A stretch of DNA of 64,000 nt from Nibricoccus sp. (GTDB lineage Bacteria > Verrucomicrobiota > Verrucomicrobiia > Opitutales > Opitutaceae). Under the pieces are notes generated by a model. It did no database searches. It saw only the letters and a list, made by a program, of their open reading frames with translations, and was not told where the DNA came from. The translations under genes were made by a program, and so were the position numbers. Shown one piece after another: positions 1-64,000 of this stretch (its first letter is position 1; the number at the start of each line of letters is the position of its first letter). The DNA is taken from the NCBI GenBank assembly GCA_047600805.1, contig JASGKG010000001.1, positions 1,151,133 to 1,215,132 of the forward strand. Reading direction: 5' to 3'.

Positions 1-174
<174 letters not shown>

Positions 175-327
175 CGCAGACGCTCGGAACAGGAAAGTGG
201 GCAAACTTCCCGCCCGGCGGAGAGCGCTTTTTTGCGTTTGGCCGCGGATTTGCGAATAGCGTGTGAACAACTGTGAACTTTTTCCAATTGCCGAACGAAA
301 TGCGCACCGCTCAACTCCCCGGTTTTC

Positions 328-3300
328 ATGTATCTCAAGGCTCTCAAGCTGCACGGCTTTAAATCTTTTGCTGATCCCACAACCCTCCGCTTCGAACCCG
401 GCGTCACCGCGGTGGTCGGCCCCAACGGTTGCGGAAAATCCAACATAGCGGACTCGATTCGCTGGGTGCTCGGCGAGCAAAGCGCTAAGGCCCTCCGTGG
501 CGGCAAGATGCAAGACGTCATCTTCGAGGGTGCCGATACGCGCAAGCCGGCGCAGATGTGCGAAGTTTCGCTCTTGCTCACAGACTGCGAAAAGCAACTC
601 GGCACCGAATTCCACGAAGTCGAGATCATGCGTCGCGTGCACCGCGATGGTCAGGGCGAATACTTTTTCAACGGCCAGCCGTGCCGCCTGAAGGACATCC
701 ATAAGCTTTTCATGGACACCGGCATTGGCCGGACAAGTTACTCGATCATGGCGCAAGGCCAGATCGACCAGATCCTTTCGTCCAAACCGGAAGAGCGGCG
801 CGCCGTGTTCGAAGAGGCTGCGGGCATAACTCGTTACAAGAGCCAACGACGCGAGGCGCTGCAGAAGCTTACGTTGACCGATCAGAACTTGGCACGTGTC
901 GCGGACGTCATCGGCGAAGTCGGCCGGCAGATCGGTTCGTTGCGCCGTCAGGCGGCCAAGGCGATTCGCTACAAACGCCTTAGTCATCGCCTGCGGCATC
1001 AGAGTCTCGCGTATAGCAGTTTCCAATACCAACAGCTCGCGGGCACGTTGGCCGAGCTGGAGAGTCGCGTGTCGGTGTTGCGCACCGAAGCGGATACGCG
1101 TCGCACGCGTTTCGAGGAAGAAAACCGCGCGATCGAAGAAAAGAAAGCGCTGCGCAGTCGTTTGAACCAGCGCGTACAAGACGCGCAGCAGGCGGTCTTC
1201 GATCTTCGTACTGAAAAAGAGCAGGCTGAAAACGCAGGGAATCTCGCGCAGATCAAACGCACCGGCCTGCAGGACCGCTTGGAATCTTCGCGCCAAAATC
1301 TCAGCGAAACCGAGATGCAGCTCCGCGAACTCGCCGCGCAAGTCGACACCGGCGCGCAGGACAAACAGATGCAGCTCACGTTGCTCGGCACGTCCGACGC
1401 GACGTTCCAGAATCGTAATCGCGAACTCGCGATCGTCGAAGGCGAGCTCAGCAAACTCGAGCAAGAGCTGCAGCAGTCAAAATTCCAACTGCTCACGCTG
1501 GAAAGCTCGGTGGCGCGTCTCCGCACCGACTGCTCGGCTTACGAAGTCGATCAGAAGACAAGCGTGCATAAACACGACTCGCTGCTTCAGGAAATCGAAG
1601 GCATTCGCCAGCAGCAGAGCGCGGCGGGTCAGGTCGTCGCAGAATTTGAAGCCCGCGTTGAAGAAGCGCTCACGACCAAATCCCGAGCCAACCAAGAATC
1701 TTCCGAGGCGCAGCAGACTGTCGTGAACCTGACCCGCGAGTTCCGCGACGGTCAGCGCAAGCTGCAGGAAATCGACCGCCAAGTCGCGCAGCGCACCGCG
1801 CGGTTGAAGCTCTTGCAACAGCTGCAGGAAAAACTCGAGGGCTTCGGCGAAGGCGCCAAAGCCATTTTGCAGGGCCGTCTCGACGGCGTGCTGAACGGCG
1901 CGAAACCACAACCTGTCACGCAGGGCATCGAGGTGAAGCCGGAGTTCGGGCGCGCCTTGGAGGCGTTGCTTGGTTCGGCGGTTGAAGCCATTTCTGTCGC
2001 GGATCTGGCGACGGCGCACAAGATCATCGCGCAATTGGAAACCGAACAAGTTGGCAGCGTCTGCCTGCAGATCGCTGAGATGAATGGCCATAGCGCCGCG
2101 TCTACTGACGGTTTACCCGCGTTTCTTGCGCCGGCGACGAGCATCCTTCTGAGCGCCGAGGCGACCCATCCCGTTTACGGCCTGCTGAGCAGTTGTTACA
2201 TCGCTGAAGACCTCGCTGCGTTCCTGGAGTTCTGGAAAGCGAATCCGGCGTTTTCATTCCTCGCGATCGCGACGCGGAAGGGTGAAATCGTCGATCGCCG
2301 CGGCCTCGTCTCCGGTGGCCACGCCGGCAAGAAGACCTCGCACAGCATTGTTCAGCGTGAAATCGATCTACGCGAAACCGGCAAAGCGCTGATCGAAGAC
2401 CAGCGTCAGCACGACGAGCAGAAGACGTTGGTGGACGCGATCAACGCGCGTATCGCCGAGGCCGAAGCTCTGGTCGAACAGAAGCGCAACGAAGTTCTCG
2501 CAGCGACGCAAAACCTCGCCGCCGTGCAGACCGAACAGCGCAATGCCCAACGCTCGCTCGATGAGGTCGCCGCTCGCCTCACACGCAAAGAATCTGAGGT
2601 CGGCGCGCTTGAAGCCGCCCGCAACGAAGCGCACGCCCGCTGGGAAAGAGCGCAGACGCAACTCACCGAGGCCGAGACCACGGTGAACCAGGGACGTGAA
2701 CGAATTCAGCAGCTGGAAAAACGTATCGAGGAGGTTCGCACCGACCGCGATGTGAAGCGCGACACGCTCGCACAGGCGCGCCTCGAACTCGCCGAACACC
2801 GCCAAAAAGTCGAAGTGCTCGACCGCGGCATTGCCGACATGGAGCGCCGGCGCGCGCAGCTCAGCGAGTTGCTGGTACAGCGTCAGCAGGAGATTGAAGT
2901 TTGGACCGAGCAAATTTCGGAGCTCGAACGCGAAAACCATTCGAAACGCGCACGCAGTGCGCAAATCTCCGAAACGCTCGTTGTCGCCCAACAGCAGGTT
3001 GAGCAAATCCGCAAGGAACTCGTCGACGTAGAACGCGAGATCGATGCGGTCGAAGCCACGCAGCACGGTTTGCGCACCGAGGCCGAAACGTCGCAGGCGG
3101 AATTCAGCCGTTGCGAAGTGAAGTTGGCCGAGAGCCGTGCGCGCGCTCAGTTCATCAAGGATGAGGTTTCGCACGAATTCCAAGCCGATGTCGCCTCGCT
3201 CGATTGGAAGCGGCTCATTTGGCGCGCGGATGAAGAACCAGAGGGCATGAAACAACTCGACCTCGATGAAGAGGACGAGGAGGAAGGCCAGAAACCGGAC

Positions 3301-4245
3301 GCTGCAGCTCAAAAGACCGAGGCGACCGAACAGCCTGCTCCGGCGCCCGCCACCAGCACCGATGCCCAACCACCGGACGGACAACCCGCTGAAGGTCAGC
3401 CCGAAGCGGCTCCAGCTCAGACTGCCGCCGCGGAAGCGGCTCCGACGAAGCGTCGTCGGAAAAAGAAAGAGCCGCGCGGTGAGCCGACGGAAGCTGATCT
3501 CGCAGCGCTCGACCAAACCAATTGGAACGAAGTAAAAGTTGAAGTCGACGCCACCCGTCAGCGGCTCGCCAGCATGGGTGCAGTCAACCTTGTGGCGATC
3601 GAAGAGTACGCCGAACTGAAGCAGCGTTACGACTTCCTCAAGACGCAGAACGACGATCTAACTAAGTCAAAGGCCGAACTGCTCAAGGCGATCGACGAGA
3701 TCAACAATACCTCGCAGCAACAGTTCGCGATCACCTTCGAACAGATCAAAAAGAACTTCGAGTTTACCTTTAAGACGTTGTTCGGTGGCGGTCACGCTGC
3801 GTTGGAACTGATGCAGGCCGACGATCCGCTCGAAAGCGGCATCGAAATCGTTGCCCAGCCGCCTGGCACAAAGCTCAAGAGCATCACTTTGCTCTCCGGC
3901 GGACAAAAGACACTCACCGCAGTCGGTTTGCTTTTTGCGCTCTACATGGTGAAACCCTCGCCGTTCTGCTTGCTCGACGAACTCGACGCGCCGCTCGACG
4001 AGTCGAACATCGGCCGCTTCACTGACCTGTTGAAACGGTTCGTTAACGACAGCCAATTCATCATCATCACGCACAACAAGCGCACCGTGGCCGCGGCCAG
4101 TGCGATTTACGGTGTGACGATGGAAGAGCGCGGCGTTTCGAAGACGGTTTCGATGCGCTTCAATCACGAGCACGGCGAAGTCGAAACACAAAACATCGCC
4201 GAAGCGGTCAGTGGCGCGAAGGCGCCCGCCCAGGTTGGCGCGTGA
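328..4245 (+). CDS. smc: chromosome partition protein SMC (1305 aa), with an unusual acidic/Pro-Ala-rich low-complexity insert near the C-terminal head
   Basis: N-terminal Walker A FKSFADPTTLRFEPGVTAVVGPNGCGKSNI. Long coiled-coil arms (Q/E/R/L rich) and a hinge. C-terminal LSGGQK signature and Walker B LLDELDAPLD. Confidence 0.95.
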   Translation: MYLKALKLHGFKSFADPTTLRFEPGVTAVVGPNGCGKSNIADSIRWVLGEQSAKALRGGKMQDVIFEGADTRKPAQMCEVSLLLTDCEKQLGTEFHEVEIMRRVHRDGQGEYFFNGQPCRLKDIHKLFMDTGIGRTSYSIMAQGQIDQILSSKPEERRAVFEEAAGITRYKSQRREALQKLTLTDQNLARVADVIGEVGRQIGSLRRQAAKAIRYKRLSHRLRHQSLAYSSFQYQQLAGTLAELESRVSVLRTEADTRRTRFEEENRAIEEKKALRSRLNQRVQDAQQAVFDLRTEKEQAENAGNLAQIKRTGLQDRLESSRQNLSETEMQLRELAAQVDTGAQDKQMQLTLLGTSDATFQNRNRELAIVEGELSKLEQELQQSKFQLLTLESSVARLRTDCSAYEVDQKTSVHKHDSLLQEIEGIRQQQSAAGQVVAEFEARVEEALTTKSRANQESSEAQQTVVNLTREFRDGQRKLQEIDRQVAQRTARLKLLQQLQEKLEGFGEGAKAILQGRLDGVLNGAKPQPVTQGIEVKPEFGRALEALLGSAVEAISVADLATAHKIIAQLETEQVGSVCLQIAEMNGHSAASTDGLPAFLAPATSILLSAEATHPVYGLLSSCYIAEDLAAFLEFWKANPAFSFLAIATRKGEIVDRRGLVSGGHAGKKTSHSIVQREIDLRETGKALIEDQRQHDEQKTLVDAINARIAEAEALVEQKRNEVLAATQNLAAVQTEQRNAQRSLDEVAARLTRKESEVGALEAARNEAHARWERAQTQLTEAETTVNQGRERIQQLEKRIEEVRTDRDVKRDTLAQARLELAEHRQKVEVLDRGIADMERRRAQLSELLVQRQQEIEVWTEQISELERENHSKRARSAQISETLVVAQQQVEQIRKELVDVEREIDAVEATQHGLRTEAETSQAEFSRCEVKLAESRARAQFIKDEVSHEFQADVASLDWKRLIWRADEEPEGMKQLDLDEEDEEEGQKPDAAAQKTEATEQPAPAPATSTDAQPPDGQPAEGQPEAAPAQTAAAEAAPTKRRRKKKEPRGEPTEADLAALDQTNWNEVKVEVDATRQRLASMGAVNLVAIEEYAELKQRYDFLKTQNDDLTKSKAELLKAIDEINNTSQQQFAITFEQIKKNFEFTFKTLFGGGHAALELMQADDPLESGIEIVAQPPGTKLKSITLLSGGQKTLTAVGLLFALYMVKPSPFCLLDELDAPLDESNIGRFTDLLKRFVNDSQFIIITHNKRTVAAASAIYGVTMEERGVSKTVSMRFNHEHGEVETQNIAEAVSGAKAPAQVGA

Positions 4246-4339
4246 TTTTAGGTTAAACTGAGTGGTTTGTTCCGTGTTGCAAATCATGCGCACGGAACAA
4301 GCTTGTCACCGCTCGGCAACCAGCCCTTGTTGATGGGCA

Positions 4340-4774
4340 ATGTGGTCGAGGATCAAGAGTTGGTGGGCCAATTTGAAGCGCGGCTCCGAGCAATCGCGGG
4401 CTGGCGCAGAGGGTGAACGCTTGGCAGCGGCGTTTTTGAAGCGGCAGCGGTATAAGATCATCGCTCGCAACTGGCGCAGTCCGAAGGACCGGCGCGATGA
4501 AATCGATATCGTTTGTCGAGACGGGCGGGTTTTGGTTTTTGTCGAGGTGAAAGCGCGCGCCGCCGACGCGCTCGTTTCAGGCTACCACGCGGTCGACAAA
4601 GCCAAAAAACGCGTGATGCTGCGGGCCTGCACGGAATACCTGCGGGCACTTGGTTCGTCGAAGCCTTCCACCTACCGCTTTGACATTGTGGAGGTCACCC
4701 GCGGCGACTCCGAACAGGAGCCGGTGGTTAGGCATTACGAAAACGTTCCGCTCTTTTCAAAAACGCCCGTGTGA
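4340..4774 (+). CDS. yraN: YraN family (UPF0102) endonuclease-like protein
   Basis: GERLAAAFLKRQRYKIIARNWRSPKDRRDEIDIVCRDGRVLVFVEVKAR matches the YraN core (..NWR...GEIDLI..DG.LVFVEVK.R). Confidence 0.75.
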   Translation: MWSRIKSWWANLKRGSEQSRAGAEGERLAAAFLKRQRYKIIARNWRSPKDRRDEIDIVCRDGRVLVFVEVKARAADALVSGYHAVDKAKKRVMLRACTEYLRALGSSKPSTYRFDIVEVTRGDSEQEPVVRHYENVPLFSKTPV

Positions 4775-4947
4775 CGGCCGCGAAGCATCGACGGCCTAAA
4801 CTCGCGCAAGCGTTTGCCATTCCGAGCCGAACAGCTATCGATGAGGCTTCTGGAATGAATGAAAACCTTTCAACATCGCGGCTCGGTTCATGCGTGAAAT
4901 GCGGCGTCGATCCGGTTTTCTGCAACAGGACTAATTTCAACTAAAAC

Positions 4948-6486
4948 ATGTCAGACGCGAATCGTCATCCGTTCCTCCAGGGCCTTAGCAAACACCGCGG
5001 CGCGCCGCCGACCGTCGTGGTCATTTTCGGTGCCTCTGGCGACTTGACGGCGCGAAAGCTGATTCCTGCGGTCTTCAATCTTGGTTACGACAACCTGTTG
5101 CCGGCCGATTTCTTTCTCGTTGGCTTTGGGCGCAAGGCGATTCCCGACGAAGAATTTCGCAGTCACGCAACGGCGGCGATCAAAGAGTTTTCACGCCGTG
5201 AACTTAACACGGATGTGTGGGGCCGGATCGAGGCCAACACCTCCTATGTAGCCGGCGGTTACGATGAACCGGCCGCTTTCGAACGGCTTGCGAAGCACAT
5301 TGCCGAGATCGAGAAGAAAACCGGTCGCGAGGTACAAACACTGTTTTATATTTCAACACCGCCGTCGGTGTTCGCACCGATTTTGCTCAACCTTGGCGCT
5401 AGCGGACTGGCCCGCCGTTACTTGGGCAGGCGCAATCAGTCGAAGGTGATCATCGAAAAGCCGTTCGGCCGCGATTTGGCGTCGGCGCGCGCGCTCAACA
5501 CGACGATCCGTTCCGTCTTCGAAGAGCATCAAGTTTATCGCATCGACCATTACCTCGGGAAGGAGACGGTTCAGGACTTGTTGGTGCAGCGTTTTGCAAA
5601 CGCGATTTTCGAGCCGCTCTGGAATCGCAATTTTATCGATTCCGTTCAAATCACCGTGGCCGAGGAAGTCGGAGTCGGCACGCGCGGCGGTTATTACGAG
5701 CAGAGTGGGGCGCTGCGGGACATGATCCAGAACCACACGATGCAGCTTGTTGCACTGACGGCGATGGAGCCGCCCGTCTCGCTCGATGCAGAAGCAGTCC
5801 GCGATGAAAAAGTGAAAGTTTTGAAGGCGATCCAACCGCTGCGCCTCGGCACCGGCGGAGATGTGGCCCGTGCGCAATACGCAGCCGGCATGATGGGCGG
5901 CAAAATGGTGAAAGGATACCTGGAAGAAGAGGGGATCAACCCGCAATCAGCCACCGAGACTTATGCTGCGATGCGACTCTCGATCAATAATTGGCGGTGG
6001 CAAGGAGTTCCCTTTTATATCCGCTCTGGAAAGCGCATGGCGCGCCGTGTTTCGGAAATTGCCATCCAGTTCAAGCGGCCGCCGGGCACTCTTTTTGCGG
6101 AAAGCGACAAATTCAACCTAGCGCCCAACACGCTCGCATTTCAAATCCAGCCCGACGAGGGACTGGGCCTGGTTTTGAACGGAAAGGTTCCAGGTTTGGA
6201 AACGCGCATGCAGCCGGTGAAAATGAATTTTAGATACAGCACGACGTTCGGTTCCAACACTCCGGAAGCATATGAGCGGCTGGTTCTGGATGCGATGATC
6301 GGCGACGGCACGCTTTTTATCCGTGGTGACGAAGCGGAAACGTCCTGGGCGCTCTACACGCCGGTATTGGAAGCTTGGGCAGCCGCAGGCCGTGAAGGAA
6401 TGGACAGCTACGCCTCCGGTTCTTGGGGTCCACCGACAGCCGAAGCATTGGTGACCGCCGGCAAACATTCCTGGCGTCAACCGTAA
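4948..6486 (+). CDS. zwf: glucose-6-phosphate 1-dehydrogenase
   Basis: NADP-binding motif VIFGASGDLTARKL. Active-site region EKPFGRDL and RIDHYLGKE. Confidence 0.95.
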   Translation: MSDANRHPFLQGLSKHRGAPPTVVVIFGASGDLTARKLIPAVFNLGYDNLLPADFFLVGFGRKAIPDEEFRSHATAAIKEFSRRELNTDVWGRIEANTSYVAGGYDEPAAFERLAKHIAEIEKKTGREVQTLFYISTPPSVFAPILLNLGASGLARRYLGRRNQSKVIIEKPFGRDLASARALNTTIRSVFEEHQVYRIDHYLGKETVQDLLVQRFANAIFEPLWNRNFIDSVQITVAEEVGVGTRGGYYEQSGALRDMIQNHTMQLVALTAMEPPVSLDAEAVRDEKVKVLKAIQPLRLGTGGDVARAQYAAGMMGGKMVKGYLEEEGINPQSATETYAAMRLSINNWRWQGVPFYIRSGKRMARRVSEIAIQFKRPPGTLFAESDKFNLAPNTLAFQIQPDEGLGLVLNGKVPGLETRMQPVKMNFRYSTTFGSNTPEAYERLVLDAMIGDGTLFIRGDEAETSWALYTPVLEAWAAAGREGMDSYASGSWGPPTAEALVTAGKHSWRQP

Positions 6487-6496
6487 GGGCGTACCT

Positions 6497-7477
6497 ATGG
6501 CAAAGATTTTCGATGCATTGCCGGGAATCGATGTGCCCGTCGCCTCGATTTCGAAGAGCTTGGCGGATATATGGGTGGATACGGCCGCCAAGGGCGGCTC
6601 GGCACCGGCAAGCGACGACGTCAAAGCGACCCAGGTGAATTTTGTTTTGCACTTGGGCTACAACACGACGGTGGAAGACGCTGTCCGCCAGTTCGGCACG
6701 GCCGTGTTGTTCTCCAAACGCGCGCCCAGCCGCGTGGTCGTTCTTTGTCCGTTGCCGATCGACGACAAAAGCACAGAGATGCGCGCAAAGATTTACGGCG
6801 AATGTCATTTGGGGAAAACCAAGGGCGACACGCGCTGCTGCGAGTTCGTTTTGCTCAGCTATCCATTCGAAGCGCGGAAATATTTGGAAAGCCAGCTCTC
6901 GGTCTGCTTGGTGGCTGACCTGCCGCTTTATTACTGGGTTCATCGTTTTGCCTCTATTCATCGGTTGAACGATTATCAGCACCTGTTGCGCCGCTCGGAG
7001 CGCATCTTGATAGACTCCGCGATCTCTGATCCTGAAATCTTCAACTTTGCGTGGCCTCGCCCGGAAGTGGTGCACGATCTTGTTTACGCGCGGTTGCTTC
7101 CGGTGCGGCAATCGATCGGCCAGCTGCTGAGCGGTTATGAGCCCGCGGCGTTGGCGAGAGGACTCACGGCCGTGGTGATCTCGCACGAGGCGAAGTATGC
7201 AGCTGAAGCGCGGGCGTTGCTAAACTGGACACGTGAACGTCTCGCGGGATGTGGCGCCGCTTCCTCAGTTTCTTATGAAACGAAATTGGATCCGACCCCA
7301 GGCGCGTTGAAGTTGGATTTCAACTACAATGATGGCCGTTATTTTAGGTGGCATGCGGACTTGGTTCAAAAAAGCGCGTCCATCGAAGCAGATCTTGGCG
7401 CCGGCAAGTCGACACTCCTTATCGCGGTGAGTCTGTTGGCCCGTGACGCTGCGTTGAGCGACGCATTGTTTTTCTGA
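6497..7477 (+). CDS. putative glucose-6-phosphate dehydrogenase assembly protein (OpcA-like)
   Basis: 326 aa cytoplasmic protein located between zwf and pgl, the conserved position of opcA in zwf operons. My sequence-level recognition of OpcA here is weak. Confidence 0.45.
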   Translation: MAKIFDALPGIDVPVASISKSLADIWVDTAAKGGSAPASDDVKATQVNFVLHLGYNTTVEDAVRQFGTAVLFSKRAPSRVVVLCPLPIDDKSTEMRAKIYGECHLGKTKGDTRCCEFVLLSYPFEARKYLESQLSVCLVADLPLYYWVHRFASIHRLNDYQHLLRRSERILIDSAISDPEIFNFAWPRPEVVHDLVYARLLPVRQSIGQLLSGYEPAALARGLTAVVISHEAKYAAEARALLNWTRERLAGCGAASSVSYETKLDPTPGALKLDFNYNDGRYFRWHADLVQKSASIEADLGAGKSTLLIAVSLLARDAALSDALFF

Positions 7478-7494
7478 GGAATACCCTAAGTATC

Positions 7495-8229
7495 GTGACT
7501 ACAGTCAAAAAAACAGATTACGGCCGCGTGATCGTCGGCACTCCGGAAGAACTGTTTAGGACCGCCGTGACATTGGTTGCGGAGGCGCACGGCAAACCGC
7601 GCACGGGTCCGTTCGACTGGGCGCTCACCGGCGGTTCAACCCCGAAAGAGTGGTATCGTTGGTGCGTCGAGAACCGCGCCATTCCGGAGGCTGTGCTCAA
7701 GAGCACACGTTTCACCGTGAGCGACGAACGTTGTGTGCCGCTGCACAGTGATCAGAGCAACTTTGGCACCGCGGAACGGCTGCTGCTGAGCCCTTTGGGA
7801 GTACCTGTGACACAACAGCATCCGTGGCCTGTGCATCTGTTGCCGGCCGAAGCGGCAGACGCGTATGAAAAGTCGCGCGTGGGATTTACCGCAAAGCCGC
7901 GCGGATATTCGGTTTGTTTTCTTGGAATGGGCGAGGATGGCCACACCGCGTCTATCTTTCCGAAGAGTCCGCTGCTATTGGACACCTCGGGTCGCCGTTT
8001 TGCCGCGATTGAAGTTCCCGGAAAAGGGTGGCGTTTGACGGTAACGCCTGCCGGGCTTAGTGATAGTGAGCTGATCGTTATCATGGCGCTCGGAGCTTCC
8101 AAAGCGGCGATGCTGGGGCGTGTATTCAAAAGTCCCTACAATCCGTCGGAGACCCCGGTTCAGCTCGTGAAATCTTGGAGAGATCGGGTGATTTGGCTGG
8201 TCGATCCTGTTGCTGCTGCCGGGGTTTAG
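7495..8229 (+). CDS. pgl: 6-phosphogluconolactonase
   Basis: Motifs of the NagB/Pgl/DevB family: DWALTGGSTPKEWY and FLGMGEDGHTASIFP. Lies directly downstream of zwf and the OpcA-like gene. Confidence 0.85.
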   Translation: MTTVKKTDYGRVIVGTPEELFRTAVTLVAEAHGKPRTGPFDWALTGGSTPKEWYRWCVENRAIPEAVLKSTRFTVSDERCVPLHSDQSNFGTAERLLLSPLGVPVTQQHPWPVHLLPAEAADAYEKSRVGFTAKPRGYSVCFLGMGEDGHTASIFPKSPLLLDTSGRRFAAIEVPGKGWRLTVTPAGLSDSELIVIMALGASKAAMLGRVFKSPYNPSETPVQLVKSWRDRVIWLVDPVAAAGV

Positions 8230-8863
8230 ACCCTACGAAGCGGAATAATCGCGAAACTAAAGTCGGTCGAAATCGGACCGATTAATGAAGTGTCAGGAGA
8301 GGCGGCGACATGCTGTATCAGACCTGACGCACTTCGCACTTCCGTGAAAAATTTCCATTTCGTTTTCGACGCGCCCCCTGCGCAACCCTCAGCCACCTCA
8401 TCGTTGGAAGATATTCTCGCGTGGTCGGTCTGGTGTGCGATGGACCAAGCGCTGAAGGATATCGTTTTCGACGAGTGCGAGGACGGCCTCAAAGTCGGAT
8501 GCCTCGACTATCGCGTACGTGGAAAGTATCACGGCCCTCGGTACGTGCCGCTCGCGCGCTTCCCGCATCTGCGCGGCTCTCCGCTTCGCAAGTTCCCAAC
8601 GAAGGCCTCTGGCATCGTCGACATGGGCGACATTACCTGGAGCATCCGGGTGTGGATTTGTGAAAAATTAACCGCGGATGTTTCGCGGCTCTGTGCCATC
8701 GTCCAACTGCTTCCTCCGTCTGGAGCTTGAGGCGGCTGCGATTCGGCAGGCTTTTCCGGCAAAACGGGTTAGTCTTAAAACCTGCAGTTACGTGCACATG
8801 CACGTACATTCTAGGACACGCAGTTGATCGCGTGCTAAAAGCTTTAGCAGCTAAGCTGCTGTG

Positions 8864-9058
8864 TTACTCGCGCTTCTGCACGCAATAGAGTGCAGCGAGC
8901 ATCGCAAGGCCCAAGGCCAGCCAGTCGTCCAACGATCCGCTTCCAATCGCGCCCGGACGGGTCGAAGCGGAAGCGCCATTGGCGAAGATGGCAAAGAAGA
9001 CGGCGGCGAAAGCGAACCTGCGGAGTAAGCGGAGAACTGTGACTAGCTGGAGGGGCAT
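8864..9058 (-). CDS. small hypothetical membrane protein (64 aa): signal-peptide-like N-terminus plus C-terminal TM helix with basic tail
   Basis: N-terminal MPLQLVTVLRLLRRFAFAAVFFAIFANGASAS and C-terminal WLALGLAMLAALYCVQKRE. No recognisable family, and it sits in a region of low coding density. Confidence 0.25.
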   Translation of the reverse strand: MPLQLVTVLRLLRRFAFAAVFFAIFANGASASTRPGAIGSGSLDDWLALGLAMLAALYCVQKRE

Positions 9059-9248
9059 GGCGACATTTGGATTGGCGAGAAGGTAACGGGTGTCGCTTGT
9101 AGTTAAGGTCGATTTGTAAATACGTCACGGCTTGGAAAATTTCCAAGGCTAATATCACGAAAAGCCGCCAAAACTCGGTAAAACTGATAGCTGACCAAGC
9201 GTTGGTGCTTAGCGTCGGTTGGGATTTTATCCCGCGGAGGGCTGAGGC

Positions 9249-9860
9249 TTAATCTGTAATCAGAGCAATCTGAATTCCGGGGCCGTGGACGCCTTGAATT
9301 AGAATACCCTCAACGTCAGCGGTTTTCGACGGGCCAGTGCACCATATCACGTTGGGATCTTCCCCCAGAGTGGTCACTGCTGCTGCGAGATCCGGAAGAA
9401 TATCACGCTTCGAAACGACAGCGACGTGAGTCCAAGGGGCGAGCGCACCCAAACGCGACGACGTACTTTTGTCCTTAAGTATGATCGAACCCGTTTCGGC
9501 GATCGCTCCGACCGCGCGCGTAATGCCGAACTGGAAATCGTCGACACGTTTCCGGTCGAACGACGTTTCTACTTGGAAGGGCTCGCCGAAGGCAGTTTTC
9601 AGCGTCGGCCACAGTTCGGGATCGCAGTATCCGCGTGTATTCCCTTGAGCCTTCAACCAATCGGCCAGTGCGGTTGCGTTGTCGAACGACTGCCCATTGA
9701 CGAGCTTGAGCCGCTCTTTGAAAACGTTGGTGGCATCAGCAAAGGAAAGGCTGGGCATGGTGGCGGTCTTCTCGCCGTATTCGGGAAGTGCGGCGCGTTT
9801 TTGGAGCGGTGCAAGAGCAGCGCGGACCCGGCCGATGATTTTTTCGCGAGAGGCGTTCAT
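9249..9860 (-). CDS. lutC: lactate utilization protein C (LutC/YkgG, LUD domain)
   Basis: About 200 aa LUD-domain-like protein, last gene of the lutA-lutB-lutC order. Its start overlaps the lutB stop (9857..9860). Confidence 0.7.
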   Translation of the reverse strand: MNASREKIIGRVRAALAPLQKRAALPEYGEKTATMPSLSFADATNVFKERLKLVNGQSFDNATALADWLKAQGNTRGYCDPELWPTLKTAFGEPFQVETSFDRKRVDDFQFGITRAVGAIAETGSIILKDKSTSSRLGALAPWTHVAVVSKRDILPDLAAAVTTLGEDPNVIWCTGPSKTADVEGILIQGVHGPGIQIALITD

Positions 9861-11248
9861 TTCTTTTTATGATTTTTCATCCACTTTCTAAACTGACCGC
9901 CCCGCCAAGGAGGCAGGCCTCGATCATCGATCCAACTTTTAGCGGCGCGAGGCAGTAAGGCGTGCGGCACAACGTTGATCAGGCCGCCCATCGCAAGTGC
10001 CGATTTCCAAGCAACCGGCATCGTTGCGCCGAGAGCCCAAGCACCAAGCGGAGGTGCGGCAGCTCCGGCCGCTTCGCTGTGCTCCAGCTTGCCGCGATTC
10101 CGTAGCCGCAGGAGCAGGTCGGGAATGGGGATGTTGACGGGGCAGACCTCGTTGCACGCGCCGCAAAGACTGGAGGCTTTGGGTAAGTCTGCTAGTTCTG
10201 GAAAACGTTTGCCCGCGAGTAACGGCGAAAGGACGGCGCCGACCGGTCCCGGATAAACGCTGCGATAGGCGTGGCCGCTGGCCTGGCGGTAAACCGGGCA
10301 GACATTCAGGCAAGCGCCGCAACGAATGCAGCGGAGGATTTCTTTGCACTCGCTGGCGAGCACGTCGGTGCGGCCATTGTCCACAAAGATGACGTGCATC
10401 TCTTCTGGGCCGTCTGGTTGGTTAGCGCTTTTCGGGCCGGAAATGAACTCGGTGTAAACCGTGAGCTGCTGGCCCGTGCCGGAACGTGCGAGGAGATTGA
10501 GGAAGATCGCCAGGTCGCGGTCGCGCGGTACGATTTTTTCGATGCCGATCAGCGCGATATGAATCTTAGTTGCGGCGAGAGAGAACCGCGAATTGCCCTC
10601 GTTGGTGACGAGAACGATGCGGCCGCTTTCGGCTGAAACGAAATTTGCGCCCGTGATGCCCACGTCGGCCTGGAGGTATTTGTGGCGCAAATACTGGCGG
10701 GCTCGGCGGGTGATTGTCTCTGGATCATCGTTGTAGTCGCCGAGGCCGTTTTCCTCAAACAGCTTTGCGATTTCGCGGCGATTCTTGTGAATGATCGGTT
10801 TGACGATGTGCGAGGGATGGTCGTGGCCGATTTGAACGATGAATTCGCCTAGGTCGGTTTCGAGGCATTCAATGCCTTCCTTTTCCAGATACGGAGCCAG
10901 GCCGATTTCTTCGCTCACCATCGTTTTGGCTTTGACGATTTTCGTCGCGTTCCGCGCCCGCATGATTTCGAGCACACGCTGGCACGCCTCGCCGGCATCT
11001 TCGGCCCAGTGAACTTTCGCGCCGTTGGCCTGAAGTTTGGCTTCAACCTGTGGCAGGTACGTGTCGAGATTTTCGATGGTGTGCTGCTTGATGTCGCCTG
11101 CGAGTTTCCGCAGATTGTCGGGAGCAGGGTAGTGCGTGAAAAGCGCTTTCTTGCGGCTGTCGTAGCCAGCTTTCGAGCCGCCATAGACCGCGGAACGTTT
11201 GTCGGCTGCGAGTTTGGCCGCGTACTGATCGATTTGTTGGTATTTCAT
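9857..11248 (-). CDS. lutB: lactate utilization protein B (LutB/YkgF), 4Fe-4S iron-sulfur protein
   Basis: Ferredoxin-type cluster motifs CIRCGACLNVCPVYRQ and CGACNEVCPVNIP plus a C-terminal LUD-like region. Its stop overlaps the lutC start. Confidence 0.9.
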   Translation of the reverse strand: MKYQQIDQYAAKLAADKRSAVYGGSKAGYDSRKKALFTHYPAPDNLRKLAGDIKQHTIENLDTYLPQVEAKLQANGAKVHWAEDAGEACQRVLEIMRARNATKIVKAKTMVSEEIGLAPYLEKEGIECLETDLGEFIVQIGHDHPSHIVKPIIHKNRREIAKLFEENGLGDYNDDPETITRRARQYLRHKYLQADVGITGANFVSAESGRIVLVTNEGNSRFSLAATKIHIALIGIEKIVPRDRDLAIFLNLLARSGTGQQLTVYTEFISGPKSANQPDGPEEMHVIFVDNGRTDVLASECKEILRCIRCGACLNVCPVYRQASGHAYRSVYPGPVGAVLSPLLAGKRFPELADLPKASSLCGACNEVCPVNIPIPDLLLRLRNRGKLEHSEAAGAAAPPLGAWALGATMPVAWKSALAMGGLINVVPHALLPRAAKSWIDDRGLPPWRGGQFRKWMKNHKKK

Positions 11249-12018
11249 TTGGCGGCTCCTTCGTTGTTCTTCAACGCATCGCGAAGCAACTGCGCGACGT
11301 GCATCGACTTGATCGGCTGGCCCTGTTTTTCCGCTAGGCCACCGAGGTGCATCAGGCAGCTCATATCGGCGGAGAGAATCACATCCGGCTGAGCGGCACG
11401 CAGGTGGCTCAGCTTCAACTCACCCATCGATTTCGAAATGTTCGGAAAGGTGACCGAGAAGGTGCCGCCGAAACCGCAGCATTGCTCGAACTCATCGAAA
11501 TCGACAAGCTGCACGCCTTTGATCGAGCGCAGGAGTGTGTAGACCGCCTCGGTGGAGTTGCTCCCGCGAAGGTGGCACGAGCGGTGAAAAGCGATTTTTG
11601 CGTCGAAGCGGCCGCCCCAGGTTTTTATGCCGAGGCCGTTGACGATGTAGTCGCAGAGCTCCCACGTGCGATTGCCGAGCTGTTTCACATCGGCAAGATC
11701 GGGTTCGTTTTCAAACTCGAGCACAGCGCCATGATACATCATCGCCGCACACGAACCAGATGGCACCACCACGGGCGCTTCGCCGGCGAAGGTCTTGACG
11801 GCATGACGGACGACTTTGCGCGAAGAAGCCCAATCGCCACCGTTAAACGCGGGCTGGCCGCAGCAAGTCTGGCCTTCGGGGAAGTCGATTTCGCAGCCGA
11901 GATGTTCGAGAACTTCGACGGTTGCGGCAGCAACGTCGTCGTAAAAAGCGTCACAAAGGCACGTCGCCATGAGTTGGATACGTTTGCCGTTTGGGCGCGA
12001 GGGCGATGTCGTAGACAT
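11245..12018 (-). CDS. lutA: lactate utilization protein A (LutA/YkgE), CCG-domain Fe-S oxidoreductase
   Basis: MATCLCDAFYDDV...GQTCCGQPAFNGG...SCAAMM...CCGFGGTF are the paired cysteine-rich CCG domains of LutA. There is a 4-bp overlap with the lutB start. Confidence 0.85.
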   Translation of the reverse strand: MSTTSPSRPNGKRIQLMATCLCDAFYDDVAAATVEVLEHLGCEIDFPEGQTCCGQPAFNGGDWASSRKVVRHAVKTFAGEAPVVVPSGSCAAMMYHGAVLEFENEPDLADVKQLGNRTWELCDYIVNGLGIKTWGGRFDAKIAFHRSCHLRGSNSTEAVYTLLRSIKGVQLVDFDEFEQCCGFGGTFSVTFPNISKSMGELKLSHLRAAQPDVILSADMSCLMHLGGLAEKQGQPIKSMHVAQLLRDALKNNEGAAK

Positions 12019-12133
12019 GAGACGTGAGAGAGTATTTTTCGCGGTTTACGGTACAATCGCAAACGTTCGCCCGGGGGAGTGATTTTTGTCGATATGTCAG
12101 ATTCGATTAGCCAAGCTTAACGGCGATTTCCCC

Positions 12134-13567
12134 ATGGCTTCCACAACCTATTGCGCTGCTGTCGATCTAGGCGCCACGAGCGGCCGAGTCATTCTCGGTT
12201 CTTGGGCAAAAAATCAGCTTCGGCTGAACGAAGTTCACCGGTTTCCCAATGCGTTTCGCTCGATTAACGGGCACGATTATTGGGAAATCGGCACCCTTTG
12301 GAATGAAGTGCAAACCGGGCTGCGGAAAGCGATCGCCGCACTTCCGAAAGGCGCGAAACTCTCGTCAGTCGGTGCCGACACCTGGGGCGTTGACTACGTT
12401 TTGCTGAACGATGCAGGACGCCTCGTTTTTCCGATGCACGCCTACCGCGATGCTCGTACACAGGCCGGGCTGACGAAACTCGGCAACACACGCGCGGCAC
12501 TTGATCGCGTTTACGCGGCCACAGGCATCCCGAATGTGTTTTATAACAGCAGTCTTCAGCTAGCGGAAGTCGTGGCGAACTGTCCGGCCATCGAGGATAT
12601 GGCGACGCGCTGCCTCTTCCTGCCGGACTACTTAAATTATCTTCTCTCCGGTCGCATGGAGAACGAGCTGACGATCGCCAGCACGACCCAGCTTCTCGAC
12701 GTGCATTCGCGTGACTGGTCGCGTCAGGCGCTCGACTATTTCCGTATTCCGGCGGGTTGGTTCACGAAACCGGTTCTTGCAGGAACGAAGCTTGGAAATG
12801 TCGTGAATTTCCCGGAACTGAAGAGCGTAAAAGTGATCGCCGTGCCGGGCCACGACACCGCCGCTGCGTATGACGCGATGCCGGCCGATCCAGACGGCAG
12901 CGATCTTTTCCTCAGCTCGGGTACATGGTCACTGGTTGGCTTCGAAAGCGACAAGCCTGTCCTTGGCAAGGAAGCGCTCGCGGCTCGCGTTGCTAACGAA
13001 CGGATCGGCGACGGCCGTTATCGTCCGCTGACCAACGTGATCGGCTTCTGGTTGCTGGAAGGCGTGATGAAGGCTTTCCCCAATCGCCCGCAGAAAGAAG
13101 AAGAACGCGCCAAGCTCAACGCCGCCGCCGCTGCGTTGCCCGCGCCGAAACAGCTTCTTGATACAACTGATCCCGTTTTTGCAAATCCACCTTCGATGCG
13201 CGCGGCGATCGACGCGCAGCTTAAGAAAAAGGGCGCGCGTCCTCCCAAGGACCTTGCTGGCTACCTGCGCCTCATCTGTGACTCGCTCGGCCAGGGCCAT
13301 GCCAACGCGAAAGCGAACTTTGAGCGCATGACAGGCCGGAAGTTCAAGCGGATCCTGGTGGTGGGCGGTGGTTCGCGTAATAAGCTCATGTGCCAGGCGA
13401 CAGCCGATGCTGCGGGTATTCCGGTAATTTCCTTCAGCCTCGAAGGCACAGCAGTGGGCAACATAGCCAGCCAGCTCATCTCGCTCGGCGCGGTGAAAGA
13501 CAAAGCGACTTTCCGCAAGCACCTCAGCGCGGGGCTCGAAAAAGCTGTCTACACGCCGCGCGCTTAA
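12134..13567 (+). CDS. rhaB: rhamnulokinase (FGGY carbohydrate kinase)
   Basis: Closely parallels E. coli RhaB: AAVDLGATSGRV, EVHRFPN, DTWGVDYVLL, AYRDARTQ, SGTWSLVGFES, GNIASQLISLG. I chose the start at MASTTY (the ORF track extends to 12086). Confidence 0.85.
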   Translation: MASTTYCAAVDLGATSGRVILGSWAKNQLRLNEVHRFPNAFRSINGHDYWEIGTLWNEVQTGLRKAIAALPKGAKLSSVGADTWGVDYVLLNDAGRLVFPMHAYRDARTQAGLTKLGNTRAALDRVYAATGIPNVFYNSSLQLAEVVANCPAIEDMATRCLFLPDYLNYLLSGRMENELTIASTTQLLDVHSRDWSRQALDYFRIPAGWFTKPVLAGTKLGNVVNFPELKSVKVIAVPGHDTAAAYDAMPADPDGSDLFLSSGTWSLVGFESDKPVLGKEALAARVANERIGDGRYRPLTNVIGFWLLEGVMKAFPNRPQKEEERAKLNAAAAALPAPKQLLDTTDPVFANPPSMRAAIDAQLKKKGARPPKDLAGYLRLICDSLGQGHANAKANFERMTGRKFKRILVVGGGSRNKLMCQATADAAGIPVISFSLEGTAVGNIASQLISLGAVKDKATFRKHLSAGLEKAVYTPRA

Positions 13568-13586
13568 TCTTCTGCAGCTTTGAAAG

Positions 13587-13619
13587 AAGCCCGGCTCGCA
13601 CAGCCGGGCTTTTTGTTGT
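13587..13619 (+). terminator. Rho-independent terminator after rhaB (possibly bidirectional; the convergent pectate lyase gene ends at 13756)
   Basis: GC-rich hairpin AAGCCCGGCT-cgcac-AGCCGGGCTT immediately followed by TTTTGTTGT, 20 nt after the rhaB stop. Confidence 0.6.
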
Positions 13620-13755
13620 CCCGTTTGAACCGCGGGGGTCGCGGAGTACGCAGAGGATGCAGCAGACAAACTGTTGGCATCTACAACGCGACCGTCACCG
13701 TTCCTCAGACTTCTGCGCTCTCCGCGACCTCCGCGGTTAATCCCTTCATTTGAAT

Positions 13756-15600
13756 TTACTTCGCGTGAGGATCGCGGCTGTTGATGAAGTCCTCGATAAA
13801 AGTGTAACCGCCTTTATCAACCGTGTTGGCATCGGCGGGATTCTTTGGATCGAGCTTGTGAGTGATTTCCCACTCGTCGGGCATGCCGTCGCCGTCGGAG
13901 TCCTTGTAAGGCGTACCTTCGTATTTTGGATAACCGCCGACTTCGGATGGATCGGTGATGAAGCCTTTTGTTACGAGTTCCTTCTGTTCGTCCAGAACCT
14001 CTTGCTTATAACCAACCGCAAGAACTCGCGGGGGCGTTCCTTCGGCCATCGTTGCATTGCCAACTTTGCCGGTGCGGACCATTTCGATCACGCGTTGATC
14101 GACGGCGTCACGTTTTGGCAAAGTCGCGCCGACGTTCGCCAAGACGAAAGAGTAGGCCTCAGCGGCAGGTTGGATCGTGAGCGGGGCGTGCGTGAAGGGC
14201 TCGTTTACGCGAATGCTTTTTAGTGCTTCCGCCTCGGACGTCGTCACGAGCTTCAACTGCGCGAGCTTCGCTTCGACGTCGGCTTTGTAGGCAGCGAGTT
14301 TTTCCGGATCGGAGGGAGCTTTTTTCATCAGCTCTTCGCGGACTTCCTCCTTTGTTTCGACGGCAGGCTGCACACCGCCGTCCCAATTGTCTTTGGTGAC
14401 GCGTTCGTTGCCTTCGACGACGTTGCCGTTGACGTAGGCTTTGCCGTAGTGATTAGCGATGGTTTTACTGCGTTCGCTCTCGGGCTTCAGCAATCGGTGA
14501 GACACCGCTTCTTTAGGCGTGCCAGGGCCGGGTTTGTAGTAGTTGTTAATGATATTGTAGAAGCTCCGGTGGTCACCGCCGTCGGTCGTGCGATGGCGCC
14601 AGTTGAAGACCACGTTATTGGCGAAAGTGAAATCTCCGTACATGCCGACGCTTGGGTTGCGGCCCGTGTTGCAGGCCCAAAGGTTGTGGTGGAACGTGCT
14701 GTTCATCCCGCCGATGGTCGAGCCAAAGGCATGGTGGTAAGTGTTGAGCGCCTCGGAAAAGATCGAATTCTGGATCGTCACATTGACGGTCGGCAGCTTG
14801 AGTTCTTTGCCCGATTTCGGGCGATACATGTGGCGGTACATCGACATGTTTTCATCGAGACCCCACGACGCGGAAACGTGATCAATGATGAGATTGCCCA
14901 CCGGATTTCCTCCAAAGGAATCGTTGCGGTCGGTGACTTCCAGTGCGCCGCGGCGGAAGCGCATATAGCGAATGATGATGTCGTGCGTTTCGAGTTCGAC
15001 CGTATTGCCGGCAATGCAGACGCCGTCGCCAGGGGCGGTGTTGCCCGCAATCGTGATGTAGGGAGCGCGCACGCGAATGCGATCTTTTAACCGAATGATA
15101 CCGGCAACGTTAAAAACAATTACGCGCGGACCGGCCGCTTCACAGGCTTCGCGGAAACTACCAAGGCCGGAGTCGTTGAGATTTGTTACAACGAAGACTT
15201 TGCCGCCGCGTCCACCGAACGAATACATACCACCACCTTCGGCGCCAGGAAACGCAGGGATCGTGGCCTGGGGCAACTCTTCGTAAACGCCGCCGCCCTT
15301 GGTGCCGTTGAACTTTTCACGATTTATCCAAGCCTCAATCTCGGCGGCAGATTTCGTGTCGAGGATGTGGTAGGAGGTTTCGCCAGCGTTTGGGACGTAC
15401 AGTTTGCCCTTCGCGGCCCAAGCCTCGATTTCGGGCTGAGCTTTTGCGAAAGCGTCGTCGGAGCGTTTGTCGGCAGCAGCCTTCTGCTCGTCGGCGGGTT
15501 GCTGCACGGCAGGTGGAATTTTGGGATAACCTTGAGCGAAAGCCGCTGAGGTGAGAACGGCCGCTGCCAGGGAGAAGGTTGCAAGGGATTTGAGGATCAT
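13756..15600 (-). CDS. secreted pectate lyase, PL1 family (parallel beta-helix), with C-terminal Ca-binding D-x-D-G-D type motif
   Basis: Signal peptide MILKSLATFSLAAAVLTSAAFAQ. PL1-type motifs LIIDHVSASWGLDE (vWIDH region) and ...NTGRNPSVG. C-terminal DSDGDGMPDEWE. I trimmed the start to the Met preceding the signal peptide. Confidence 0.8.
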   Translation of the reverse strand: MILKSLATFSLAAAVLTSAAFAQGYPKIPPAVQQPADEQKAAADKRSDDAFAKAQPEIEAWAAKGKLYVPNAGETSYHILDTKSAAEIEAWINREKFNGTKGGGVYEELPQATIPAFPGAEGGGMYSFGGRGGKVFVVTNLNDSGLGSFREACEAAGPRVIVFNVAGIIRLKDRIRVRAPYITIAGNTAPGDGVCIAGNTVELETHDIIIRYMRFRRGALEVTDRNDSFGGNPVGNLIIDHVSASWGLDENMSMYRHMYRPKSGKELKLPTVNVTIQNSIFSEALNTYHHAFGSTIGGMNSTFHHNLWACNTGRNPSVGMYGDFTFANNVVFNWRHRTTDGGDHRSFYNIINNYYKPGPGTPKEAVSHRLLKPESERSKTIANHYGKAYVNGNVVEGNERVTKDNWDGGVQPAVETKEEVREELMKKAPSDPEKLAAYKADVEAKLAQLKLVTTSEAEALKSIRVNEPFTHAPLTIQPAAEAYSFVLANVGATLPKRDAVDQRVIEMVRTGKVGNATMAEGTPPRVLAVGYKQEVLDEQKELVTKGFITDPSEVGGYPKYEGTPYKDSDGDGMPDEWEITHKLDPKNPADANTVDKGGYTFIEDFINSRDPHAK

Positions 15601-15764
15601 GGCGCGTTTGTGATGTAGGTAATTTAGCGTGATCGCTCGAAAACGCACGTTTCCGCATCTGCGAAATTTATTTCATGAAAAAGCCCGAGGATTAAAGCCC
15701 CGGGCTGCAGAAGGGAGAGTTGGTGTCCGATCGTCAGCGGTTAGGCAGCGTCGGAGACGTATGT

Positions 15765-16697
15765 TCAGGCTTTGGGTTTCACCTTGGCCCAAATTTCCTG
15801 AAGGGCGCGGGCGCTGGCTTGGAGACCAGACAGTTCTTTAGGCCAGAGCGATAGTTCGACTTGGTCGATCACGCCGGCGCGGCCAACCACGGTCGGCACG
15901 CTGATCGAAACGTCGCGGAGGCCGTACTTGCCTTGTTGCAGCGACGAAACGGGCAAGAGCTGGCGCTTGTCGTGAGCGATGCAATGAACGACTTCCGCGA
16001 TGGTGAGGCCAACAGCCCAACCGGCGCCGCCTTTGCGGCGAATGACTTCGGCGCCGCTGTTCTTGGTGCGGTCGAATAGTTGGGTTTGGAAAGAGGGCGT
16101 TACGCCCGGCAGTTTCTCAAGCGGCAGACCCGCTGCGGTCGCGCTCGACCAAATCGGAACCATTGTGTCGCCGTGCTCACCGAGGATGAGGGCTTTGACT
16201 TGCGTCGGAGCGAGCTTGAGTTCGGCGGCGATCAGCGAGCGGAAGCGCGCGGTGTCGAGCATCGTGCCGAGGCCGATCACTTGTTTCCATGGCAGACCGA
16301 GGCGAACGGCGGCGAGCTGTGTGAGGATGTCGACCGGATTCGAGACGACGAAGACGATCGCATCTTTCCGGAAGCCGGCTTGTTTGATGGAGGTGAGAAT
16401 ACCGTCGAAAAGGGCGACGTTGCGATTGATCAGATCGAGCCGGGATTCGTCGGGTTTCCGGCGAAGGCCGGCGGTAATGACGAAGATGTCGCTGTCGGCT
16501 GCTTTGGCGTAATCGCCCGAGTAGATGCGTTGATCGGCGATGACGGAAGTGCCGTGCAGGAGATCGAGCGCTTCGCCCGCTGCGAGATCAGCGTTGGCGT
16601 CGAGGATTTGAATTTCGGAAACGATGCCGGCGCATTGGAGCGCGAACGCAGCATTTGATCCGACGCGGCCACCGCCGCCGATGATGGAAACTTTCAT
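15765..16697 (-). CDS. L-2-hydroxyacid dehydrogenase of the LDH/MDH family (Arg at the substrate-specificity position suggests malate-dehydrogenase-type)
   Basis: MKVSIIGGGGRVGSNAAFAL Rossmann motif. Loop ITAGLRRKPDESRLDL (LDH has Q, MDH has R before K). Active-site region ILGEHGDTMVP. Confidence 0.8.
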   Translation of the reverse strand: MKVSIIGGGGRVGSNAAFALQCAGIVSEIQILDANADLAAGEALDLLHGTSVIADQRIYSGDYAKAADSDIFVITAGLRRKPDESRLDLINRNVALFDGILTSIKQAGFRKDAIVFVVSNPVDILTQLAAVRLGLPWKQVIGLGTMLDTARFRSLIAAELKLAPTQVKALILGEHGDTMVPIWSSATAAGLPLEKLPGVTPSFQTQLFDRTKNSGAEVIRRKGGAGWAVGLTIAEVVHCIAHDKRQLLPVSSLQQGKYGLRDVSISVPTVVGRAGVIDQVELSLWPKELSGLQASARALQEIWAKVKPKA

Positions 16698-16734
16698 AAT
16701 TAGCTCCTAAATCTAAAGAGTGCCGAGGTTTTGT

Positions 16735-16808
16735 TAGTCACGCAAAGTCACAAAGACGCAAAGGAAGAAGTATCGAACTTTGCGACTTGGCGTCTTTGTG
16801 TGAGACTC
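16735..16808. promoter_or_regulatory. long imperfect inverted repeat in the aldolase / LDH-MDH intergenic region
   Basis: GTCACGCAAAGTCACAAAGACGC ... GCGTCTTTGTGTGAGACT with an inner ACTTTGCGACT arm. It lies between the aldolase stop (16810) and the dehydrogenase start (16697). Confidence 0.3.
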
Positions 16809-16809
16809 G

Positions 16810-17895
16810 TCAGCGTTTTAACTGCTTGAGGATTTCTTCGGTGAGCTTCTGGACGAGCCCTTCAATTTCTGGCGTGGGCTTCGGATCGGCGGAAGCAGCA
16901 GAAGCGCCGTGAGCGGGGACTTCGCAAACCGCGCCCGGACGGAATTCCGCGCTGTCGCAGAGTTCACATTCTTTGAGGTTGGCGCGAGGATCGGGCATGC
17001 CGAGCTTTTGGCGGAGATTGATGAGCTCTTTGGCCTGACCGCCCGTGAAACGATGAAGTCCGCTACCCAAACCAGCTGCTATCCACACCGTACGGCAATA
17101 GGAATCGATGTTCTCCATCTTCCAGTAGGCGTCTTCGACGTCCTTGCCCCAAACGATCACACCGTGGTTTTGCATGAGAACGGCCTGGTGGTCTTTGCCG
17201 ACTTCGCCGACTTCATCGGAATTGGCGGGCGTGCCTGGCGTCTGGTATTTCGCGACGCCGATCTTGCCGAGGAAGACTTCGGCTTCAGGAATCAGGCAGG
17301 AAGGAATGGAAACATTGGCGATGGCAAACGCGGTGGCGTGCGGTGGGTGAGCGTGCACGCAGGCCTTGGCGGCGGGCTGGCGTTTCATGATCCCGAAGTG
17401 CGTCTTGGCCTCGGAGGTGCGAACGCGTGTACCTGCGAGTTGGTTACCGTCGAGGTCGGTCAGGCACATGTCCTCGGGCTTCATGAAGCCTTTGCAGATG
17501 AGAGTGGGCGTGGTGAGGGCGAGGTTGTCGCCGACGCGGATGGTGATGTTGCCGCCGTTGCCGTCGGTGTACTCGCGAGTCCAGAGGCGCGAACCCATGT
17601 CGCAGATGCGCTGCTTGAGGACGTTGATCGCGGGAGAGTTGAAAAACTTTTCGATTTCCGCGGGCGTCTTCGGATCGCTGCCGGGCGTCCATCTAAATTC
17701 GTAGTCGGGAATCGACGGAGCGGCAGGTTTGCCGGTCGCGCGCGCGGGGCCGACGCTGTTTTTGGCGGCTTGGGCGGCGCGCTTTTGATCGTCGATAAAA
17801 TCGCGGGCCGACGGCGTAAGGATGGCGCCTTCGGGAATGGATTGACCGGAGCGGATCAGCGCTTCGACTTCGCGGGCAGTGAGGATCTGAGGCAT
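16810..17895 (-). CDS. class II aldolase (rhamnulose-1-P / fuculose-1-P aldolase type) with N-terminal extension consistent with a BMC encapsulation peptide
   Basis: Aldolase_II core (GGNITIRV..., HAHPPHATAFA, NHGVIVWG). It is preceded by about 80 extra residues, MPQILTAREVEALIRSG..., and a Pro/Ala-rich linker. The Met 24 nt downstream of the BMC-P stop is the plausible start. Confidence 0.85.
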   Translation of the reverse strand: MPQILTAREVEALIRSGQSIPEGAILTPSARDFIDDQKRAAQAAKNSVGPARATGKPAAPSIPDYEFRWTPGSDPKTPAEIEKFFNSPAINVLKQRICDMGSRLWTREYTDGNGGNITIRVGDNLALTTPTLICKGFMKPEDMCLTDLDGNQLAGTRVRTSEAKTHFGIMKRQPAAKACVHAHPPHATAFAIANVSIPSCLIPEAEVFLGKIGVAKYQTPGTPANSDEVGEVGKDHQAVLMQNHGVIVWGKDVEDAYWKMENIDSYCRTVWIAAGLGSGLHRFTGGQAKELINLRQKLGMPDPRANLKECELCDSAEFRPGAVCEVPAHGASAASADPKPTPEIEGLVQKLTEEILKQLKR

Positions 17896-17918
17896 GGGAA
17901 ACGTGTGAATTAAAAGTG

Positions 17919-18239
17919 TTAGTTGGGGAGCGGCTCGTAGTTGATGCGTTCGACGATGCAAGCGACGTAGGCGTCAACCGGAGCGGGGCCGGTAAAAGGT
18001 TGGGTGGCTTCGGCGCCTTCGGTGATACCAACGATGCTGCCTTGGCCCGCGCCGAGTTGATCGTAAACGACGAGGCTCGAACCTTTCGCCAGAGGCACGG
18101 GAGGGGCGCCGGCGAACTGCGCTTTGGAAAACGGCTGCACGATCAGCAGGCGACCGCCTTCGTAAACGGGTTCCTTTTGCGTAAGGGTGATGCGGCCGAT
18201 GACAGTTCCGAGGCGCATGTCAGTCCTTTCGCTTTTCAA
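17919..18239 (-). CDS. BMC vertex protein (BMC-P, EutN/CcmL/PduN family) 3 of 3
   Basis: MRLGTVIGRITLTQKEPVYEGGRLLIVQP...VVYDQLGAGQGSIVGITEGAEA is the EutN/CcmL fold signature. Confidence 0.85.
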   Translation of the reverse strand: MKSERTDMRLGTVIGRITLTQKEPVYEGGRLLIVQPFSKAQFAGAPPVPLAKGSSLVVYDQLGAGQGSIVGITEGAEATQPFTGPAPVDAYVACIVERINYEPLPN

Positions 18240-18495
18240 TCGGATCGACGATGCCGACGATCAGATTGCGCAGAGGCGTTTTCGGATCTTTGACGAGCTC
18301 GCGCGTGGCGGACCCGTCGGTGGAAAGGATCACATGCTCATGCAGTCCTGCGCCGAGACAATCGATTGCGAGGATTGGCGTGCCTTCTTCATTCCCGTCC
18401 GCATCGATCGGCTGACAAATCACCGTGCGGTAGCCTTCCATGCTGGGATGGTGGGCTGCCGTGACGATGTTGCCGTCGATGCGAGCAAGATTCAT
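18220..18495 (-). CDS. BMC vertex protein (BMC-P, EutN/CcmL/PduN family) 2 of 3
   Basis: MNLARIDGNIVTAAHHPSMEGYRTVICQPID...AIDCLGAGLHEHVILSTDGSA. The ORF-track N-terminus (to 18657) overlaps the aldehyde dehydrogenase, so I placed the start at the internal Met. Confidence 0.8.
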   Translation of the reverse strand: MNLARIDGNIVTAAHHPSMEGYRTVICQPIDADGNEEGTPILAIDCLGAGLHEHVILSTDGSATRELVKDPKTPLRNLIVGIVDPIEKRKD

Positions 18496-18538
18496 GCAGA
18501 AGGAGTCAGGATTCGGGATACAGGAGCCAGGAGCTGAG

Positions 18539-19990
18539 TTAGTAGATACGCAAGTTATCGACCAGCACGCAGCGACGCGTGCGGGTAAACGTGCGCGGGT
18601 TGGTGATGCCTTCGCCGGTGGTCGTCGCGATCGAGTAGCTGAGGTAGCCTTCGCCACCCAAACCGAGACCGGCGACGCACGAACCGTTTTTGATGAAGAT
18701 CGTCGTGTCGAGCGCGCGGGCCATCGCGGTCATGCGGTCAACGTTCATCGAATGGATGATCGAAGAGTGCTTGTAACCGTGTTCGGCTTTCTTCGCGGCC
18801 TGAATGCCTTCTTCGATCGTCTTTACGCGGACGATCGGCAGCATCGGCATCATCTGTTCTTCGATAACGAACGCGTGGTTAGCGTCGGTTTCAGCGAAGA
18901 GCAGCTGAGTTTTGTCGGGAATCGAGACACCCGCGTGTTTGGCGAGGACTGAAGCGTCGACACCGACCATCGCGCGATTGAGCACCGGATGTGAGCAACC
19001 GCCGGCATCGGCCTTGGTCGAGAAAGCGACTTTCGTTAGAGCATCGAGCTGGTTGTCGTTGAGGCCATAAGCGCCGTTGCGGGCGAGAGCGGCCAGGAAT
19101 TTGTCGGCAATGGAATCGAGGACGAACACTTCCTTTTCACCAATGCAGAGGAGATTGTTGTCGTAGGCGGCACCGTGAACGATGTTGGCCGCGGCGCGAT
19201 CAAGATCGACGGTGTCGTCGACGAGAACGGGAGGATTGCCCGGGCCGGCGCAGATGGCGCGCTTGCCGGATTTCATCGCGGCAGCTACAACGGCTGGACC
19301 GCCGGTGACGCAAATCACTGGGACCTCAGGCGCTTTGCAGAGCGCGTCGAAAGATTCGAGCGTCGGCTTTTCAATCGTGCAAACGAGATTCTCGATGCCG
19401 ATCTCGGCTTTGATGGCCTCATTGAAAGTGCGAACCGCGAGCGCGGCGGACTTGGCGCCGCCTGGGTGCGGATTGAAGACGACGGCGTTTCCGGCAGCGA
19501 CGATGTTAATGATGTTGCCGGAGAGCGTCGGGATCGAGTGCGTCATCGGCAGAATCGCCGCGATGACGCCGTAGGGTGTGTATTCCTCGAGGGTGATACC
19601 GTGATCGCCGCTGCGGGCGTCGGGGCGCAACCATTCAACACCGGGAACGAGCTTCACGATCTGGAGCTTCTCGATCTTGTGGTCGAGGCGGCCGATCTTG
19701 GTTTCGGCGAATTCGAATTTGCCCCATTCCTCAGCTTTGGCAGTGCAGATCGCCTTGACGATCTCGACGACCTTGGCGCGGGCGGCGACGCCCTTGATGC
19801 GGAGTTGTTCGTAGGCGGCGTAAGCGGCTTTGCAGGCGGAGGCAGCGTCTTGGAAAACGCCGAGGCCGCCGGAAGAAGAAACAATAGCCGGTGCTCCGGA
19901 AACACCGGTGGACGTGCGACCAAAGGCACGGACCACTTCCTCGACCACGGAGCGGACGAGGTTTTCATCAATGACGATCTGGGAAGACAT
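18539..19990 (-). CDS. CoA-acylating aldehyde dehydrogenase (PduP/EutE type) with N-terminal encapsulation-peptide-like helix
   Basis: Aldehyde DH fold with catalytic Cys region NNLLCIGEKEVFV and NAD binding VTGGPAVVAAAMKSGK. Extra N-terminus IDENLVRSVVEEVVRAF plus a G/S linker. Confidence 0.9.
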   Translation of the reverse strand: MSSQIVIDENLVRSVVEEVVRAFGRTSTGVSGAPAIVSSSGGLGVFQDAASACKAAYAAYEQLRIKGVAARAKVVEIVKAICTAKAEEWGKFEFAETKIGRLDHKIEKLQIVKLVPGVEWLRPDARSGDHGITLEEYTPYGVIAAILPMTHSIPTLSGNIINIVAAGNAVVFNPHPGGAKSAALAVRTFNEAIKAEIGIENLVCTIEKPTLESFDALCKAPEVPVICVTGGPAVVAAAMKSGKRAICAGPGNPPVLVDDTVDLDRAAANIVHGAAYDNNLLCIGEKEVFVLDSIADKFLAALARNGAYGLNDNQLDALTKVAFSTKADAGGCSHPVLNRAMVGVDASVLAKHAGVSIPDKTQLLFAETDANHAFVIEEQMMPMLPIVRVKTIEEGIQAAKKAEHGYKHSSIIHSMNVDRMTAMARALDTTIFIKNGSCVAGLGLGGEGYLSYSIATTTGEGITNPRTFTRTRRCVLVDNLRIY

Positions 19991-20010
19991 GAAAAGGAGC
20001 TAAAGATTGG

Positions 20011-20310
20011 TTAGACGATGCGCTTGCCAAGGACCTCGACGGTATCGACGAGGCCGACGATCGAGGCGTCGACCGGCATTTGTTTCATGCCCGTGGTTTG
20101 GCGCGCGGAACTGCCCTGGCAGAAGAGAACAAGGTCACCCGTGCCTGCGCCGAGAGCATCGGCGGCCACGATAGTATTGGCGCCGGGTTTGAGCTGAGTC
20201 GGATTTGCCTCATCGACCAACATGGGCCGAAGGAGGAGGAGTGGGCGGCCGCGCAGGGTCTCGTCTTTTTTAGTGGAGACCACGGAGCCAATGACGCGGG
20301 CGAGAAACAT
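20011..20310 (-). CDS. BMC vertex protein (BMC-P, EutN/CcmL/PduN family) 1 of 3
   Basis: MFLARVIGSVVSTKKDETLRGRPLLLLRP...VAADALGAGTGDLVLFCQGSSAR. I placed the start at the internal Met (the ORF track extends to 20502). Confidence 0.8.
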   Translation of the reverse strand: MFLARVIGSVVSTKKDETLRGRPLLLLRPMLVDEANPTQLKPGANTIVAADALGAGTGDLVLFCQGSSARQTTGMKQMPVDASIVGLVDTVEVLGKRIV

Positions 20311-20383
20311 GGCAGTTCCCGGGTTGGAGGGTTTTCGCTTCGAAACGGCGCGCCTTCGACGACGCGCCGTGAAAAGCGCGGGC

Positions 20384-20686
20384 TTATTTCTTCGGAGCGG
20401 CAGGAGCAACGGGCTTTGGCAGCACCGTGACGACGTCATCGTGCGGGCGCGGAATAACCTGCACGCTGATGACCTCGCCGTAAGCGCGAGCGGCGGTGGC
20501 ACCGGCTTCGGTGGCGGCCTTGACAGCGGCGACGTCGCCTGTGACGACGGCGGTCACGAGGGCGTTGCCGACCTGTTTCATCGGGCCAACGAGAGTGACG
20601 TTGGCGGACTTGAGCATGGCATCGACGCCAGCAACCAGGGCGGTGAGGCCGCGGGTTTCAAGAAGACCGAGAGCGGATTGAGACAT
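20384..20686 (-). CDS. BMC shell hexamer protein (BMC-H, PduA/EutM/CcmK family)
   Basis: [30 protein letters not shown]...[19 protein letters not shown]...VIPRPH is the canonical BMC-domain signature. Confidence 0.9.
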
Positions 20687-20724
20687 GGTGGATTGGATTT
20701 GAGGTTTAGTTAGAGAAAGGAAAT

Positions 20725-21912
20725 TCAGGCTTTGGGCTGGGCGGCGACGAGGCGGGCGGTTTCGCGGGCGACGACGAGTTCTTCATTCGCCGGGATGACG
20801 AGCACGCGGGTGCGGGAGCCGTTGGCGGAGAGATCGGTTTCGTGCGGCGCTGTTTTGTTGCGGTTCGTGTCGAGCACGAGACCGAGATCGGAAAGATTGG
20901 CGCAGATCGCTTCGCGCAACCACGGGTTGTTTTCGCCGATGCCGGCTGTGAAAACGAGAGCGTCGCAGCCGCCGAGTTCGACCCAGAAAGCGCCGATCCA
21001 GTGACGGATGCTCTGGACGAAAACCTCGAGCGCGAGTTTGGCGCGGGCGTCGCCTTTGTCGGCGGCGGCCTTGATGTCGCGAACGTCGTTACTCACGCCG
21101 GAGATGCCGAGCAGGCCTGACTCTTTGACGAGCTGGCGTTCGGCGTCTTCGAGGGAAATTTTCAGGCGGCGCATCGCGCAGGGCAGGGCGGCGGAATCGA
21201 GGTCGCCGACACGGTTGTTTTGCGGGAGGCCGGATTGCGGGCTCAGGCCCATGCTGGTGCCGATGGCGACGCCGTTGCGGATGCCGGTGACGGAACTCGA
21301 ACCGCCGAGATGGCAGGAAATCACGCGCAGCGGAGCGCCGGCGACTTCGCGCGGACCATCGAGGTATAAGCGGCGAACGATTTCGCCGATGTCATCGTGA
21401 CCAAGCAATTCCGCGGAACGCTCGGCGACGAACTTGTGGCTGGCGCCGTGGAAACCGTAGCGACGGATGCCGGCCTTGTACCAAGTCTCTGGTACGGCAT
21501 ACCGGCTCGCATGGTCGGGCACCCACTGGTAGAACGCCGTCTCGAAGAGAGCGACGCGCGGGACAGACGGGAGCTTTTCGCGGAAGACGCGCAGGCCCTC
21601 GGCGTACGGCTTGTTGTGCGCGGGCGCGAGATCGACCGTATCGAGCAACGCTTTTTCAACGCGTTCGTCGGCCAGGAGGCAGCCGGTGATTTCGCCCCCG
21701 AGGACGGTTTTGAAACCGACGGCGTCGAGATCATTCGCGTTCTTGAGATGACCGGCTGAAGAGAGTTCTCCGAGCGCCAAATCGATCGCAGCGCGATAAT
21801 CGGTCACGCGTTCGCTTCCGCCCTTCGCCAACAGGCGCGCCTGCGAGCCGTCGACGTCGAAGAGACGGTACTTGAACGAGGTGGAGCCGAGGTTGGCGAC
21901 GAGGATTTTCAT
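20725..21912 (-). CDS. ackA: acetate (acyl) kinase
   Basis: [19 protein letters not shown]..., [14 protein letters not shown]-like motifs. Canonical AckA length of 395 aa. Confidence 0.95.
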
Positions 21913-21980
21913 CAGCGAGCGCGAAGGAAATACGGGCCGGCCGGGCAGCGATGCGCGGCCGGTTTAGTCTTTGGAACGAG

Positions 21981-22259
21981 TTAGGCGACCCACTTGCCGA
22001 GACCAGCGAGGTCTTCGTGCGGACGCGGAATGACCTGGGTGGCGACGACTTCGCCGACGCGCTTGGCGGCTTCAGCGCCGGCGTCGATGGCGGCCTTGAG
22101 GGCGGCGACATCACCGCGGAAGAATGCCGCGACGTTGCCGGAGCCGATCGTCTCGTAGCCGGACATCGTGACATTGGCCGCTTTGAGGGCGGCGTCGGAG
22201 GCCTCGAGCAAGGTGCACAGGCCTTTGGTTTCAATCATACCGAGAGCTTCTTGAGCCAT
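21981..22259 (-). CDS. BMC shell hexamer protein (BMC-H)
   Basis: [31 protein letters not shown]...[38 protein letters not shown]. Confidence 0.9.
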
Positions 22260-22301
22260 GGTGGAAAGAGTTTAGATATTAGAGGTTAGGGGCGGTTTGG
22301 C

Positions 22302-22571
22302 TCACATTCCGAAGTGCTTGAGCAGCTCGGGATGCGGGCGCGCAATGACGTGGGCGCAGACGAGTTCGCCGACGCGTTTGGCGGCTTCAGCGCCGGCGTC
22401 GATGGCGGCTTTGACGCTGCCGATGTCGCCCTTGACGATGACGGTAACGAGACCGCCGCCGATCTGGATTTGGCGGGCGAGGTTAACGCCTGCCGCTTTG
22501 ACCATGGCATCGCTGGCTTCAACGGAGCCGACGTAGCCTTTGGTTTCGATCATGCCGAGAGATTCACTCAT
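22302..22571 (-). CDS. BMC shell hexamer protein (BMC-H)
   Basis: [29 protein letters not shown]...[38 protein letters not shown]. Confidence 0.9.
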
Positions 22572-22621
22572 GTGGAATCGGATTGAGGTTGGTTGGAGGT
22601 TTACGGGTTAAAATTGGTTCG

Positions 22622-23305
22622 TTACTCAGCGGGCAAAAGCTCGCAGGGAGTGTCGGGCCCGAGGCCGCAGGCGTTGCCTTCGTCGGTGTCGATATGGACC
22701 TCGAGTTTGAAATCTTTCGAGACACGGACGAGCATGCGATCGAACGTCATGGCGCAAGGGCCACCGACTTTGAGGCGCATGAAATCGCCCTGCTTCACGC
22801 CATAGAAAGCGGCGTCGTCTGGGTGCATGTGCACGTGCGGGGCGGCGCGGATGACGCCCTCGGGCATTTCAAAAAATCCCGCGGGGCCCATCAGCATGCA
22901 ACTGGGCGTGTCTTTGATGGTTCCGGACTGGCGGACGGGTACTTCGAAGCCGAGCGAAATGGCGTCGGTCAAAGCGAGCTCGACCTGGTTGAAATCGCGG
23001 CACGGACCGAGAATGCGGAGATTGGAAATCACGCGACTACGCGGCCCGATCAGTGTGACGGATTCCTTCGCGGCGTATTGGCCGTCCTGATACAGCCACT
23101 TCATCGGCGTGAGCTGGTAGCCTTTGCCGAAGAGCGCTTCGACGGCTTGCGGCGAGAGGTGGCAATGACGCGCGCTGACGTTGACGACGAGCGGGCGCGG
23201 AGCGCGCACGGAGCGCGGCATCGGGCGTTGAAGACGTTGATAGAGTAGCCGGCGAACGACGTGCTCGATTTCGGCACGATGAGGCAGGGTTGGCGCGGGC
23301 GTCAT
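22622..23305 (-). CDS. pduL: PduL-type phosphotransacylase with N-terminal encapsulation-peptide-like helix
   Basis: Two PduL repeat motifs (VVNVSARHCHLS; ...APHVHMHPDDA...). Extra N-terminus IEHVVRRLLYQRL plus a P/R-rich linker. Confidence 0.85.
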   Translation of the reverse strand: MTPAPTLPHRAEIEHVVRRLLYQRLQRPMPRSVRAPRPLVVNVSARHCHLSPQAVEALFGKGYQLTPMKWLYQDGQYAAKESVTLIGPRSRVISNLRILGPCRDFNQVELALTDAISLGFEVPVRQSGTIKDTPSCMLMGPAGFFEMPEGVIRAAPHVHMHPDDAAFYGVKQGDFMRLKVGGPCAMTFDRMLVRVSKDFKLEVHIDTDEGNACGLGPDTPCELLPAE

Positions 23306-23412
23306 GGGGTCAGTGTGTCAGAAAGGGTTGAAAACAGCTTACCACAATTTGTCGAAAGCTGTGCGTTTTATGACGCAAGTCAATCATATAACTTTCGGAG
23401 GTAGAATTCACT

Positions 23413-23452
23413 TTTCGAAAACAAAAAACGCGCACGAGTTATCATGCGCGTT
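23413..23452 (-). terminator. Rho-independent terminator downstream of the thioredoxin-like gene, insulating it from the BMC operon promoter region
   Basis: Minus-strand hairpin AACGCGCATGATAACTCGTGCGCGTT (8-bp GC-rich stem) followed by TTTTTTGTTTTCG. It is 30-70 nt after the stop of the 23481..23891 gene. Confidence 0.6.
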
Positions 23453-23480
23453 CGAAAATTCTGAGGGCTGAGCGGCGCGG

Positions 23481-23891
23481 TCAATATTTCGACGAAGGCC
23501 TTACAAACATCAGAAGCTTGTTTTTGTCAGCGAACGGGCCGACCCAAGGGAAGCCGACCACTTTACCTTTTTCGACAACGATGAGAGTGGGCGTGGCTTG
23601 CACGTTATATTGATCGTGAACGGCGCGGTTATCGGCGAGGGCGGTGTTGATCTTCACGACCCGTATTTTGGGATAATCTTTTGCCAATTGTTCTAACAAC
23701 GGTGTGGTCGCCTCGCAGGGCGGGCTGTCTGGTTGCCAGAAATAGAGGAGGACTTTTTGATCCGTGCTTTCCAGTATTCTGGAGAGGCGCTCCTCTGTGA
23801 CCACGTCGGGGCCAAATGTCTTAAATTTTTGCGCGCGACTTAGGAATACCGCGACCACCGCGATCAAAGTGACGACCAGGTATCTGTTCAT
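23481..23891 (-). CDS. membrane-anchored thioredoxin-like protein (atypical single-Cys SPPCE motif)
   Basis: N-terminal signal anchor MNRYLVVTLIAVVAVFL. Thioredoxin-fold layout VLLYFWQPDSPPCEA...PTLIVVEKGKVVG, with a single Cys in place of CxxC. Confidence 0.5.
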   Translation of the reverse strand: MNRYLVVTLIAVVAVFLSRAQKFKTFGPDVVTEERLSRILESTDQKVLLYFWQPDSPPCEATTPLLEQLAKDYPKIRVVKINTALADNRAVHDQYNVQATPTLIVVEKGKVVGFPWVGPFADKNKLLMFVRPSSKY

Positions 23892-24224
23892 AAGGCTTGG
23901 CGATTGATTGAAGCTGACGATGAATGCTGGGCCGAAGCTGGATGAGGCGCGTCAGGAACGGACGAGACGCTAGTCCAGCACCTGACAGAAACACAACCTC
24001 TCTTTTGGTGCATTTCCCAATGAACGCGAATGACGGGTCGAGTTTCGCTAGATTTTGACGAACCGGAAACGCATTTTTCTCCAACGCTCTTGGAGGTTTT
24101 GGCGTTCTTTAGCGATTTCGTGGAGTGAAACGCGCGAAGGCGTAAACTTTTCAGAGTGGCTCTCGGCGCTTTGCTAGCGATACCGTTGGCGCGCTCTGCC
24201 GTCTTAAAGCGCGAAAATCTTTCC

Positions 24225-25805
24225 ATGAAGTTACCCTCTGTGAGCTATTCTCGATTCAACAAGAGCGTTTTTGGCGCCACTTTATTGTTAGGTGCGACTT
24301 GTTTGACGGCGTGGACCAAAGTGAACGAAAGCTTGATCCCTGCGGCCGATAACGTCGGCGCCGCCATGATGCCCGCGGAAATCGCTGCGATCTCAGCGCC
24401 GTTCCTGATGCCGCCGTTGACGCGCCCACGGTTCCCGAGCCTGCGCGTCGTGGTTGTGTTGGGCGCCACTGAAGAATTGGCGACCAGGGCTATTCAGGCC
24501 GCGATTGACGAAGTCTCGGCGAAAAACGGCGGCACCGTCATCCTCTCTAAAGGTGTGTGGAAAACGGGGAGGCTGAGTTTGAAGAGCAACGTTAACCTGC
24601 ATCTTGAATCAGGAGCTGAGCTTCAGTTCAGTGGGCGAGTGGAGGATTACCAACCGGCGGTGTTCACCCGGACCGAAGGCGTGGAAGTGTTTTCGCTCGG
24701 TGCGTTGATTTATGCGAACGGGCAGGAGAACATTTCGCTCACGGGTCAGGGCAGATTGATTGGCCCGCCTCTCGACAGCCCGATGCGAAAGCAGAAAAAC
24801 CGTGTGAGTGTGGACAAAATCGATGCTCGTCAACCGGTCGTCGAACGCCGTTGCGACGGGCGTGGCGGCGGCCCCGTCTACCTTCCGGTCTTTTTCGGGC
24901 CGATTAATTGTCGCAACGTATTGGTTGAGGGCCTTACGTTTGAGCAGAGTGCGTTGTGGAACATCGTGCCGCAATACTGCGATCGCGTGATTATTCGCGG
25001 TGTGACCGTCGAGTCGGAAAAAATTCCTTCTGGCGATGGGATCGACGTCGATTCGAGCCGCAACGTGCTGATTGAGTACTGCACCTTCAGCTGCGGTGAT
25101 GATTGCGTAGTAATCAAGGCGGGACGCGGTGAAGACGCCTTGCGCGTGGACAAGTCGAGCGAGTTCATCGTGATGCGAAACTGCCTGGTACGGAAAGGCC
25201 ACGCCGGCATTTCGACCGGCAGCGAGACAGGCGGGATGATCCGCAACCTCTACGTTTGCGACAGCGTGTTTCAGGAGCCGGTCGTGGGAATCCGCCTCAA
25301 AACGCGGCGGCCAAGAGCGGGCGGCGGCGAAAAATTATACTACGAACGCATTCGCATCGGCCAGTGCTCGACGGCGATCGCTTGGGATATGCTCGGTGAA
25401 TCGAAATTCGTAGGCGAAGAGGCCAGTCGCTTGCCGGAGCGCGCCGTTACGAAGCTGACGCCGGTTTACCGTGACGTTACGATAAAACAGGTGCTCGCCG
25501 AAAAGGCGCGCTTCGCCATCAAAGTGATTGGTATTCCTGAAAGCCCGGCGGCCAATATCGTGATCGAAGACGTAACCGCGACCACGACCGAACGACCGAT
25601 CATCTTGAACGACGTTGATGGTTTTGCGCTGAGGAACGCAGACATCAAAAGCGCCAACGACACGATTGGCTTCTTAGATGCGCGGAAAGTCGTTTTCGAG
25701 AACTGCCGCTTTGATACAACGACTGGCCAACTCAATCTCGACGTTGCCGGTGAGCGATCTCGTGAAATTGAATTCCGCAACTGCACACCAACGCCGCGGC
25801 AGTAG
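24225..25805 (+). CDS. secreted glycoside hydrolase family 28 (polygalacturonase / rhamnogalacturonase type)
   Basis: Signal peptide MKLPSVS...LLGATCLTAW. GH28 motifs SGDGIDVD (NTD-like), CGDDCVVIK (GDDC), KGHAGIS (GHG), GIRLKT (RIK). Start trimmed to the signal-peptide Met. Confidence 0.8.
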   Translation: MKLPSVSYSRFNKSVFGATLLLGATCLTAWTKVNESLIPAADNVGAAMMPAEIAAISAPFLMPPLTRPRFPSLRVVVVLGATEELATRAIQAAIDEVSAKNGGTVILSKGVWKTGRLSLKSNVNLHLESGAELQFSGRVEDYQPAVFTRTEGVEVFSLGALIYANGQENISLTGQGRLIGPPLDSPMRKQKNRVSVDKIDARQPVVERRCDGRGGGPVYLPVFFGPINCRNVLVEGLTFEQSALWNIVPQYCDRVIIRGVTVESEKIPSGDGIDVDSSRNVLIEYCTFSCGDDCVVIKAGRGEDALRVDKSSEFIVMRNCLVRKGHAGISTGSETGGMIRNLYVCDSVFQEPVVGIRLKTRRPRAGGGEKLYYERIRIGQCSTAIAWDMLGESKFVGEEASRLPERAVTKLTPVYRDVTIKQVLAEKARFAIKVIGIPESPAANIVIEDVTATTTERPIILNDVDGFALRNADIKSANDTIGFLDARKVVFENCRFDTTTGQLNLDVAGERSREIEFRNCTPTPRQ

Positions 25806-25865
25806 GTATCGCAACAGCACGTGAGTCGGAGTTTGTCATTTAGTAGATGATGAACTCAGGTGTCA

Positions 25866-27026
25866 TCACGCGGAACGAAGCTCGGCCAGCGCCTCATCCA
25901 TCGCGCCGAGAAGCTGAGCGATGGTGGAATCGGTTTCGTCGCCCATGTTGGAAAGACGGAAGGTTTTGCCCTTTAGTTTTCCATAACCGGTATCGATCGC
26001 TAAGCCGTGCTTGGTTTTCAGAATCTCATTGAGCCGCGGAAGGTCGAGATCGCCGTCGTTGCGGAAGCAATTGAGCGTGACAGAACCGAAATCCTCCTCG
26101 GGCAGCAGGCGAAAACCTTTTGCTTCGCCCCAGGCTCGCACGGTCTGGTTGAAACGAGCGTGGCGGGCGTAGCGATTTGTGAGGCCCTCCGCGGCGATGT
26201 CTTCGAGTTTCGATTGCAGCGCGTAGATATGTGCGATGGTTGGAGTCGTGGGCGTCATGCCCATCTCGTGGTTTCGTTGGAACTCGAGGAAATCGAAATA
26301 GTAGCCGCGGTTCGTGTTACTCGTGGCGCGCTCGAGGGCGCGTTTTGAAACGGTGAAAAGCGTGAGTCCCGGCGGGAGGGCGAGCGCTTTTTGAGAACCG
26401 GCAATCATGACGTCGAGGCCGAGTTCGTCTTTGGGAATCGGCAAAGCGGAAAACGAGCTGACGACGTCGATGATCGAGATGACGTTTGGAAAATCGCGCA
26501 GCACGGCGGCGAGCGCGCGAATGTCGCTCATCGTGCCGGTCGACGTCTCGTTGTGAATGATGGTGACGCAGTCGTATTGTCCGGTGGCGAGTTCACGCCG
26601 AAGTGCATTGGGATCGACGGGCTGGCCCCACTCGAAGCGCAACCCGCCAGCGGCGATCCCGTTCTTTTGCGCGACATCGTACCATTTGTCGGAAAAGGCG
26701 CCGTTCATGCACGTGAGCACCTTTCGGTTGGTTAGGTTGCGAAGCGATGCTTCCATTACACCCCACGAACTACTTGTACTGAGGTAAACGGGATCGCGGG
26801 TCGCGAAGAGCGATTGCAGGCCGGTTTGGATCGATCGGTAGAGCGCGACGAACTCCGGACTCCGATGCGGAATCATCGGTCGGGCCATGGCTCGGTAGGT
26901 CTTCTCAGAGACCGCGACGGGGCCGGGGATAAAGAGCTTGTAGCTCACGAAGGGTGGGAGGGTTTTAATCTGGAACGCTGGAACTCGGGAACGGAAGGTC
27001 GCAGGCGGCCTTTTGGACAAAGTCAA
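25866..27026 (-). CDS. class V aminotransferase (serine-pyruvate / alanine-glyoxylate / phosphoserine AT family)
   Basis: KLFIPGPVAVSEKTYRAM N-terminal motif. Lys-bearing region IAGSQKALALPPG. About 386 aa. Confidence 0.75.
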   Translation of the reverse strand: MTLSKRPPATFRSRVPAFQIKTLPPFVSYKLFIPGPVAVSEKTYRAMARPMIPHRSPEFVALYRSIQTGLQSLFATRDPVYLSTSSSWGVMEASLRNLTNRKVLTCMNGAFSDKWYDVAQKNGIAAGGLRFEWGQPVDPNALRRELATGQYDCVTIIHNETSTGTMSDIRALAAVLRDFPNVISIIDVVSSFSALPIPKDELGLDVMIAGSQKALALPPGLTLFTVSKRALERATSNTNRGYYFDFLEFQRNHEMGMTPTTPTIAHIYALQSKLEDIAAEGLTNRYARHARFNQTVRAWGEAKGFRLLPEEDFGSVTLNCFRNDGDLDLPRLNEILKTKHGLAIDTGYGKLKGKTFRLSNMGDETDSTIAQLLGAMDEALAELRSA

Positions 27027-27179
27027 CAGAATGGGACAAAATCAGAAGCGGTCGCTGGGGCAGACTGTGCGTTTCGTATGATCGAACGAAGACCGGTTTA
27101 GTTCGTTCAGCTCTCATCTCATCAAAGGCGATCTGGTTTTCCCAGAGTTCCTGAGTTCCAGATTAACCCAGACAGCGGC

Positions 27180-27545
27180 TTACTTCTTGGAAACTTTGAT
27201 GACCTTGCGATTGCCGTCGCCGAGGACGAGCACGCGCGGTTCCCAGTTCACAGCTTCTTTTTCATCCACGACCGCGAAGTTCATGATCGTGAGAAGGTCG
27301 CCCTTTTTGCCGAGAAGCGCGGTGGCGCCGTTGAGGGAAATCGTTTTTGAGCCGGCGGGAGCAGCGATGGCGTAGGTCTCGAAGCGCTCGCCATTAGCCA
27401 TATTGCCAATGAGAATGCGTTCGTATTGGCGGAGGCCGACCATCACCATGAACTCGGCGTCGATGGCGAGGCTGCCTTCGTAATTGAGGCTTTGATCGGT
27501 CACCTCGGCTCGATGAATCTTCGACTTGAGTAGATTGAGTTGCAT
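27180..27545 (-). CDS. panD: aspartate 1-decarboxylase
   Basis: [32 protein letters not shown] (the pyruvoyl-forming G-S site is in YEGS). 121 aa. Confidence 0.9.
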
Positions 27546-27618
27546 GACGTGGCAATCGGCGTGATAGAACCTGACAACACACCGCGATTCGTCGCCATCG
27601 TCAACTCTTCAATCCCGC

Positions 27619-28845
27619 ATGTCGTCCTGGCTTCAGAAGAAAATTAACACGTTTGGTCAGTTCTACGTCGACGTGGTTTTTGGGCGAGGCGAGGGCGTGC
27701 GTGCGACGTTATTTGCGGGCCTCTTGCAGGGAGCGTCGCATCTTTATAGCGGCATCGTTCAGACGCGCTATTGGCTTTATCAGAACAGAATATTTCACGA
27801 TCAACACCTTGGCTGCCTTGTCGTGGTGGTGGGGAACTTGACGTGGGGCGGAACGGGCAAGACGCCGGTCGTCGAAAAATTCGCGCGGGCTCTGCGTGAC
27901 CGCGGCCGAAAAGTCGCGATTCTCAGCCGCGGTTACAAAAGCAAATCCCTGCCTCTTTGGAAAAAGAGCCTGAACTGGATCACTCACGCGAGCGAACCGC
28001 CGCCGAAGGTGGTCAGCGACGGTGAGCGCGTGTTGCTCAATTCGGAGGAGGCGGGCGACGAGCCCTTCATGCTCGCGCGCAATCTCCCTGGCGTGATCGT
28101 GCTGGTCGATAAGAACCGCGTGAAATCCGGTGCGTATGCGATCAAGAAGTTTGGATGCGACACCTTGATCCTCGACGATGGTTTTCAATACCTTCCGCTC
28201 AAAGGCAGGCTGAACCTTTTGCTCGTCGACAAAACCAATCCGTTTGGCAACGGCTTCGTCCTTCCGCGCGGCATTTTGCGCGAGCCGATCAAGGACCTTA
28301 AGCGCGCGAGCTACGTTTTTCTAACCAAGTCCAATGGCCAACGCGACGCCGAGCTCGAGGACCTCATTCACTCGCACAATCCAGGCGTGGATATTATCGA
28401 ATGTGCGCACAAGCCGCAGTATTTGCAGCGCTTTGACAGCGATGAACGGTTGCCATTGACAGCTTTGAAAGGCCGCAGGGTAGGAGCGTTCAGCGGCATC
28501 GCGACGCCGGAGAGCTTCGAAAAATTCCTAAAGGACCTCGGCGCGACGCTGAGCTACACAAAACGGTTTCTCGATCACTACCGTTTTACCTACGAGGACA
28601 TCGTTGGGATTTTCAGCGAAGCTTTGGCGGAACGCGTGGATTTTATTGTGACCACGGAGAAAGACGCGGTGCGTTTGCCCGACCACCTGCCGTGCCCCGT
28701 GCTGCTTTATTATCTGCGGCTGGAGATCGATATTATCCGTGGCGCGCCCGACTTCGACGAAGCGGTCAGCCGGATTTGTTTCTCCACGCTGCCACCGAGC
28801 ACGGCGCCTTTCCCACTTGCCGCGGACGAGCGGAAGAAGGAATAG
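27619..28845 (+). CDS. lpxK: tetraacyldisaccharide 4'-kinase
   Basis: P-loop [20 protein letters not shown] followed by ILSRGYKSK. Longer than E. coli LpxK, with an insertion after the SRGY motif and a C-terminal extension. Confidence 0.85.
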
Positions 28846-28857
28846 TTTCTGACATTC

Positions 28858-29982
28858 ATGATTATTGATCCTCGTTTTAGCGAACTGGCGGAGGGACTGA
28901 CGTCCTTTTCCACCGCACTCAAAAAAGGTGAACGCGTTTTGATCGATGCCTTCGATGTGCCGGATGCGATGGTCATTGCGTTGATCCGCGCCGCGCGCAA
29001 ACGCGGAGCGCACCCCAGCATAAACATTCATCGCGCCCGGGTGACGCGTGAACTGACGTTGGGCGCGACGGAAGAGCAATACGGCCCGCACGCTGAGATC
29101 GAGCTGCAGCGTATGCAAAAAATGGATGCGTACATCGCGCTCCGCGGCTCGGACAATATTTTTGAAGCATCTGACATTCCGCCGGAGCGCGTGCAGTTGG
29201 TCAGCCGGTTGATGAAGCCGGTCCTTGATCATCGCGTGGGAAAAACAAAGTGGGTCGTCCTCCGCTGGCCGACGCCTTCGATGGCGCAGCAAGCGGGACT
29301 GAGCACGGAACGGTTTGAGGATTTTTACTTCCAGGTCTGCACGCTGGATTACTCACGCATGGTGCCGGGAATGAAAGCGCTGGCCGACCTCATGGAGGCG
29401 ACGGATCGCGTCCACATCAAAGGCCCGGGCACTGACCTGCGGTTCTCGATCAAAGGCATCGGCGCGCAGCCGTGCGGCGGTTTGCGCAACATTCCCGACG
29501 GCGAGGTTTTTTCCTGCCCTGTGAAGGATAGCGTCGAAGGTTACGTGCAGTACAACGCGCCCACGGTTTATCTCGGACAATCGTTCGACAACATCCGGCT
29601 CGGCTTCAAACTGGGACGTATTGTCGAAGCGACGTCGAACAACACGAAACGCCTAAACGAAATTCTCGATAGCGACGACGGCGCGCGTTACATCGGCGAG
29701 TTCGCCTTGGGCTTCAACCCGCACATCCTCGATCCGATGCGCGACATCCTGTTCGATGAAAAAATCGCGGGCTCGTTCCACTTTACGCCGGGGCAAGCCT
29801 ACGAAGACGTCGGCAATGGCAACAAATCTCAAGTTCACTGGGACATGGTCTGCATTCAGCGCCCCGAATACGGTGGCGGTGAGATTTGGTTCGACGACAA
29901 GCTGATTCGTAAAGACGGCCTGTTCGTGCCGAAGGCACTGCACAAGTTGAATCCGGAATATCTGCTCGGAACAGCCAAATAA
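28858..29982 (+). CDS. aminopeptidase, M29 (AmpS/PepS thermophilic metalloaminopeptidase) family
   Basis: 374 aa. Overall similarity to aminopeptidase II/AmpS (N-terminal [18 protein letters not shown].., C-terminal HFTPG..., HWDMV). Confidence 0.7.
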
Positions 29983-30063
29983 CAAAAACAGAAAAAGGGA
30001 GGGCTTAAGTTGTTGTGCGGTTCGCTCGCATAAAGCGAAACGCGTGACAGCGGGAGCGGCTAA

Positions 30064-31056
30064 ATGACCACCGCCAAACAAGCGCTGCGCAGTTTCATCA
30101 AAGCACTGCCGAAAACGGAAACGCACCTTCATATCGAAGGAGCTTTGCCTTACGAGCTTTTGCACGGCTGGCAGCCAGGGCGTTTTCCGACCACGCCGCC
30201 TTTCCGGGCGACAAGCTACCGCTTCGCGAATTTTCCCGCGTTCGACGAGATTCTCTTGGGACACGCTTTGCCTTGGTTCACGTCGTTGGAGCGGTATCAC
30301 CAGGCGGCGAAAGCAATCTTTGCGCGCCATCTCACGCAAAACGTTCGGTACGTCGAAACCAGTTTCCACCTACCAATTGCCGGTTTCATCGGCGTGCCCG
30401 GCCGCGAAATCATTGCGGCGATTCGTTCGGCCGTGCCAAAGGGTTTGGAAGTGCGGATATTCGCCGGAATGTTGCGAACCGATTACCATGGTGACTTGTG
30501 TGAGGTGATCGACGATCTCGTGAATTGGGACGAACTGGCAGGTGTGGATCTGCACGGCTTCGAGCAAACACCGACGGAGCCGTGGACAGCGAAGGTCTGG
30601 GCCAAACTGCGTGCCGCCGGTAAAATCACAAAGGCCCACGCAGGCGAGTTCGACGGGCCCGCACGAGTACGCGAAGCGATCGAACAACTCGGGTCCAACC
30701 GTATCCAGCACGGGGTGCGCGCGATTGAAGACCCGGCGGTCGTCGCGTTGGTAAAAGAAAAGGACGTCACCTTGGACGTGTGTCCGATCAGCAATGTAAA
30801 GCTGGGGCTTTATCCATCGCTGAAGGATCATCCGCTGCGAGCGCTGATGAATGCGGGAATTCGCTGCACGGTGAGTACCGACGATCCTTTGGTTTTTGGA
30901 AATACGTTGTGCGACGAATATCTCGCGCTGGCGGCGGAGGCGGGATTCTCGAAAAACGAACTAGCACAGGTGGCCAGAAACGGTTGGGCTGTGGCTGACG
31001 TGCCGCCGTTGGAGCGCCAGAAAGCGCTGGCGGCTATCGATAAGCTCGTGGCTTAG
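30064..31056 (+). CDS. adenosine deaminase family amidohydrolase
   Basis: Metal-binding HLHIEGA near the N-terminus. KAHAGE (cf. Add TVHAGE) and STDDPLVF (cf. Add NTDDP). Confidence 0.75.
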
Positions 31057-31166
31057 GCCACAAGGCATTGGAAAAGATCTGATTTTTTCCATGCCCGCAT
31101 ATTTCTGTCGCCGAACCCTCTTGAGGCTCTAGGCTGCGACGGTTCAGTTTAACCAGAATCAACGTT

Positions 31167-32834
31167 ATGTTCTCTCTATTCCTTGGTTCGTTGCTTGTTT
31201 TCGCGGGAATCATCGCAGTCGTAGTGCGCATGTCCTCGCAATCGGCGGTTACACGGGCCTCGGCGAGCACGCTTGCAATCGTGCTGGTCCTGGCTGGCGC
31301 AGGAATTTTCATTTTAGCGTCTGCGGTGAATATCTCGTCAGACCAGACTGGCGTCGTGATCAAGACTCTGGGCTCGGATCTGCCGGCTGGCCGCATTGTC
31401 GCGGTGAACGGTGAAAAAGGTCCGCAAGCGAGGGTTCTAGGACCCGGCTGGCACTTTGGCTACTGGCCCTGGGCGTACGAGGTCGAGAAGGTCGACACCG
31501 TCATGGTGCCGACGGGCCAGATTGGCGTGGTCATGGCGTTGGATGGAAAGGTGCTTCCGAACGGTTCGGTTTTCGCGCAAGCTTGGAAGTCGGCTGACGA
31601 TATGCTGGATGCGACCAAGTTTCTAACGGATGGTGCGGGTTTTCGTGGTCCGCAGCTGACGATTTTGACGCCTGGCAATTACCGCATTAATCCGCGGCTC
31701 TTCAAAGTGGAACTGCGGCCTGTGACGTTGGTCGCGGCCGGCGAAGTGGCCGTGGTGAAGGCAAATGCCGGGGACGTTTATGCCGGCACCGATAAAATCA
31801 CGGTTAACGGCGTCGATATTGTGCCTCAGGGAAATCGCGGGATTTGGCGCACGCCACTGTTGCCGGGCGCGTACAACCTGCATCCGGAAGCGTTTCAGGT
31901 GATCAAGGTGAAAACCACCCAGCGCGTCTACACCTACCAACGTGTTGACCGAACCACCCAGTCGAATCCAACCTCGCGACGGGGAAACAGCCAGCACGGT
32001 CCGGATTATTCGATTAGTGTTCGTTCAAAAGATGGCTTTACCTTCCCGGTCGATGTGCGACTTTCACTCTCGGTAGCGGCAGAAAACGCACCTTATCTTG
32101 TGGCGCTGCTTGGCGATCCGGACCGGATCGTCAAAGACGACCAAGAAGACGAGGAGCTGGAGATTTTGGAGGCGCGCTTGGTTTTGCCGACAGCCCGTGC
32201 TGCGTTGCGCAACGTCGCGGAAACGCTCGGCGCACTCGAGTACGTCGCCAGTCGCAGTCGTGTGGAATCGATGACCGCCAAACTTGTCGAAAGTGAGTTT
32301 AAGCCGTACCGGCTGACGTTTCTCGGCGCGTTCATTGGTGCGATCGGCTTGGATGCCACGGAAGCGGGACAGAAACTGCTGCTGACTCAAACCGACAAAG
32401 AAGTCGCCAGCAACCAGCGGGCGACTTACCAGCAGCAACAGCAGGCCGAAGTGGCGCGCCAGCAATTTATTCGTTCAAGAGAAGAGGCGGATCAACAGAA
32501 GCAGCTTGTTGAAGCCGAGTTCGCGGTGAAAACTGCCGCTGAGCGGGCGAAGGCGCAGATCGAGACCGCCAAAGGCGAGGGTGAGCGCATCCGCATTACC
32601 GCCGAAGCCCGCAAGCAAAGCTATGATTTGCTTGCGGCGGCGATCGGAAAGGACGGAGTGACACTGCTTGAAAGCCTGCGGCTCGTTCAGGAAGGGAATA
32701 TACGAATCACTCCGGACATCTTGGTTCAAGGTGGCGGTTCGGACCATGGCCTGACGGATGCGCTCTCGGCAACGATCCTCCGCCAGCAAGGCCAGTCCAA
32801 ACCTGCTCCGGCAACCACCGGAACAAATAAATAA
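31167..32834 (+). CDS. SPFH/band-7 (flotillin-like) membrane protein with Q-rich coiled-coil C-terminus
   Basis: Two N-terminal TM helices, a band-7-like region (QIGVVMALDG...) and a flotillin-like QQQQQAEVARQQ...EAEFAVKTAAERAKAQIE tail. Confidence 0.5.
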   Translation: MFSLFLGSLLVFAGIIAVVVRMSSQSAVTRASASTLAIVLVLAGAGIFILASAVNISSDQTGVVIKTLGSDLPAGRIVAVNGEKGPQARVLGPGWHFGYWPWAYEVEKVDTVMVPTGQIGVVMALDGKVLPNGSVFAQAWKSADDMLDATKFLTDGAGFRGPQLTILTPGNYRINPRLFKVELRPVTLVAAGEVAVVKANAGDVYAGTDKITVNGVDIVPQGNRGIWRTPLLPGAYNLHPEAFQVIKVKTTQRVYTYQRVDRTTQSNPTSRRGNSQHGPDYSISVRSKDGFTFPVDVRLSLSVAAENAPYLVALLGDPDRIVKDDQEDEELEILEARLVLPTARAALRNVAETLGALEYVASRSRVESMTAKLVESEFKPYRLTFLGAFIGAIGLDATEAGQKLLLTQTDKEVASNQRATYQQQQQAEVARQQFIRSREEADQQKQLVEAEFAVKTAAERAKAQIETAKGEGERIRITAEARKQSYDLLAAAIGKDGVTLLESLRLVQEGNIRITPDILVQGGGSDHGLTDALSATILRQQGQSKPAPATTGTNK

Positions 32835-32850
32835 ATCCAACTTACGCGCA

Positions 32851-33813
32851 ATGGCCGAAATCGTTACGTATACCGTTCGGGAAGGAGTGCGCCGCGCTCG
32901 TGCTGACAAAGTGCTTGCGATGGCGTTTCCTGAGCACAGCCGCGTTGCCATTCAACGTGCTTTTGACGCTGGGCTAGTCTTGTTGGCAGGGCGTAGCATC
33001 AAGCGAAATGCTTCGTTATCCGCGGGCGACGTAGTGGAATTTTCCCTACCAGAGACAAAACCGTCGGAGCTCAAGCCCGTCGACATCCCTCTCGACGTGC
33101 TGTTCGAGGACAAACATCTATTGGCGATCAACAAGCCGGCGGGAATGATCGTTCATCCGGGAGCCGGAACGGGCGAGGATACTCTGGTCCACGCTTTGCT
33201 CGCCCATTGCGAAGGCGAGCTCAGTGGAATTGGCGGCGTAGAGCGTCCTGGAATCGTTCATCGCCTCGATCGCGAAACGTCCGGCGTCATGCTCGTCGCG
33301 AAGAACGATGCGGCGCATCGCGGACTCTCCGAGCAGTTCTCGGAGCGCACGCTTGAAAAAGAGTATCTGGCCATTGTTTCGGGCGCACCCTCTCTTTTGA
33401 GCGGCGGCATTCGGAAACCCATTGGACGCAATCCAAGCCATCGGCACAAGATGGCTGTCGTCGAGGAAGGCGGTCGCGACGCTCATACCGACTGGGAGGT
33501 CGTGGAGAAGTTTGGATCAGTGGCGAGTTTGGTTCGCTGCATCATCCACACTGGGCGCACGCACCAAATCCGCGTGCACATGAAGGCGCTCGGCCATATT
33601 CTACTCGGTGACGACGTCTATGGTTGGAAAAAGGACCCGCGGCTTCCGAAGCAGCCGGAGCGTGTGATGCTGCACGCGGAACACCTCGTCGTGACGCATC
33701 CAATTACCGGCAAGGTGCTCGATTTGCGCGCGCCGCTGCCGAAAGATTTTAAACAGCTGATCGCTGCTCTGAAGAAAGCGGCTCTCAAAACTGCCTTGGC
33801 GCCGCGCCGCTAG
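32851..33813 (+). CDS. rluD: RluA/RluD-family pseudouridine synthase (S4 domain + catalytic domain)
   Basis: INKPAGMIVHPGAG and catalytic Asp motif VHRLDRETSGVMLVAKN. I chose the start at MAEIVTY (the ORF track extends to 32758 and would overlap the previous gene). Confidence 0.85.
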   Translation: MAEIVTYTVREGVRRARADKVLAMAFPEHSRVAIQRAFDAGLVLLAGRSIKRNASLSAGDVVEFSLPETKPSELKPVDIPLDVLFEDKHLLAINKPAGMIVHPGAGTGEDTLVHALLAHCEGELSGIGGVERPGIVHRLDRETSGVMLVAKNDAAHRGLSEQFSERTLEKEYLAIVSGAPSLLSGGIRKPIGRNPSHRHKMAVVEEGGRDAHTDWEVVEKFGSVASLVRCIIHTGRTHQIRVHMKALGHILLGDDVYGWKKDPRLPKQPERVMLHAEHLVVTHPITGKVLDLRAPLPKDFKQLIAALKKAALKTALAPRR

Positions 33814-36734
33814 ATCTCGGAACTGGTTGGTGGTCGTACCGGTTTTGAAGAGTTGGTGGAGGTGCGACTCAAAAGTTCGTGAAGGCGTTGCTCCAGATCT
33901 TGGCTCGTAAATGGCTTTGGCAAAAAGCCGAGGAGCGGGTCTTTTGGAAAACGCTGGCGCACATCGTACTCGCTGTAGCCGCTCATGATGAGAACGGGCA
34001 CCGCAATATCCATGCGTCGCAATTCGTGGAGCGTGGACGGTCCGTCCAGCCCGGGCATGGTTAGGTCGAGCAAAATGGCGACGTATTTATCTCCTCGGGC
34101 AAGCGCGAGAGCCAGTGCTTCATAACCGTCGGAGGCAAGTGCGACTCGATGCCCGAGCCGCTCAAGAACGCTAGCGGCCAGCTTCCGCACATGAGGTTCG
34201 TCGTCCACGACCAGGAACATGCCAGTATCGGCCAGCTGCAGATGACCTCCCGGAGGTGAGAAGGCGGCCGGACGTGAGGCAATCGGCTTGCTGCTCGGCG
34301 GAAGCAACATCCGGAATTTTGATCCTTGCCCCAGGGTGCTCTGTACGAAGAAAGCGCCTGCATGGACCCGCACGATGCCCAAAACCGCCGCTAGGCCTAA
34401 ACCGCGCCCCGTGAATTTGGTGGTGAAGAAAGGATCGAAGATGCGTGCGAGCGTCTCATCGCTCATTCCGCAACCATCGTCGGTGACTTCAAAACTGATG
34501 TAGTCGCCGGGTGGAAGATCTTGTCCGAGGCGGGCTTCGCGCAGTGTCTCGGCTGTGACCTGCATCCTCCCCGTGGATACGCCGATGCGACCGGCACCTT
34601 CTCCAAGCGCGTCGGAGGCGTTGATGACCAGGTTCATGATGACCTGTCTGATTTGGGAGACATCAACTTCGACAGGGAGAATTTCCTGAGTGAGTTTGAA
34701 TTCGAGGGTCGCGTTTTTGCTGATCGAAAGTCTGAGCAACTCGACGGTATCGCTGACGATGTTGTTGAGATCCGTCGGCTCTTTGGTGGTGCGGCTGCGA
34801 CCCGCGTAGGCCAGCATCTGCCGGCAAAGATCGGCGGCGCGCTGGGCTGCGGTCTCGATCTGGTTGAGCGATTCGCCAACGACGGAGCTGTCTTCACGTG
34901 CGATCGACGCATTGCCCATGATGACGGTGAGGAGATTGTTGAAATCGTGGGCGATGCCCCCCGCCAAGACACCGAGGCTTTCCAGCTTTTGGGCCTCAAG
35001 CATTTTGGTTTGGATCTTTTGGCGCTCATCCTCGGCACGTTTGCGGAACGTGATATCTTGAAACGAGCCGTAAATGCGGATCACCCGCGATGCGTCTTTT
35101 TCGGCGCGGCCGATGGTACGAACAGAGATGTTTCGATTGTTCGCGGTGGTTAGCTCGAGTTCCACGTCGAACGACTGGGCCTCGCGGATCGCGTTTTCGA
35201 AGGCGCTTTGAATCGCCTGTTGAGCGGCTCCCCGGTAGAAGCCATACAGTTGCTGCAGCGTGGGCGAACCAGCATCCGGATCTAAATCGTGAATTCGGAA
35301 GGCCTGCAGCGTCCAGTAAAGCACGCCGTTGACGACATCGTATTCCCAGCCGCCGATGTCTGCAGCGCGCTGGCTTTGTTCCAGCAGCGCCTGGCTGCGT
35401 CCCAACGCCTCTTCAATTCTTTTGCGGGCGGTCATGTCGGTCGCAGCGCCCGTCACACGGGTGGGACGGCCGCTGGAATCGCGCGCCACGACTTTACCGC
35501 GATCGAGGATCCACAACCACTGGCCGTTGCGGGCCCGAACGCGATATTCGATGCGGCCGTGGCCTTGGGAAAGCAGTCGCTCGCGAGCCTGACGAACCCG
35601 AGGCACGTCGTCCGGGAAAATTGTCGGCTCCAACGATTCGATCTTCGAGGATATTTCCTCGGCCGAGAGCCCGAGCATGACGGACCATCGTTCGCTTCGA
35701 TTGACGCGGTTGTGCACGACATCCCAATCCCAAAAAGCATCCTGGCTGCCTTCGAGCACGAGGGTAAGACGCTCTTCACCGAGCTTTAGAGCTTCGGTTT
35801 GATGCCGGAGCTTGCGCAGGAGACGAACCTGTCGCCAGTAGACAAGACCTACAAGAATCAGCAGTACGGCAGTCGGCCACCAGTATGGCCGCAGGTCGCT
35901 CCAGCGAATTTTCCGCGGTTCCAAAGGCCCAAACCATTTTTCGTAGAGGTCGTCGCGAATGCCTTGGTTTCGCAACGCGATGATCCCTGCGTCCAATTCG
36001 TAAAGCAGGCCTTCGTGGCCTTTTAGGACGGCGAAATGGTATCGGTAGTGCAAATCTTCGAGCCCAAAAGGCGCGATGCCCACATTCTTCATCCGAAGCT
36101 GAGAGATCGTGTTCTCCGCGAAAATCTTTGTTGCCAGAACGAAGTCTGCCTCGCCGGCCTCAAGCTTTTTGAGGCATTCCTCAGTCGTCGCACACGCGAG
36201 ATATTTACTGCCGAAGCCCCGCTTTTTGGCGTATTCCTCGGAATAGCCTAAAGGGGCGGTGGCCATTCGTTTTGATTTCAGATCGGCGGGTGTTTGTATC
36301 GATTTGTCGTCTTTGCGAATAAACACCGAACCGGGCAGCGTGAGATGTGCGGTGGAGAAATCAGCGTACTGCGCGCGCTCTGGCGTGAACACCATGTTGC
36401 TGATGATATCGATATTGCCCGCTTTGAAGTCCTCCAGCAATTCGGTCCATGGACGATAATCAAGGGTTATCTCCAATTTGCGCTCTCGCGCAACCTCGCG
36501 AATGAGATCCACGAGGTAACCTTCGGGTTCGCCCTGTTCGTTTGAGTGGGAAAGCGGGCTCTTGCCGACTTCGACACCGACTTTAAGTACTTTCTTGTCG
36601 TACTCCGCGGCGACGGGACGGACCGACAAGGCGACGCAAAAGAAAAGGGTGAGGCATTCTACAACCTTCCGACAAAGACGCGTCGAGGGCGCAGGCAGCT
36701 GACGCAGGAGCAGAGTTGAATGCGAATTAATCAC
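33810..36734 (-). CDS. hybrid sensor histidine kinase: periplasmic solute-binding (SBP_bac_3-like) domain, TM, PAS domains, HisKA/HATPase_c, C-terminal receiver
   Basis: N-terminal signal/TM then VGVEVGKSPLSHSNEQGEPEGYLVDL...(SBP type 3). H-box GIAHDFNNLL. ATPase G-boxes DDGCGM, GRGLGL. Receiver FLVVDDEPHVR...LLDLTMPGLDG. Confidence 0.85.
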   Translation of the reverse strand: MINSHSTLLLRQLPAPSTRLCRKVVECLTLFFCVALSVRPVAAEYDKKVLKVGVEVGKSPLSHSNEQGEPEGYLVDLIREVARERKLEITLDYRPWTELLEDFKAGNIDIISNMVFTPERAQYADFSTAHLTLPGSVFIRKDDKSIQTPADLKSKRMATAPLGYSEEYAKKRGFGSKYLACATTEECLKKLEAGEADFVLATKIFAENTISQLRMKNVGIAPFGLEDLHYRYHFAVLKGHEGLLYELDAGIIALRNQGIRDDLYEKWFGPLEPRKIRWSDLRPYWWPTAVLLILVGLVYWRQVRLLRKLRHQTEALKLGEERLTLVLEGSQDAFWDWDVVHNRVNRSERWSVMLGLSAEEISSKIESLEPTIFPDDVPRVRQARERLLSQGHGRIEYRVRARNGQWLWILDRGKVVARDSSGRPTRVTGAATDMTARKRIEEALGRSQALLEQSQRAADIGGWEYDVVNGVLYWTLQAFRIHDLDPDAGSPTLQQLYGFYRGAAQQAIQSAFENAIREAQSFDVELELTTANNRNISVRTIGRAEKDASRVIRIYGSFQDITFRKRAEDERQKIQTKMLEAQKLESLGVLAGGIAHDFNNLLTVIMGNASIAREDSSVVGESLNQIETAAQRAADLCRQMLAYAGRSRTTKEPTDLNNIVSDTVELLRLSISKNATLEFKLTQEILPVEVDVSQIRQVIMNLVINASDALGEGAGRIGVSTGRMQVTAETLREARLGQDLPPGDYISFEVTDDGCGMSDETLARIFDPFFTTKFTGRGLGLAAVLGIVRVHAGAFFVQSTLGQGSKFRMLLPPSSKPIASRPAAFSPPGGHLQLADTGMFLVVDDEPHVRKLAASVLERLGHRVALASDGYEALALALARGDKYVAILLDLTMPGLDGPSTLHELRRMDIAVPVLIMSGYSEYDVRQRFPKDPLLGFLPKPFTSQDLEQRLHELLSRTSTNSSKPVRPPTSSEI

Positions 36735-36869
36735 CAGATCCGCTTGAGAGGTAACGCAAAGCGCTCCGGCGAAGCCAGCCTAAAGCCAGTAGGGTGGTTC
36801 GCTCAAGGGAGTCGATGTGTTCCAGCATTTTTCTGGTCCGCGGTTCAGGAAACTGTTGAATGAGCGCGC

Positions 36870-37604
36870 TTGAATTCTGGCCCCAACGATTACCCGTCAG
36901 TCACAGTCGACCCGGAACGTCCCTTCGACAGTATTCGTGAACTATATCTGTATCGCGAACCGGAATTGATCGGCGCGATGCTGCGTGGCGATCGTTGCTC
37001 AGCTCGCAAAATCATCAACCACATCTTGGTACACATCTACAGCGTGGGCGAAATTCGCCTCGAACTCCTGAAAGGTCTGCTGCTGGAACTCGTCGTGATG
37101 ATGGCACGAGCCACGGTGGAGGCCGGCGTCGAGCAGGCTGACGTCTTGGGCATGCATTTTCGGCATCTGACTGAACTCGCGGAATTGCGAGATGACGAGG
37201 AGCTGGCCGATTGGTTGAAACGAAGCTTTGAGCGGATCTTCACTGCGTTGGAGCAACAGGAAAAAACCGATTCCCCGCCGCGTGTGGCTCGGGCGTTGGC
37301 CTACATGCGCGATCACCTCGACCGTGAAATTACACGGGAGGAAGTCGCGCAGCACGCGGGGATCTCGCCGGGGCATTTCTCGCATTTGCTGCGGGCTCGC
37401 ACCGGGCGGTCGTTCACTGAGTTGCTACGGTCATTTCGCATCGAGGCGGCTTGCGGACTGTTAAGAACCACGGATCGAACGCTGGCCGAAATCGCGGCGG
37501 CTTGTGGTTTTTGTGACCAGAGTTATTTCACAAATGTGTTTCGCGACCAAAAACAAACCACACCGCGGCTGTACCGTGAGTCCGTGCGAGCGAACGCCAC
37601 GTAA
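36870..37604 (+). CDS. AraC-family transcriptional regulator
   Basis: C-terminal dual HTH: ITREEVAQHAGISPGHFSHLLRARTGRSFTELL...TDRTLAEIAAACGFCDQSYFTNVFRDQKQTTP. Confidence 0.8.
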   Translation: MNSGPNDYPSVTVDPERPFDSIRELYLYREPELIGAMLRGDRCSARKIINHILVHIYSVGEIRLELLKGLLLELVVMMARATVEAGVEQADVLGMHFRHLTELAELRDDEELADWLKRSFERIFTALEQQEKTDSPPRVARALAYMRDHLDREITREEVAQHAGISPGHFSHLLRARTGRSFTELLRSFRIEAACGLLRTTDRTLAEIAAACGFCDQSYFTNVFRDQKQTTPRLYRESVRANAT

Positions 37605-37615
37605 ACACTTGGAAC

Positions 37616-38362
37616 ATGGCAACCGAATACACCAATAAAATCCCGCCAAGATTGGCGCTCATTGCTTGTTCGGTTTTTGAGGATGAGATCGCGCTCCACG
37701 CAAAAGGCGCCGATCACATCGTTGTACGCGTCGATTTTGATATTGGCCTGCACGACCGACCCAACGTGATGCGTGCCAAATTACAGGAAGCCATTTTCGC
37801 TTTGGACGATCGAAATGACATCGAGGCGGTTATTCTTTTGTATGGGTTGTGCGGTCGAGGAACCTCTGGCCTTCGCGCAGGCCGCCACAAGCTGGTGATC
37901 GCTCGTGCGCATGATTGCATGGCGCTGTTTTTGGGAAGTAAGGAACGGTTCGCGGAAAAGCAAGCGGCGTGTCCGAACTGTTATTTTTATACGCCGGGAT
38001 GGAATCGTGCGCGCCGCGTTCCAGGTCCAGAACGACTGGTTGCGCTTCGCGAAGAACTGGCGAAGCGTTTTGATCCGGAAGAAGTGGATTTCCTCGTCGA
38101 GAGCGAACGCGCGCTTTGGGCGGCTCATGGTCATGCCGTGTACCTCGCTCTCGGAACTGCCAACGCGCAGTCCGAAGAGGCGTACGCCAGAAAATGCGCT
38201 GAGGGACTAGGTTGGTCTTTCGAAGCCATTGCAGGCGACGCCACGTTGCTGAAAGACCTGCTGTGGGGTCGCTGGGACGAGGTGCGCTTTCAGGTCGTGG
38301 CTCCTGGCGCGACGCTGCAGCATTCAGTGGATCAAGCGATCTTCAAGACCAGTGAGCATTGA
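37616..38362 (+). CDS. DUF1638-family protein (family found alongside corrinoid methyltransferase systems)
   Basis: ALIACSVFEDEI...ILLYGLCGRGTSGL...ARAHDCMALFLGSKERF...CPNCYF Cys pattern. It sits 12 bp after the AraC gene and directly before the RACo-like gene. Confidence 0.5.
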   Translation: MATEYTNKIPPRLALIACSVFEDEIALHAKGADHIVVRVDFDIGLHDRPNVMRAKLQEAIFALDDRNDIEAVILLYGLCGRGTSGLRAGRHKLVIARAHDCMALFLGSKERFAEKQAACPNCYFYTPGWNRARRVPGPERLVALREELAKRFDPEEVDFLVESERALWAAHGHAVYLALGTANAQSEEAYARKCAEGLGWSFEAIAGDATLLKDLLWGRWDEVRFQVVAPGATLQHSVDQAIFKTSEH

Positions 38363-38368
38363 GCGACG

Positions 38369-39994
38369 ATGATTGTCATACGCGATGCAAACGGCGCGAT
38401 AGAGCGCAAAATAGCGGTGACGAGAGGTTCGTCCCGCTTGCTTTCCGATGTCTTGGCTGAAAATGGCTACCCGCTCAACACCCGCTGCGGAAAACGAGGC
38501 TGGTGTCGTGGCTGCACCGTGGAACTCGCCGAAGGGCGCCCGGGCGTCGGCGAACGAAAAGCTGAAATCAAATCGTGCGGCACGACTGTTCAATCAGATA
38601 CGGAACTGGTTATTCGAGTGCCGGCGCACGCCCGTTTGGAAGCAGAGCCGCAGGTAGGCGACACTTTTGCTGTGAACACGCCGGTGGCGCTGCAGCCATT
38701 GTGGAACGCGGAACCTGGTGTGGCCGACACCGCTTTCGCAGTCGATATCGGCACTACGACTGTCGCGGTGGCGGTCTTGGACCTTGTAAGCGGATCGGTT
38801 TTATCCCGTGCAGGTGATTTCAATGCGCAAATCCGCTACGGCGATAACGTGATTACGCGGATTGTCGCAGCGGGCTCGGCGAGCAAGCGACGTGAGATGC
38901 AACGGGCGATTGTGAACGAAACAATTGCGCCTCTGCTGGCTCAGGCCTGTGGCGAGGCAGGGCGGAGCTTGGAGCGTGTCGTTGGAGGAACCGTCGCGGG
39001 AAATACCACGATGCTCCATATCTTGTGTGGTGAGGATCCCACCAGTCTGGGCAGCGTGCCATTTACGCCGCGCTTCCTGGAGCACCGTACACTCACGGCG
39101 AAGCAGCTCGGACTTGAAGTACAGCTCGATCGCTCTCGCCTTGGCGAGGCAACGCCGGTCGTTGTGCTGCCTGGTTTCTCGGCGTATGTCGGAGCCGATT
39201 TGGCGGCTGGCGTCTATGCCAACGGTATGATGTGCGACGCCACCCCGAGCCTTTTGGTCGATATCGGCACGAACGGCGAAATCGTCCTACAGGCGAATGG
39301 AAAACTTTGGGGGTGTGCGACGGCCGCCGGGCCGGCGTTTGAGGGCGCCGGACTCTTGGCGGGCACGCGTGCGCAATCCGGGGCGATTTCGCATGTAATG
39401 ATTTTTGCGGATCGTGAAGCGAGATTGGAGTTCGAGACCATCGCGGGAACTGCACCTGAAAATGCGCCCGGACTCTGCGGAACGGCCTACATCGACTTTT
39501 TGGCGGCGGGCCGAAACGCAGGCATCCTTACAAGTGCGGGACGCTTCGAAAAGGCGCGCACCGAAAATCTTTTTGCGAGTCGTTTTGTTCAAAACGAACG
39601 CGGGCGCTGCCTCAATCTGGTCGGGCGGATTTGTATCAGCGAAGCGGATATCGCAGCTTTGCTCCAGGCGAAGGCGGCGATAGGGGCGGGGATTGAGACG
39701 CTGCTAAAAAGCGCAGGTTTGGTCCCGAGCGACGTGGGCACGCTGTACCTAGCGGGTGGATTTGGTATGTTTATAGACGTGGCTCACGCGATCGCCATCG
39801 GATTGCTGCCGGGATTTTCCCGCGAGCAGGTCAAAGTCGTGGGGAATACCTCGCTCGCCGGCGCTGTCCTGAGCGCGCTCGATCAGCGAGCCTTGTCGGA
39901 TATGGAGGGATGGCGAAACATAGTTCAAATTGTGGAGCTGAACACGTGCGAGGGCTTCGAGAACTGCTACTTGGATCATTTGGCGCTGCCCTGA
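38369..39994 (+). CDS. reductive activator of corrinoid enzymes (RACo/RamA-like): N-terminal plant-type [2Fe-2S] ferredoxin plus ASKHA-fold ATPase
   Basis: CGKRGWCRGCTVEL (2Fe-2S Cys cluster). ASKHA phosphate-1 motif FAVDIGTTTVAVAVLD. Later LLVDIGTNGEIVL and LAGGFG (adenosine motif). Confidence 0.7.
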   Translation: MIVIRDANGAIERKIAVTRGSSRLLSDVLAENGYPLNTRCGKRGWCRGCTVELAEGRPGVGERKAEIKSCGTTVQSDTELVIRVPAHARLEAEPQVGDTFAVNTPVALQPLWNAEPGVADTAFAVDIGTTTVAVAVLDLVSGSVLSRAGDFNAQIRYGDNVITRIVAAGSASKRREMQRAIVNETIAPLLAQACGEAGRSLERVVGGTVAGNTTMLHILCGEDPTSLGSVPFTPRFLEHRTLTAKQLGLEVQLDRSRLGEATPVVVLPGFSAYVGADLAAGVYANGMMCDATPSLLVDIGTNGEIVLQANGKLWGCATAAGPAFEGAGLLAGTRAQSGAISHVMIFADREARLEFETIAGTAPENAPGLCGTAYIDFLAAGRNAGILTSAGRFEKARTENLFASRFVQNERGRCLNLVGRICISEADIAALLQAKAAIGAGIETLLKSAGLVPSDVGTLYLAGGFGMFIDVAHAIAIGLLPGFSREQVKVVGNTSLAGAVLSALDQRALSDMEGWRNIVQIVELNTCEGFENCYLDHLALP

Positions 39995-40075
39995 GCTACG
40001 CACGTTTTCACAAAAATATCTGCTAAGAGCACAAGAATTTTCCCCGCCCATTTCGGTAGGATGTAGCTCATACCC

Positions 40076-40711
40076 ATGAGCAACTTCCAACCCCTGAGTG
40101 ACGCCGTTCAAAGCGGCAAACGCAACGATGCCAAGCAGCACACCCAAGCGCTGCTTCAAGCTGGCGAAAAGCCTCTCGATATTGTCGAAAAGGGCTTGGT
40201 CCCTGGCATGAGCGCCATAGGCGAGAAGTTTAAGAATAACGAAGTTTTCGTTCCTGAAATGCTAATCGCGGCCCGGGCGATGAAGGAGTGCATGACGATT
40301 CTCGAGCCGTTGCTGGCGCAAGCCGGCATCAAGCCGAAGTACACCGTCGTGATTGGCACCGTCCAAGGGGATCTACACGATATCGGCAAAAACCTTGTGG
40401 CGATGATGCTCAAGGGCGCCAATTTCAACGTTGTGGATTTGGGAACCAATGTAGCTCCCCAAAAGTTCATTGACGCCGCGAAATCGAGCGGCGCGCAAGT
40501 GATTGCCCTTTCCGCTTTGCTCACCACGACCATGCCGGCCATGAAGACGACGATCGATGCCGTGCGAGCAACCGGTCTCGCCGTAAAGATCATGATTGGC
40601 GGCGCTCCCGTCACTCAGGACTACGCCAACGAGATTGGTGCCGAAGGCTACAGCTTGGATGCGGCGAGCGCGGTCGACGTTGCTCTACGGCTCGTTGGGG
40701 AGAAAAAGTAA
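40076..40711 (+). CDS. cobalamin-binding corrinoid protein (methyltransferase cognate corrinoid protein, MtaC/MtbC/MttC type)
   Basis: N-terminal B12-binding_2 helical cap. Rossmann B12-binding domain with DxHxxG motif VIGTVQGDLHDIGKNLV and ...VIALSALLTTTMP. Confidence 0.8.
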   Translation: MSNFQPLSDAVQSGKRNDAKQHTQALLQAGEKPLDIVEKGLVPGMSAIGEKFKNNEVFVPEMLIAARAMKECMTILEPLLAQAGIKPKYTVVIGTVQGDLHDIGKNLVAMMLKGANFNVVDLGTNVAPQKFIDAAKSSGAQVIALSALLTTTMPAMKTTIDAVRATGLAVKIMIGGAPVTQDYANEIGAEGYSLDAASAVDVALRLVGEKK

Positions 40712-40719
40712 GGAATTCC

Positions 40720-41757
40720 GTGGATCGCAAATTTTACCTGGAGCTGGCGGCATCCGGTCTGCGGATGCCGATCGGCACCCATCTGGTGCTTCACCGCTAC
40801 ACGAATGCCGACGAGATCGTGCTTGATGGCGAAAAACTGGGCGGAGTGCTGATCGAAACCGCACAGCGCTTCAAAACACCGCTGGCGGTTCCGCTGATGG
40901 ATCTGACACTCGAAAAAGAAGCGCTCCTGCTTCAACTCGGGGTGCCGGCGTCCGAGGTGAGCCAGTTTCATTGTCACGAACCGGTTGAAACACCCAATGC
41001 CGTCAAGCTGACGCGACGGATGGAGGCCGCATGTCGGGCGATCGAGCATGTGGCCAAAACTTCGGATCTCGTGCCGATGGGTATGTCAATCGGCCCATTT
41101 TCGCTGATGACGAAGTTGCTCGCGGATCCGATCACCCCGGTTTTCCTGGCCGGAACAGGGGCGACTGCGGCTGAAGAGCCGGACATCGCTTTGGTCGAGG
41201 CTGCGCTTGCGGCAGGAGAGAAAGTCATCAGCGCCTATCTCGAAGCGCAGATCGCGGCGGGTGCGAAGGCGATCATCGTGTGCGAACCGGCGGCAAACCT
41301 GGTATACTTTTCCCCGAAGCAGCTGGAACAGGACTTTGCCGTTTTCGACAGGTTAGTGATGGCGCCGATGCTGCGCATATCGAATCTGCTGCACGCTCGC
41401 GGCGTCGACTTGATATTTCACGATTGTGGCGAGCTGACCGACGAAATGGTAAAGCGATTCGCGCTGCTCGGCGCGGCAATGATTAGCCTAGGAAGTTCGC
41501 GCAAACTTTGGGAAGACGCAGCACTGATACCGAAGAACGTCGTTCTCTATGGGAACCTGCCGACGAAACGGTTTTACGCATCGCAATTGTCCGTCCGGGA
41601 AGTCGAAAGCATGGCGAGCGAACTGGTCGCAAAAATGCGTTCGGCAGGGCATCCATTCATCCTGGGGAGTGAATGCGACGTGCTGAGCGTCGCCGGTAGC
41701 GAACAAGAGATTATCGGCAAAGTAGACGCCTTTATGAGCTGCGGGTGCCGCGGCTGA
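40720..41757 (+). CDS. uroporphyrinogen-decarboxylase (URO-D) family corrinoid methyltransferase (MtaA/MtbA- or O-demethylase MT-I-like)
   Basis: 345 aa, a URO-D-like TIM-barrel size and layout. It lies directly (8 bp) downstream of the corrinoid protein gene. I assign the family by overall sequence character; I did not verify specific catalytic residues. Confidence 0.55.
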   Translation: MDRKFYLELAASGLRMPIGTHLVLHRYTNADEIVLDGEKLGGVLIETAQRFKTPLAVPLMDLTLEKEALLLQLGVPASEVSQFHCHEPVETPNAVKLTRRMEAACRAIEHVAKTSDLVPMGMSIGPFSLMTKLLADPITPVFLAGTGATAAEEPDIALVEAALAAGEKVISAYLEAQIAAGAKAIIVCEPAANLVYFSPKQLEQDFAVFDRLVMAPMLRISNLLHARGVDLIFHDCGELTDEMVKRFALLGAAMISLGSSRKLWEDAALIPKNVVLYGNLPTKRFYASQLSVREVESMASELVAKMRSAGHPFILGSECDVLSVAGSEQEIIGKVDAFMSCGCRG

Positions 41758-41774
41758 AGGCTCTCGGCTTCAAA

Positions 41775-44354
41775 TCACTTCGCTGAGTCATCCTGTTTGA
41801 TCACCTTGAGGTCGCCTGCCTTAGCGCTGAAGTCGTAGATATAGGTGTTGAGGAAGTTCTCGATGTGTTGAAATACCTCTGCTTTTGCCTTTGGCATACC
41901 CGCCACGTAGTCATCGCTGAGTGCGTATAGTTCGCTCATTATTTGTCTCTGGCGAAGGCTTTGGGTCAGGCGCTTGGCCTCTGAATAGGCAGACTTCTCG
42001 ATACTGTCGCCGCTGCCGTTGTAGTTAAGCAAGAGCACAGGTTTGGTGATCATCTCGGCTTGCCGCAGGATTGGATTTTCTGCCAAGCGTTGCGGATCGC
42101 CGAGAAATGCTTGAACGAGGGCTGGCCCCGTTTCGGCGTTTGTCCACCGATTTTCTTTTAGCCATCCAGCGGGGTCCAGCATTGCATCAACGGCCACGGC
42201 GCCGCGGAAACGTTGTGGATATAGTTGCAACCCTCGAATCGCCACGTAACCGCCGTGATTCTTGCCCACCAAGGCGACACGTTTGGGGTTTATGGCCACT
42301 CGCTTAGCGAGAAAATCGATCGCGGCAATGATGTCCTCCAGCTGAGAGTCTTCATATCCAGGCCGAACTGCTTCCCTGTGCTTAACTCCGAATCCCCAAG
42401 CTCCGCGATTGTTAACTTGAATAACAGCTAAACCCATGTTGGCGAAGGCCTGTAGCTCTGGTTGATAATCCGCGTGTACTCGCTCCCAGGGATAAGAGGA
42501 GCAGAACGCGACTACGGGAACTGGCATCAAGCGTGCGGTGCTCGGAAACGTGAATGTGCCTGTGACCGTGCGTCCTTTCGAGTCCAGGAAACTGAACATC
42601 GTGATTTCATGCACTTTTTTAGCCGCAAGCGTTGGGTTTCGTTGGGCAAACAATGCGAGTCGGTTTTTCGATGTGTCGAAAACGAAGAACGCTCCTGGAT
42701 CTACGTTTCCTCGCACGCGGACCAGAAAGCGTTGCAGCGCTTGGTCCCATTCTAGAATGTCCACTGATCGCGCAGGGAAACGTGCTTCGAGCAATTTTTG
42801 AGCGGACTGAAGTTCCGGTGGGAACCAGCTGCACGTGTAGGTTGCGCCCTCGTAGCGCAGGCCGCAGAGTTTTTTATTGAAACGATCGAAGACGAGAATG
42901 CGGTCTTCTGTGCTGCCCAACCTTGCCGAGTAGCTAAATTGGGTTTCGATTTTCTTGAACAAACTATCGCTGATCGTCTTGGCCAGGACCGCTTCAGTGC
43001 CGTTGGCATCACCTATAGGGTATTGCTTTTCTAGGGTAGTGCTGGTGGGCGAGCTGGGCTCGGTTGAGGACTCCTGCGCCTGCAGATCGTTTTCTACTCT
43101 TACGAACTGTTCAGCAAATGAATCTCCGCGCTGGTCGCGTTTGCTTCGATCTTCATCAGGGAAAACTCCTGGCGCGGGTGTGAATAGATCGAAAGTGGGA
43201 TTTTCAGCCGCTAAATGTGCGCGCTCACCGGTTTTCATATTCATGGCATACAAACCGTACGTGTTACGACCGACGTTTGATGCGAAATAGAGGGTAGTCT
43301 GATCGTAGTCGAAGCCGAGTGGGATGGACCGTTCACCAAAATAGTTGTCTGGAGAAATAACAAACCCCTTGGCCATGCCGTCCTTCGCGAGATCGTTCAA
43401 AGGTTTCCACCGCTTGATGAATTTTTCCGAATCGTAGGTAAACACGTGGGGGAATTTTTCCCGCGTCGTGCTGGAAATTGCGATGCGAGCTTTCCCTGTA
43501 CGATCAAATAAATAGACTTTCCCGGTGGTTACTGATTCGTGGGAGAACTCCTTGAGCTCTCCCGTGGCCACGTTGAGTTTATAGATATGGGTTTCTTGGG
43601 AGGCGTTGTCTTCAGCGATGCCTTCAGCGCGCACAAGAACGGTGTCAGGAGCTCCTCCGAAAATATCCACGATACGAGGCGTCCTGGGAATCGAGATCAT
43701 GTTGGCTTGACCGCGCGCCCGATCGCGCTGCCATCTCTGAAAATTTGGATCTAGTTTCAATGCTTCGCCGCTCTCTGATTGTGCAGGCGGAAGGATGCGC
43801 TCTTTTCCTGAGGCTCCGGTGGCGCTTCCGTAAGTGGGGTCGGAAATCCATTGGCCGACGTCACGAGGAGTCACCAGCGTCTTCGCGTTTTGCCCGTCGG
43901 CGTCCACTCCTATAATATCTCCTGTGCAGTTCACCCATTTTTCGACGAACCCGATTTTAATATCCTGCGGATAGTTTCGGTTAGTTTCTATAACCAGTCG
44001 TGTTGGAGAAACCCAACGCATCCAGCGGATGTTCCCGGGGACTTTTTCGCTCAGCGTGTCTGCTATTATCGGGGTCGCTGTCGAGTCGGTGACCACAGTG
44101 ACTTTGGCGGTCGCCTTTGTAGGATTATCGACATCGACGACTACGACCGAGAGATTTTCTCCTTCGCGCAATGTATATGCGAGGTACTTCCCGTCCGGAG
44201 ACAAGGTGGCTCTTTCAGTTTTGAAAGGCGTGAAGAGGTCGACGAATCGATCTCCTTCAGGTTCCGCTGTGCTGGAAGACGGTTCAGCAGCTGTCGTCTG
44301 GTCGATTCCTGATCCAAGTAACGCCAAAATGAGTACAAGCCGGAGGTAACGCAT
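41775..44354 (-). CDS. secreted S9-family (prolyl oligopeptidase / DPP-like) beta-propeller + alpha/beta-hydrolase protein, probably non-catalytic (nucleophile Ser replaced by Asn)
   Basis: Signal peptide MRYLRLVLILALLGSG. N-terminal propeller-like region. C-terminal hydrolase fold where the GxSxGG elbow reads VALVGKNHGGYVAI, and no obvious GH dipeptide near the C-terminus. Confidence 0.65.
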   Translation of the reverse strand: MRYLRLVLILALLGSGIDQTTAAEPSSSTAEPEGDRFVDLFTPFKTERATLSPDGKYLAYTLREGENLSVVVVDVDNPTKATAKVTVVTDSTATPIIADTLSEKVPGNIRWMRWVSPTRLVIETNRNYPQDIKIGFVEKWVNCTGDIIGVDADGQNAKTLVTPRDVGQWISDPTYGSATGASGKERILPPAQSESGEALKLDPNFQRWQRDRARGQANMISIPRTPRIVDIFGGAPDTVLVRAEGIAEDNASQETHIYKLNVATGELKEFSHESVTTGKVYLFDRTGKARIAISSTTREKFPHVFTYDSEKFIKRWKPLNDLAKDGMAKGFVISPDNYFGERSIPLGFDYDQTTLYFASNVGRNTYGLYAMNMKTGERAHLAAENPTFDLFTPAPGVFPDEDRSKRDQRGDSFAEQFVRVENDLQAQESSTEPSSPTSTTLEKQYPIGDANGTEAVLAKTISDSLFKKIETQFSYSARLGSTEDRILVFDRFNKKLCGLRYEGATYTCSWFPPELQSAQKLLEARFPARSVDILEWDQALQRFLVRVRGNVDPGAFFVFDTSKNRLALFAQRNPTLAAKKVHEITMFSFLDSKGRTVTGTFTFPSTARLMPVPVVAFCSSYPWERVHADYQPELQAFANMGLAVIQVNNRGAWGFGVKHREAVRPGYEDSQLEDIIAAIDFLAKRVAINPKRVALVGKNHGGYVAIRGLQLYPQRFRGAVAVDAMLDPAGWLKENRWTNAETGPALVQAFLGDPQRLAENPILRQAEMITKPVLLLNYNGSGDSIEKSAYSEAKRLTQSLRQRQIMSELYALSDDYVAGMPKAKAEVFQHIENFLNTYIYDFSAKAGDLKVIKQDDSAK

Positions 44355-44499
44355 AGCTCCCGTTGAAACGAATGAGATTTCTAAGTTGTTTACGTAATTC
44401 TAAAATAAACGCTCAAATTGCGACAATTAAACACGTGGTGCGCAAATGGTCAGCTCACCTGCTGCTATGACGCCCGTTAGGTAAATGCTGTTACGAACT

Positions 44500-46965
44500 T
44501 TATTCGAAACGAATCGAAAAAGGACCCGCCGAAATATCGCATTGGAAAGATAAAGCAGTGTTCTTCGTGACTACCTTTATTTGGAGGTCCCGTTTGAAAG
44601 GTCGCACGAGACGAGCGGGTATTTTGGTGAGGTCAAGAACGGACGCTGAGTCGTCCCATGCCAGCTTCAGCTTTGTATAATCTCCGTCCTCATAGCCGTA
44701 GCCGTCTCCATCATCCTCGTAGAGTTCAAACGCTCCATCTTTGCCTGCGTAGATTCGGATCTCATATGAAGTGTTTAGCCTCTCTCCGACATGTTGCTGT
44801 CGTTCTGTGCAAAGAGGAATGATTGATCCCTCTGGGATGAAGAGAGGAATGGTTTCCAGCGGAGCGTCGGTGTCGATGGTTTGGCCGCCTTCGTAGAGTT
44901 TGTTCGTCCAAAAATCGTACCAGCGACGGTCGGCGGGGAGATAGACAGCGCGAGTTTTCGGAATATCGACCAGCGGAGTGGAATTGCGCTCGTAATACAT
45001 TGGCTGCGTAACCGGGCACACCATCAAGCTAGGTCCAAACATGAACTGGTCGGTGACCCCGAATGTGGCGGGGTCATTGGGAAATTCCAGCGGCAGAGCA
45101 CGGATGAGCGTGTAACTATCGAACGTGACTTGAGCCGCGAGCGAGTAAATGTAGGGAAGAAATTGATACCGGAGCCGAATGTACTTCGCAATTGTATCGT
45201 AGAACGGAGTGCCTTCTTCGCCGAAGCGCCAGATTTCGCGAGCCGCATCGGTGCCGTGCGAGCGGAACATCGGCAGAAAGGCGCCGTATTGAAGCCAGCG
45301 CGTGTAGAGCTCCCAAAAACCGAGATCTTTGCAGCCCGTGTCGTGAGGATCCGGCTCCAGGGCGGTCATTGGAGTCAGCCCACGACAGCCTTCGCTGTAG
45401 TCGCCGCGCCAGAACCAAAGCTTGGGATCGTTGTTTATAAAAAAACCGCCGATATCGACCGTCCAATAGGGTTCTCCAGCGGCGCAAAAATTTAGACCTT
45501 CAGGAATGGATCGGCGCAAAGTCTCCCACGTCGCGCAAATATCTCCGGACCACGTGACAGTCGCGTAACGGTGCTGGCCGGCATAGGAAGAACGCGTGAG
45601 GTTGATCACTCGCTTTTCGTTCGTGACACCGCGTTGCCCCTCGTAAATGCCCTGCGAGTGGAGCAGCGAGTAGTTGTTGATTTGTCCTGCATCGATGTAC
45701 CTTTTTGATTGCTCGGTATTGATGCCCAACCGAGCGTGTGGCTCGGGCTTAACCGCGCCAGCCCAGTCGGCTTCGAAGGGTTCGGTGCAATCGCACCACC
45801 AAGCGTCGACACCGTGCGCAAAAAGCCCGCGGTTGGCCTGCTCCCAGTAGACGCGGCGTGCGTCTGGTGAAAACGCGTTGTAAGTCGATTGGTTCCCCAG
45901 CATCAGATCGCCCTCGCGGAGCTCGATTTGATTCGGGCAGTCGCCGGTCATGATCGGCCAAATCGAAATCATCAGTTTCGCGCCAAGTCGGTGGAGTTCG
46001 TCGATAAAAGCCTTTGGATCGGGAAAACGTTCGGGGTCGAATGTTTTTTGCCCCCAACCATCGCCTTTGGGCCAAGATTTCCAGTCGAGTACGATCACGT
46101 CGAGCGGTATCTTACGGCGGCGGTGCTCGCGAACGACTTCGATCATCTCGCGAGCGTTGACATAGCGTTCTTTCGACTGGACGAAACCGAACGCCCACTT
46201 GGGTAGCATCGGTGGCTTGCCGGTCAGCTCATGGTAACCGCGAGTAACGTCGTCAAATTTCTCCCCGCGGATGAAATAGAAATCTAATTCGTCAACGACC
46301 TCCGCCCACAAATAGGAGCCAAATGCGTCGTCATGAAAAGTCATCAACGAACCACAATCGAGAAGTAAGCCATAGCCCTTCGTGGATACGAAGTAGGGCA
46401 CGACCGCTTTCATGTTCTGTTGGTAAAGCTCGCGCGATTTGCGTCGAAGATTGCCGTAGCCTTCCTCGTGAGATCCGAGTCCGAAGAGCGCTTCATTTTC
46501 GCTGAAGACGAATTCGAGTTTCGCCTCGAAGGCTTTGCGATCGAAAACGCGTTCGAATTCGGTGGCCGTTGCTCGTGCCCCATCGATGCTCTGGCCGGTG
46601 GAGGTTTTGGCGTCGTGTCTGTAGATGTTTTTGAAAACATCCTTCGATGTCAGCCATTTGCCTCCGCGAGCTGGTTCACTAAGGAGTGTGTTGCCGGACG
46701 GGTCGAAGTAACTGATCGAGCCGGTCATCTTGTTGACACGTAGAACTAAGTAAGCCGTTGCGAGCACGAACTCGCTCTGCTCCACAGTCAATTGGTAGTC
46801 GCGGCAGACAGGACGCTTTTGAACGATCAAGCTCGGCGCATCGCCAAAGGGCTTTCCCTCTGTGACGGTGATGCGCGCGATTTTTGGCGAGCAAAACGCA
46901 ATACGCAGCAGGCGATCGCCGTTCTTGAAAACGACAGCGCCGTCTTGGCGTTCGATTGTGTACAT
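44500..46965 (-). CDS. glycoside hydrolase family 31 (alpha-xylosidase/alpha-glucosidase, YicI-like), cytoplasmic
   Basis: 821 aa. GH31 catalytic region KIPLDVIVLDWKSW...GVDAWWCDCTEPFE...WSGD. No signal peptide. Confidence 0.8.
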   Translation of the reverse strand: MYTIERQDGAVVFKNGDRLLRIAFCSPKIARITVTEGKPFGDAPSLIVQKRPVCRDYQLTVEQSEFVLATAYLVLRVNKMTGSISYFDPSGNTLLSEPARGGKWLTSKDVFKNIYRHDAKTSTGQSIDGARATATEFERVFDRKAFEAKLEFVFSENEALFGLGSHEEGYGNLRRKSRELYQQNMKAVVPYFVSTKGYGLLLDCGSLMTFHDDAFGSYLWAEVVDELDFYFIRGEKFDDVTRGYHELTGKPPMLPKWAFGFVQSKERYVNAREMIEVVREHRRRKIPLDVIVLDWKSWPKGDGWGQKTFDPERFPDPKAFIDELHRLGAKLMISIWPIMTGDCPNQIELREGDLMLGNQSTYNAFSPDARRVYWEQANRGLFAHGVDAWWCDCTEPFEADWAGAVKPEPHARLGINTEQSKRYIDAGQINNYSLLHSQGIYEGQRGVTNEKRVINLTRSSYAGQHRYATVTWSGDICATWETLRRSIPEGLNFCAAGEPYWTVDIGGFFINNDPKLWFWRGDYSEGCRGLTPMTALEPDPHDTGCKDLGFWELYTRWLQYGAFLPMFRSHGTDAAREIWRFGEEGTPFYDTIAKYIRLRYQFLPYIYSLAAQVTFDSYTLIRALPLEFPNDPATFGVTDQFMFGPSLMVCPVTQPMYYERNSTPLVDIPKTRAVYLPADRRWYDFWTNKLYEGGQTIDTDAPLETIPLFIPEGSIIPLCTERQQHVGERLNTSYEIRIYAGKDGAFELYEDDGDGYGYEDGDYTKLKLAWDDSASVLDLTKIPARLVRPFKRDLQIKVVTKNTALSFQCDISAGPFSIRFE

Positions 46966-46974
46966 GTTAGATAG

Positions 46975-48339
46975 TTAGCTTTTTGACGCAACGGATGCGT
47001 CGGCCGTTCGGCGAGCATTTAGCTCCTCCTGGATCTTTGGTTCCATTTTTTCGAACCGGTGATAAAACAGGACCGGCAAAAGCGAGAGGCTAAGGCAGAT
47101 TGCTGGAAGCCAGATTGTGCAAAACATGATCGCGTGAGCGGACTCCACCGTGAGCGCCTGTTTGGCCTTCCAGCCAGCGGCGCCCATGATCCACATCGGA
47201 ATTGCACCGCCGAGTCCGGCTCCGGCTTTAAGACAAAACGCAGCCCCGATTGCAGTGAGCAGCCCAGCCGCACGTACTCCGGTTTTCCATTCGCCGTAAT
47301 CCACGCTCTCGGAGAGGACCGAAAAAGGCATGGCCATCGCCATGCCGCTAAAAATGAACCCGACAGCCCACCCGGTCATTATCAACAAAACGGAGGCGTC
47401 TTGTCCTGTGCCAAAAGCGACGATCACCTGACCGATGATCATTCCTGCAAGACCGATCACCCACGCGCCCGTTTTCGAAACAGCACGGCAGGTCCAAGGG
47501 AGTAGCAGAGCGGTGGCAAGAGAGGCGAAGTCAAGCAACCCAGCCGGCTTGATGAGATCCGGCCTGTTTAAAATCCCCTCAAAAAAGAACGGAGCGACCG
47601 TCACGCGCGCGATGAAACCGATCCAGAAGAAAAAGCTGCTCGCAAAAATGATGAACCACGGCCAATTGCCCTGAAGAGCGCGAAAGCTGCCGGTGATCGG
47701 ACGCGGTTTTTCTTCGACCCTCACCACTTCCTTCAGATTGCGGAAAGCCAGCAGGAACGCGCCAATAGAGATAATGGCAAAGGCGGAAAGCACGATCATG
47801 AAGCCTTTGCGATCGTTGCCATTGCCAATGCGACGGGCCAAATCGATACCGGTAAAGTTGACGATGGCGACGCCGAGCTTTGATCCGACCATCCGAAAGG
47901 TCGTGAGCGTCACGCGCTCTTGCGGAGACGTTGTGAGTGCCGAAAGAATCGATGTGACGGGCGTATTGATTCCGGTGTAGATGACGTTGACCGCGATGTA
48001 GGTGAGCGCCGCATACACGGCTTTGGCGTTATAGCTCAGATCGGGTGTCACAAACGACAGAAAGCCGAATAAGGCAAAAGGGCCACATAGCCAGAGAAAC
48101 CAGGGACGACTTTTGCCCCAACGACTGTTGGTGCGGTCAAAGATCACACCCCAAACGGGCGCATCGATCGCATCGACAAAGCGCGCGATGAAAACGATTG
48201 TTCCTGCCGCCGCGGCAGTCAGGCCGTAGACGTTAGCGTAGAAATAAGGCAGGTACCACATGATCCAGCCGAAGAGAAGCTGCCCGCCGATGTCGGGCAG
48301 GGCGTAGCTGAAGCGAGTGGCGAGGGAGGTTTTGGTCAT
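46975..48339 (-). CDS. glycoside-pentoside-hexuronide (GPH):cation symporter, MFS superfamily (YicJ/MelB-like)
   Basis: 12-TM profile. N-terminal GPH motif region LPDIGGQLLFGWIMWYLPYFY...GVIFDRT. Located immediately upstream of the GH31 gene, as yicJ is of yicI. Confidence 0.8.
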   Translation of the reverse strand: MTKTSLATRFSYALPDIGGQLLFGWIMWYLPYFYANVYGLTAAAAGTIVFIARFVDAIDAPVWGVIFDRTNSRWGKSRPWFLWLCGPFALFGFLSFVTPDLSYNAKAVYAALTYIAVNVIYTGINTPVTSILSALTTSPQERVTLTTFRMVGSKLGVAIVNFTGIDLARRIGNGNDRKGFMIVLSAFAIISIGAFLLAFRNLKEVVRVEEKPRPITGSFRALQGNWPWFIIFASSFFFWIGFIARVTVAPFFFEGILNRPDLIKPAGLLDFASLATALLLPWTCRAVSKTGAWVIGLAGMIIGQVIVAFGTGQDASVLLIMTGWAVGFIFSGMAMAMPFSVLSESVDYGEWKTGVRAAGLLTAIGAAFCLKAGAGLGGAIPMWIMGAAGWKAKQALTVESAHAIMFCTIWLPAICLSLSLLPVLFYHRFEKMEPKIQEELNARRTADASVASKS

Positions 48340-48379
48340 GGGGGCAGGGGCTAAGAAACTCGGCTGGCGCCGAGCTATA

Positions 48380-49465
48380 TCAAAGCAATAGTTCGGTTAA
48401 ATCGTAACGTGCCAAAATGTCATGGAGTTTTACCGCGTGGCTGGTGGTAGTAGATTCCTCCATCGCCTGTAGAAGCGCGATCGTCACAATGCCCTCGCGG
48501 ACGTCCGGCTTGGGCGTTTCGTTGTGAGCGAGGCAACGGGCGAAGTATTCGATATAGTTTTGATATTCGCCGGCGTGATGCGTGTGCCCCTCGAATCGGA
48601 AATAGTAATTTTCGGCGCCTTCGAAATTTTCGATGACGGCTTGCGAACCGATCTTCCAAGAATAGCGAAGCTCATGGTAATCCGCCTGGCTGGCGCCGTT
48701 GGTGCAGCGAAGCACACAGCTCATCCCACTGTCACGTTGGGCGGGAACGGTTGGGCTGGAATAGGTGCCACTCACGCGAGCGATCCGGCCGGAAGCGGAT
48801 TTGAAGATAAAGTGAAACGTGTCTGGATTCACGAGGCCGCCAGCGCGACCCGTGGGGCTGAGGTCGGCATAGCCCATCACTTCCGAAACATCCGGCATGT
48901 ACCAACGAATGAAGTCTGCCGGGTGGCTAAGTCCGCCGAAGAGCCACTTGAATGAAGGCTTCTTTGCCCAGGGTTTTTCGAGAAACCAACGATGGTCGGC
49001 ATTGTAATACGCTTCGACGGTGATGAGATCGCCGAAAGCGCCGGTGAGGAAGTGTTCACGTTGCCGTGAGAAGGGTGCGAAATAACGCGAGCTTTGGCCG
49101 ACCATCACCTGCTTGCCGCTGCGTTGTTGGGCATTGAGGACCTCGCGAGCTTGAGAAAGGTCGTTGAGAAATGGTTTGGTGCAGATGACGTGTTTGCCGG
49201 CGTTGAGCGCTTCGATGACGTGTGTGGCATGAAGATGATCCGGTGTATAGATGCCGACTGCATCCACGTGAGGATCCGTGAGAACTTGGGCGTAGGAAGT
49301 GGTAAAGTGTTTCGGATTGAGCTGGAACTCGGCGCAACGTTCGCGTCCGAGTTGTTCATCCAGATCACAAAGCCAGACGACGTCCCAGAGGGAACTTTCG
49401 ACACCAGCTGAAATGATGCTGCGACCTTCACCAAGGCCTAAAACGGCGAGTCCGAGTTTTTTCAT
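48380..49465 (-). CDS. Gfo/Idh/MocA-family NAD(P)-dependent oxidoreductase
   Basis: MKKLGLAVLGLGEGR Rossmann N-terminus. ...HVICTKPF (EKP-like motif) and a C-terminal alpha/beta dimerisation domain. Confidence 0.85.
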   Translation of the reverse strand: MKKLGLAVLGLGEGRSIISAGVESSLWDVVWLCDLDEQLGRERCAEFQLNPKHFTTSYAQVLTDPHVDAVGIYTPDHLHATHVIEALNAGKHVICTKPFLNDLSQAREVLNAQQRSGKQVMVGQSSRYFAPFSRQREHFLTGAFGDLITVEAYYNADHRWFLEKPWAKKPSFKWLFGGLSHPADFIRWYMPDVSEVMGYADLSPTGRAGGLVNPDTFHFIFKSASGRIARVSGTYSSPTVPAQRDSGMSCVLRCTNGASQADYHELRYSWKIGSQAVIENFEGAENYYFRFEGHTHHAGEYQNYIEYFARCLAHNETPKPDVREGIVTIALLQAMEESTTTSHAVKLHDILARYDLTELLL

Positions 49466-49475
49466 GCGGCCGCAA

Positions 49476-50555
49476 TTAGTAGTAGGGCTCGATGATTTTC
49501 AACGCGAGGTCTGCTTCTTTTTGATCTTTGAACTGGATCAGCATGTAGACGCCTTTGGTGCCGATCGTGTCGATGAGCGGTTTGATGTCGCTGAGCTCGA
49601 CGTTGACGACCTGGACGGATTTTCCGGCGGCGAGGATGCGCTTGTAGAGATCGTACCAGCGTTTATTGCCACCCGGTTCGATTCCTGCCTGGGGAGTCCA
49701 TTCGACGGCGTCGAGTGGTTCGATGGAAAGGAGCGCATCCAAGTGAACCATCGCCTGCGTGCCGTCGAGATGATAGAGCGAGTGGTCAAGCCATTCGCAT
49801 TGCGCGGTGAGTGCGGGCACCACCAATTGTTTGTACATGTCAGGCGAGAACATTGCAGACGCGTCGCACTGGACTTTGGCGGTTTTTCCTGGTCCCCAAA
49901 TGTAGAACGCGTCGAAAACCGAACTGCCGTCAGGGAGCTTAATGATGTCGTAAATCCGCTGGTACGCCTCGAAGTAGGCGTCGTTGATTTCCCATATCTT
50001 CTTCTCGATCCACTCCGGCCTCTCGATCATGTCCATCATAAGCGTCTGCGCGCCGCGCAGCGAGGAAAGGATGTCCATGTTTTCAATGAGGTCAGGACTG
50101 CCGACGAAGTATTTGCTGCGGGACTTTTCTTGGCACTGGCGCAGGATCGCTTCCGTCGTTTTCCACCAATGGCCTTCCGGATTAAACCGGATCGGAGGCA
50201 ACTCCTCAGGATTTTCAACGTGTTCAATGCAGGGGTTGAACCACACAGTGCCCTCGGCAAAGCCTGGCTCGGAGCCGCAGTACATCGCGAGTGTTCCCGG
50301 TCCCAGATCTGGACTGCTCGTGGGCAGAACGTCCAGCGGGAAGATCGACCGGGACAGTCGGTAGTGGTTTTGCGCTGCGCGGTAAGCGGCATTGCAATAG
50401 CGCTCGTCGATCGTCGATGGAGCGACGGGGACGCTAACTTGTTCGTGGATACAGGCGCTGGTTTCGGGCGCGCCCCACATGCCGACGAGAAGGCCGTCGC
50501 GATTCCACCACTTGAGAAAACGCTGTTGAGTTTCGGTCCAGTTGGATTTCCACAT
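49476..50555 (-). CDS. conserved hypothetical cytoplasmic protein (359 aa), unknown function, embedded in glycan-utilisation block
   Basis: Real-protein composition (W/Y/K/E rich) in contrast to the low-complexity antisense ORF. No motif I can assign. Tightly packed between the Gfo/Idh/MocA gene (10-bp gap) and the esterase gene. Confidence 0.5.
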   Translation of the reverse strand: MWKSNWTETQQRFLKWWNRDGLLVGMWGAPETSACIHEQVSVPVAPSTIDERYCNAAYRAAQNHYRLSRSIFPLDVLPTSSPDLGPGTLAMYCGSEPGFAEGTVWFNPCIEHVENPEELPPIRFNPEGHWWKTTEAILRQCQEKSRSKYFVGSPDLIENMDILSSLRGAQTLMMDMIERPEWIEKKIWEINDAYFEAYQRIYDIIKLPDGSSVFDAFYIWGPGKTAKVQCDASAMFSPDMYKQLVVPALTAQCEWLDHSLYHLDGTQAMVHLDALLSIEPLDAVEWTPQAGIEPGGNKRWYDLYKRILAAGKSVQVVNVELSDIKPLIDTIGTKGVYMLIQFKDQKEADLALKIIEPYY

Positions 50556-50571
50556 GGGGCGTTAGGGGCAA

Positions 50572-52104
50572 TTATTTGGTTGTTGAAGCAGGTTGATTGG
50601 ACGGAACGGCAACGGGTGCAGGCGGAAGCGTGCGCTCGACATTGACGGGCCAGTCGTCGGTCCTGAAGGGTGTTGCTGGCAATCCAGCTGAGTTGAGAAG
50701 GTTCGGGTTGGCGGTTTCATTCCAGGCGAAACGCACAGCGAAGGGCTCTTCCACCGTTGAGCTCCAGACGATAACCTTGTTCTTACCTTCGATTTTAGCC
50801 TCGGCGGCGGAGAAGTGTTGGTCGGCACCGGCGATTTGGAAGCTATCGAGTGGTTTGTTATCACGACTCTTAAGCCCATCGCCGACATTCGCGAAGGTGA
50901 GCTCGATGCGGTTTTTGGCGATCGTGACCGTCGACAGGCTCGGGCCGTGGGCGGCGATATTAGGGATGGAGTAGGTTTCGGCCAGCGCGAGATTGGCGAG
51001 CCGAAGGCCGACGTCGCGCTTGTTGGTCGGATGGATATCTTTAACGTTGGCCACGAGATCGGTGGTGGTCACGAAACCGGTATGTTTGACGGTTGACGCG
51101 ACCGCCGATTGAGCCTCCCAGAAAAGAGGCAGGCCTTCCGCGGTGAGATGAGCGCGGTCTTTATCGCGCCCGGAATAGAAAAACGGTGCGAGCAGGACGT
51201 AGTAGAACGGCGCGTCAGGCGCCTGAAAGGCCGTGCGCCAAGTCTCGACGAGGGTACGCAACTTCATCGTATAAATCGAGGTGTCGCCGACCATCAAGTT
51301 GGACTCACCTTGGTACCAAATGAAGCCTCGCAACGTATAGGGCAGATAAGGCGCGACCATGCTGTCGTACAACTTCGTCGCCCCGACGTCTTTGAAACTT
51401 GCGTCGCCAGGGCCGCCGGCGAGGCCTTTGAATTCTGGACGCTCGAAGACAGAGGCAGGGAGCCAGGCTTCGATTCGGGTGCCGCCGTAACTCGAATGAA
51501 TCAAACCAATGGGAACATCCAATTTCTTCAGGAGCTCTGTGCCGAAGTAATAGCCTGCGGCAGAAAACTCCGTTGCGGCGACCGACTCCGGAGTGCACGC
51601 CACCCAACGAAGGCTGAGGATCTTTTCCGTTGGTTTACTGTAGTGAGGCACTTGATACAGCCGCAGCAGAGGATGATCGGCGTTCCGCGTGGCTTCCTCG
51701 TAATTGTCGGTCGGCTTCTGGCCTTTGCGTGGCCCGAGCTGTTTCTCCATGTTGGATTGTCCCGAGCAGAACCAGACCTCGCCGACAAGTACATCGGAGA
51801 ACGTTACGGTATTGTTGCCACGAATCGTGAGTACGCGCGATTCCTTGCTCGCCGGCATCGCAGCGAACTCAAGGCGCCAATCGCCTGTTGGCGTGGCTTT
51901 GGTTGACTTCGACTGCCCGCCGAATTCGACCGTCACTTGTTCGCCTGGCGTGGCATTGCCCCAAACGGCGACGGGTCTCTCACGTTGAAGAACCATGTGG
52001 TCACCGAAAATAGCCGGACAAGAAACATCAGCACGAGCGATGGACAGCGTGGCGCAAAGCGCCGCTAACGTGAAAAGACGAGAACCGTTCATAGCGATAG
52101 GCAA
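50572..52104 (-). CDS. secreted sialate O-acetylesterase-like carbohydrate esterase (SASA/DUF303 family)
   Basis: Signal peptide MPIAMNGSRLFTLAALCATLSIARA. SGNH-type nucleophile motif WFCSGQSNMEKQLG. About 500 aa, typical of the family. Confidence 0.75.
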   Translation of the reverse strand: MPIAMNGSRLFTLAALCATLSIARADVSCPAIFGDHMVLQRERPVAVWGNATPGEQVTVEFGGQSKSTKATPTGDWRLEFAAMPASKESRVLTIRGNNTVTFSDVLVGEVWFCSGQSNMEKQLGPRKGQKPTDNYEEATRNADHPLLRLYQVPHYSKPTEKILSLRWVACTPESVAATEFSAAGYYFGTELLKKLDVPIGLIHSSYGGTRIEAWLPASVFERPEFKGLAGGPGDASFKDVGATKLYDSMVAPYLPYTLRGFIWYQGESNLMVGDTSIYTMKLRTLVETWRTAFQAPDAPFYYVLLAPFFYSGRDKDRAHLTAEGLPLFWEAQSAVASTVKHTGFVTTTDLVANVKDIHPTNKRDVGLRLANLALAETYSIPNIAAHGPSLSTVTIAKNRIELTFANVGDGLKSRDNKPLDSFQIAGADQHFSAAEAKIEGKNKVIVWSSTVEEPFAVRFAWNETANPNLLNSAGLPATPFRTDDWPVNVERTLPPAPVAVPSNQPASTTK

Positions 52105-52107
52105 AAG

Positions 52108-54531
52108 TTATTGTGGGCTGGAGTTGAAGGTGACGGCGGCGGGCTTTAGGCCTGGTGCCGACGCATTCAATGTGATGCGCCCGGTTTCAGCGGTGGTGCG
52201 GAGAACGACGAGCGAACAGCCTTTGAAAAGGCGGCGTGGGTTGCTCTGATACGACTCCGTTTCTGTGAGGTCCGCATTTCCGATGGCCACGATGGTGGCG
52301 GGGCCTGAAAGCGTGTAGCATACAGATTGGTTAACGGTTGGGTTGAGTATGCCGTTTTTGTCCACGGTTTCCACAGTTACAAAAACCAGATCTTGGCCGC
52401 CGGATTTCAAAAGCGTGCGGTCTGCCGTGAGGCGAAGTTGAATCGAGTCGCTCGCCGTCTCGAGAGTGAAGCGCTCCAGCTCTTTTCCTTGGCTCAAGCC
52501 AACTGCCATCAGTTTCCCCGGAGCATACGGGACGCTGAAAGAAGCTTTATATTGCGTGGACTGGTTTGTTAGCTTTTCCGCCACCAGTTTCCCATTCAAT
52601 AAGAGTCGCACGGCCTCGTAACGCGAATAGACATCGACCTGCAGTGATTTGCCTTCTTGGCCAGGCCAGGTCCAGTGTGACTCGCTCGGCGGAACCGCCC
52701 AGAGCGTGAGATTCCACGGCCGGCCGTCTGGAGTCGGCGGCACGACGGCGGCGTAGAGTTTGGTTTTGCCAACGCCCCAGACGATTTGTCGGTAAAACGA
52801 GGCGGGCCGACGTGAGCCGATCAGATCGATATCGCCACAGGCACCGCCGTGCCAGGGATAGTGAATTCCGACCCAGTGGGCAGTAGCCGTTTGTGCGGCG
52901 GTGTAGATGCGACCGATGCCGGCTTCGCCAAGATAATCGATGGCGCTCCAGACGAAATCTCCCGCGAGGTACGGCTGGCTTAGCACCGTGTTCCAATTTT
53001 GGAACGTGTCCGTTTGATAGGATTCGGCGGCCATGATGACACGTGAGGGGATGCGTGCGTGGTCATCGGTGTGCCTCTGTAATTCGTAATTATAACCAGC
53101 GACGTCCATCGTGGCGAAAAGGGGATCAAGCTTTGTCCAATCGCCATTTTTCCCAAGGCCATTGATCCCGGCTGTAATTGGACGTGTTGTATCCAAGGAG
53201 CGGATGCGTGCAGTGAGCTCATTGGCGATGCGGAGGCCGTTGGAGTTGCCGCGTTCGTATAGTTCGTTGCCAATGCTCCACATTATTACGCCGGGATGAT
53301 TGCGGTCGCGTAGAACAAACGCGTCGATGTCGCTCTGCCATGACTCCTTGAAAAACGCGCTGTAGTCGTGAGCGACTTTGCCTTTTTCCCAGCAATCGAA
53401 CGCTTCCTCGACGACAAGGAGGCCGAGGCGGTCGCATGCCTCGAGAAATGCGGGGGCGGGCGGATTGTGCGCGGTGCGAACGGCATTGAAGCCCGCCGCT
53501 TTAAGAAGTTCCACCTTGCGCTCTTCTGCGCGGTCGAAGGCTGCGGCACCGAGCGGACCGTGGTCGGCGTGGACGTTACCACCACAAAGTTTGAGGGACT
53601 GGCCGTTCAGCTCGAACCCGGTAGCTGCTGAGACTTTCAACGTGCGAACTCCGAAAACCGTCGTGACCTCATCGACAATGCGGCCGCTCACGCTGACTCG
53701 GGTAACAGCATGATAGAGCGCTGGTGTATCAGGAGTCCATCGCTGTGGGTTTTGGAGGGTGAGAGTAGTTGTGAAACCCGAATCAGTTTTGCCGTCGAGC
53801 TGAATGACGGGCGCAGGTTTTAAGTTGTGCATCTCGACCGTGCGGCCATTCGGCCCGATGATTTCGGTCGTCACTGTCACCGAGGCGGGCGCATCACTCT
53901 TGTTGGCCACCCTGGCTTGAATTTCTAGATCAGCGTGATCGGCCGCCAATTCCGTTGTTTTAATGGAAACACCCCAAGGCGCGACGTGCACAGCGCCGGC
54001 AACGTTCAGCCACACGTGTCGGTAGAGGCCGGATCCGGTGTAATAGCGAGTATTGGGCTGCTGTGAGTTGTCGACGCGGACGACCAGCACGTTGCTACCG
54101 CCAAACTTGAGATGGGGCGTCATGTCGGCGATAAAAGACGTGGAAAAATGAGTATGGTTGGTGATCAGCTTCCCGTTCAGCCAGATCTCGGCGAGCCCGG
54201 CAATACCCTCAAACTCAATAGTGACCTGTTTGCCGATCCATACTGTAGGAGCAATAAAAGTGCGTCGATACCAGCCTGTGCCCGTGGGGAAAAAACCGCC
54301 TCCGCCCGCGGTTGATGCGTTCGGATCGGTTGCCCCTTCGATCGACCAATCATGGGGAAGGCTCAGTTGACGCCAGCTGGAATCGTTGAACGCTGCCTCG
54401 CGAGCTTCCGGTGCGTCGCCGAGATGGAAGCGCCAGAGATCGTCCCAGAGGTGTCGCTCGCGGAGTGTCTGTGCCACGCAAGCGGCCCCCGAGAGCAAAA
54501 ACGCGAGTAGGAAGGTGAGAGTGCGAGGCAT
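52108..54531 (-). CDS. secreted glycoside hydrolase family 2
   Basis: Signal peptide. GH2 N-terminal sugar-binding domain (DSSWRQLSLPHDWSIEG), Ig-like domain and TIM-barrel (RTAHNPPAPAFLEACDRLGLLVVEEA, WSIGNE). Confidence 0.8.
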   Translation of the reverse strand: MPRTLTFLLAFLLSGAACVAQTLRERHLWDDLWRFHLGDAPEAREAAFNDSSWRQLSLPHDWSIEGATDPNASTAGGGGFFPTGTGWYRRTFIAPTVWIGKQVTIEFEGIAGLAEIWLNGKLITNHTHFSTSFIADMTPHLKFGGSNVLVVRVDNSQQPNTRYYTGSGLYRHVWLNVAGAVHVAPWGVSIKTTELAADHADLEIQARVANKSDAPASVTVTTEIIGPNGRTVEMHNLKPAPVIQLDGKTDSGFTTTLTLQNPQRWTPDTPALYHAVTRVSVSGRIVDEVTTVFGVRTLKVSAATGFELNGQSLKLCGGNVHADHGPLGAAAFDRAEERKVELLKAAGFNAVRTAHNPPAPAFLEACDRLGLLVVEEAFDCWEKGKVAHDYSAFFKESWQSDIDAFVLRDRNHPGVIMWSIGNELYERGNSNGLRIANELTARIRSLDTTRPITAGINGLGKNGDWTKLDPLFATMDVAGYNYELQRHTDDHARIPSRVIMAAESYQTDTFQNWNTVLSQPYLAGDFVWSAIDYLGEAGIGRIYTAAQTATAHWVGIHYPWHGGACGDIDLIGSRRPASFYRQIVWGVGKTKLYAAVVPPTPDGRPWNLTLWAVPPSESHWTWPGQEGKSLQVDVYSRYEAVRLLLNGKLVAEKLTNQSTQYKASFSVPYAPGKLMAVGLSQGKELERFTLETASDSIQLRLTADRTLLKSGGQDLVFVTVETVDKNGILNPTVNQSVCYTLSGPATIVAIGNADLTETESYQSNPRRLFKGCSLVVLRTTAETGRITLNASAPGLKPAAVTFNSSPQ

Positions 54532-54532
54532 G

Positions 54533-57500
54533 TTATTCTACTTCTAGTGTATCGAGTTCCAAGCTGGCGGAGGCCGGTAACTTTAGGCGCAGCGTATAGG
54601 TGCCCGCGTTGATGCTGGCGCCCGTGCGTGTACGAAAAACCTTCCAATCGTTGGCAGGAGCACCTCCGGGAAATTCTACGTTATCGGAGCGCAAAACCGA
54701 ACCGTTCGGTTGCACTATCTCCAGCAAGGCATTGACCGGTGCTATTCCCGCGTTGCGGTAGCGGAAGTTCAATCCGTAGCGATCGCCAACGCCGACTTGG
54801 ATCAGCCATGTGAACGTGTCGCTGGCGATTTTTTCAACTTTGTAAGTCGCGGAAGCACGAACGGCACGGACAAACGCGAGCGTCGGGGTTTGTTCGCCCG
54901 GTGGGAAGCTAACCTTTGTGCCCGCCACCACGCGCATGCGTCTCAACACGAGCGGTACTCCGCCTCCGATCGAAGCCGTTTGCTTGGTCTCTATCCAATC
55001 GCCTGACGCTTTGGAATCTCCCGGAAACGCTCCGACGATCTCGATGTGATCTGTCGCCGAAAAGGCGAGACCGGTGCTTTGCGCGGTTTCTGTCGTGGGC
55101 ATGATGAGATCACCGCCGGTGAGGTTTTCGGGGAAGCCCGAGATTGTTTGCCCCAATGTTTCGTTGCGGATTCCGGATTTGAGGCTTCCCACGGCAATCC
55201 ACTCCGTGGTTCCGTCGGACAGTTCGACGAATTGAGGGGCTGCAGGCGGCAAGGCGCGTGTGACAAAGACAGTCGGCGGAAGCTCGAAGCCGTTGAGTTC
55301 CAGCTTCACGGAGTCGTTAGCGAGAAAAGGTTTTCGGTAAATAATGTAGGTGGCACCTGGCACGGCATTGCTCGCCAACGTCAGCGACGTGCGCTCCCAT
55401 TCCGAAAGCCAGGCTGGTTTTTTCGTGATCCGCTCATCGATTGCGAGCCATACGTCTGCGTTGCGGTGAACACTAAATTGGAGATGGCTGATGGGTTCTG
55501 CTTTTGTTCTGATCCAATCAGCTTCCAGAAGGTCGTAGGGTAGCTGCGTGAACGCGCCGGGGCGGTTGCTGAAATGCTGCACGCCGGTATCGAGATGTGT
55601 TTCGACCGTGGCGCCGTTGGTTGTGTCAATCAGCTCGACCAACGCGGATGGCAACTTGGGAGCGTTTTGACTGGTATTGCTGGAAATAGCGATTGCCGAG
55701 ATGACGGCTTGTCCCGCTTGGATGTTAGGAAACGAAATCAGGAGGACGCCGTTTTGACTTTTTGCGGAGACAACTTTCTTGAGAGCGCGACCGACACCTA
55801 CTTCTTTCCAAATATCTAGGTTTTGAAGCAACGTTTCGTCGTTGATCGCCACGTCGAAAACCCGCCAGCCGGCGCAGTTCAAGCCACCGCCAGTTCCGTA
55901 CCACGGCTCGGTGAAAAAGAGTTCCACTTGGTATTCGCCGTCGGGCAAACCGAACCAGTAATTAAGCTCCTCGCGGCCGTAGCGGAAAGTCTGGAAGAGA
56001 GGCTCGTCCGCGGTGTTGGTGATGGGGTGGTGGATCTTGCGTTGACTGGCGAAGTTGGCGGGGAGGTTTTCGAACTCCGAGGACCATGAACTCGCGCCCC
56101 AAGAGTCATCGGGCGCCAGCTCGCGGTCGGCGAGCCAGTGATTACCATGGCTGTCCGTGTAAGCGGGACCACCACAGTTGACACGATAAAGATAGTGCTG
56201 GCCGGCGAGCGGCGTGAGCAAATCGGGAACGATATTTTTGAGGATCGGAAAAGCGGCCAGATGATTCAGATGGATTTGGTCGGTGGCGACAATCTTGCCC
56301 CCGACGCGAGCTTCGGCGCGGAGAAAGTTGCAGTCGATCTCGACATCGTCCCACTGAAAGTGCGTGCTGCGACCGCTCTGCGTGCGCTTCCCGAGAGAAC
56401 GATGACCGTTGAAGAGCTCTACCTCGTCGCAATTGGAATAAACGACCAAACCGCTTTTCTTGCCCGGTGTTGTCCAGCGATCCGGCCAGGTGTGAGAAAC
56501 GATGTAGACCATCGGCTGCGTTTCCTTGGGGGCGAAATTTGCGCGATAGAGATAATAGCCGTCGGTGGGCTCGCCCCAGATGGTGAACAGCCCCTTGTTG
56601 TTAACCGGGCCGATCCTATCCAAAGGCCTAATCCCGTCGTAAAGTTGCTCGCCGAATTCGCCGAAGTTACGACCAGGGTTGGCATGGCTGGTGAAGGGCC
56701 ACTGGAAATGTCCGCAAGTGTCGGGACGCGCTTTCTCGGCGCAACGGATCTTCATTTCCATCAGTGCGCAGAAACGATCTTCGCTCAACGGTGCTTTGAA
56801 TACGAAACCGCCTTCCGTGTGCAAATCGAGGCTGCGCCACGCGCCATACTCGCCAATCAGCGAATAGGTTCGCAGGTCCTCGTCGTACTCCTCCGGCGGG
56901 CGAGCGGTACTGTAGGTGCCTGACCAGATTTGAGTGACATCCCAATCGACTCCCGTGCCGCCGTTGCAAGTGGTGATGAGTCGCTGGGACGAAGCGGTTG
57001 GGTCGAGTTCGCGGATGAGCGCGCTACATTCTTCAGCGAAGTCTTTTGGCAACTGGCTCTCGTTTTGCAGACCCCAAAGGATCAGCGATGGGCTGTTGCG
57101 ACGTTCGATGATCCACTCGGCGAGGAGTTTCTTGAAATTTGTACGGAACGCATCGTTGTCGAACCAAACGTGGGCCCCAAACTGCGTCCACCAAAGCAAC
57201 CCGTCTTTGTCCCAACTTTGTTGAAAGCGCAGATTGTGTGGATGGTGCGCATCACGGAACGCGTTGAAACCGGCCGATTCAATCTGGTGAACGCGTGCGT
57301 CGATTTGCGTGTCGGTGAATGCAAAGTTGTTCCCGAGGAGGTGCTCATAATCGGCGGTGCCGTTGATGAAAAAGGGCTGGCCGTTTACAAGGAGGCGACG
57401 GCGATCAGGGTTGGTCGTTTTTGGCCAGGAGATCCAGCGGAAACCAAAAGGCGTTTGCGTGCAATCGATCACCTTCCCGTCGCTGACGAGCTCCGTGACT

Positions 57501-58417
57501 AATGTATAGAGGTAAGGATCGGCTGGAGACCAGAGATGGGGGGATGATACGGGCGGCAACGTGCGAGCAATCGTGGAGCCCGTTTGGGCGGACGTTGATA
57601 GTCCGCACGAAAATTGGTCCTCCGCGACAGTTCGGCCTGTAGGGTCGATAAGGCGGGTTTTAAGAACCAGCGCCGCCGATTTGCCTGAAGCATTGGAGAG
57701 GGTCGTGTCGACCCGGAGTTTGACGACGTCTCTTTGCGGCCCGTCGATCCAGGCATGTACGCCAAAGGGAGCAATGCGAACAGGCGCGGTCGTTACTACG
57801 TGAACCGGACGGAAAATGCCGAACGGCTGTGGGCCTTCCGAGAAACCGTAAGCGCGTTCGCAACCGCCGCAGACCCACGGAAGATCGCGAATGCCGGCGG
57901 GATGTTCGGCGCGCACGGCGACCACGTTGGGCTGACCAAAGACGACGGCGTTCGTGATATCGAGGGTGAAGGATGTAAGACCGCCGGCGTGGCCACCGAC
58001 CTTTTGGCCGTTCACCCAAACCGTTGCATAGGATCCAACGCCTTCGAAGAGCAGAAACACCTGTCGCCCGCGCTGATCGAGCGGCACGTCAAACGTCCGA
58101 CGATACAGGGCGATGCCGTGCAGATTTCCGTGTCGGAGTTGCCGGTATCCCTGATAGCTGTCGTGGTTGTGCGGCACGGAGACGACCATCCACGCGGAGT
58201 CGTCGAAATCTTTTTTCTCAAAGGCAGTCAGGTTCTGAGTTTCAGGCTGAACCAGCGTGGTGCGCCATTCATTCGTGAGTGCTGTGCTGGTGCGCGGAGC
58301 AATGTTGAAAACATCCGCGAACGCCAAGTTGCCGGTCCAGACCAAGACGGCGATTAGCCAAACGGCAATCGTGCGGCGACGGCCGACGCGAGGATGCTTG
58401 GCGAGATTTATGTTCAC
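54533..58417 (-). CDS. large (1294 aa) secreted GH2-family glycosidase with C-terminal malectin-like carbohydrate-binding region
   Basis: GH2 N-terminal domain (FDDSAWMVVSVPHNHDSYQG...LLFEGVGSYATVWVNG), catalytic barrel (WGLQNES) and malectin-like segment YLYRVNCGGPAYTDSHGNHWLAD. There is a 2-bp gap to the upstream GH2 gene. Confidence 0.7.
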   Translation of the reverse strand: MNINLAKHPRVGRRRTIAVWLIAVLVWTGNLAFADVFNIAPRTSTALTNEWRTTLVQPETQNLTAFEKKDFDDSAWMVVSVPHNHDSYQGYRQLRHGNLHGIALYRRTFDVPLDQRGRQVFLLFEGVGSYATVWVNGQKVGGHAGGLTSFTLDITNAVVFGQPNVVAVRAEHPAGIRDLPWVCGGCERAYGFSEGPQPFGIFRPVHVVTTAPVRIAPFGVHAWIDGPQRDVVKLRVDTTLSNASGKSAALVLKTRLIDPTGRTVAEDQFSCGLSTSAQTGSTIARTLPPVSSPHLWSPADPYLYTLVTELVSDGKVIDCTQTPFGFRWISWPKTTNPDRRRLLVNGQPFFINGTADYEHLLGNNFAFTDTQIDARVHQIESAGFNAFRDAHHPHNLRFQQSWDKDGLLWWTQFGAHVWFDNDAFRTNFKKLLAEWIIERRNSPSLILWGLQNESQLPKDFAEECSALIRELDPTASSQRLITTCNGGTGVDWDVTQIWSGTYSTARPPEEYDEDLRTYSLIGEYGAWRSLDLHTEGGFVFKAPLSEDRFCALMEMKIRCAEKARPDTCGHFQWPFTSHANPGRNFGEFGEQLYDGIRPLDRIGPVNNKGLFTIWGEPTDGYYLYRANFAPKETQPMVYIVSHTWPDRWTTPGKKSGLVVYSNCDEVELFNGHRSLGKRTQSGRSTHFQWDDVEIDCNFLRAEARVGGKIVATDQIHLNHLAAFPILKNIVPDLLTPLAGQHYLYRVNCGGPAYTDSHGNHWLADRELAPDDSWGASSWSSEFENLPANFASQRKIHHPITNTADEPLFQTFRYGREELNYWFGLPDGEYQVELFFTEPWYGTGGGLNCAGWRVFDVAINDETLLQNLDIWKEVGVGRALKKVVSAKSQNGVLLISFPNIQAGQAVISAIAISSNTSQNAPKLPSALVELIDTTNGATVETHLDTGVQHFSNRPGAFTQLPYDLLEADWIRTKAEPISHLQFSVHRNADVWLAIDERITKKPAWLSEWERTSLTLASNAVPGATYIIYRKPFLANDSVKLELNGFELPPTVFVTRALPPAAPQFVELSDGTTEWIAVGSLKSGIRNETLGQTISGFPENLTGGDLIMPTTETAQSTGLAFSATDHIEIVGAFPGDSKASGDWIETKQTASIGGGVPLVLRRMRVVAGTKVSFPPGEQTPTLAFVRAVRASATYKVEKIASDTFTWLIQVGVGDRYGLNFRYRNAGIAPVNALLEIVQPNGSVLRSDNVEFPGGAPANDWKVFRTRTGASINAGTYTLRLKLPASASLELDTLEVE

Positions 58418-58442
58418 GGGAGGCAGGGCCGACGACCGGATG

Positions 58443-60245
58443 TTACTTTTCTGGCGTTATGATGACATCGTCGATGAGGAACGAAGCGAGAGGCGCTTTC
58501 ACATCCGCAGCTGGCAGATCGACACCTTTGCCTTCGCCGCGATACCGAAAGGCTCCAGTGCGGAACGAGAGCCGCTCAACCGTTGCAGCCGCCTCGGCCG
58601 GACCGACGTCGCTGGGTTTGGCCGGTTTGCCATCGATCTTCAATGAGATGCGGTCGGCCGTCGGTTTAGTGGGAGCGGCTAGTTCGAACGAAATCCACTG
58701 GCTGGCCGCGTAGGGGCCGTTGTCGTTCCAGACGCCTTCGTGATTCACCCAGATGTGTCCATCTTCCGCCAACGCGACCACGAACGGTCGCGCACCGTTG
58801 GCTGAAGCGAGCTCGATTTCGAGACGTGCGTTTGTCTGAAGTGCAAAAACTTTGAACGATGCTTTAAGGCCGTGTGTCTCGGGGAAAACGCGTATCGCGC
58901 GGGCGTAGTCGTATGGATCCTCATCGCGCAATTCCAGCGCGTGTTTTGCTGGGCTGTTGGTTTCCACGACGGAAACGGGCGCCCAGGCCGGGCTGTAGAT
59001 ATTCCACAGTTCGGGCAAGGCTCCGGCAGAGGTGTCTTCGAAGTCATCGTGCACAGCGGCATCGACTTTCGCCGTGAGCGGCGCCGGCAACCGGCTGATC
59101 CAGATGTCTTCTTTATTTACGCTGTAAGTCACCCAGTTGAAACGACCAGAGTCCGGTGGAGTGCCGTTGCCCTCGACGATGCCTCGAACGTATTGAGGGC
59201 CGAGATTTTTATATTTTCCCGGGAAGCGTTGGTCCGGCAATTCCCCGTGAACCGCAAGCAGGCCACTAAAGTTGGAGCAATCGTCACTGACCATCACGGC
59301 GAGTGGAAGACGCTGGCGGCTCGTGGGATTCAGGAAAAGGGCGTAGCGGTTGTCGGCGGTTTTCTGCAACCAGTACTTTGAGGCATTGTTGGGCAGATGA
59401 GTGCCGAACTGTTTTTCGGTCCAGGTCTTCCCGGCGTCGGTCGTCGTAGCGACGAGAGCGTTTTTCCAAACGCCGAGCACGGAGCCATCGGGACGGTGAA
59501 TAAAGGAAAGCGCTTTTCCTTTGATCGTGTAGAACCCGCTCTCATCGAGCTGGTCTTCTTCCCACCATTGAGCGGTCATCAGCTTGTTCGAAAGGAGCGC
59601 ATTACAGGCGGCCACGAAACCAGCGTCCTTCGATTCGCTGTAGAGCGGGTAGGGCAGTTTGAACTCCGTGTACGGCTGCTTTGCGTTTGGACGTATGAAG
59701 TAGATCGGCCCAAAGGAACCGTTTTCGTAAACTTCGCGCACGGCACGACCGAGGCCGGTGCCGTCGTTGGGTTCTGGCGGCTTTCCGTAGAACGCGAGCA
59801 CGAGTAGCCGGCCCTCGGGGGAAACATAGAAACCCATGCGCTGATGGCAGAGCGATTGGTTGCCGTCGGGCAAACTGATCGGCGGAAAAACAACACGCGG
59901 TTTTTCCCAATGATAACCATCGGTCGAAGTGGCCAGAGATGTGTAGCCGGGTGCTTCGTGTTCGCTCCGTGGATCGCTCAGATATTCGAGGTAGAACTTA
60001 CCTTTCCAATACGCTAGCATCGGCTGGTGCATGTAACTGTGAAGCAGGCCGTCGGCATGCGGAGAGTTCGTGCGATTGGCGCGGACGACTTGGATATTGT
60101 GAACGCCCACAACTGGGCGAAGTCCACCGTCAGCTGCGGTTGTGATCGCCGGCAGATCACGGCAGATTACAGGTGGTTCGGCTTCGGCGGCGATTCCAGT
60201 GAGACCAAGTACGGTTATGCCAAGACCAACGAAAAGCGTTTTCAT
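58443..60245 (-). CDS. secreted BNR/Asp-box repeat (sialidase-like beta-propeller) protein with C-terminal lectin-like domain
   Basis: Signal peptide MKTLFVGLGITVLGLTGIAAEA. Asp-box motifs ATSTDGYHWEKP and TTDAGKTWTEK. I placed the start at MKTLF; its ATG overlaps the TGA of the upstream SSS symporter gene. Confidence 0.5.
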   Translation of the reverse strand: MKTLFVGLGITVLGLTGIAAEAEPPVICRDLPAITTAADGGLRPVVGVHNIQVVRANRTNSPHADGLLHSYMHQPMLAYWKGKFYLEYLSDPRSEHEAPGYTSLATSTDGYHWEKPRVVFPPISLPDGNQSLCHQRMGFYVSPEGRLLVLAFYGKPPEPNDGTGLGRAVREVYENGSFGPIYFIRPNAKQPYTEFKLPYPLYSESKDAGFVAACNALLSNKLMTAQWWEEDQLDESGFYTIKGKALSFIHRPDGSVLGVWKNALVATTTDAGKTWTEKQFGTHLPNNASKYWLQKTADNRYALFLNPTSRQRLPLAVMVSDDCSNFSGLLAVHGELPDQRFPGKYKNLGPQYVRGIVEGNGTPPDSGRFNWVTYSVNKEDIWISRLPAPLTAKVDAAVHDDFEDTSAGALPELWNIYSPAWAPVSVVETNSPAKHALELRDEDPYDYARAIRVFPETHGLKASFKVFALQTNARLEIELASANGARPFVVALAEDGHIWVNHEGVWNDNGPYAASQWISFELAAPTKPTADRISLKIDGKPAKPSDVGPAEAAATVERLSFRTGAFRYRGEGKGVDLPAADVKAPLASFLIDDVIITPEK

Positions 60246-61804
60246 GGCTGTGTGGTTTGAGCGCGATCCGCGCGTGTTTTTTCCAGCCATCCCCACAAGG
60301 TCATCTTCTGGGTGATGGCGTCGGGCACTGCAAAAAAGTAGCTCGAGGAATAACCGACAACGAGCAGAACGACGTGCGCGAAGACGCCGATCATCACTTT
60401 GTGATAGGGGAAATTCCATGCGCCGAGGTTGAGCGTCGGGTCTTTGCCGACGGTTAAAGTGCCCCAAGTCGTGAACAGCAGACAGGCGACGATGCCGCAC
60501 CAGACGCCTTGCTTGTTGGCGCGTGGGCAAAGAAACGCGAGAAGGAAGAGTCCCGCGAGGCCGCCGGCGAGGATCGAGGTCACTGTATAATAATAAGAGA
60601 GCACCCGATCGGATTTCCAAGCGATGATCATGCCGATCGCGACGCTGAGTGTGCCGCAGATGGCGATAAGCAGTTTGCCCATACGGAGCCTCTGTGAATC
60701 GGTCGCTTGCGGACGCAACTTGCGGTAATAATCTTCGACGCCGACTACCGACAGACAGTTGAGATCCGACGAAAGCATCGACATGGCGGCAGAAAACAAC
60801 GCGGCGAGAAACAGGCCGGCGATGCCCATCGGCATTTTTGTAGATAGGAAATAGGGAAAGATTTTATCGGTCTTTGCGGCGATCTCGGTTGGCAGCACGT
60901 CGCCTGAAGTTTTGTAGTAAGCCCACGTCAGAGTGCCGGCCAGCATGAAGAGCGTCCACGCAGGGATGCAGAGCAGCGCGCCGAGAGCGACGCCGCGCAA
61001 CGCTTCGCGATCCGTTTTTGCCACCAGGTAACGCTGCACGAGCGTCTGGTCGGCCGTGTACTTTTGCATGTACCAGAAAAATCCGTACAGAGACATCACC
61101 CAAAAGCTGCTGTTGCTGCGCAAATTGAAGTCGAACGTTCCGAGGCTGAATTTATTGTTTTCCGATGCGAGGCGGAAGGCCGCTGGTAATCCGCCGGGGA
61201 TCATGAACGCGAGCACACCGAGGCATACGATAATGCCGAATGCCTTGATGAAGCCCTGGATCACATCGGTCCAGATCACTGCCTCAAGCCCGCCGATCAC
61301 CGTGTAATAAATCGTGACCACACCGGTCACGAGCATAACCACATAGATGTTCCAGCCCGTGATGCTGGTGACGGTGAGTGCGAGCGAATAGAACACGAAG
61401 CCCATTTTCGAGAAGTGCCCCGCAGTGAAACCGAGTGCGCTGTACGCGCGGACTTTATAGCCGAAGCGTTTTTCAAAATATTCGTAAGCGCTCATTCCGA
61501 CCACGTGCCGGAAGAATGGGATGATCACCAGACCGACCAAGATCAGTACACCCACAACCATGAACCCAGGGACAAGTTCGTTCCAGTTTCCCGCGTAGGC
61601 GGAGCCCGGATATCCGGTGAACGTAATGCTGCTGATCAACGCTGCGTAGATCGAAACGCCCATCGCCCAACTTGGGATCGACCGTTTGGCGACAAAGTAG
61701 TCCTCGGTGGTTTTCTGCCGGCGCGAAAACCAGCGCCCGATGAATACCATCGCGAGCATGTAAACGATTATGATTGCAGCATCTAACCAACGAAGACTGG
61801 CCAT
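60242..61804 (-). CDS. sodium:solute symporter (SSS/SLC5 family)
   Basis: 520 aa with about 13 TM helices. SSS N-terminal region MASLRWLDAAIIIVYMLAMVFIGRWFSRRQKTTEDYFVAKRSIPSWAMGVSIYAALISSITFTG. Confidence 0.85.
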   Translation of the reverse strand: MASLRWLDAAIIIVYMLAMVFIGRWFSRRQKTTEDYFVAKRSIPSWAMGVSIYAALISSITFTGYPGSAYAGNWNELVPGFMVVGVLILVGLVIIPFFRHVVGMSAYEYFEKRFGYKVRAYSALGFTAGHFSKMGFVFYSLALTVTSITGWNIYVVMLVTGVVTIYYTVIGGLEAVIWTDVIQGFIKAFGIIVCLGVLAFMIPGGLPAAFRLASENNKFSLGTFDFNLRSNSSFWVMSLYGFFWYMQKYTADQTLVQRYLVAKTDREALRGVALGALLCIPAWTLFMLAGTLTWAYYKTSGDVLPTEIAAKTDKIFPYFLSTKMPMGIAGLFLAALFSAAMSMLSSDLNCLSVVGVEDYYRKLRPQATDSQRLRMGKLLIAICGTLSVAIGMIIAWKSDRVLSYYYTVTSILAGGLAGLFLLAFLCPRANKQGVWCGIVACLLFTTWGTLTVGKDPTLNLGAWNFPYHKVMIGVFAHVVLLVVGYSSSYFFAVPDAITQKMTLWGWLEKTRADRAQTTQP

Positions 61805-61864
61805 AGGGAAAACTAAGGGATGGGGTTAAGACGAAACGGGGGGGCTAAAAGTATCCGGCGCGAA

Positions 61865-62884
61865 TCAGTTTTGAGATTTGTTTTTCGCCATAATCGCGGC
61901 GAGTTTTATGGCCTCCACGAGGCTGCGCGGATCGCCTCGTCCGGTTCCGGCGTTTGCGAAATCCGTGCCGTGCTCGACGGACGTGCGAATGATTGGCAGG
62001 CCCAGCGTGACATTTACACCGCGCCAGATGCCGAGCATTTTCGCCGCGACGTGTCCCTGGTCGTGATACATCGCCACGCCAGCGTCGAATTCCCCTTGGG
62101 CGCAGCGGAAAAAGATCGTGTCGCCCGCGTACGGACCGGTGACGTCCATGCCTTCGCGGCGAGCTTCCTCGATCGCGGGGGTGATGTATTTTTGCTCTTC
62201 GTCTCCGAACAAACCGTTTTCGCCTGCGTGCGGATTCAAGCCGGCGACGGCGATCTTTGGCTTGGCAACACCCAGCTTTTTGATCGCGTCGTTGGTGAGC
62301 CGGAGAACTTTCATGATGCGCTCGGGACGCACGCGCTCGACTGCGACGCGAAGTGGCACATGGGTGGAAACGTGGCTGACGCGTAATTTGTCTGCCGCCA
62401 ACATCATCGTTGCACCGGGCGACTTGCAGACCTTCGCGAGCAATCCTGTGTGACCGTCGTAATGGTAACCAGCCTGGTTCATCGCTGCCTTGTTGAGGGC
62501 TGACGTGACGATGGCACTGACTTTACCTGCAAGAGCTAGTTCGGCGGCAACTTTGACCGCTTCGTAGGCGGCCTTGCCAGCCATCGGGTCCACTTTACCG
62601 ACCTGAAGGGTGGAAAGATCGACGTTGTGCAGATCAAAAACATCGACGGCATCCTCGGCAAAGCGTGCGTGTGTGACATCGGTCACAGGATTCACCTTGA
62701 GTGCCACGCCGGTATACCCAGCGGCGCGCTGCAGTACCGCGGCGTCACCGACGACCAATATACGGCAGAGTGACCGCACCTCGGGCAAGACGAGGGCTTT
62801 GGTGATAAGCTCTGGTCCGGTTCCGGCAGGATCGCCAAGGGTGATCGCAAGAATAGGGAGCTCTGCTTGAGACGTAAGAGTCAT
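61865..62884 (-). CDS. PdxA-family (PdxA2-type) 4-phospho-hydroxy-acid dehydrogenase, decarboxylating
   Basis: PdxA-family N-terminus ILAITLGDPAGTGPELI, ...AGLNPHAGENG and ...MYHDQGH metal site. I chose the start at MTLTSQ, giving a 4-bp ATGA overlap with the upstream kinase gene. Confidence 0.8.
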   Translation of the reverse strand: MTLTSQAELPILAITLGDPAGTGPELITKALVLPEVRSLCRILVVGDAAVLQRAAGYTGVALKVNPVTDVTHARFAEDAVDVFDLHNVDLSTLQVGKVDPMAGKAAYEAVKVAAELALAGKVSAIVTSALNKAAMNQAGYHYDGHTGLLAKVCKSPGATMMLAADKLRVSHVSTHVPLRVAVERVRPERIMKVLRLTNDAIKKLGVAKPKIAVAGLNPHAGENGLFGDEEQKYITPAIEEARREGMDVTGPYAGDTIFFRCAQGEFDAGVAMYHDQGHVAAKMLGIWRGVNVTLGLPIIRTSVEHGTDFANAGTGRGDPRSLVEAIKLAAIMAKNKSQN

Positions 62885-63996
62885 AACGAAGATTTTGTGG
62901 ACGAAGTGCCCGTGGCGAGGTGGGCGAAGAGATTTTCCGGCCACGCGTAGCTTCCGGGCTTGATCGTGAAAAGCAGGGTGGGCTTCTGAACGGGCCGGAG
63001 AGCGATCACCCCCGGCGCCCATTCGCCGGCGACGTCGAAACTCGTCCAGCCATTTGCCTCGCTGATTGCTGCCGCCGTCGCGCCGCCCTCGACGATCAGA
63101 TGCGCGAGCGGTTCCTCAGCGAGCAACCTTTTAACGAGCTTTCCAAAAGCTTCGCGGATTTTCTCGGCTGTTTGCATGTCGTGCAACGACACTCCGGGGC
63201 TGGTGGCAATTGCCAACCGGCGCGTACGGAGCGCTTGAGCCAGTGAAGACTGCCAGCGGGGCGGGTAAATACCCGAACCAGCGTCCAAAACCAGAGACTG
63301 TGGCATCGGCTCTAGCTGCCAACCTGACCCAGCGGCACGAGCGACCAATGTTTCCCGCGCAGGAGTGAGCGAGCCTGAAAGGACGAGAGTTGGACCGCTC
63401 CAAGTGAGGTCTGGCTGAGCTTCTGGAACATAACCTTTGCTCGTCAGACACGCTTTGAAAAACTCGGCGCCGCCTGCCGGAAGGGTGCTGTCGTCGAGCT
63501 GTCGCGCCCAATGCGTCACGTCGGCGGAACTCGCCGCTTCGCCTACCATGATGCCGACTTTTGCAGCAGGTGAACCCACGGAAGTCACGGAGATGGGCCA
63601 GCCTTCCGCCCGGCCGAGCAAATCGATCACATTCGCCGATCGTGCCGGATGGTGAGGGTCGCGGGCGAAAGCCGTTTGATCAATCGGGAGGCCGTTAACG
63701 AAATATTGTCCCTTGGAAATCGTTCGGCCGAGCGATGGATTCGCCGGAACCAGCAGCACTCGTTTTTTGCCTACGGCAGCAGCCAGAGCGGCGCATTCCG
63801 CGACAACGTTGCCGCGTAGGACCGAGTCGGTTTTCTTATAAACAAAACCCGGTGAGTTCGCGATAATCGAGCGACTGATTTTCGCCACTTTGCCGGCAGC
63901 GTCTGCGGGCGATAACAGTCGCGTGTCCGAGTCGTAAACCGACAGACCGGTGAAGGCCGTGGTGTTTGCTTGTGGTGAGAAAATGCGCGTGGGCAA
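62881..63996 (-). CDS. DUF1537-family four-carbon acid-sugar kinase (OtnK/DtnK-like)
   Basis: 371 aa two-domain protein. N-terminal VYDSDTRLLSPADAAGKVAKI...FVYKKTDSVLRGN is characteristic of DUF1537. It is paired and overlapping with the PdxA-family gene. Confidence 0.7.
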   Translation of the reverse strand: MPTRIFSPQANTTAFTGLSVYDSDTRLLSPADAAGKVAKISRSIIANSPGFVYKKTDSVLRGNVVAECAALAAAVGKKRVLLVPANPSLGRTISKGQYFVNGLPIDQTAFARDPHHPARSANVIDLLGRAEGWPISVTSVGSPAAKVGIMVGEAASSADVTHWARQLDDSTLPAGGAEFFKACLTSKGYVPEAQPDLTWSGPTLVLSGSLTPARETLVARAAGSGWQLEPMPQSLVLDAGSGIYPPRWQSSLAQALRTRRLAIATSPGVSLHDMQTAEKIREAFGKLVKRLLAEEPLAHLIVEGGATAAAISEANGWTSFDVAGEWAPGVIALRPVQKPTLLFTIKPGSYAWPENLFAHLATGTSSTKSSL

Positions 63997-64000
63997 ACCG

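Follow-up and report, generated by a model that had tools for sequence, protein, structure and literature searches.

Does a stretch of DNA in which genes for L-lactate oxidation, a sugar kinase and a bacterial microcompartment (BMC) lie side by side encode one route from deoxyhexoses to pyruvate, and is such an arrangement new? The stretch in question occupies positions 9249-23305 of a 64-kb window, which is the whole DNA that was analyzed. Both ends are exact open reading frame (ORF) boundaries, 9249 being the stop of lutC and 23305 the start of the PduL gene, and between them we found lutCBA, genes for an FGGY kinase, for a secreted protein resembling pectate lyases and for a member of the LDH/MDH family, and a metabolosome operon with its full gene set (PduL, three BMC-H, AckA, three BMC-P, an acylating aldehyde dehydrogenase (AldDH) and a class II aldolase). 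Gene identities were assigned with Pfam and NCBIfam profile searches, and these matches, together with the ORF boundaries, confirmed the gene set given in the preliminary description. The source organism was assigned to the Opitutaceae, because the aldolase was 100% identical to protein P0002 of a Nibricoccus sp. MAG and the best 80 related loci were all from Opitutaceae/Opitutales. The source genome is that of a freshwater Verrucomicrobium. We read the region, at a probability of roughly 70%, as a Planctomycetes-Verrucomicrobia (PVM) metabolosome operon with a gene for rhamnulokinase and the lutABC operon beside it, which is the Opitutales BMC "super locus" arrangement. The whole arrangement is an ordinary example of a known locus, which recurs in related bacteria and has been published before.

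All genes of the metabolosome operon lie on the minus strand. The first is the PduL-type phosphotransacylase (22622-23305; Pfam PTAC 3.1e-71; PRK15070 242 bits, above the cut-off of 209), followed by BMC-H 1 (22302-22571; Pfam BMC 4.3e-25), BMC-H 2 (21981-22259; 1.1e-26) and an acetate/propionate-family kinase of the PvmG type (20725-21912; Pfam Acetate_kinase 1.5e-92; TIGR00016 306.5 bits, above the cut-off of 293.4), which has an ordinary N-terminus without extension. Two BMC-H genes had been counted before, and the actual number is three: BMC-H 3 (20384-20686; Pfam BMC 4.3e-23) had been missed. It is concealed by the maximal reading frame of a BMC-P gene and groups with the BMC-H genes of relatives. 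Then come BMC-P 3 (20011-20310; Pfam EutN_CcmL 2.6e-28), the CoA-acylating AldDH (18539-19990; NF011927/PRK15398 595 bits, above the cut-off of 403), BMC-P 2 (18220-18495; EutN_CcmL 5.5e-22) and BMC-P 1 (17919-18218; 8e-20), the starts of the three EutN/CcmL pentamer genes being inferred, and the class II aldolase, the PVM signature enzyme (16810-17895; Pfam Aldolase_II 1.4e-44). Helices resembling encapsulation peptides (EPs) were evident at the C-terminus of the aldolase (PEIEGLVQKLTEEILKQLKR) and at the N-termini of AldDH (ENLVRSVVEEVVRAF) and PduL (AEIEHVVRRLLYQRL), in agreement with PVM enzymes, for whose aldolases a C-terminal EP has been described (PMC4594438).

The last gene encodes an LDH/MDH-family dehydrogenase (15765-16697; Pfam Ldh_1_N, Ldh_1_C) and stands immediately after the aldolase gene in 37 of 51 loci. 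The family named in the preliminary description was right, and the enzyme can be specified further. The protein scored below the cut-offs of both the LDH and the MDH equivalog, and alignment to 1a5z and 1ldb placed an Arg opposite Q102 of LDH, in the loop TAGLRRKPDESRLDL, which is invariant in 50/52 orthologues; the gene is therefore of the malate dehydrogenase type. In PVM loci its counterpart is the LDH/MDH-pfam gene. Judged by sequence, the BMC part is a canonical PVM locus, because it has the class II aldolase signature, AckA, the LDH/MDH-pfam gene and the BMC-P triplet (PMC4207490, PMC8857213, PMC8217296). This locus type was described by Axen et al. 2014 (PMC4207490) and, with 285 loci, by Sutter et al. 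2021 (PMC8217296). Most of the best 80 related loci share the order PduL-H-H-AckA-H-P-AldDH-P-P-aldolase-LDH with this one.

The PVM metabolosome of Planctopirus (Planctomyces) limnophila was reportedly treated by Erbilgin et al. in 2014. The present operon shares with this type the aldolase with C-terminal EP, the acylating AldDH, PduL, acetate kinase and LDH/MDH-pfam gene, the BMC-H genes and BMC-P triplet with no BMC-T, the phylum range and the proposed lactaldehyde-to-lactate route, but it has no adjoining DeoR regulator, carries Arg102 in the LDH-like gene and has the kinase gene and lutABC attached.

On the other side of the region, the genes of the LutABC L-lactate oxidation complex are also on the minus strand: lutC (9249-9860; Pfam LUD_dom 6e-20), a LUD-domain subunit which overlaps lutB by 4 bp and whose orthologues adjoin lutB in 15 related loci; lutB (9857-11248; Pfam LUD_dom, Fer4_8 and LutB_C; TIGR00273 LutB/LldF 461.2 bits, above the cut-off of 444.8), with a LUD domain and two 4Fe-4S clusters; and lutA (11245-12018), with two CCG cysteine-rich domains (Pfam CCG, two stretches, 3.9e-31). 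Divergent from lutA is rhaB (12134-13567, plus strand; FGGY_N, FGGY_C), whose maximal ORF begins at 12086 and whose likely start is MASTTY at 12134. This FGGY kinase is probably a rhamnulokinase: its best model was rhamnulokinase TIGR02627 (381 bits, under the cut-off of 528), the fuculokinase model gave 96 bits, and its orthologues adjoin RhaA (PF06134) in 14 related loci.

Taken as a pathway, these genes would act as follows. L-rhamnulose would be phosphorylated by RhaB, and L-fuculose by a kinase encoded elsewhere, and the shell-targeted class II aldolase would cleave the ketose-1-phosphate to DHAP and L-lactaldehyde. Inside a shell of three BMC-H and three BMC-P proteins, the acylating AldDH would make lactyl-CoA, which PduL would convert to lactyl-phosphate with regeneration of CoA. 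The acetate kinase homologue would then yield L-lactate and ATP, and LutABC would oxidize L-lactate to pyruvate independently of NAD. The substrates and the flux at every step are inferred from P. limnophila genetics and the model in the literature, and the places of AckA and the LDH-like enzyme are likewise putative. The route from rhamnulose to pyruvate proposed in the preliminary description is sound and equals the published PVM-metabolosome model (PMC4207490, PMC8857213, PMC13608581), and a pathway ending in Lut is also in the literature (PMC8706344, PMC11596606, and PMC3870299 for lldEFG in RhaR regulons).

The preliminary description also implied that the joining of lutABC and rhamnose genes to a BMC locus was novel, but this had already been published (PMC8636102, PMC11596606, PMC8706344). 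The Opitutales "super locus" with adjoining rhamnose catabolism genes goes back to Sizikov et al. 2020, which PMC8636102 cites and reproduces for Ca. Synoicihabitans; there, a PVM BMC locus has rhamnose catabolic enzymes directly adjoining, as here, but the reports concern host-associated marine Opitutales, and the present locus lacks rhaA and contains an inserted pectate-lyase-like gene. The BMC-bearing Verrucomicrobium SH-KS-3 (Chthoniobacteraceae) has a lutABC operon containing rhaB (PMC11596606), and for a BMC-bearing Methylacidiphilales MAG the Lut complex was proposed as the pathway exit (PMC8706344). In both cases, as here, LutABC is proposed to convert metabolosome-derived L-lactate to pyruvate, but SH-KS-3 has rhamnulokinase and lutABC in one operon, while here rhaB is divergent from lutABC and the pair lies beside the BMC operon. 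The aerobic rhamnose/fucose pathway of E. coli (RhaA/B/D or FucI/K/A, AldA, LldD; summarized in PMC3870299) likewise splits ketose-1-phosphate into DHAP and L-lactaldehyde, the latter going on to L-lactate and pyruvate. However, lactaldehyde is oxidized there directly by the non-acylating cytosolic AldA, whereas here a CoA/phosphate route in a shell would give substrate-level ATP, with LutABC in place of the flavoenzyme LldD.

Linkage was counted in the 51 related Opitutaceae loci with enough flanking sequence; the best 80 loci all come from one family, so that the counts are not phylogenetically independent. The aldolase gene had rhaB within 10 kb in 27/51 loci and lutABC in 16/51. Among the 24 informative rhaB loci, lutABC lay within 4.5 kb of rhaB in 18, and an Mqo-family quinone oxidoreductase took its position in 4, apparently a case of non-orthologous replacement at the lactate-oxidizing step. 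Because of these counts, we regard the link of rhaB, lutABC and BMC genes as real and conserved; the clustering is far beyond chance, and the genes stay together in collinear and divergent arrangements alike. The rhaB-lutABC and rhaB-BMC linkage is evident from the sequence comparisons, and the conserved synteny supports a functional link. The closest relative compared, Nibricoccus sp. 5N149, has polysaccharide-synthesis genes after its BMC operon and lacks LDH, rhaB and lutABC, so the linkage is dispensable.

Such a BMC operon standing alone also fits a reading in which rhaB-lutABC is part of a rhamnose pathway in the cytosol, independent of the BMC, as in Bacillus subtilis (RhaA, RhaB and RhaEW to L-lactate, LutABC to pyruvate), the BMC serving mainly fucose or other aldehyde-generating substrates and the adjacency reflecting a shared deoxyhexose gene neighborhood rather than a single path through the shell. 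RhaEW is a bifunctional rhamnulose-1-P aldolase and lactaldehyde dehydrogenase. A protein of 730-765 aa with Aldolase_II and SDR domains, which sources name bifunctional rhamnulose-1-phosphate aldolase/short-chain dehydrogenase, is encoded beside the PVM locus in 25/80 relatives, often immediately before rhaB, which gives them a BMC-independent path from rhamnulose-1-P to lactate that the earlier single-route view had left unconsidered. In 10 relatives rhaB has beside it a tandem double class II aldolase that shows no BMC features, rhaB-lutABC was described as a separate operon in a Chthoniobacteraceae genome (PMC11596606), and RhaEW function has been demonstrated (PMC3870299). In the Actinomycetales and Rhodobacterales, rhamnose regulons are extended by lldD/lldEFG (Rodionova et al. 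2013, PMC3870299), so that L-lactate oxidation genes are recruited to rhamnose catabolism with pyruvate as end product, as here, but with cytosolic RhaEW, RhaR-type regulators and no microcompartment. However, the 64-kb window has neither RhaEW nor a second aldolase, the only aldolase near rhaB being that of the BMC; BMCs were observed in rhamnose-grown Limisphaera cells (PMC13608581), and according to the literature P. limnophila requires BMC function for fucose as well as for rhamnose. We therefore consider the cytosolic pathway a possible but rather unlikely explanation, and the metabolosome route the preferred one.

The region, described earlier as one supercluster, is predicted to consist of four transcription units with terminator-like hairpins between them: one with a T-run lies 3' of rhaB (13593-13618, plus strand), and another follows the LDH-like gene and closes the BMC operon (15682-15706, minus strand; 9 bp stem with 7 GC pairs, T-run). 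The BMC-operon upstream region (23306-23453, minus strand) is preceded by the terminator hairpin of a thioredoxin gene (23426-23453). No operator motif beyond chance was common to the upstream regions of the four units; co-regulation of rhaB, lutABC and the BMC operon is putative. A DeoR regulator stands beside the operon in 34-41/80 relatives. No DeoR regulator, isomerase (including rhaA), RhaEW, mutarotase, fuculokinase or transporter was found in the 64-kb window, and the preliminary description had correctly placed isomerase and regulator outside it.

The separate units would also suit an adjacency without pathway meaning, in which lutABC serves exogenous L-lactate in general, the LDH-like gene encodes the housekeeping malate dehydrogenase (as Arg102 would allow), and both lie near the BMC operon by inherited Opitutaceae synteny. 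Unrelated housekeeping genes (panC, panE, dapL, panD) adjoin the PVM locus in this window and in many relatives, lactate itself supports growth of an Opitutaceae isolate (PMC12388122), and the single-family origin of the 80 loci points the same way. We judge this very improbable, since a lactate-oxidase candidate was kept beside rhaB in 22/24 informative loci despite several rearrangements, with the Mqo-family enzyme filling the lutABC slot in four of the 22; in collinear loci rhaB and lutA enclose rhaA, and the association of lldEFG with rhamnose regulons also occurs in unrelated phyla (PMC3870299).

The pectate-lyase-like protein, a secreted beta-helix protein whose C-terminal part carries a TSP3-like repeat (13756-15600, minus strand; 630 aa; PDB 9buj "pectate lyase", E=7.6e-42), has a maximal ORF reaching 15648 and a likely start, MILKSL, at 15600. 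Its N-terminus has a predicted Sec-type signal peptide (...SAAFA/Q), the NF041900 PelZ model matched it partially (134.6 bits), and the Pfam PL1 model gave no match. The gene had been said to flank the cluster, but it lies inside, between the LDH-like gene and rhaB. It was present in 0/80 of the best related loci, and homologues of the GH28 polygalacturonase-family hydrolase (24156-25805, plus strand; Pfam Glyco_hydro_28 6.3e-19) were near the BMC locus in only 2/80. Both genes are therefore lineage-specific neighbors outside the conserved module, which speaks against the pectin/rhamnogalacturonan module suggested earlier; they are compatible with a pectin or rhamnogalacturonan niche.

The cluster boundaries in the preliminary description coincided with ORF boundaries. 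The three lut genes were located on the reverse strand (lutC 9249-9860, lutB 9857-11248 and lutA 11245-12018), with overlaps of 4 bp each, and the FGGY kinase gene rhaB (12086/12134-13567) was on the forward strand, divergent from lutA. Then followed, on the reverse strand, a lyase-like gene of 614-630 aa (13756-15600/15648), an LDH/MDH-family gene (15765-16697, the LDH-like gene below) and an unbroken operon running from 23305 down to 16810, which encoded PduL, BMC-H, BMC-H, acetate kinase, BMC-H, BMC-P, aldehyde dehydrogenase, BMC-P, BMC-P and class II aldolase. The third BMC-H gene (20384-20686, reverse strand, 100 aa; Pfam BMC 81.5 bits) is masked by the maximal ORF of a neighbouring BMC-P gene (20011-20502) and had been overlooked, which left the earlier BMC-H count one short. 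The shell set is 3 BMC-H (single-domain PF00936) and 3 BMC-P (PF03319) proteins, and no tandem-BMC protein (BMC-T) was found in the locus.

Housekeeping genes flanked the cluster, with smc and zwf-opcA-pgl upstream and thioredoxin, aminotransferase, panD and lpxK downstream, where a GH28 gene was also present. No rhamnose/fucose isomerase, mutarotase, DeoR regulator or RhaEW (bifunctional rhamnulose-1-phosphate aldolase and short-chain dehydrogenase) was found within the 64-kb window, as had been said of the isomerase and the regulator. Neither Rfam (7.5-28 kb) nor ARAGORN (whole window) gave any RNA genes or riboswitches. The approximately 1 kb between pgl and lutC (8230-9248) held no convincing gene, only two ORFs with weak coding scores, no family and no Rfam match, and blastx and tblastx of this stretch against the relatives returned self-matches only.

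We consider it about 70% probable that the cluster encodes a Planctomycetes-Verrucomicrobia-type (PVM) metabolosome that would convert deoxyhexose-derived lactaldehyde to lactate with a gain of ATP, that RhaB would feed this metabolosome, and that LutABC would oxidize the lactate to pyruvate. The operon agrees with the published PVM locus in both content and order (aldolase, AldDH, PduL, acetate kinase, LDH/MDH-pfam gene and BMC-P triplet), by which the locus type has been defined (PMC4207490, PMC8857213, PMC8217296). The route first proposed for the window, from ketose-1-phosphate to DHAP and lactaldehyde and then through lactyl-CoA and lactyl-phosphate to lactate, is exactly that of the published PVM model.

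The signature enzyme of PVM loci, the class II aldolase (PF00596), was present (Aldolase_II 1.4e-44) and was 100% identical to a protein which its source names as that of a Nibricoccus sp. MAG. At its C terminus, a Pro/Ala/Ser linker led into an amphipathic tail, PEIEGLVQKLTEEILKQLKR, and a class II aldolase with a C-terminal encapsulation peptide (EP) is the published mark of PVM loci (PMC4207490, PMC4594438). The metabolosome core was represented by the acylating AldDH (PF00171; PRK15398 595 bits, cut-off 403) and by PduL (PF06130; PRK15070 242 bits against a cut-off of 209, PTAC 3.1e-71). EP-like amphipathic helices were found at three termini, the C terminus of the aldolase and the N termini of AldDH and PduL, which are the same termini where EPs were placed previously (PMC4594438), and AckA and the LDH-like protein had no terminal extensions. 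The Pfam match of AckA began at profile position 57; the suspected N-terminal truncation was ruled out, as the protein opens with a normal motif. Acetate kinase (Acetate_kinase 1.5e-92) and an LDH/MDH-pfam dehydrogenase (Ldh_1_N and Ldh_1_C in the LDH-like gene) are the ancillary enzymes expected of a PVM locus (PMC4207490). AckA, too, scored above the cut-off of its family model, and most of the cluster's genes could be assigned firmly to a family. The H-H-H/P-P-P shell set, already described for PVM loci (PMC8857213), was also present in relatives.

A DeoR-family regulator, which also belongs to the PVM description, was not detected in the 64-kb window by tblastn with the DeoR proteins of relatives. 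DeoR adjoined PduL in 34-41 of the best 80 relatives and is an ancillary rather than a defining feature of PVM loci. On the 23306-23480 side, both the window and its congener L002 lacked DeoR before PduL and had there instead a gene for a membrane-anchored or secreted thioredoxin (23481-23891 in the window), which ends in a strong terminator hairpin.

The three adjoining lut genes encoded a subunit with two CCG domains, a LUD and Fer4 (2x[4Fe-4S]) subunit and a small LUD subunit, and lutB scored above the TIGR00273 equivalog cut-off. From this family membership, and from the rhaB/rhaA context in relatives, we infer that LutABC probably oxidizes L-lactate specifically to pyruvate. The kinase had both FGGY N- and C-domains, and its best models by far were those for rhamnulokinase, with scores below their cut-offs (TIGR02627, 381 bits vs 528; NF007925, 374 vs 639), while fuculokinase gave 96 bits. 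Its orthologues (58-80% identity) adjoined RhaA (PF06134, 6.6e-174) in 14 related loci, but no rhaA was present in the window. A same-genome search of a protein database, with 120 matches listed for each query at identities of at least 79% (RhaA) and at least 88% (RhaEW), gave none from the window's own contig among the matches listed.

To place the cluster in its family, the aldolase was scanned against one genome per species, which yielded 525 relatives. The best 80 of these were analysed, and all were Opitutaceae/Opitutales with 71-90% identity. The window proteins were compared with the 80 loci by tblastn, and the relatives' own genes were called by codon log-likelihood after training on the genes of the window, then clustered and annotated by cluster; longest-ORF calling was unsuitable in GC-rich DNA, where spurious antisense ORFs win. 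Linkage was counted where the sequence extended 8 kb or more past the aldolase, as it did in 51 loci. The LDH-like gene directly followed the aldolase in 37/51 loci, rhaB was present in 27/51 and lutABC in 16/51, and lutABC never occurred without rhaB among the loci surveyed. When the 28 rhaB-bearing loci were inspected, 18 had lutA(BC) within 4.5 kb, 4 had an Mqo-family enzyme and 2 had neither, and the remaining 4 ended at the edge of the fetched DNA. The commonest arrangement was collinear, aldolase-LDH-[RhaEW]-rhaB-rhaA-lutA-lutB-lutC, and the alternative, to which the window belongs, had rhaB inverted and divergent from lutA.

In a genome of 5 Mb, a given gene would come to lie 10 kb or less from another in about 0.2-0.4% of cases, so the association of rhaB and lutABC with the BMC locus is real, and the reading that the adjacency is pure coincidence is very improbable, although all loci came from one family and the counts are therefore not independent. 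The linkage is not obligatory: L002, a Nibricoccus MAG and the closest available relative, lacked LDH, rhaB and lutABC, and the genes after its BMC operon encoded asparagine synthase, glycosyltransferases and an ABC-2 exporter. The slot beside rhaB or rhaA that is held elsewhere by lutABC was occupied in four relatives by a quinone oxidoreductase of the Mqo family (PF06039) (L042 19689-20948, L052 18919-20415, L054 16257-17954 and L074 9070-10569), and this enzyme is a candidate L-lactate:quinone oxidoreductase that would replace LutABC. We take the notion of such an Lqo from the Mqo paralogue of S. aureus. That the linkage has outlasted several rearrangements argues for selection on it, as does the exchange of lutABC for an enzyme of the Mqo type. 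The Opitutaceae PVM locus was also usually found among the pantothenate genes panC and panE and dapL (e.g. L009, L015, L017 and L022), the window counterpart being panD (27180-27545), and this conserved housekeeping neighbourhood calls for caution in inferring function from every adjacency.

The same relatives suggested another partner for rhaB. A RhaEW-type protein of about 730 aa, in which a class II aldolase is joined to a short-chain dehydrogenase, lay beside the PVM locus in 25 of the best 80 relatives (L032 12109-14334 and 24 other loci), which implies that these relatives would have a parallel cytosolic route from rhamnulose-1-phosphate to lactate. A tandem two-domain class II aldolase of ~427 aa, which shares about 30% identity with the BMC aldolase but has no EP-like tail, accompanied rhaB, RhaEW or DeoR in 10 relatives (L016 13280-14557, L037 12910-14289, L027, L028, L032, L033, L036, L055, L067 and L080), and its company with rhaB may point the same way. 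The rhaB-lutABC pair could then serve cytosolic RhaEW, and rhamnose need not pass the shell at all. RhaEW and the double aldolase were both absent from the window. We regard this explanation, the main rival to the metabolosome reading, as unlikely here.

Each element of the metabolosome reading is already in print. The lldEFG genes have been placed within rhamnose regulons with the pathway extended to pyruvate (PMC3870299), the Lut complex has been described as the exit of a BMC-linked pathway in Verrucomicrobia (PMC8706344), and an Opitutales BMC "super locus" with adjoining rhamnose catabolic genes has been described (PMC8636102, citing Sizikov 2020). The window is thus one more, slightly rearranged PVM "super locus", of the kind by which Verrucomicrobia consume the rhamnose and fucose of polysaccharides from plants and algae, and current understanding is not overturned. 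What is added here is the family-wide synteny counts, the putative replacement of Lut by Mqo and the observation that the locus "LDH" bears an Arg102 signature. The advance is incremental: in Opitutaceae, rhaB is almost always accompanied by a lactate-oxidizing module (lutABC or Mqo-family), often near the BMC operon, which supports pyruvate and not lactate as the end product of the pathway.

The best solved relatives of the LDH-like protein were L-LDHs. However, its substrate loop, GLRRKPDESRLDL (also read TAGLRRKPDESRLDL), lacked the canonical L-LDH mark, Gln at position 102 (GxxQKPGETRLDL), and in the alignment an Arg was opposite Q102 of 1a5z and 1ldb. The loop was invariant in 50/52 orthologues beside PVM aldolases. 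Among the nearest 150 representatives of 50% clusters, the loop was readable in 82, in which position 102 was R in 44, Q in 36 and S in 2, and R-type loops (e.g. TAGIPRKPGESRLDL, the pattern of LDH-like malate dehydrogenases) and Q-type loops were found at similar distance. Arg102 marks malate dehydrogenases, as in the Q102R switch of B. stearothermophilus LDH. This classical rule of specificity predicts that oxaloacetate/malate is preferred by the enzyme, and the gene may simply be a housekeeping MalDH. It has been called a "lactaldehyde reductase" (PMC4207490) and, in genome papers, an "L-lactate dehydrogenase" (PMC11596606); the Arg102 signature would sit uneasily with both roles and questions them. 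With Arg102 in this enzyme, the need for another enzyme to oxidize lactate, such as LutABC, becomes greater.

The signature also bears on NAD+ recycling in PVM compartments. It is conceivable, if quite improbable, that the MDH-type enzyme is neither an LDH nor a lactaldehyde reductase and uses an oxaloacetate/malate shuttle to recycle the NADH that the encapsulated AldDH produces, and that lactate would be delivered to the quinone pool by LutABC or by the Mqo/Lqo-type enzyme that holds the same slot in some relatives. If true, this would give an aerobic metabolosome a new means of cofactor recycling.

The lyase had been described as flanking the cluster, but it sits inside, between the LDH-like gene and rhaB, and a strong terminator-like hairpin precedes its gene. 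The protein had a Sec-type signal peptide (…LTSAAFA/Q), and its beta-helix region (residues 132-424) resembled the solved "pectate lyase" PDB 9buj (7.6e-42). It matched NF041900 PelZ, which we take to be a PL1 family, only in part (134.6 bits, cut-off 840). No Pfam pectate-lyase model matched even at E<=1, so PL1 membership is plausible and not established. The wider proposal of a pectin/rhamnogalacturonan-to-pyruvate module was not borne out, as a lyase homologue was absent from all 80 related loci and only two had GH28 homologues nearby. Eight loci were called as having a CE8 pectinesterase cluster, but a stricter tblastn search with a single representative upheld no more than two. Since the lyase is absent and GH28 and CE8 are rare among relatives, the pectin flavour is a weak, recurrent trait of the neighbourhood and lies outside the conserved module.

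Terminator-like hairpins after the thioredoxin gene, the LDH-like gene and rhaB divide the region into four predicted units, namely PduL to LDH, the lyase, rhaB and lutABC. No motif common to the regions upstream of the BMC operon, rhaB/lutA, the lyase, the LDH-like gene and GH28 was found above shuffles. A borderline 11/12 match, TTTTCGCG[G/C]TTT, between the rhaB-lutA spacer (12036-12047) and the region upstream of GH28 (about 24200-24215) was reached by 1/30 shuffles and was not significant after ten comparisons. The k-mers CAAAATC and ATCTTCC were enriched upstream of PduL in relatives and were absent in the window.

Two other loci were observed in the window. At 36870-41757 (forward strand), an AraC-family regulator was followed by DUF1638, a RACo-type corrinoid activase, a B12-binding protein and a URO-D-like methyltransferase, a predicted corrinoid-dependent methyl-transfer (demethylation) cassette which looks unexpected in an aerobic polysaccharide degrader, and a hybrid sensor kinase with a periplasmic solute-binding domain (33810-36734) adjoined it. 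A separate glycan-utilization cluster on the reverse strand (44500-61804) contained GH31, an MFS sugar transporter, a GFO/IDH/MocA oxidoreductase, a SASA-type esterase, two GH2 (one with a malectin domain), a BT_1020-like beta-propeller with a sialidase-like CBM and an SSF symporter, of which the BT_1020-like domain hints at substrates of the rhamnogalacturonan-II type.

Follow-up and report, generated by a model that had tools for sequence, protein, structure and literature searches.

The class II aldolase of a Nibricoccus microcompartment operon is probably (we put this at about 0.6) a cargo enzyme with a built-in shell anchor, two kinds of targeting element being distributed over three of the operon's enzymes. 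One kind is the canonical encapsulation peptide (EP), found at the N termini of the phosphotransacylase PduL and the aldehyde dehydrogenase (AldDH) and at the C terminus of the aldolase. The other is a 45-residue module at the aldolase N terminus, which by profile comparison is of the same sequence family as the N termini of EutQ and EutT and more weakly resembles the C termini of PduM and TIGR02536 Eut proteins. Since EutQ docks to the shell through its related N-terminal region, we infer that the module may bind the shell and that the aldolase may tether cargo to it.

The window, by which we mean the whole 64,000-nucleotide stretch of DNA analyzed, contains a PVM-type (fucose/rhamnose, lactaldehyde-processing) microcompartment operon from a member of the Opitutaceae (Nibricoccus). 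PVM loci are defined by criteria that include a Planctomycetes or Verrucomicrobia host (PMC4207490, PMC8217296), and Pfam searches found the full set here: aldolase, AldDH, PduL, acetate kinase, an Ldh/Mdh-type dehydrogenase, and a BMC-P triplet. PduL (227 aa; 22622..23305; PF06130, E = 3e-71; PTAC domain at residues 41 through 215), the acetate kinase AckA (395 aa; 20725..21912; PF00871, with the profile ending at residue 383 of 395), the CoA-acylating AldDH (483 aa; 18539..19990; PF00171 from residue 47), and the aldolase (361 aa; ATG at 17895 to stop at 16810; PF00596, E = 1e-44) are all on the minus strand, at the coordinates assigned in an earlier reading made without database searches (the sequence-only reading). 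The Ldh/Mdh-family dehydrogenase (310 aa; 15765..16697; PF00056 and PF02866 over residues 1 through 307 of 310) is on the same strand, as are the shell genes (17919..22571; PF00936 and PF03319; starts read from the sequence), which are interleaved among the enzyme genes and comprise three BMC-H (22571-22302, 22259-21981, and 20686-20384) and three BMC-P (20310-20011, 18495-18220, and 18218-17919). Related loci that are complete contain this gene set as well, and an aldolase 100% identical to that of the window is annotated in a Nibricoccus MAG.

The sequence-only reading proposed EP-like N-terminal extensions on PduL, AldDH, and the aldolase. For PduL and AldDH we agree: both extensions are canonical EPs, conserved in all related loci with a readable N terminus, and they lie outside the Pfam domains (PduL residues 1 through 40; AldDH residues 1 through 46). 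The AldDH EP, the N-terminal PTAC EP, and the C-terminal EP of class II aldolases have all been described in the literature (PMC4594438; PMC4784909). In AldDH, the EP (residues 7 through 23, IDENLVRSVVEEVVRAF; 19922..19972, minus strand) is followed by a Gly/Ser linker (residues 24 through 45; 19856-19921, minus strand). It is a single amphipathic helix of EP length (∼15 to 20 aa) with hydrophobic residues at i, i+1, i+4, i+5, i+8, i+9, and i+12 and a hydrophobic moment of 0.76 to 0.84, in the 99.8 to 99.9th percentile of all windows of the locus proteins. The AldDH frames listed from Verrucomicrobia, Acidobacteria, and Planctomycetes, the last represented by one listed locus (L080), keep its motif, xLhRxhVxEVhxxL. 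The PduL EP (residues 11 through 25, AEIEHVVRRLLYQRL; 23231..23275, minus strand) precedes a 13-residue Pro/Arg linker (residues 26 through 38; 23192-23230, minus strand); this linker and that of AldDH differ between loci. The pattern xIExLVRxxhYxxLG is conserved across the 47 PduL frames identified, those of Acidobacteria loci included; no PduL gene was found in any Planctomycete locus examined. Among locus-protein windows, the moments of the extension helices rank in the 99th percentile or higher, but the Eisenberg moment of PduL residues 11 through 25 is only 0.30; the case for this EP therefore rests on its residue pattern (i, i+3/4, i+7/8, as in a single-helix EP), conservation, and the literature. 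In the PVM PduL of Planctomyces limnophilus, deletion of the N-terminal EP (residues 1 through 20) altered the oligomeric state (PMC4784909).

The aldolase is longer than the solved FucA proteins (361 aa vs. ∼206 to 215 aa). Residues 95 to ∼305 form a class II aldolase core of the FucA type, in which H181, H183, and H244 are the Zn ligands; the best Foldseek matches are Escherichia coli YgbL and FucA (target TM-score 0.87 to 0.90). The core is preceded by a segment (residues 63 through 94, PDYEFRWTPGSDPKTPAEIEKFF...; core and segment together at 16981..17709, minus strand) that is conserved, confidently modeled, and partly common to non-BMC paralogs. Six such paralogs align only from query residue ∼56 to 84 to residue ∼296 to 309, and both the N- and C-terminal extensions of the aldolase are absent from them.

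Beyond the end of that alignment lies a conserved Cys motif (residues 308 through 324, KECELCDSAEFRPGAVC; 16924..16974, minus strand) in which, in both aldolase alignments, two cysteines (C310 and C313) never vary and a third (C324) hardly does. It is followed by a 17-residue linker (residues 325 through 341) and a C-terminal EP (residues 342 through 361, PEIEGLVQKLTEEILKQLKR; together 16813..16923, minus strand). The AlphaFold2 (AF2) model has pLDDT <50 for residues 316 through 340 and a helix at 342 through 360. The EP is a single amphipathic helix with a moment of 0.73 to 0.76 (99.2 to 99.8th percentile) and an invariant E345; Planctomycete aldolases and shorter BMC aldolases retain it, and its profile also matches the N termini of AldDH. 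It is a canonical EP of a published kind, reported for 21 of 23 BMC aldolases in a 2015 survey (Aussignargues et al. 2015, PMC4594438) that covered few Verrucomicrobia and placed the aldolase extension at the C terminus only. The sequence-only reading, which tagged the aldolase at its N terminus alone, missed the Cys motif, the linker, and this helix. With a C-terminal EP already in place, the N-terminal module might merely add redundancy.

The N-terminal module itself occupies residues 1 through 45 (MPQILTAREVEALIRSGQSIPEGAILTPSARDFIDDQKRAAQAAK; 17761..17895, minus strand) and is joined to the remainder of the protein by a 17-residue linker (residues 46 through 62, NSVGPARATGKPAAPSI; 17710..17760, minus strand). 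This linker is modeled with pLDDT <50, varies in length and sequence, and is gapped in alignments; it and residues 316 through 340 have the poor conservation and variable length of EP linkers. The Pro/Ala-rich linker had been put at ∼60 residues, and some 100 residues before the core had been treated as one extension; only 46 through 62 are variable and of low confidence, and the longer stretch conflates the module, the short linker, and the conserved N-terminal part of the subfamily. AF2 predicts a β-α-β-α arrangement (β 4-5, helix 7-16, β 25-26, helix 28-45) with pLDDT 80 to 88 when the whole protein is modeled and 90 when the module is modeled by itself. Helix 7-16 has a high amphipathic moment (0.66 to 0.72, 99th percentile); it is accompanied by two predicted strands and a second helix, and the segment is predicted to be folded and is not a lone amphipathic helix. 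The extension is nonetheless real and BMC specific. It was present in all 66 BMC-linked aldolases outside the Planctomycetes (59/59 from Verrucomicrobia and others, 7/7 from Acidobacteria) and absent from the five Planctomycete aldolases and from all six paralogs without BMC genes nearby, whose alignments begin at query residue ∼56 to 84. G17, T27, P28, A30, R31, and D32, within the motif hhTxxDh...G...hhTPxARD, are invariant in aldolases down to 33% identity (33 to 58%). We found no solved structure resembling the module, and the EutQ/EutT-type N-terminal module has no Pfam entry or match.

AckA has no N- or C-terminal extension, and all 54 AckA reading frames begin directly at the catalytic domain, as had been noted for this operon. 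The Ldh-type dehydrogenase likewise has none (28/28 frames begin at MKVxIIGGGG). The termini of both enzymes have amphipathic moments in the 85th to 98th percentile of locus-protein windows. As the untagged dehydrogenase is the predicted NAD-recycling and core enzyme of PVM BMCs (PMC4207490), absence of a tag is no proof of exclusion. It is reasonable to predict a lumen that contains the aldolase, AldDH, and PduL, with AckA untagged.

Kinship of the module was assessed by profile searches. A hidden Markov model (HMM) built from aldolases only matched the N termini of E. coli EutT (25 bits, P = 6e-10) and EutQ (18 bits, P = 8e-8), the sole matches among 1379 ORFs (next best ∼1e-3). In the reverse direction, only BMC families among 18950 NCBIfam models matched aldolase N-modules: TIGR02536 (E down to 1.7e-6), PduM (0.004 to 0.01, to a divergent aldolase module), and EutQ (0.012 to 0.12). 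The window's own aldolase N terminus matched TIGR02536 only (E = 0.034). Similarity to EutQ amounts to ∼25 to 30% identity over 40 residues, with a pairwise BLASTP E-value of only 0.001; a shell-docking role for the aldolase module would be carried over from EutQ on this low identity.

For EutQ, whose shell partners are EutM/EutL, the division of labor has been mapped in the Salmonella Eut system. Deletion of residues 9 through 41 (H1/H2) detached EutQ from the shell while it remained with the cargo; residues 1 through 99 were enough to target GFP; and cargo/EP binding was assigned to H3/H4 (residues 62 through 99), residues 2 through 62 showing no chemical-shift change with EP (PMC12487888). 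Removal of the first 100 residues abolished EutM binding in vitro (PMC4827028). The EutM mutation Q64K also abolishes EutQ binding. The three BMC-H proteins of the window natively have K, K, and R at the position of EutM Q64, with the equivalents of K53 and D57 conserved; the interface therefore cannot be identical to that of EutQ and EutM.

These observations suggest a model for the organelle. The canonical EPs of PduL (N-terminal), AldDH (N-terminal), and the aldolase (C-terminal) would, by analogy with studied metabolosomes, coalesce the cargo into a core and connect that core with the shell; the aldolase N-module, on its 17-residue disordered tether, would dock to shell proteins as H1/H2 of EutQ do. 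Class II aldolases of this kind are oligomeric enzymes. The C-terminal EPs would embed the aldolase oligomer in the AldDH/PduL core, and the aldolase would thereby act as the shell-core tether.

A BMC-specific interaction domain with a partner other than the shell is an unlikely alternative. The distribution of the module (EutQ, EutT, PduM-like, and PVM proteins) indicates BMC association and not a binding partner, and the native K/R at the Q64 position speaks against an interface identical to that of EutQ and EutM; further, two core-pathway enzymes are untagged here, so some piggy-back mechanism would be needed. Non-shell roles might include binding other cargo or EPs, core oligomerization or condensation, and recruitment of the untagged AckA or Ldh-type dehydrogenase. 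Against such a partner, the cargo- and EP-binding helices of EutQ are H3/H4, of which the aldolase has no equivalent, and EutQ lacking H1/H2 loses the shell, not the cargo.

We regard as less probable still that the N-terminal tags of all three enzymes are ordinary amphipathic EPs, that of the aldolase sitting on an unusually long linker and serving packaging only. The strongly amphipathic helix 7-16, the variable linker that comes after it, and the absence of the extension from non-BMC paralogs are what this would predict. However, conservation extends over 45 residues, spanning two strands and two helices, and is strongest at TPxARD, outside helix 1. [quoted passage not shown] The C-terminal EP profile matches the EPs of AldDH and not the aldolase N terminus, and the aldolase already bears a canonical EP at its other end.

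That the extensions are annotation artifacts with true starts downstream is very improbable. In its favor, the operon genes lack a Shine-Dalgarno-like sequence ahead of them, so starts cannot be confirmed by that route, and PduL has an internal Met29 directly past its helix. Against it, Met29 is not kept in homologs, the next in-frame Met of the aldolase (residue 100) and of AldDH falls inside the catalytic fold, the aldolase module is modeled as folded at pLDDT 90, and the extensions are conserved as protein across phyla, with a Met equivalent to M1 of the window aldolase in 59 of 68 module-bearing aldolases. The N-terminal peptides quoted in the sequence-only reading are present and are conserved in related loci wherever the gene N terminus is readable, which confirms the start codons. 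A longer listed aldolase ORF starting at TTG 17961 was rejected; it overlaps the upstream BMC-P gene.

Returning to the aldolase as a probable shell anchor, one parallel is EutQ. The two share motif order (hhTxxDh...G...hhTPxARE/D), placement at the extreme N terminus of a BMC-operon protein, and a flexible linker next to the module: H1 and H2 lie within EutQ residues 9 through 41 and are followed by a flexible stretch (42 through 61), as helices 7-16 and 28-45 of the aldolase are followed by disordered residues 46 through 62. EutQ, however, goes on to H3/H4 and then a cupin domain, whereas the aldolase is itself cargo, with an EP at its opposite end; shell binding has been demonstrated for EutQ only. 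EutT is the strongest match to the module, including LTPSARE, and likewise carries it ahead of a catalytic domain (Pfam, from residue 95), although this ATP:cob(I)alamin adenosyltransferase is from an enzyme family unrelated to the aldolase; the cited BMC literature contains no description of its localization or of a role for its N terminus. In PduM, an N-terminal EP targets the core and the body is needed for the shell-core connection (PMC12108088), an EP-plus-module logic like that of the aldolase and of the Planctomycete protein described below. Alignment with PduM (PF15953/TIGR04493) is confined to its C-terminal 40 residues (121 through 160), covers the whole module, and is only suggestive (HMM P = 4e-4; hhalign P = 5e-4, probability 31%); TP is replaced by TA, the order of EP and module is inverted, and there is no enzyme domain.

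More broadly, the TPxARD module could be a general, portable metabolosome shell-docking domain hitherto unrecognized as a family, a reading we offer tentatively and at somewhat less than even odds. If so, the domain would be common to EutQ, EutT, some EutA variants, PduM, and TIGR02536 Eut proteins, as well as the PVM aldolases of Verrucomicrobia and Acidobacteria and a Planctomycete PVM protein. A protein combining module and EP, within a single polypeptide or between the subunits of an oligomer, would be the shell-core tether, and this structural role would in Verrucomicrobia have passed to the signature enzyme itself.

Compared with canonical EPs (PduP, PduD, PduL, EutC, EutE, and the aldolase C terminus), PduL 11-25, AldDH 7-23, and aldolase 342-361 are alike in being terminal amphipathic helices of ∼15 to 20 aa on variable linkers, at published termini and missing from non-BMC homologs; the aldolase N-element differs in its 45-residue, two-strand, two-helix build and in a TPxARD motif common to unrelated proteins. 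The Planctomycete PVM locus, of the Planctomyces limnophilus type (Erbilgin et al. 2014, as cited in PMC4207490), matches the operon of the window in the kinds of shell and enzyme genes that it contains and in the EP at the aldolase C terminus. Its aldolases, however, are without the N-module, which is found instead on an extra gene missing from Verrucomicrobia loci: among 13130 ORFs of 80 loci, the sole non-aldolase matches were four Planctomycete ORFs, each between BMC-P2 and BMC-P3 and each with an N-terminal EP-like helix. In Planctomycetes, the proposed tether job appears to have been split off onto a separate small protein composed of an EP, the module, and a degenerate RpiB-like domain.

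The operon lies on the reverse strand of the window and begins with PduL (23305-22622, -), followed in gene order by two BMC-H genes, AckA (21912-20725, -), a third BMC-H, one BMC-P, AldDH (19990-18539, -), two further BMC-P genes, a class II aldolase of 361 aa (ATG at 17895 to stop at 16810, -) and an Ldh/Mdh-family dehydrogenase (16697-15765, -). It is a bacterial microcompartment (BMC) locus of the PVM type, which handles fucose and rhamnose via lactaldehyde and has been defined previously (PMC4207490 and PMC8217296). The operon flanks (window 9857-13567 and 24156-25805) hold LutB/LutA-like lactate-utilisation genes, an FGGY (rhamnulokinase-like) kinase and a GH28 pectin-type hydrolase, a set that fits a deoxy-sugar pathway yielding lactaldehyde/lactate. 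A Nibricoccus (Opitutaceae) MAG has an identical aldolase of 361 aa among its annotations. For comparison, 80 related loci were taken from species-representative genomes; the complete ones have in common PduL, three to four BMC-H, AckA, three BMC-P, AldDH and the aldolase, and in just under half of them the Ldh gene falls inside the fetched stretch. A verrucomicrobial-type PVM locus was also seen on contigs labelled as Bifidobacterium/Bifidobacteriaceae (or Gemmatimonadales) MAGs (L045, L053, L060, L071 and L020); these labels probably result from misbinning in the public records.

The sequence-only reading of this operon had proposed N-terminal extensions resembling encapsulation peptides (EPs) on the aldolase, AldDH and PduL, with AckA lacking one. 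The peptides it quoted are found in the sequence, and the observation as a whole holds, with three corrections that all concern the aldolase. The N-terminal helix of AldDH (IDENLVRSVVEEVVRAF) is kept as xLhRxhVxEVhxxL in the listed Verrucomicrobia, Acidobacteria and Planctomycete loci and is followed in the related loci by a variable linker; that of PduL (AEIEHVVRRLLYQRL) is kept as xIExLVRxxhYxxLG across the related loci, with a short Pro/Arg linker next. AckA begins directly at its catalytic domain in every related locus examined, as does the Ldh-type enzyme, and the domain boundaries in the window proteins leave neither with a C-terminal tail. Ranked against all windows of the locus proteins, the extension helices have amphipathic moments at or above the 99th percentile, with the PduL helix itself lower (0.30); the termini of AckA and Ldh lie at the 85th-98th percentile. 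In PduL the sliding-window maximum falls within the Arg/Pro linker and was rejected as an artefact caused by the periodic spacing of Arg. EPs at the aldolase C terminus and on PduL and AldDH are already known; those on PduL and AldDH, together with an untagged AckA, are textbook knowledge for loci of this type. Within the otherwise variable EP linkers of related loci, CxC or CxCH motifs turn up repeatedly, namely in the AldDH N-linker of 19 loci (e.g. L036, L038, L041 and L045) and the aldolase C-linker of 7 (L005, L006, L027-L030 and L037), with no locus having both and 32 having neither; they are absent from the EP linkers of the window's own sequences.

Taken as targeting signals, the tags predict that aldolase, AldDH and PduL would reside inside the compartment. 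A missing tag argues only weakly for exclusion, because the equally untagged Ldh-type enzyme is treated as a cofactor-recycling core enzyme (PMC4207490) and because the acetate kinase activity of Eut BMCs (EutQ) is located inside (PMC12487888); piggy-backing of untagged enzymes is possible.

The aldolase carries extensions at both ends, and these are different in kind. Its parts were delimited by alignments with homologues both close (75-90% identity) and distant (33-58% identity) and are described on an AlphaFold2 model with a mean pLDDT of 79.8. Residues 1-45 form a conserved N-terminal module (pLDDT 80-88; β 4-5, helix about 7-15, β 25-26, helix 28-45); a conserved, ordered pre-core segment (63-94) is in part common to the non-BMC paralogues, six verrucomicrobial relatives encoded away from BMC genes; and residues 95 to about 305 make up a FucA-like core, matched by Foldseek to E. 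coli YgbL and FucA (target TM-score 0.87-0.90; solved FucA proteins have about 206-215 aa). Beyond the core come a conserved Cys motif, KECELCDxxxFRPGxVC (308-324; window 16924-16974, -), in which C310 and C313 are invariant in the alignments, a disordered stretch (316-340, pLDDT <50) with a variable C-linker at 325-341, and a helix at 342-360 (PEIEGLVQKLTEEILKQLKR) with the classic i, i+3, i+4, i+7 hydrophobic pattern. This last helix is the canonical aldolase EP; among 23 class II aldolases associated with BMCs, Aussignargues et al. (PMC4594438) found it at the C terminus in 21. The N-terminal extension proposed earlier is real, and the canonical EP, which had been missed, sits at the other end; the predicted N-terminal helix is indeed modelled, as part of a folded module of two strands and two helices; and the supposed linker of about 60 aa shrinks to a variable Ala/Pro stretch at residues 46-62 (pLDDT <50).

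Modelled alone, the N-terminal 45 residues again give a confident fold (pLDDT 90), and G17, T27, P28, A30, R31 and D32 belong to the handful of positions in the whole protein that do not vary at 33-58% identity. Since EPs lack sequence conservation between families (PMC4594438), the conservation of the N-module is atypical of an EP. Two representatives of 50%-identity clusters of the aldolase family (P0138 and P0150) no longer possess any Zn ligand or the catalytic Glu (HAH to FAT, H244 to Q) and retain the CELCD motif together with the N-module and C-terminal EP, a pattern that hints at pseudo-enzymes kept for a structural role; for their genomic context, one metagenome scan returned only an unrelated match at 19% identity and a genome scan returned none.

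No Pfam family matches the aldolase N-extension or the EutQ N terminus in a scan at E<=10, and a resemblance was noticed between the N-module and the N terminus of E. coli EutQ (KKLITANDIREAHARGEQAMSVVLRASIITPEAREV). A 45-position HMM built from aldolase N termini only was searched against 1379 six-frame ORFs of the window and the E. coli eut region. Besides the aldolase itself it found exactly two matches, the N termini of EutT (25.0 bits, P=6e-10) and EutQ (18.2 bits, P=8e-8), the next-best having P of about 1e-3. When aldolase N-modules were compared in reverse with 18950 NCBIfam models, the matching families were BMC-associated only, and at the right termini: TIGR02536, at the C terminus of a Eut protein (E as low as 1.7e-6, and 0.034 with the window's own sequence), the PduM C terminus (E 0.004-0.01) and the EutQ N terminus (E 0.012-0.12). 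Residues 121-160 (of 163) of Salmonella PduM align with the N-module (HMM P=4e-4; hhalign P=5e-4, probability 31%), a relation that we regard as suggestive. A PDB sequence search with the module profile yielded only de novo TIM barrels and CagY, spurious matches that arise from summing over repeats, and a Foldseek search of the module model against the PDB (best E=1.7) found no solved structure alike. Residues 6-92 of E. coli EutQ (L001:24303-25004, -) match the N-terminal 88 positions of the EutA-variant model NF007991 (E=1.6e-9), so some EutA reactivases apparently bear the whole EutQ-like N-terminal region. In E. coli EutT (L001:23503-24306, -) the sequence CCELC stands shortly after that protein's own module copy; the aldolase Cys motif falls beyond the end of the alignment to the six non-BMC paralogues (query residue 296-309), and its occurrence in aldolase and EutT might reflect a metal or redox site or be coincidental. 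A literature search of incomplete coverage returned no description of an N-terminal module on PVM aldolases, nor of a link to EutQ, EutT or PduM.

The N-module is present in all 59 BMC-linked aldolases from Verrucomicrobia and other, partly mis-binned, genomes and in 7 of 7 from Acidobacteria; the Planctomycete aldolases (0 of 5) lack it and keep the C-terminal EP. Alignment with the six verrucomicrobial paralogues whose surroundings (10 kb) are free of BMC genes confirms that all six lack the N-terminal extension, and the C-terminal extension is likewise missing from them. Among 13130 ORFs of the 80 loci, only four other than aldolases carry the module, one in every Planctomycete locus whose sequence spans the gap from the second to the third BMC-P gene (L072:3961-4719; L075:3619-4689; L079:708-1493; L080:2337-3242; all +). 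The encoded proteins, of about 230-250 aa, start with a canonical EP-like helix (e.g. MNVDSGLVDQIVARVLASLEA), continue with a linker and the module (VITASQL...IITPAARDVIRERHLTI) and finish with a degenerate domain similar to RpiB/LacAB, for which both Pfam matches (E=3e-4 and 0.015) fall short of the family cutoff. Verrucomicrobia loci have no equivalent gene, the module there being on the aldolase. EP and module are thus joined either on the aldolase (Verrucomicrobia, Acidobacteria) or on a separate small protein (Planctomycetes).

Overall, the N-module would give the signature enzyme a second element for targeting or tethering, one of the EutQ type. The N-terminal 99 residues of EutQ suffice for BMC targeting; within them, H1/H2 (residues 9-41) mediate shell association and H3/H4 (62-99) bind cargo EPs, and loss of any of these parts leads to separation of shell and cargo, seen for the 9-41 deletion as polar cargo aggregates and empty shells (PMC12487888). 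EutQ without its first 100 residues does not bind EutM in vitro (PMC4827028). PduM is targeted to the core by an N-terminal signal sequence, its loss causes partial core/shell separation (PMC12108088), and it is described in the mSphere 2025 paper as lacking known homology outside Pdu. Judged by homology and architecture, the aldolase N-module would dock on the shell and the C-terminal EP would embed the enzyme in the AldDH/PduL core, the oligomeric aldolase thereby serving as a shell-core tether. A simple transfer from EutQ to the aldolase is weakened by the modest sequence similarity and by the shell side of the interface. All three BMC-H proteins (window 20384-22571, -) keep the equivalents of EutM K53 and D57, two residues that EutQ binding requires, but the position of EutM Q64, where Q64K abolishes EutQ binding, is natively K, K and R; with this mixed result, the interface residues were dropped as support for an EutQ-like interface. 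A further point against such a transfer is that the N-module may have cargo as its partner, or serve to bring in the untagged AckA or Ldh.

A start-codon artefact as the source of the extensions was rejected in view of their conservation. The aldolase frame stays open upstream as far as a TTG at 17961, and a start there would make it overlap the preceding BMC-P gene; in the alignments, its homologues begin at the Met of MPQIL or its equivalent, and 59 of 68 module-bearing aldolases from other genomes have Met at that position. No obvious Shine-Dalgarno-like sequence precedes any operon gene (window 16700-23500, -), which is uninformative on starts; the intergenic spacers are short and C/T-rich (e.g. 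...ccaatccaccATG). PduL has an in-frame Met29 directly after its EP helix (window 23219-23221, -), where initiation could give an EP-less isoform; this Met is not kept in homologues.

PVM organelles are environmentally abundant. To our knowledge, the fastening of core to shell is understood in only a few microcompartments, through CcmN, CsoS2, the PduB N terminus and EutQ, and we know of nothing comparable for the PVM organelles of polysaccharide-degrading Verrucomicrobia. Should the aldolase N-module prove to be a shell anchor, it would be a concrete candidate of 45 residues and a second, orthogonal tag with which cargo could be targeted in engineered synthetic compartments. The view of where EPs sit is corrected as well, the 2015 survey (PMC4594438) having assigned the aldolase an extension on one terminus only. 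Were this reading to hold, EutQ, EutT and perhaps PduM would be joined with the aldolase in one module family.

Follow-up and report, generated by a model that had tools for sequence, protein, structure and literature searches.

Background

Corrinoid-based methyl transfer in aerobes is exemplified by the split MetH/MtgC hub of the Roseobacters Phaeobacter inhibens and Ruegeria pomeroyi, bacteria that are neither acetogenic nor methanogenic (PMC5764234, PMC12478193). In this hub, a trio consisting of a stand-alone cap and B12 protein, a RamA/RACo-like activase with a ferredoxin and a DUF1638 protein serves methionine synthesis and several donors; one carrier works with several methyltransferases, and homocysteine is one acceptor (PMC5764234, PMC12478193). 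The donor enzymes are a pterin-binding protein for methyl-THF and MtgB for glycine betaine. Both the DUF1638 protein and the RamA-like protein are genetically required in the split MetH of Phaeobacter (PMC5764234), and there is precedent for one carrier and activase common to MT-I enzymes that are encoded elsewhere (PMC8604678).

UroD-superfamily enzymes are found in several other systems. Type 1 mlp clusters, described in the preprint of Kountz & Balskus, combine His-Cys-Cys UroD enzymes with a corrinoid protein and a RACE/RACo activase, have no H4folate methyltransferase and have been proposed to function in methyl-S or methyl-Se metabolism (PMC10418091). Such a cluster requires at least an Mlp2 and an Mlp3, both of which share about 30% identity with MtaA/MtbA/MtsA, and is confined to obligate anaerobes, chiefly Firmicutes (PMC10418091). 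The same preprint offers a zinc-ligand rule, to which exceptions exist: His-Cys-Cys marks S/Se-methyltransferases, and in O-demethylases the Cys positions are taken by carboxylates or non-ligands (PMC10418091). The OdmABCD, VdmB, MtvABC, MtoABCD, CmuAB and CdmBCA systems follow a logic of UroD-superfamily MT-I, corrinoid protein, MT-II and ATP-dependent activase, with a pterin-type MT-II inside the operon and aromatic or halomethane substrates. Bacterial UroD-superfamily corrinoid methyltransferases are MT-I, and the characterised bacterial MT-II are pterin-type (PMC13222342).

In this study, a five-gene cassette of Nibricoccus (Verrucomicrobiota), a sugar-degrading bacterium of soil and freshwater that carries a B12-based methyl-shuttling gene set, was analysed within a 64-kb stretch of DNA (the window) and compared with its related loci. 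Judged from sequence and comparative context, and with a probability of about one half, these genes are the core of a modular hub for corrinoid methyl transfer, in which the UroD-superfamily protein URO-D(345) would act on the donor side and the acceptor enzyme would be encoded elsewhere in the genome.

Materials and methods

Neighbourhood counts were made over 23 related loci with good flanks, most of them MAG or metagenome contigs and not independent of one another in phylogeny. Context counts for C6, a gene of the window outside the cassette, cover 49 metagenome loci with a minimum length of 6 kb, and a separate clustering count covers 80 loci. All large ORFs of the window were scanned with Pfam, and the window was searched by tblastn with MtaB, homocysteine S-methyltransferase, MtaA-like proteins and UroD paralogues. 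Gene content, motifs, folds, synteny and co-occurrence were recorded as observations.

Results

Layout of the cassette and its auxiliary proteins

The five ORFs lie on the plus strand at positions 36870-41757 (Table 1), exactly where the first-pass annotation had placed five co-directional genes, and its domain calls, including the DxHxxG motif and the [2Fe-2S] ferredoxin, were all borne out by Pfam and motif reading. The intergenic gaps are 11, 6, 81 and 8 bp in order; the earlier values of 12, 7, 82 and 8 bp were right for the last gap and off by one, trivially, for the others.

Table 1 Features of the cassette and of the adjacent sugar operon in the 64-kb window
Feature	Coordinates	Strand	Remarks
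AraC-family regulator	36870..37604	+	244 aa; HTH_18/HTH_AraC Pfam 2.6e-21
DUF1638 protein	37616..38362	+	248 aa; PF07796 6.3e-33
RACo/RamA-type activase	38369..39994	+	541 aa; PF14574 6.7e-66, PF17651 1.2e-42
Corrinoid (B12) methyl-carrier protein	40076..40711	+	211 aa; PF02607 1.9e-21, PF02310 4e-27
URO-D(345)	40720..41757	+	345 aa; URO-D PF01208 7.3e-19
GH31 alpha-xylosidase-type glycoside hydrolase	44500..46965	-	Pfam GH31 8.6e-91
GPH-family glycoside:cation symporter (MFS_2)	46975..48339	-	TIGR00792 gph 330 bits, cut-off 231
GFO/IDH/MocA oxidoreductase	48380..49465	-	Pfam; directly downstream of C6, 10-bp gap
C6, unannotated	49476..50555	-	359 aa; MtaA/UroD-type (beta/alpha)8 fold, predicted; His262-x-Asp264

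The AraC regulator has a C-terminal HTH domain and a helical N-terminal region of about 130 aa without a Pfam domain. The activase consists of an N-terminal [2Fe-2S] ferredoxin, a middle and an ASKHA domain; its Fer2 Pfam match is weak, motif reading gives the plant-type [2Fe-2S] pattern Cys40-x5-Cys46-x2-Cys49...Cys70, and the match to NCBIfam AcsV (2.3e-91) is under the model cut-off. The corrinoid protein is of the MtaC/MtgC/MetH type, built from a cap and a Rossmann domain, and its ligation is His-on. Its B12-ligand motif was read as D99-L-H101-D-I-G104, and the check for a missing His ligand found H101 in place; MtgC and pyl_corrinoid are its top NCBIfam models, both under their cut-offs. 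Thus a corrinoid protein with a cap and a DxHxxG Rossmann domain and a RACo/RamA activase with an Fe-S module, the features looked for, were both found. By analogy with Phaeobacter, the DUF1638 protein is a putative accessory factor in reactivation of the corrinoid protein.

The gene set supports the earlier proposal that the cassette supplies the auxiliary components for multi-component corrinoid methyl transfer. The genes are not clustered by chance, since they are syntenic with the URO-D orthologue across several phyla. URO-D(345) is the one methyltransferase in the cassette; about 8 kb from it lies C6, another protein with a predicted UroD fold. In the 64-kb window, Pfam scans of all large ORFs found no MtaB, MttB, pterin-type or homocysteine methyltransferase and no PF00809 protein; the tblastn searches gave no such partner either, and neither method found a PF02574 homocysteine-binding protein. 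The first-pass statement that no MtaB/MttB/pterin-type partner is visible therefore holds for the whole window.

Identity of URO-D(345)

URO-D(345) is closest to MtaA, both by structure and by profile match. A profile search with the subfamily reaches 4ay7 at 1.8e-5, and single-sequence phmmer with URO-D(345) did not recover it. The protein scores far under the cut-offs of all MtaA/MtbA/CmuA models (TIGR01463, NF040654, NF041608), with 16.3 bits against 235.4 for TIGR01463, 26.3 against 400 for the MtaA model and 29.5 against 600 for the MtbA model. Its HxC motif aligns with the zinc motif LHICGN of MtaA, and the zinc-type triad His234-Cys236-Cys319 is invariant among 27 aligned members; all 32 orthologues carry His-Cys-Cys, one sequence ending before the third ligand. 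The orthologues form a compact, separate subfamily hosted by PVC bacteria, Armatimonadota and Sumerlaeota. These features point to a corrinoid methyltransferase of the UroD superfamily that has a putative zinc site and belongs to a new, compact subfamily.

Related loci

Across the 23 well-flanked loci, the corrinoid protein and the URO-D orthologue form a constant core with varying partners. The corrinoid protein accompanies the URO-D orthologue in 18/23, mostly immediately upstream and usually at a spacing of about 10 bp; the remaining five lack it within about 10 kb, which counts against the hub reading. The other cassette genes were found at 14 (DUF1638), 13 (RACo) and 11 (AraC orthologue) of these loci. 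MtaB is the commonest methyltransferase neighbour (7/23), other UroD paralogues occur at 9/23, a canonical MtaA-like paralogue at three loci, and C6 at only 4/23. Homocysteine S-methyltransferase is present at six loci, where PF02574 lies inside the operon (L006, L011, L012, L120, L121 and L123), and a pterin methyltransferase at only one (L122), together with MtaB, MTHFR and FolD. L121 is an isolated operon that holds the corrinoid protein, URO-D, homocysteine S-methyltransferase and nothing else. L002 and L018 contain MtaB and URO-D, and in the DNA covered at these two loci nothing could be recognised as an acceptor enzyme. One UroD-type methyltransferase with a corrinoid protein, an activase and no second methyltransferase was found in the window, L008, L013 and L028. 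The neighbourhoods contain no aromatic-catabolism genes.

C6 and the adjacent sugar operon

C6 lies in an alpha-xyloside/pectin-type operon next to the cassette. The Pfam search with C6 gave no match even at E <= 1, PF01208 included, similarity to curated families was not detectable, and its hhalign probability against the URO-D(345) profile was 0.5%; predicted fold and gene context suggest its placement in the UroD superfamily. GH31 is found near C6 at 27/49 metagenome loci (34/80 by clustering). Among PDB entries, the GH31 enzyme of the window is most similar to the alpha-xylosidases BoGH31A (7.5e-143) and Xyl31A. The symporter, presumed to import the substrate glycoside, lies downstream of C6 at 20 of the 49 loci. 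The oxidoreductase, which is weakly similar to NCBIfam sugar and glycoside dehydrogenases, adjoins C6 at 10-11 loci. C6 is far more closely associated with glycan genes than URO-D(345) is.

The His262-x-Asp264 motif of C6 resembles the O-type zinc sites of the O-demethylase/chloromethane group, whereas the site of URO-D(345) is S-type. C6 is a candidate second, O-type donor-side methyltransferase, which would use the cassette's corrinoid protein. Its genomic links are to glycoside hydrolases and sugar transporters, unlike those of the aromatic-linked O-demethylases. Marine porphyran degraders reportedly demethylate 6-O-methyl-galactose with a cytochrome P450, an O2-dependent monooxygenase that releases formaldehyde; to our knowledge, this is the only known sugar O-demethylase within polysaccharide-utilisation loci. 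C6 is proposed to solve the same problem with unrelated chemistry and an unrelated enzyme family.

Discussion

Comparison with described systems

The cassette shares its auxiliary trio with the Roseobacter hub, and its relatives with a stand-alone PF02574 protein in the operon extend the likeness. The first-pass view overstated how unusual such a system is beyond acetogens and methanogens, as the trio works in aerobic Roseobacters (PMC5764234, PMC12478193). Here, however, a UroD-superfamily enzyme is constant, the window has no homocysteine or pterin module, and the host phyla and the glycan-degrading context are different. Like type 1 mlp clusters, the cassette has a His-Cys-Cys UroD-superfamily enzyme, a corrinoid protein, an activase and no H4folate methyltransferase; unlike them, it lacks the Mlp2 and Mlp3 pair, contains one far more divergent UroD enzyme together with DUF1638 and AraC, and is found in PVC-type glycan degraders. 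It follows the general logic of the O-demethylase/chloromethane operons, but URO-D(345) has no O-type site and the cluster has no pterin MT-II. Compared with the methanogen MtaB/MtaC/MtaA and MtsA/MtsB systems, URO-D(345) is set apart by its low model scores, and for this protein context favours a donor-side role and not CoM methylation. The hosts of the cassette are not known to synthesise coenzyme M.

Proposed mechanism

The direction of methyl flow, all substrates and the pairing of C6 with this corrinoid protein are our inference. With its B12 bound His-on, the corrinoid protein would cycle between Co(I) and CH3-Co(III). URO-D(345) would bind a small methyl compound via a soft heteroatom, perhaps a methyl-thioether or methanethiol, a methyl-selenide or methyl halide being less likely, and attack by Co(I) on the bound compound would load the carrier with methyl. 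Cofactor that has been oxidised to Co(II) would be returned to Co(I) by the RACo-type activase, assisted by DUF1638, with ATP and electrons delivered via the [2Fe-2S] centre, and AraC would control expression. CH3-Co(III) would be unloaded by an enzyme encoded outside the cassette: in relatives, this would mostly be a stand-alone homocysteine S-methyltransferase that forms methionine, and in one relative a pterin-binding methyltransferase with MTHFR and FolD, giving methyl-THF for oxidation. Across genomes, the same carrier may accept other donor-side enzymes, namely MtaB (methanol), UroD paralogues and C6.

Alternative roles of URO-D(345)

URO-D(345) is most likely a donor-side MT-I, as the first-pass annotation had offered with an acceptor encoded elsewhere, and the comparative context favours this role since only then does L121 contain a complete donor, carrier and acceptor set; L122 likewise has a separate pterin MT-II. 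A possible though tentative reading is that it is an acceptor-side MT-II, a bacterial counterpart of methanogen MtaA, which would pass methyl from the CH3-Co(III) corrinoid protein to a zinc-activated thiol (sulfide or methanethiol, giving a volatile methyl sink, or some cellular thiol), with MtaB for methanol, C6 or other UroD paralogues as donor enzymes. Thiol-methylating MT-II enzymes such as MtaA work with a His-Cys-Cys site just as well, and MtaA is the best structural and profile match. This role also fits because L002 and L018 contain MtaB and URO-D with no other acceptor in the DNA covered; moreover, URO-D is constant while known or likely MT-I enzymes vary, and the window would be formally complete as O-type donor (C6), carrier and S-type acceptor, like MtaB/MtaC/MtaA. 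L121, however, would then have two acceptor enzymes and zero donors, and acceptors would be redundant in the six loci with homocysteine S-methyltransferase, the one with pterin MT-II and the three with a canonical MtaA-like paralogue. The characterised bacterial MT-II, moreover, are pterin-type and not UroD-type (PMC13222342), and an acceptor thiol cannot be named for these bacteria.

The lone UroD-type methyltransferase beside carrier and activase in the window and three relatives, together with the S-type zinc site, would also suit a bifunctional enzyme that, with the corrinoid protein alone, moves methyl from a methyl-thioether to Co(I) and then from CH3-Co(III) to a thiol, so that the five genes are self-sufficient. 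MtsA/MtsB of Methanosarcina is the precedent. This is very unlikely for URO-D(345), as most well-flanked loci hold additional methyltransferases and similarity to MtaA/MtbA/MtsA is very low (TIGR01463). An O-demethylase MT-I of the Odm/Vdm/Mtv kind, acting on methoxylated aromatics or O-methyl sugars, is very unlikely: a UroD-superfamily gene does stand beside a carrier and an activase as in O-demethylase operons (PMC13222342), and pectin and hemicellulose genes abound in its genomic surroundings, but the first-pass analogy with phenyl-methyl-ether O-demethylases fails because the triad is invariantly of the S/Se type and O-demethylases replace Cys with carboxylates (PMC10418091). The neighbourhoods, too, lack aromatic-catabolism genes, and GH31 accompanies C6, which is itself seldom near URO-D. 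A genuine hemE with coincidental corrinoid neighbours is suggested by the Pfam family name and by HemE structures whose scores nearly reach that of MtaA. The TIGR01464 score, 32.7 bits against a cut-off of 302.95, effectively rules out this identity, for which the first-pass annotation had asked a check, as do the HxC...C triad, which is not a HemE feature, the corrinoid-protein synteny kept across phyla and the separate subfamily.

Implications

The first-pass idea of methylated plant sugars as substrates gains real contextual support through C6, but not through the URO-D gene. Since a B12 gene set stands beside a sugar operon that contains C6, a protein of the same predicted fold, these bacteria may demethylate methylated plant sugars by a route that needs no oxygen.

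Genomic context of the cassette

The five cassette genes were located on the plus strand at exactly the coordinates, and in the common direction, reported by the first-pass annotation, and its domain calls for all five products were borne out by Pfam (see table). The gaps between the genes are 11, 6, 81 and 8 bp. The corrinoid protein carries the histidine ligand on which that annotation had made its reading depend, in a His-on motif (D99-L-H101-D-I-G104), and the ferredoxin pattern of the RACo-type activase is C40-x5-C46-x2-C49...C70. The reported lack of an MtaB, MttB or pterin-type partner holds across the whole window: no MtaB, MttB, pterin-binding, homocysteine-binding or MtaA-like methyltransferase was found anywhere in the 64 kb. 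No Rfam family matched at gathering thresholds across the window, hence no cobalamin riboswitch was detected in it, and sigma-70 promoter and intrinsic terminator scans of 36500-44600 gave fewer matches than shuffled sequence. The hybrid histidine kinase gene that lies divergently beside the AraC gene keeps this position in a related Nibricoccus MAG (L001; 71% identity), and the kinase could be part of cassette regulation.

A convergent minus-strand gene string ends 17 bp from the stop codon of the URO-D gene, and no terminator-like hairpin was detected between this codon and the S9 peptidase stop codon (41757-41775). The genes from GH2 through GH31 in this string are separated by 3-40 bp, and one of them encodes C6, an unannotated 359-aa protein. 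The S9 gene occupies the same position in the related loci L001, L118 and L119, and L001 and L118, at a URO-D identity of 75-78%, also keep the convergent layout of cassette and C6 operon. The rest of the window contains GH28, a pectate-lyase-like protein, deoxy-sugar catabolism genes, and PdxA with a four-carbon acid-sugar kinase. The deoxy-sugar cluster (9249-23305) is consistent with fucose or rhamnose breakdown to propanediol or lactate. The SSF, PdxA and kinase group may represent a tetronate or branched-sugar pathway (perhaps for apiose or aceric acid) tied to substrates of the rhamnogalacturonan-II (RG-II) type. A long ORF overlaps the SSF ORF, and the real start of this long ORF is therefore probably further downstream.

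Features of the window and of related loci (L handles)
Feature	Position	Strand	Remarks
LutABC-like proteins	9249-12018		deoxy-sugar cluster
FGGY kinase	12086-13567		deoxy-sugar cluster
630-aa protein	13756-15648	-	no significant Pfam domain; partial pectate lyase PelZ likeness (NCBIfam 4e-39, far under cut-off)
Ldh/Mdh	15765-16697		deoxy-sugar cluster
Class II aldolase	16810-17961		deoxy-sugar cluster
Aldehyde dehydrogenase	18539-19990		deoxy-sugar cluster
Acetate kinase	20725-21912		deoxy-sugar cluster
PduL	22622-23305		deoxy-sugar cluster
Hybrid histidine kinase	33810-36734	-	periplasmic SBP_bac_3 sensor, PAS, HisKA/HATPase, receiver
AraC regulator	36870-37604	+	244 aa; HTH_18/HTH_AraC
DUF1638 protein	37616-38362	+	248 aa; Pfam 6e-33
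RACo-type activase	38369-39994	+	541 aa; RACo_C_ter 7e-66, Raco_middle 1e-42, weak Fer2
Corrinoid protein	40076-40711	+	211 aa; B12-binding_2 + B12-binding
URO-D-family protein, URO-D(345)	40720-41757	+	345 aa; URO-D Pfam 7e-19
BT_1020-like beta-propeller protein		-	string, 1 (transcription order)
GH2 with malectin domain		-	string, 2
GH2		-	string, 3
SASA esterase		-	string, 4
C6	49476-50555	-	string, 5
GFO/IDH/MocA oxidoreductase		-	string, 6
GPH glycoside symporter		-	string, 7
GH31		-	string, 8; alpha-xylosidase type; BoGH31A, E 7.5e-143
S9 peptidase		-	string, 9 (last)
Long ORF	58443-60620		overlaps SSF ORF
SSF symporter, PdxA-family dehydrogenase, four-carbon acid-sugar kinase	60242-63996	-	upstream of glycoside hydrolase string; PdxA 9e-104; kinase SBD_N/NBD_C
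Methanol-to-folate module	L122:10836-18283		MtaB, FolD, amidohydrolase, pterin-binding methyltransferase, MTHFR
Small P-loop protein	L002:7119-7706; L029:12489-13076; L030:11051-11599		~180-195 aa; GPRGAGKT + CxCC; weak CobW/HypB/UreG (PF02492, 5e-4)
491-aa protein	L030:7733-9208		no significant Pfam match (weak DUF455, 0.07)
~418-aa UroD paralogue	L006:6917-8170; L007:3564-4820; L011:11036-12289; L120:13772-15028; L123:16939-18198		FKHSCGAV (His-x-Cys, third ligand uncertain)
K2 family, examples	L074:9987-10826; L124:11097-11936		~279 aa
PhyH-type dioxygenase	L059:9963-10784; L124:12796-13617; P0365 contig		Fe(II)/2-oxoglutarate type

URO-D(345) family and zinc site

URO-D(345) is not the uroporphyrinogen decarboxylase HemE, the identity that the first-pass annotation had named as its refutation (TIGR01464, 32.7 bits against a cut-off of 302.95), and it also falls under every MtaA, MtbA and CmuA model cut-off. 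An exhaustive HMMER search of 1.8 billion representative proteins found only 341 clusters at 50% identity, many made up of fragments, which marks the subfamily as compact and distinct. Only weak HemE matches were obtained from the PDB with the single sequence; a family profile was needed to reach MtaA (4ay7), the best solved relative (1.8e-5), with the family motif lHdCGeL aligned to LHICGNV of MtaA. H234, C236, G237, E318, C319 and D320 are invariant in the 27-member alignment. The His-Cys-Cys triad is kept by 32/32 orthologues in the related loci, one being cut off before the third ligand; it is not kept by the other UroD paralogues of these loci, among which the third ligands of distant members were assigned from low-identity alignments. 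The structures of URO-D(345) and C6 are both predictions. In this superfamily, His-Cys-Cys zinc spheres belong to S-methyltransferases, possibly also acting on Se, and O-demethylases have carboxylates in the Cys positions (Kountz & Balskus preprint, PMC10418091).

Gene neighbourhoods of URO-D(345)

The 38 examined loci with a URO-D(345) orthologue came from Opitutaceae, Methylacidiphilales, Chthoniobacterales, Kiritimatiellia, Lentisphaerae, Victivallales, Phycisphaerae, a Kuenenia MAG, Armatimonadota and Sumerlaeaceae. Neighbours were counted in the 23 loci that extend 3 kb or more to each side, using gene calls from a GC3-based heuristic and tblastn; most of the loci come from MAGs or metagenome contigs, several of them closely related, and the counts therefore do not represent independent events. 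A corrinoid protein accompanied URO-D(345) in 18/23 loci, nearly always directly upstream; the counts for the other neighbours were DUF1638 (14), RACo (13), AraC (11), other UroD paralogues (9), MtaB (7; PF12176, 2e-169), stand-alone homocysteine S-methyltransferase (HcyMT; PF02574) (6), C6 (4), a canonical MtaA-like paralogue (3), a small CobW-like GTPase (3) and a pterin-binding methyltransferase (1). The gene order in L011, for example, is AraC, DUF1638, RACo, corrinoid protein, MtaB, HcyMT and URO-D.

Several further genes were observed in these loci. The module beside the cassette on the Phycisphaerae contig L122 is a complete methanol-to-folate set, which suggests that a planctomycete oxidises methanol by a corrinoid-dependent route. 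The gene for the small P-loop protein comes directly after that for MtaB or URO-D(345), and its product may serve these zinc methyltransferases as a zinc chaperone. In Synoicihabitans lomoniglobus (L030), the operon of corrinoid protein and URO-D is headed by a 491-aa protein that by eye looks like a ferritin or di-iron type. The ~418-aa UroD paralogue, which recurs beside URO-D(345) and HcyMT, is an uncharacterised candidate for a further donor-side methyltransferase.

Donor or acceptor role of URO-D(345)

We propose, with a probability of roughly 0.5, that URO-D(345) is a donor-side methyltransferase (MT-I) that loads the carrier from a soft-heteroatom methyl donor, with homocysteine as the usual final acceptor of the methyl group. 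Loading of the carrier is indicated by the constant pairing of carrier and URO-D(345), by the recurrence of acceptor-side enzymes (HcyMT and pterin methyltransferase), and by the self-contained operon of L121. This reading agrees with the general role of bacterial UroD enzymes: the characterised members MtvB, OdmB, VdmB, MtoB, CmuA and CdmB are donor-side MT-I, and MtvA, MtqA, OdmD and bacterial MtaA are acceptor-side (MT-II) enzymes of the pterin type (PMC13222342). It also agrees with the Roseobacter hub of CP, RamA-like protein and DUF1638, whose single carrier takes part both in methionine synthesis and in the demethylation of glycine betaine (PMC5764234, PMC12478193). In E. limosum, MT-I enzymes encoded elsewhere have MtqC, MtqA and RamQ in common (PMC8604678).

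The main rival, serious even though we consider it less probable, places URO-D(345) on the acceptor side, as an MT-II resembling MtaA with a thiol as methyl acceptor. Among the methyltransferase neighbours MtaB is the most frequent, and L002 and L018 combine MtaB with URO-D and no other acceptor in the DNA examined; the grouping of MtaB and variable paralogues around a constant pair of corrinoid protein and URO-D would likewise suit a shared acceptor. An acceptor role is nevertheless difficult to reconcile with L121, where corrinoid protein, URO-D and HcyMT make up an isolated operon, with L122, where the cassette lies beside MtaB and has its own pterin MT-II, MTHFR and FolD, and with L029, L005 and L030, which encode canonical MtaA-like paralogues alongside URO-D(345).

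C6 and its association with sugar genes

Family searches of Pfam and NCBIfam gave no assignment for C6, and its 2,447 homologues, in Verrucomicrobiota and Planctomycetota, are all labelled 'hypothetical'. A link to the UroD superfamily is provided by the PF01208-positive His-x-Asp paralogue of L012, which matches C6 (tblastn, E 6e-5). The C6 segment YHLDGT, with invariant H262-L-D264-G, lies opposite FHDCGE of URO-D(345) in a non-significant hhalign alignment, on which the literature ligand rule would tentatively make the C6 zinc site O-type.

Corrinoid proteins are encoded directly upstream of C6 in L064, L065, L079, L099 and a 984-kb JGI contig; the order in the last is AraC, then across a divide PhyH, corrinoid protein, C6 and GH31. 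In L040 the order is corrinoid protein, MtaB and C6, with MtaB and C6 overlapping by 4 bp. In L032 (Opitutus sp. ER46), C6 is followed by DUF1638, corrinoid protein and URO-D(345). L124 has three groups in succession, namely DUF1638, RACo, AraC and a UroD paralogue, then HcyMT, then corrinoid protein and C6, with similar arrangements in L077 and L096.

Sugar genes were counted around C6 in 80 metagenome loci, 49 of them at least 6 kb long. GH31 was near C6 in 34/80 loci (27/49 of the longer ones), the GPH symporter in 15-20, AraC in 16, DUF3826 in 14, MR_MLE and GD_AH dehydratases in 13 each, SDR, RraA-like aldolase, PhyH dioxygenase and GFO oxidoreductase in 11 each, and GH141 in 9. Pectinesterase, C6, GPH and GH31 occur together in a Thermoguttaceae MAG. 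The commonest gene immediately downstream of C6 belongs to K2, an unannotated family present in 20/80 loci (directly downstream in 14) and absent from the window; a Pfam search with K2 gave no match, and judged by eye the protein resembles a barrel of the sugar isomerase/epimerase type. The PhyH-type dioxygenase recurs beside both C6 and the corrinoid protein, and could, as a speculation, be an oxygen-dependent alternative demethylase.

The 2-O-methyl-Xyl-Fuc linkage is the sole bond that Bacteroides thetaiotaomicron is not known to cleave. Use of the disaccharide 2-O-methyl-Xyl-alpha1,3-Fuc would require alpha-xylosidase, glycoside symporter, fucosidases and fucose-catabolism genes, together with an enzyme that removes the methyl group, and C6 is therefore a candidate methyltransferase. 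From predicted fold and gene context, C6 is possibly, at less than even odds, an O-methyl-sugar:corrinoid methyltransferase using the corrinoid protein and activase of the cassette, the sole ones nearby. GH141 was founded on BT1002, which frees 2-O-methyl-D-xylose-alpha1,3-L-fucose from RG-II, and GH139 is a 2-O-methyl-L-fucosidase (PMC10154630). The most plausible substrates of C6 would be 2-O-methyl-D-xylose, or 2-O-methyl-Xyl-alpha1,3-Fuc from GH141/RG-II, and/or 2-O-methyl-fucose. The GPH symporter would take the substrate in, C6 would move its methyl group onto Co(I), the GH31 alpha-xylosidase would then split the demethylated substrate, and the methyl group would be handed on to homocysteine, giving methionine, or to another acceptor. 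Alternatively, C6 may be a non-methyltransferase enzyme of UroD fold that works with the neighbouring oxidoreductase, or a methanol-related enzyme. Under the demethylase reading, which we hold only tentatively, C6 would found an unrecognised UroD-superfamily clade and form, with the corrinoid protein, activase and DUF1638 of the cassette, the first corrinoid-dependent, oxygen-independent carbohydrate O-demethylase.

Discussion

Corrinoid methyltransferase systems are known from methanogens and acetogens and, lately, from marine Roseobacters and gut Firmicutes. The cassette shares its auxiliary trio with the Roseobacter split-MetH/MtgC hub, URO-D(345) has the fold and zinc site of MtaA, and type 1 mlp clusters likewise combine UroD enzymes with a carrier and an activase, without a folate methyltransferase; the defining features of each are present only in part. 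We classify as new the catalytic modules and ecological setting of a known hub. No papers on corrinoid-dependent sugar O-demethylation, this cassette in PVC bacteria, the URO-D(345) subfamily or the C6 family were found in a literature search whose coverage excludes most subscription journals, which makes this absence weak.

The hub of carrier, activase and DUF1638 is widespread in polysaccharide-degrading Verrucomicrobiota, Planctomycetota, Kiritimatiellia, Lentisphaerae, Armatimonadota and Sumerlaeota. Its coupling to a new subfamily of zinc UroD enzymes, and in many genomes also to MtaB and homocysteine methyltransferase, suggests that methyl groups of plant and algal polymers are routed directly to methionine or C1 metabolism. 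Under the tentative demethylase reading of C6, PVC glycan degraders would harvest pectin methyl groups via one B12 hub, with methanol entering by MtaB, methyl ethers by C6 and its paralogues, and methyl-S compounds by URO-D(345). The C6 family offers a testable candidate for oxygen-free demethylation of O-methyl sugars, such as the 2-O-methyl-xylose of RG-II. If true, this would add a new enzyme class within polysaccharide-utilisation loci, explain a B12 requirement of these bacteria, and tie pectin turnover to the cycling of methanol, methanethiol and methionine.
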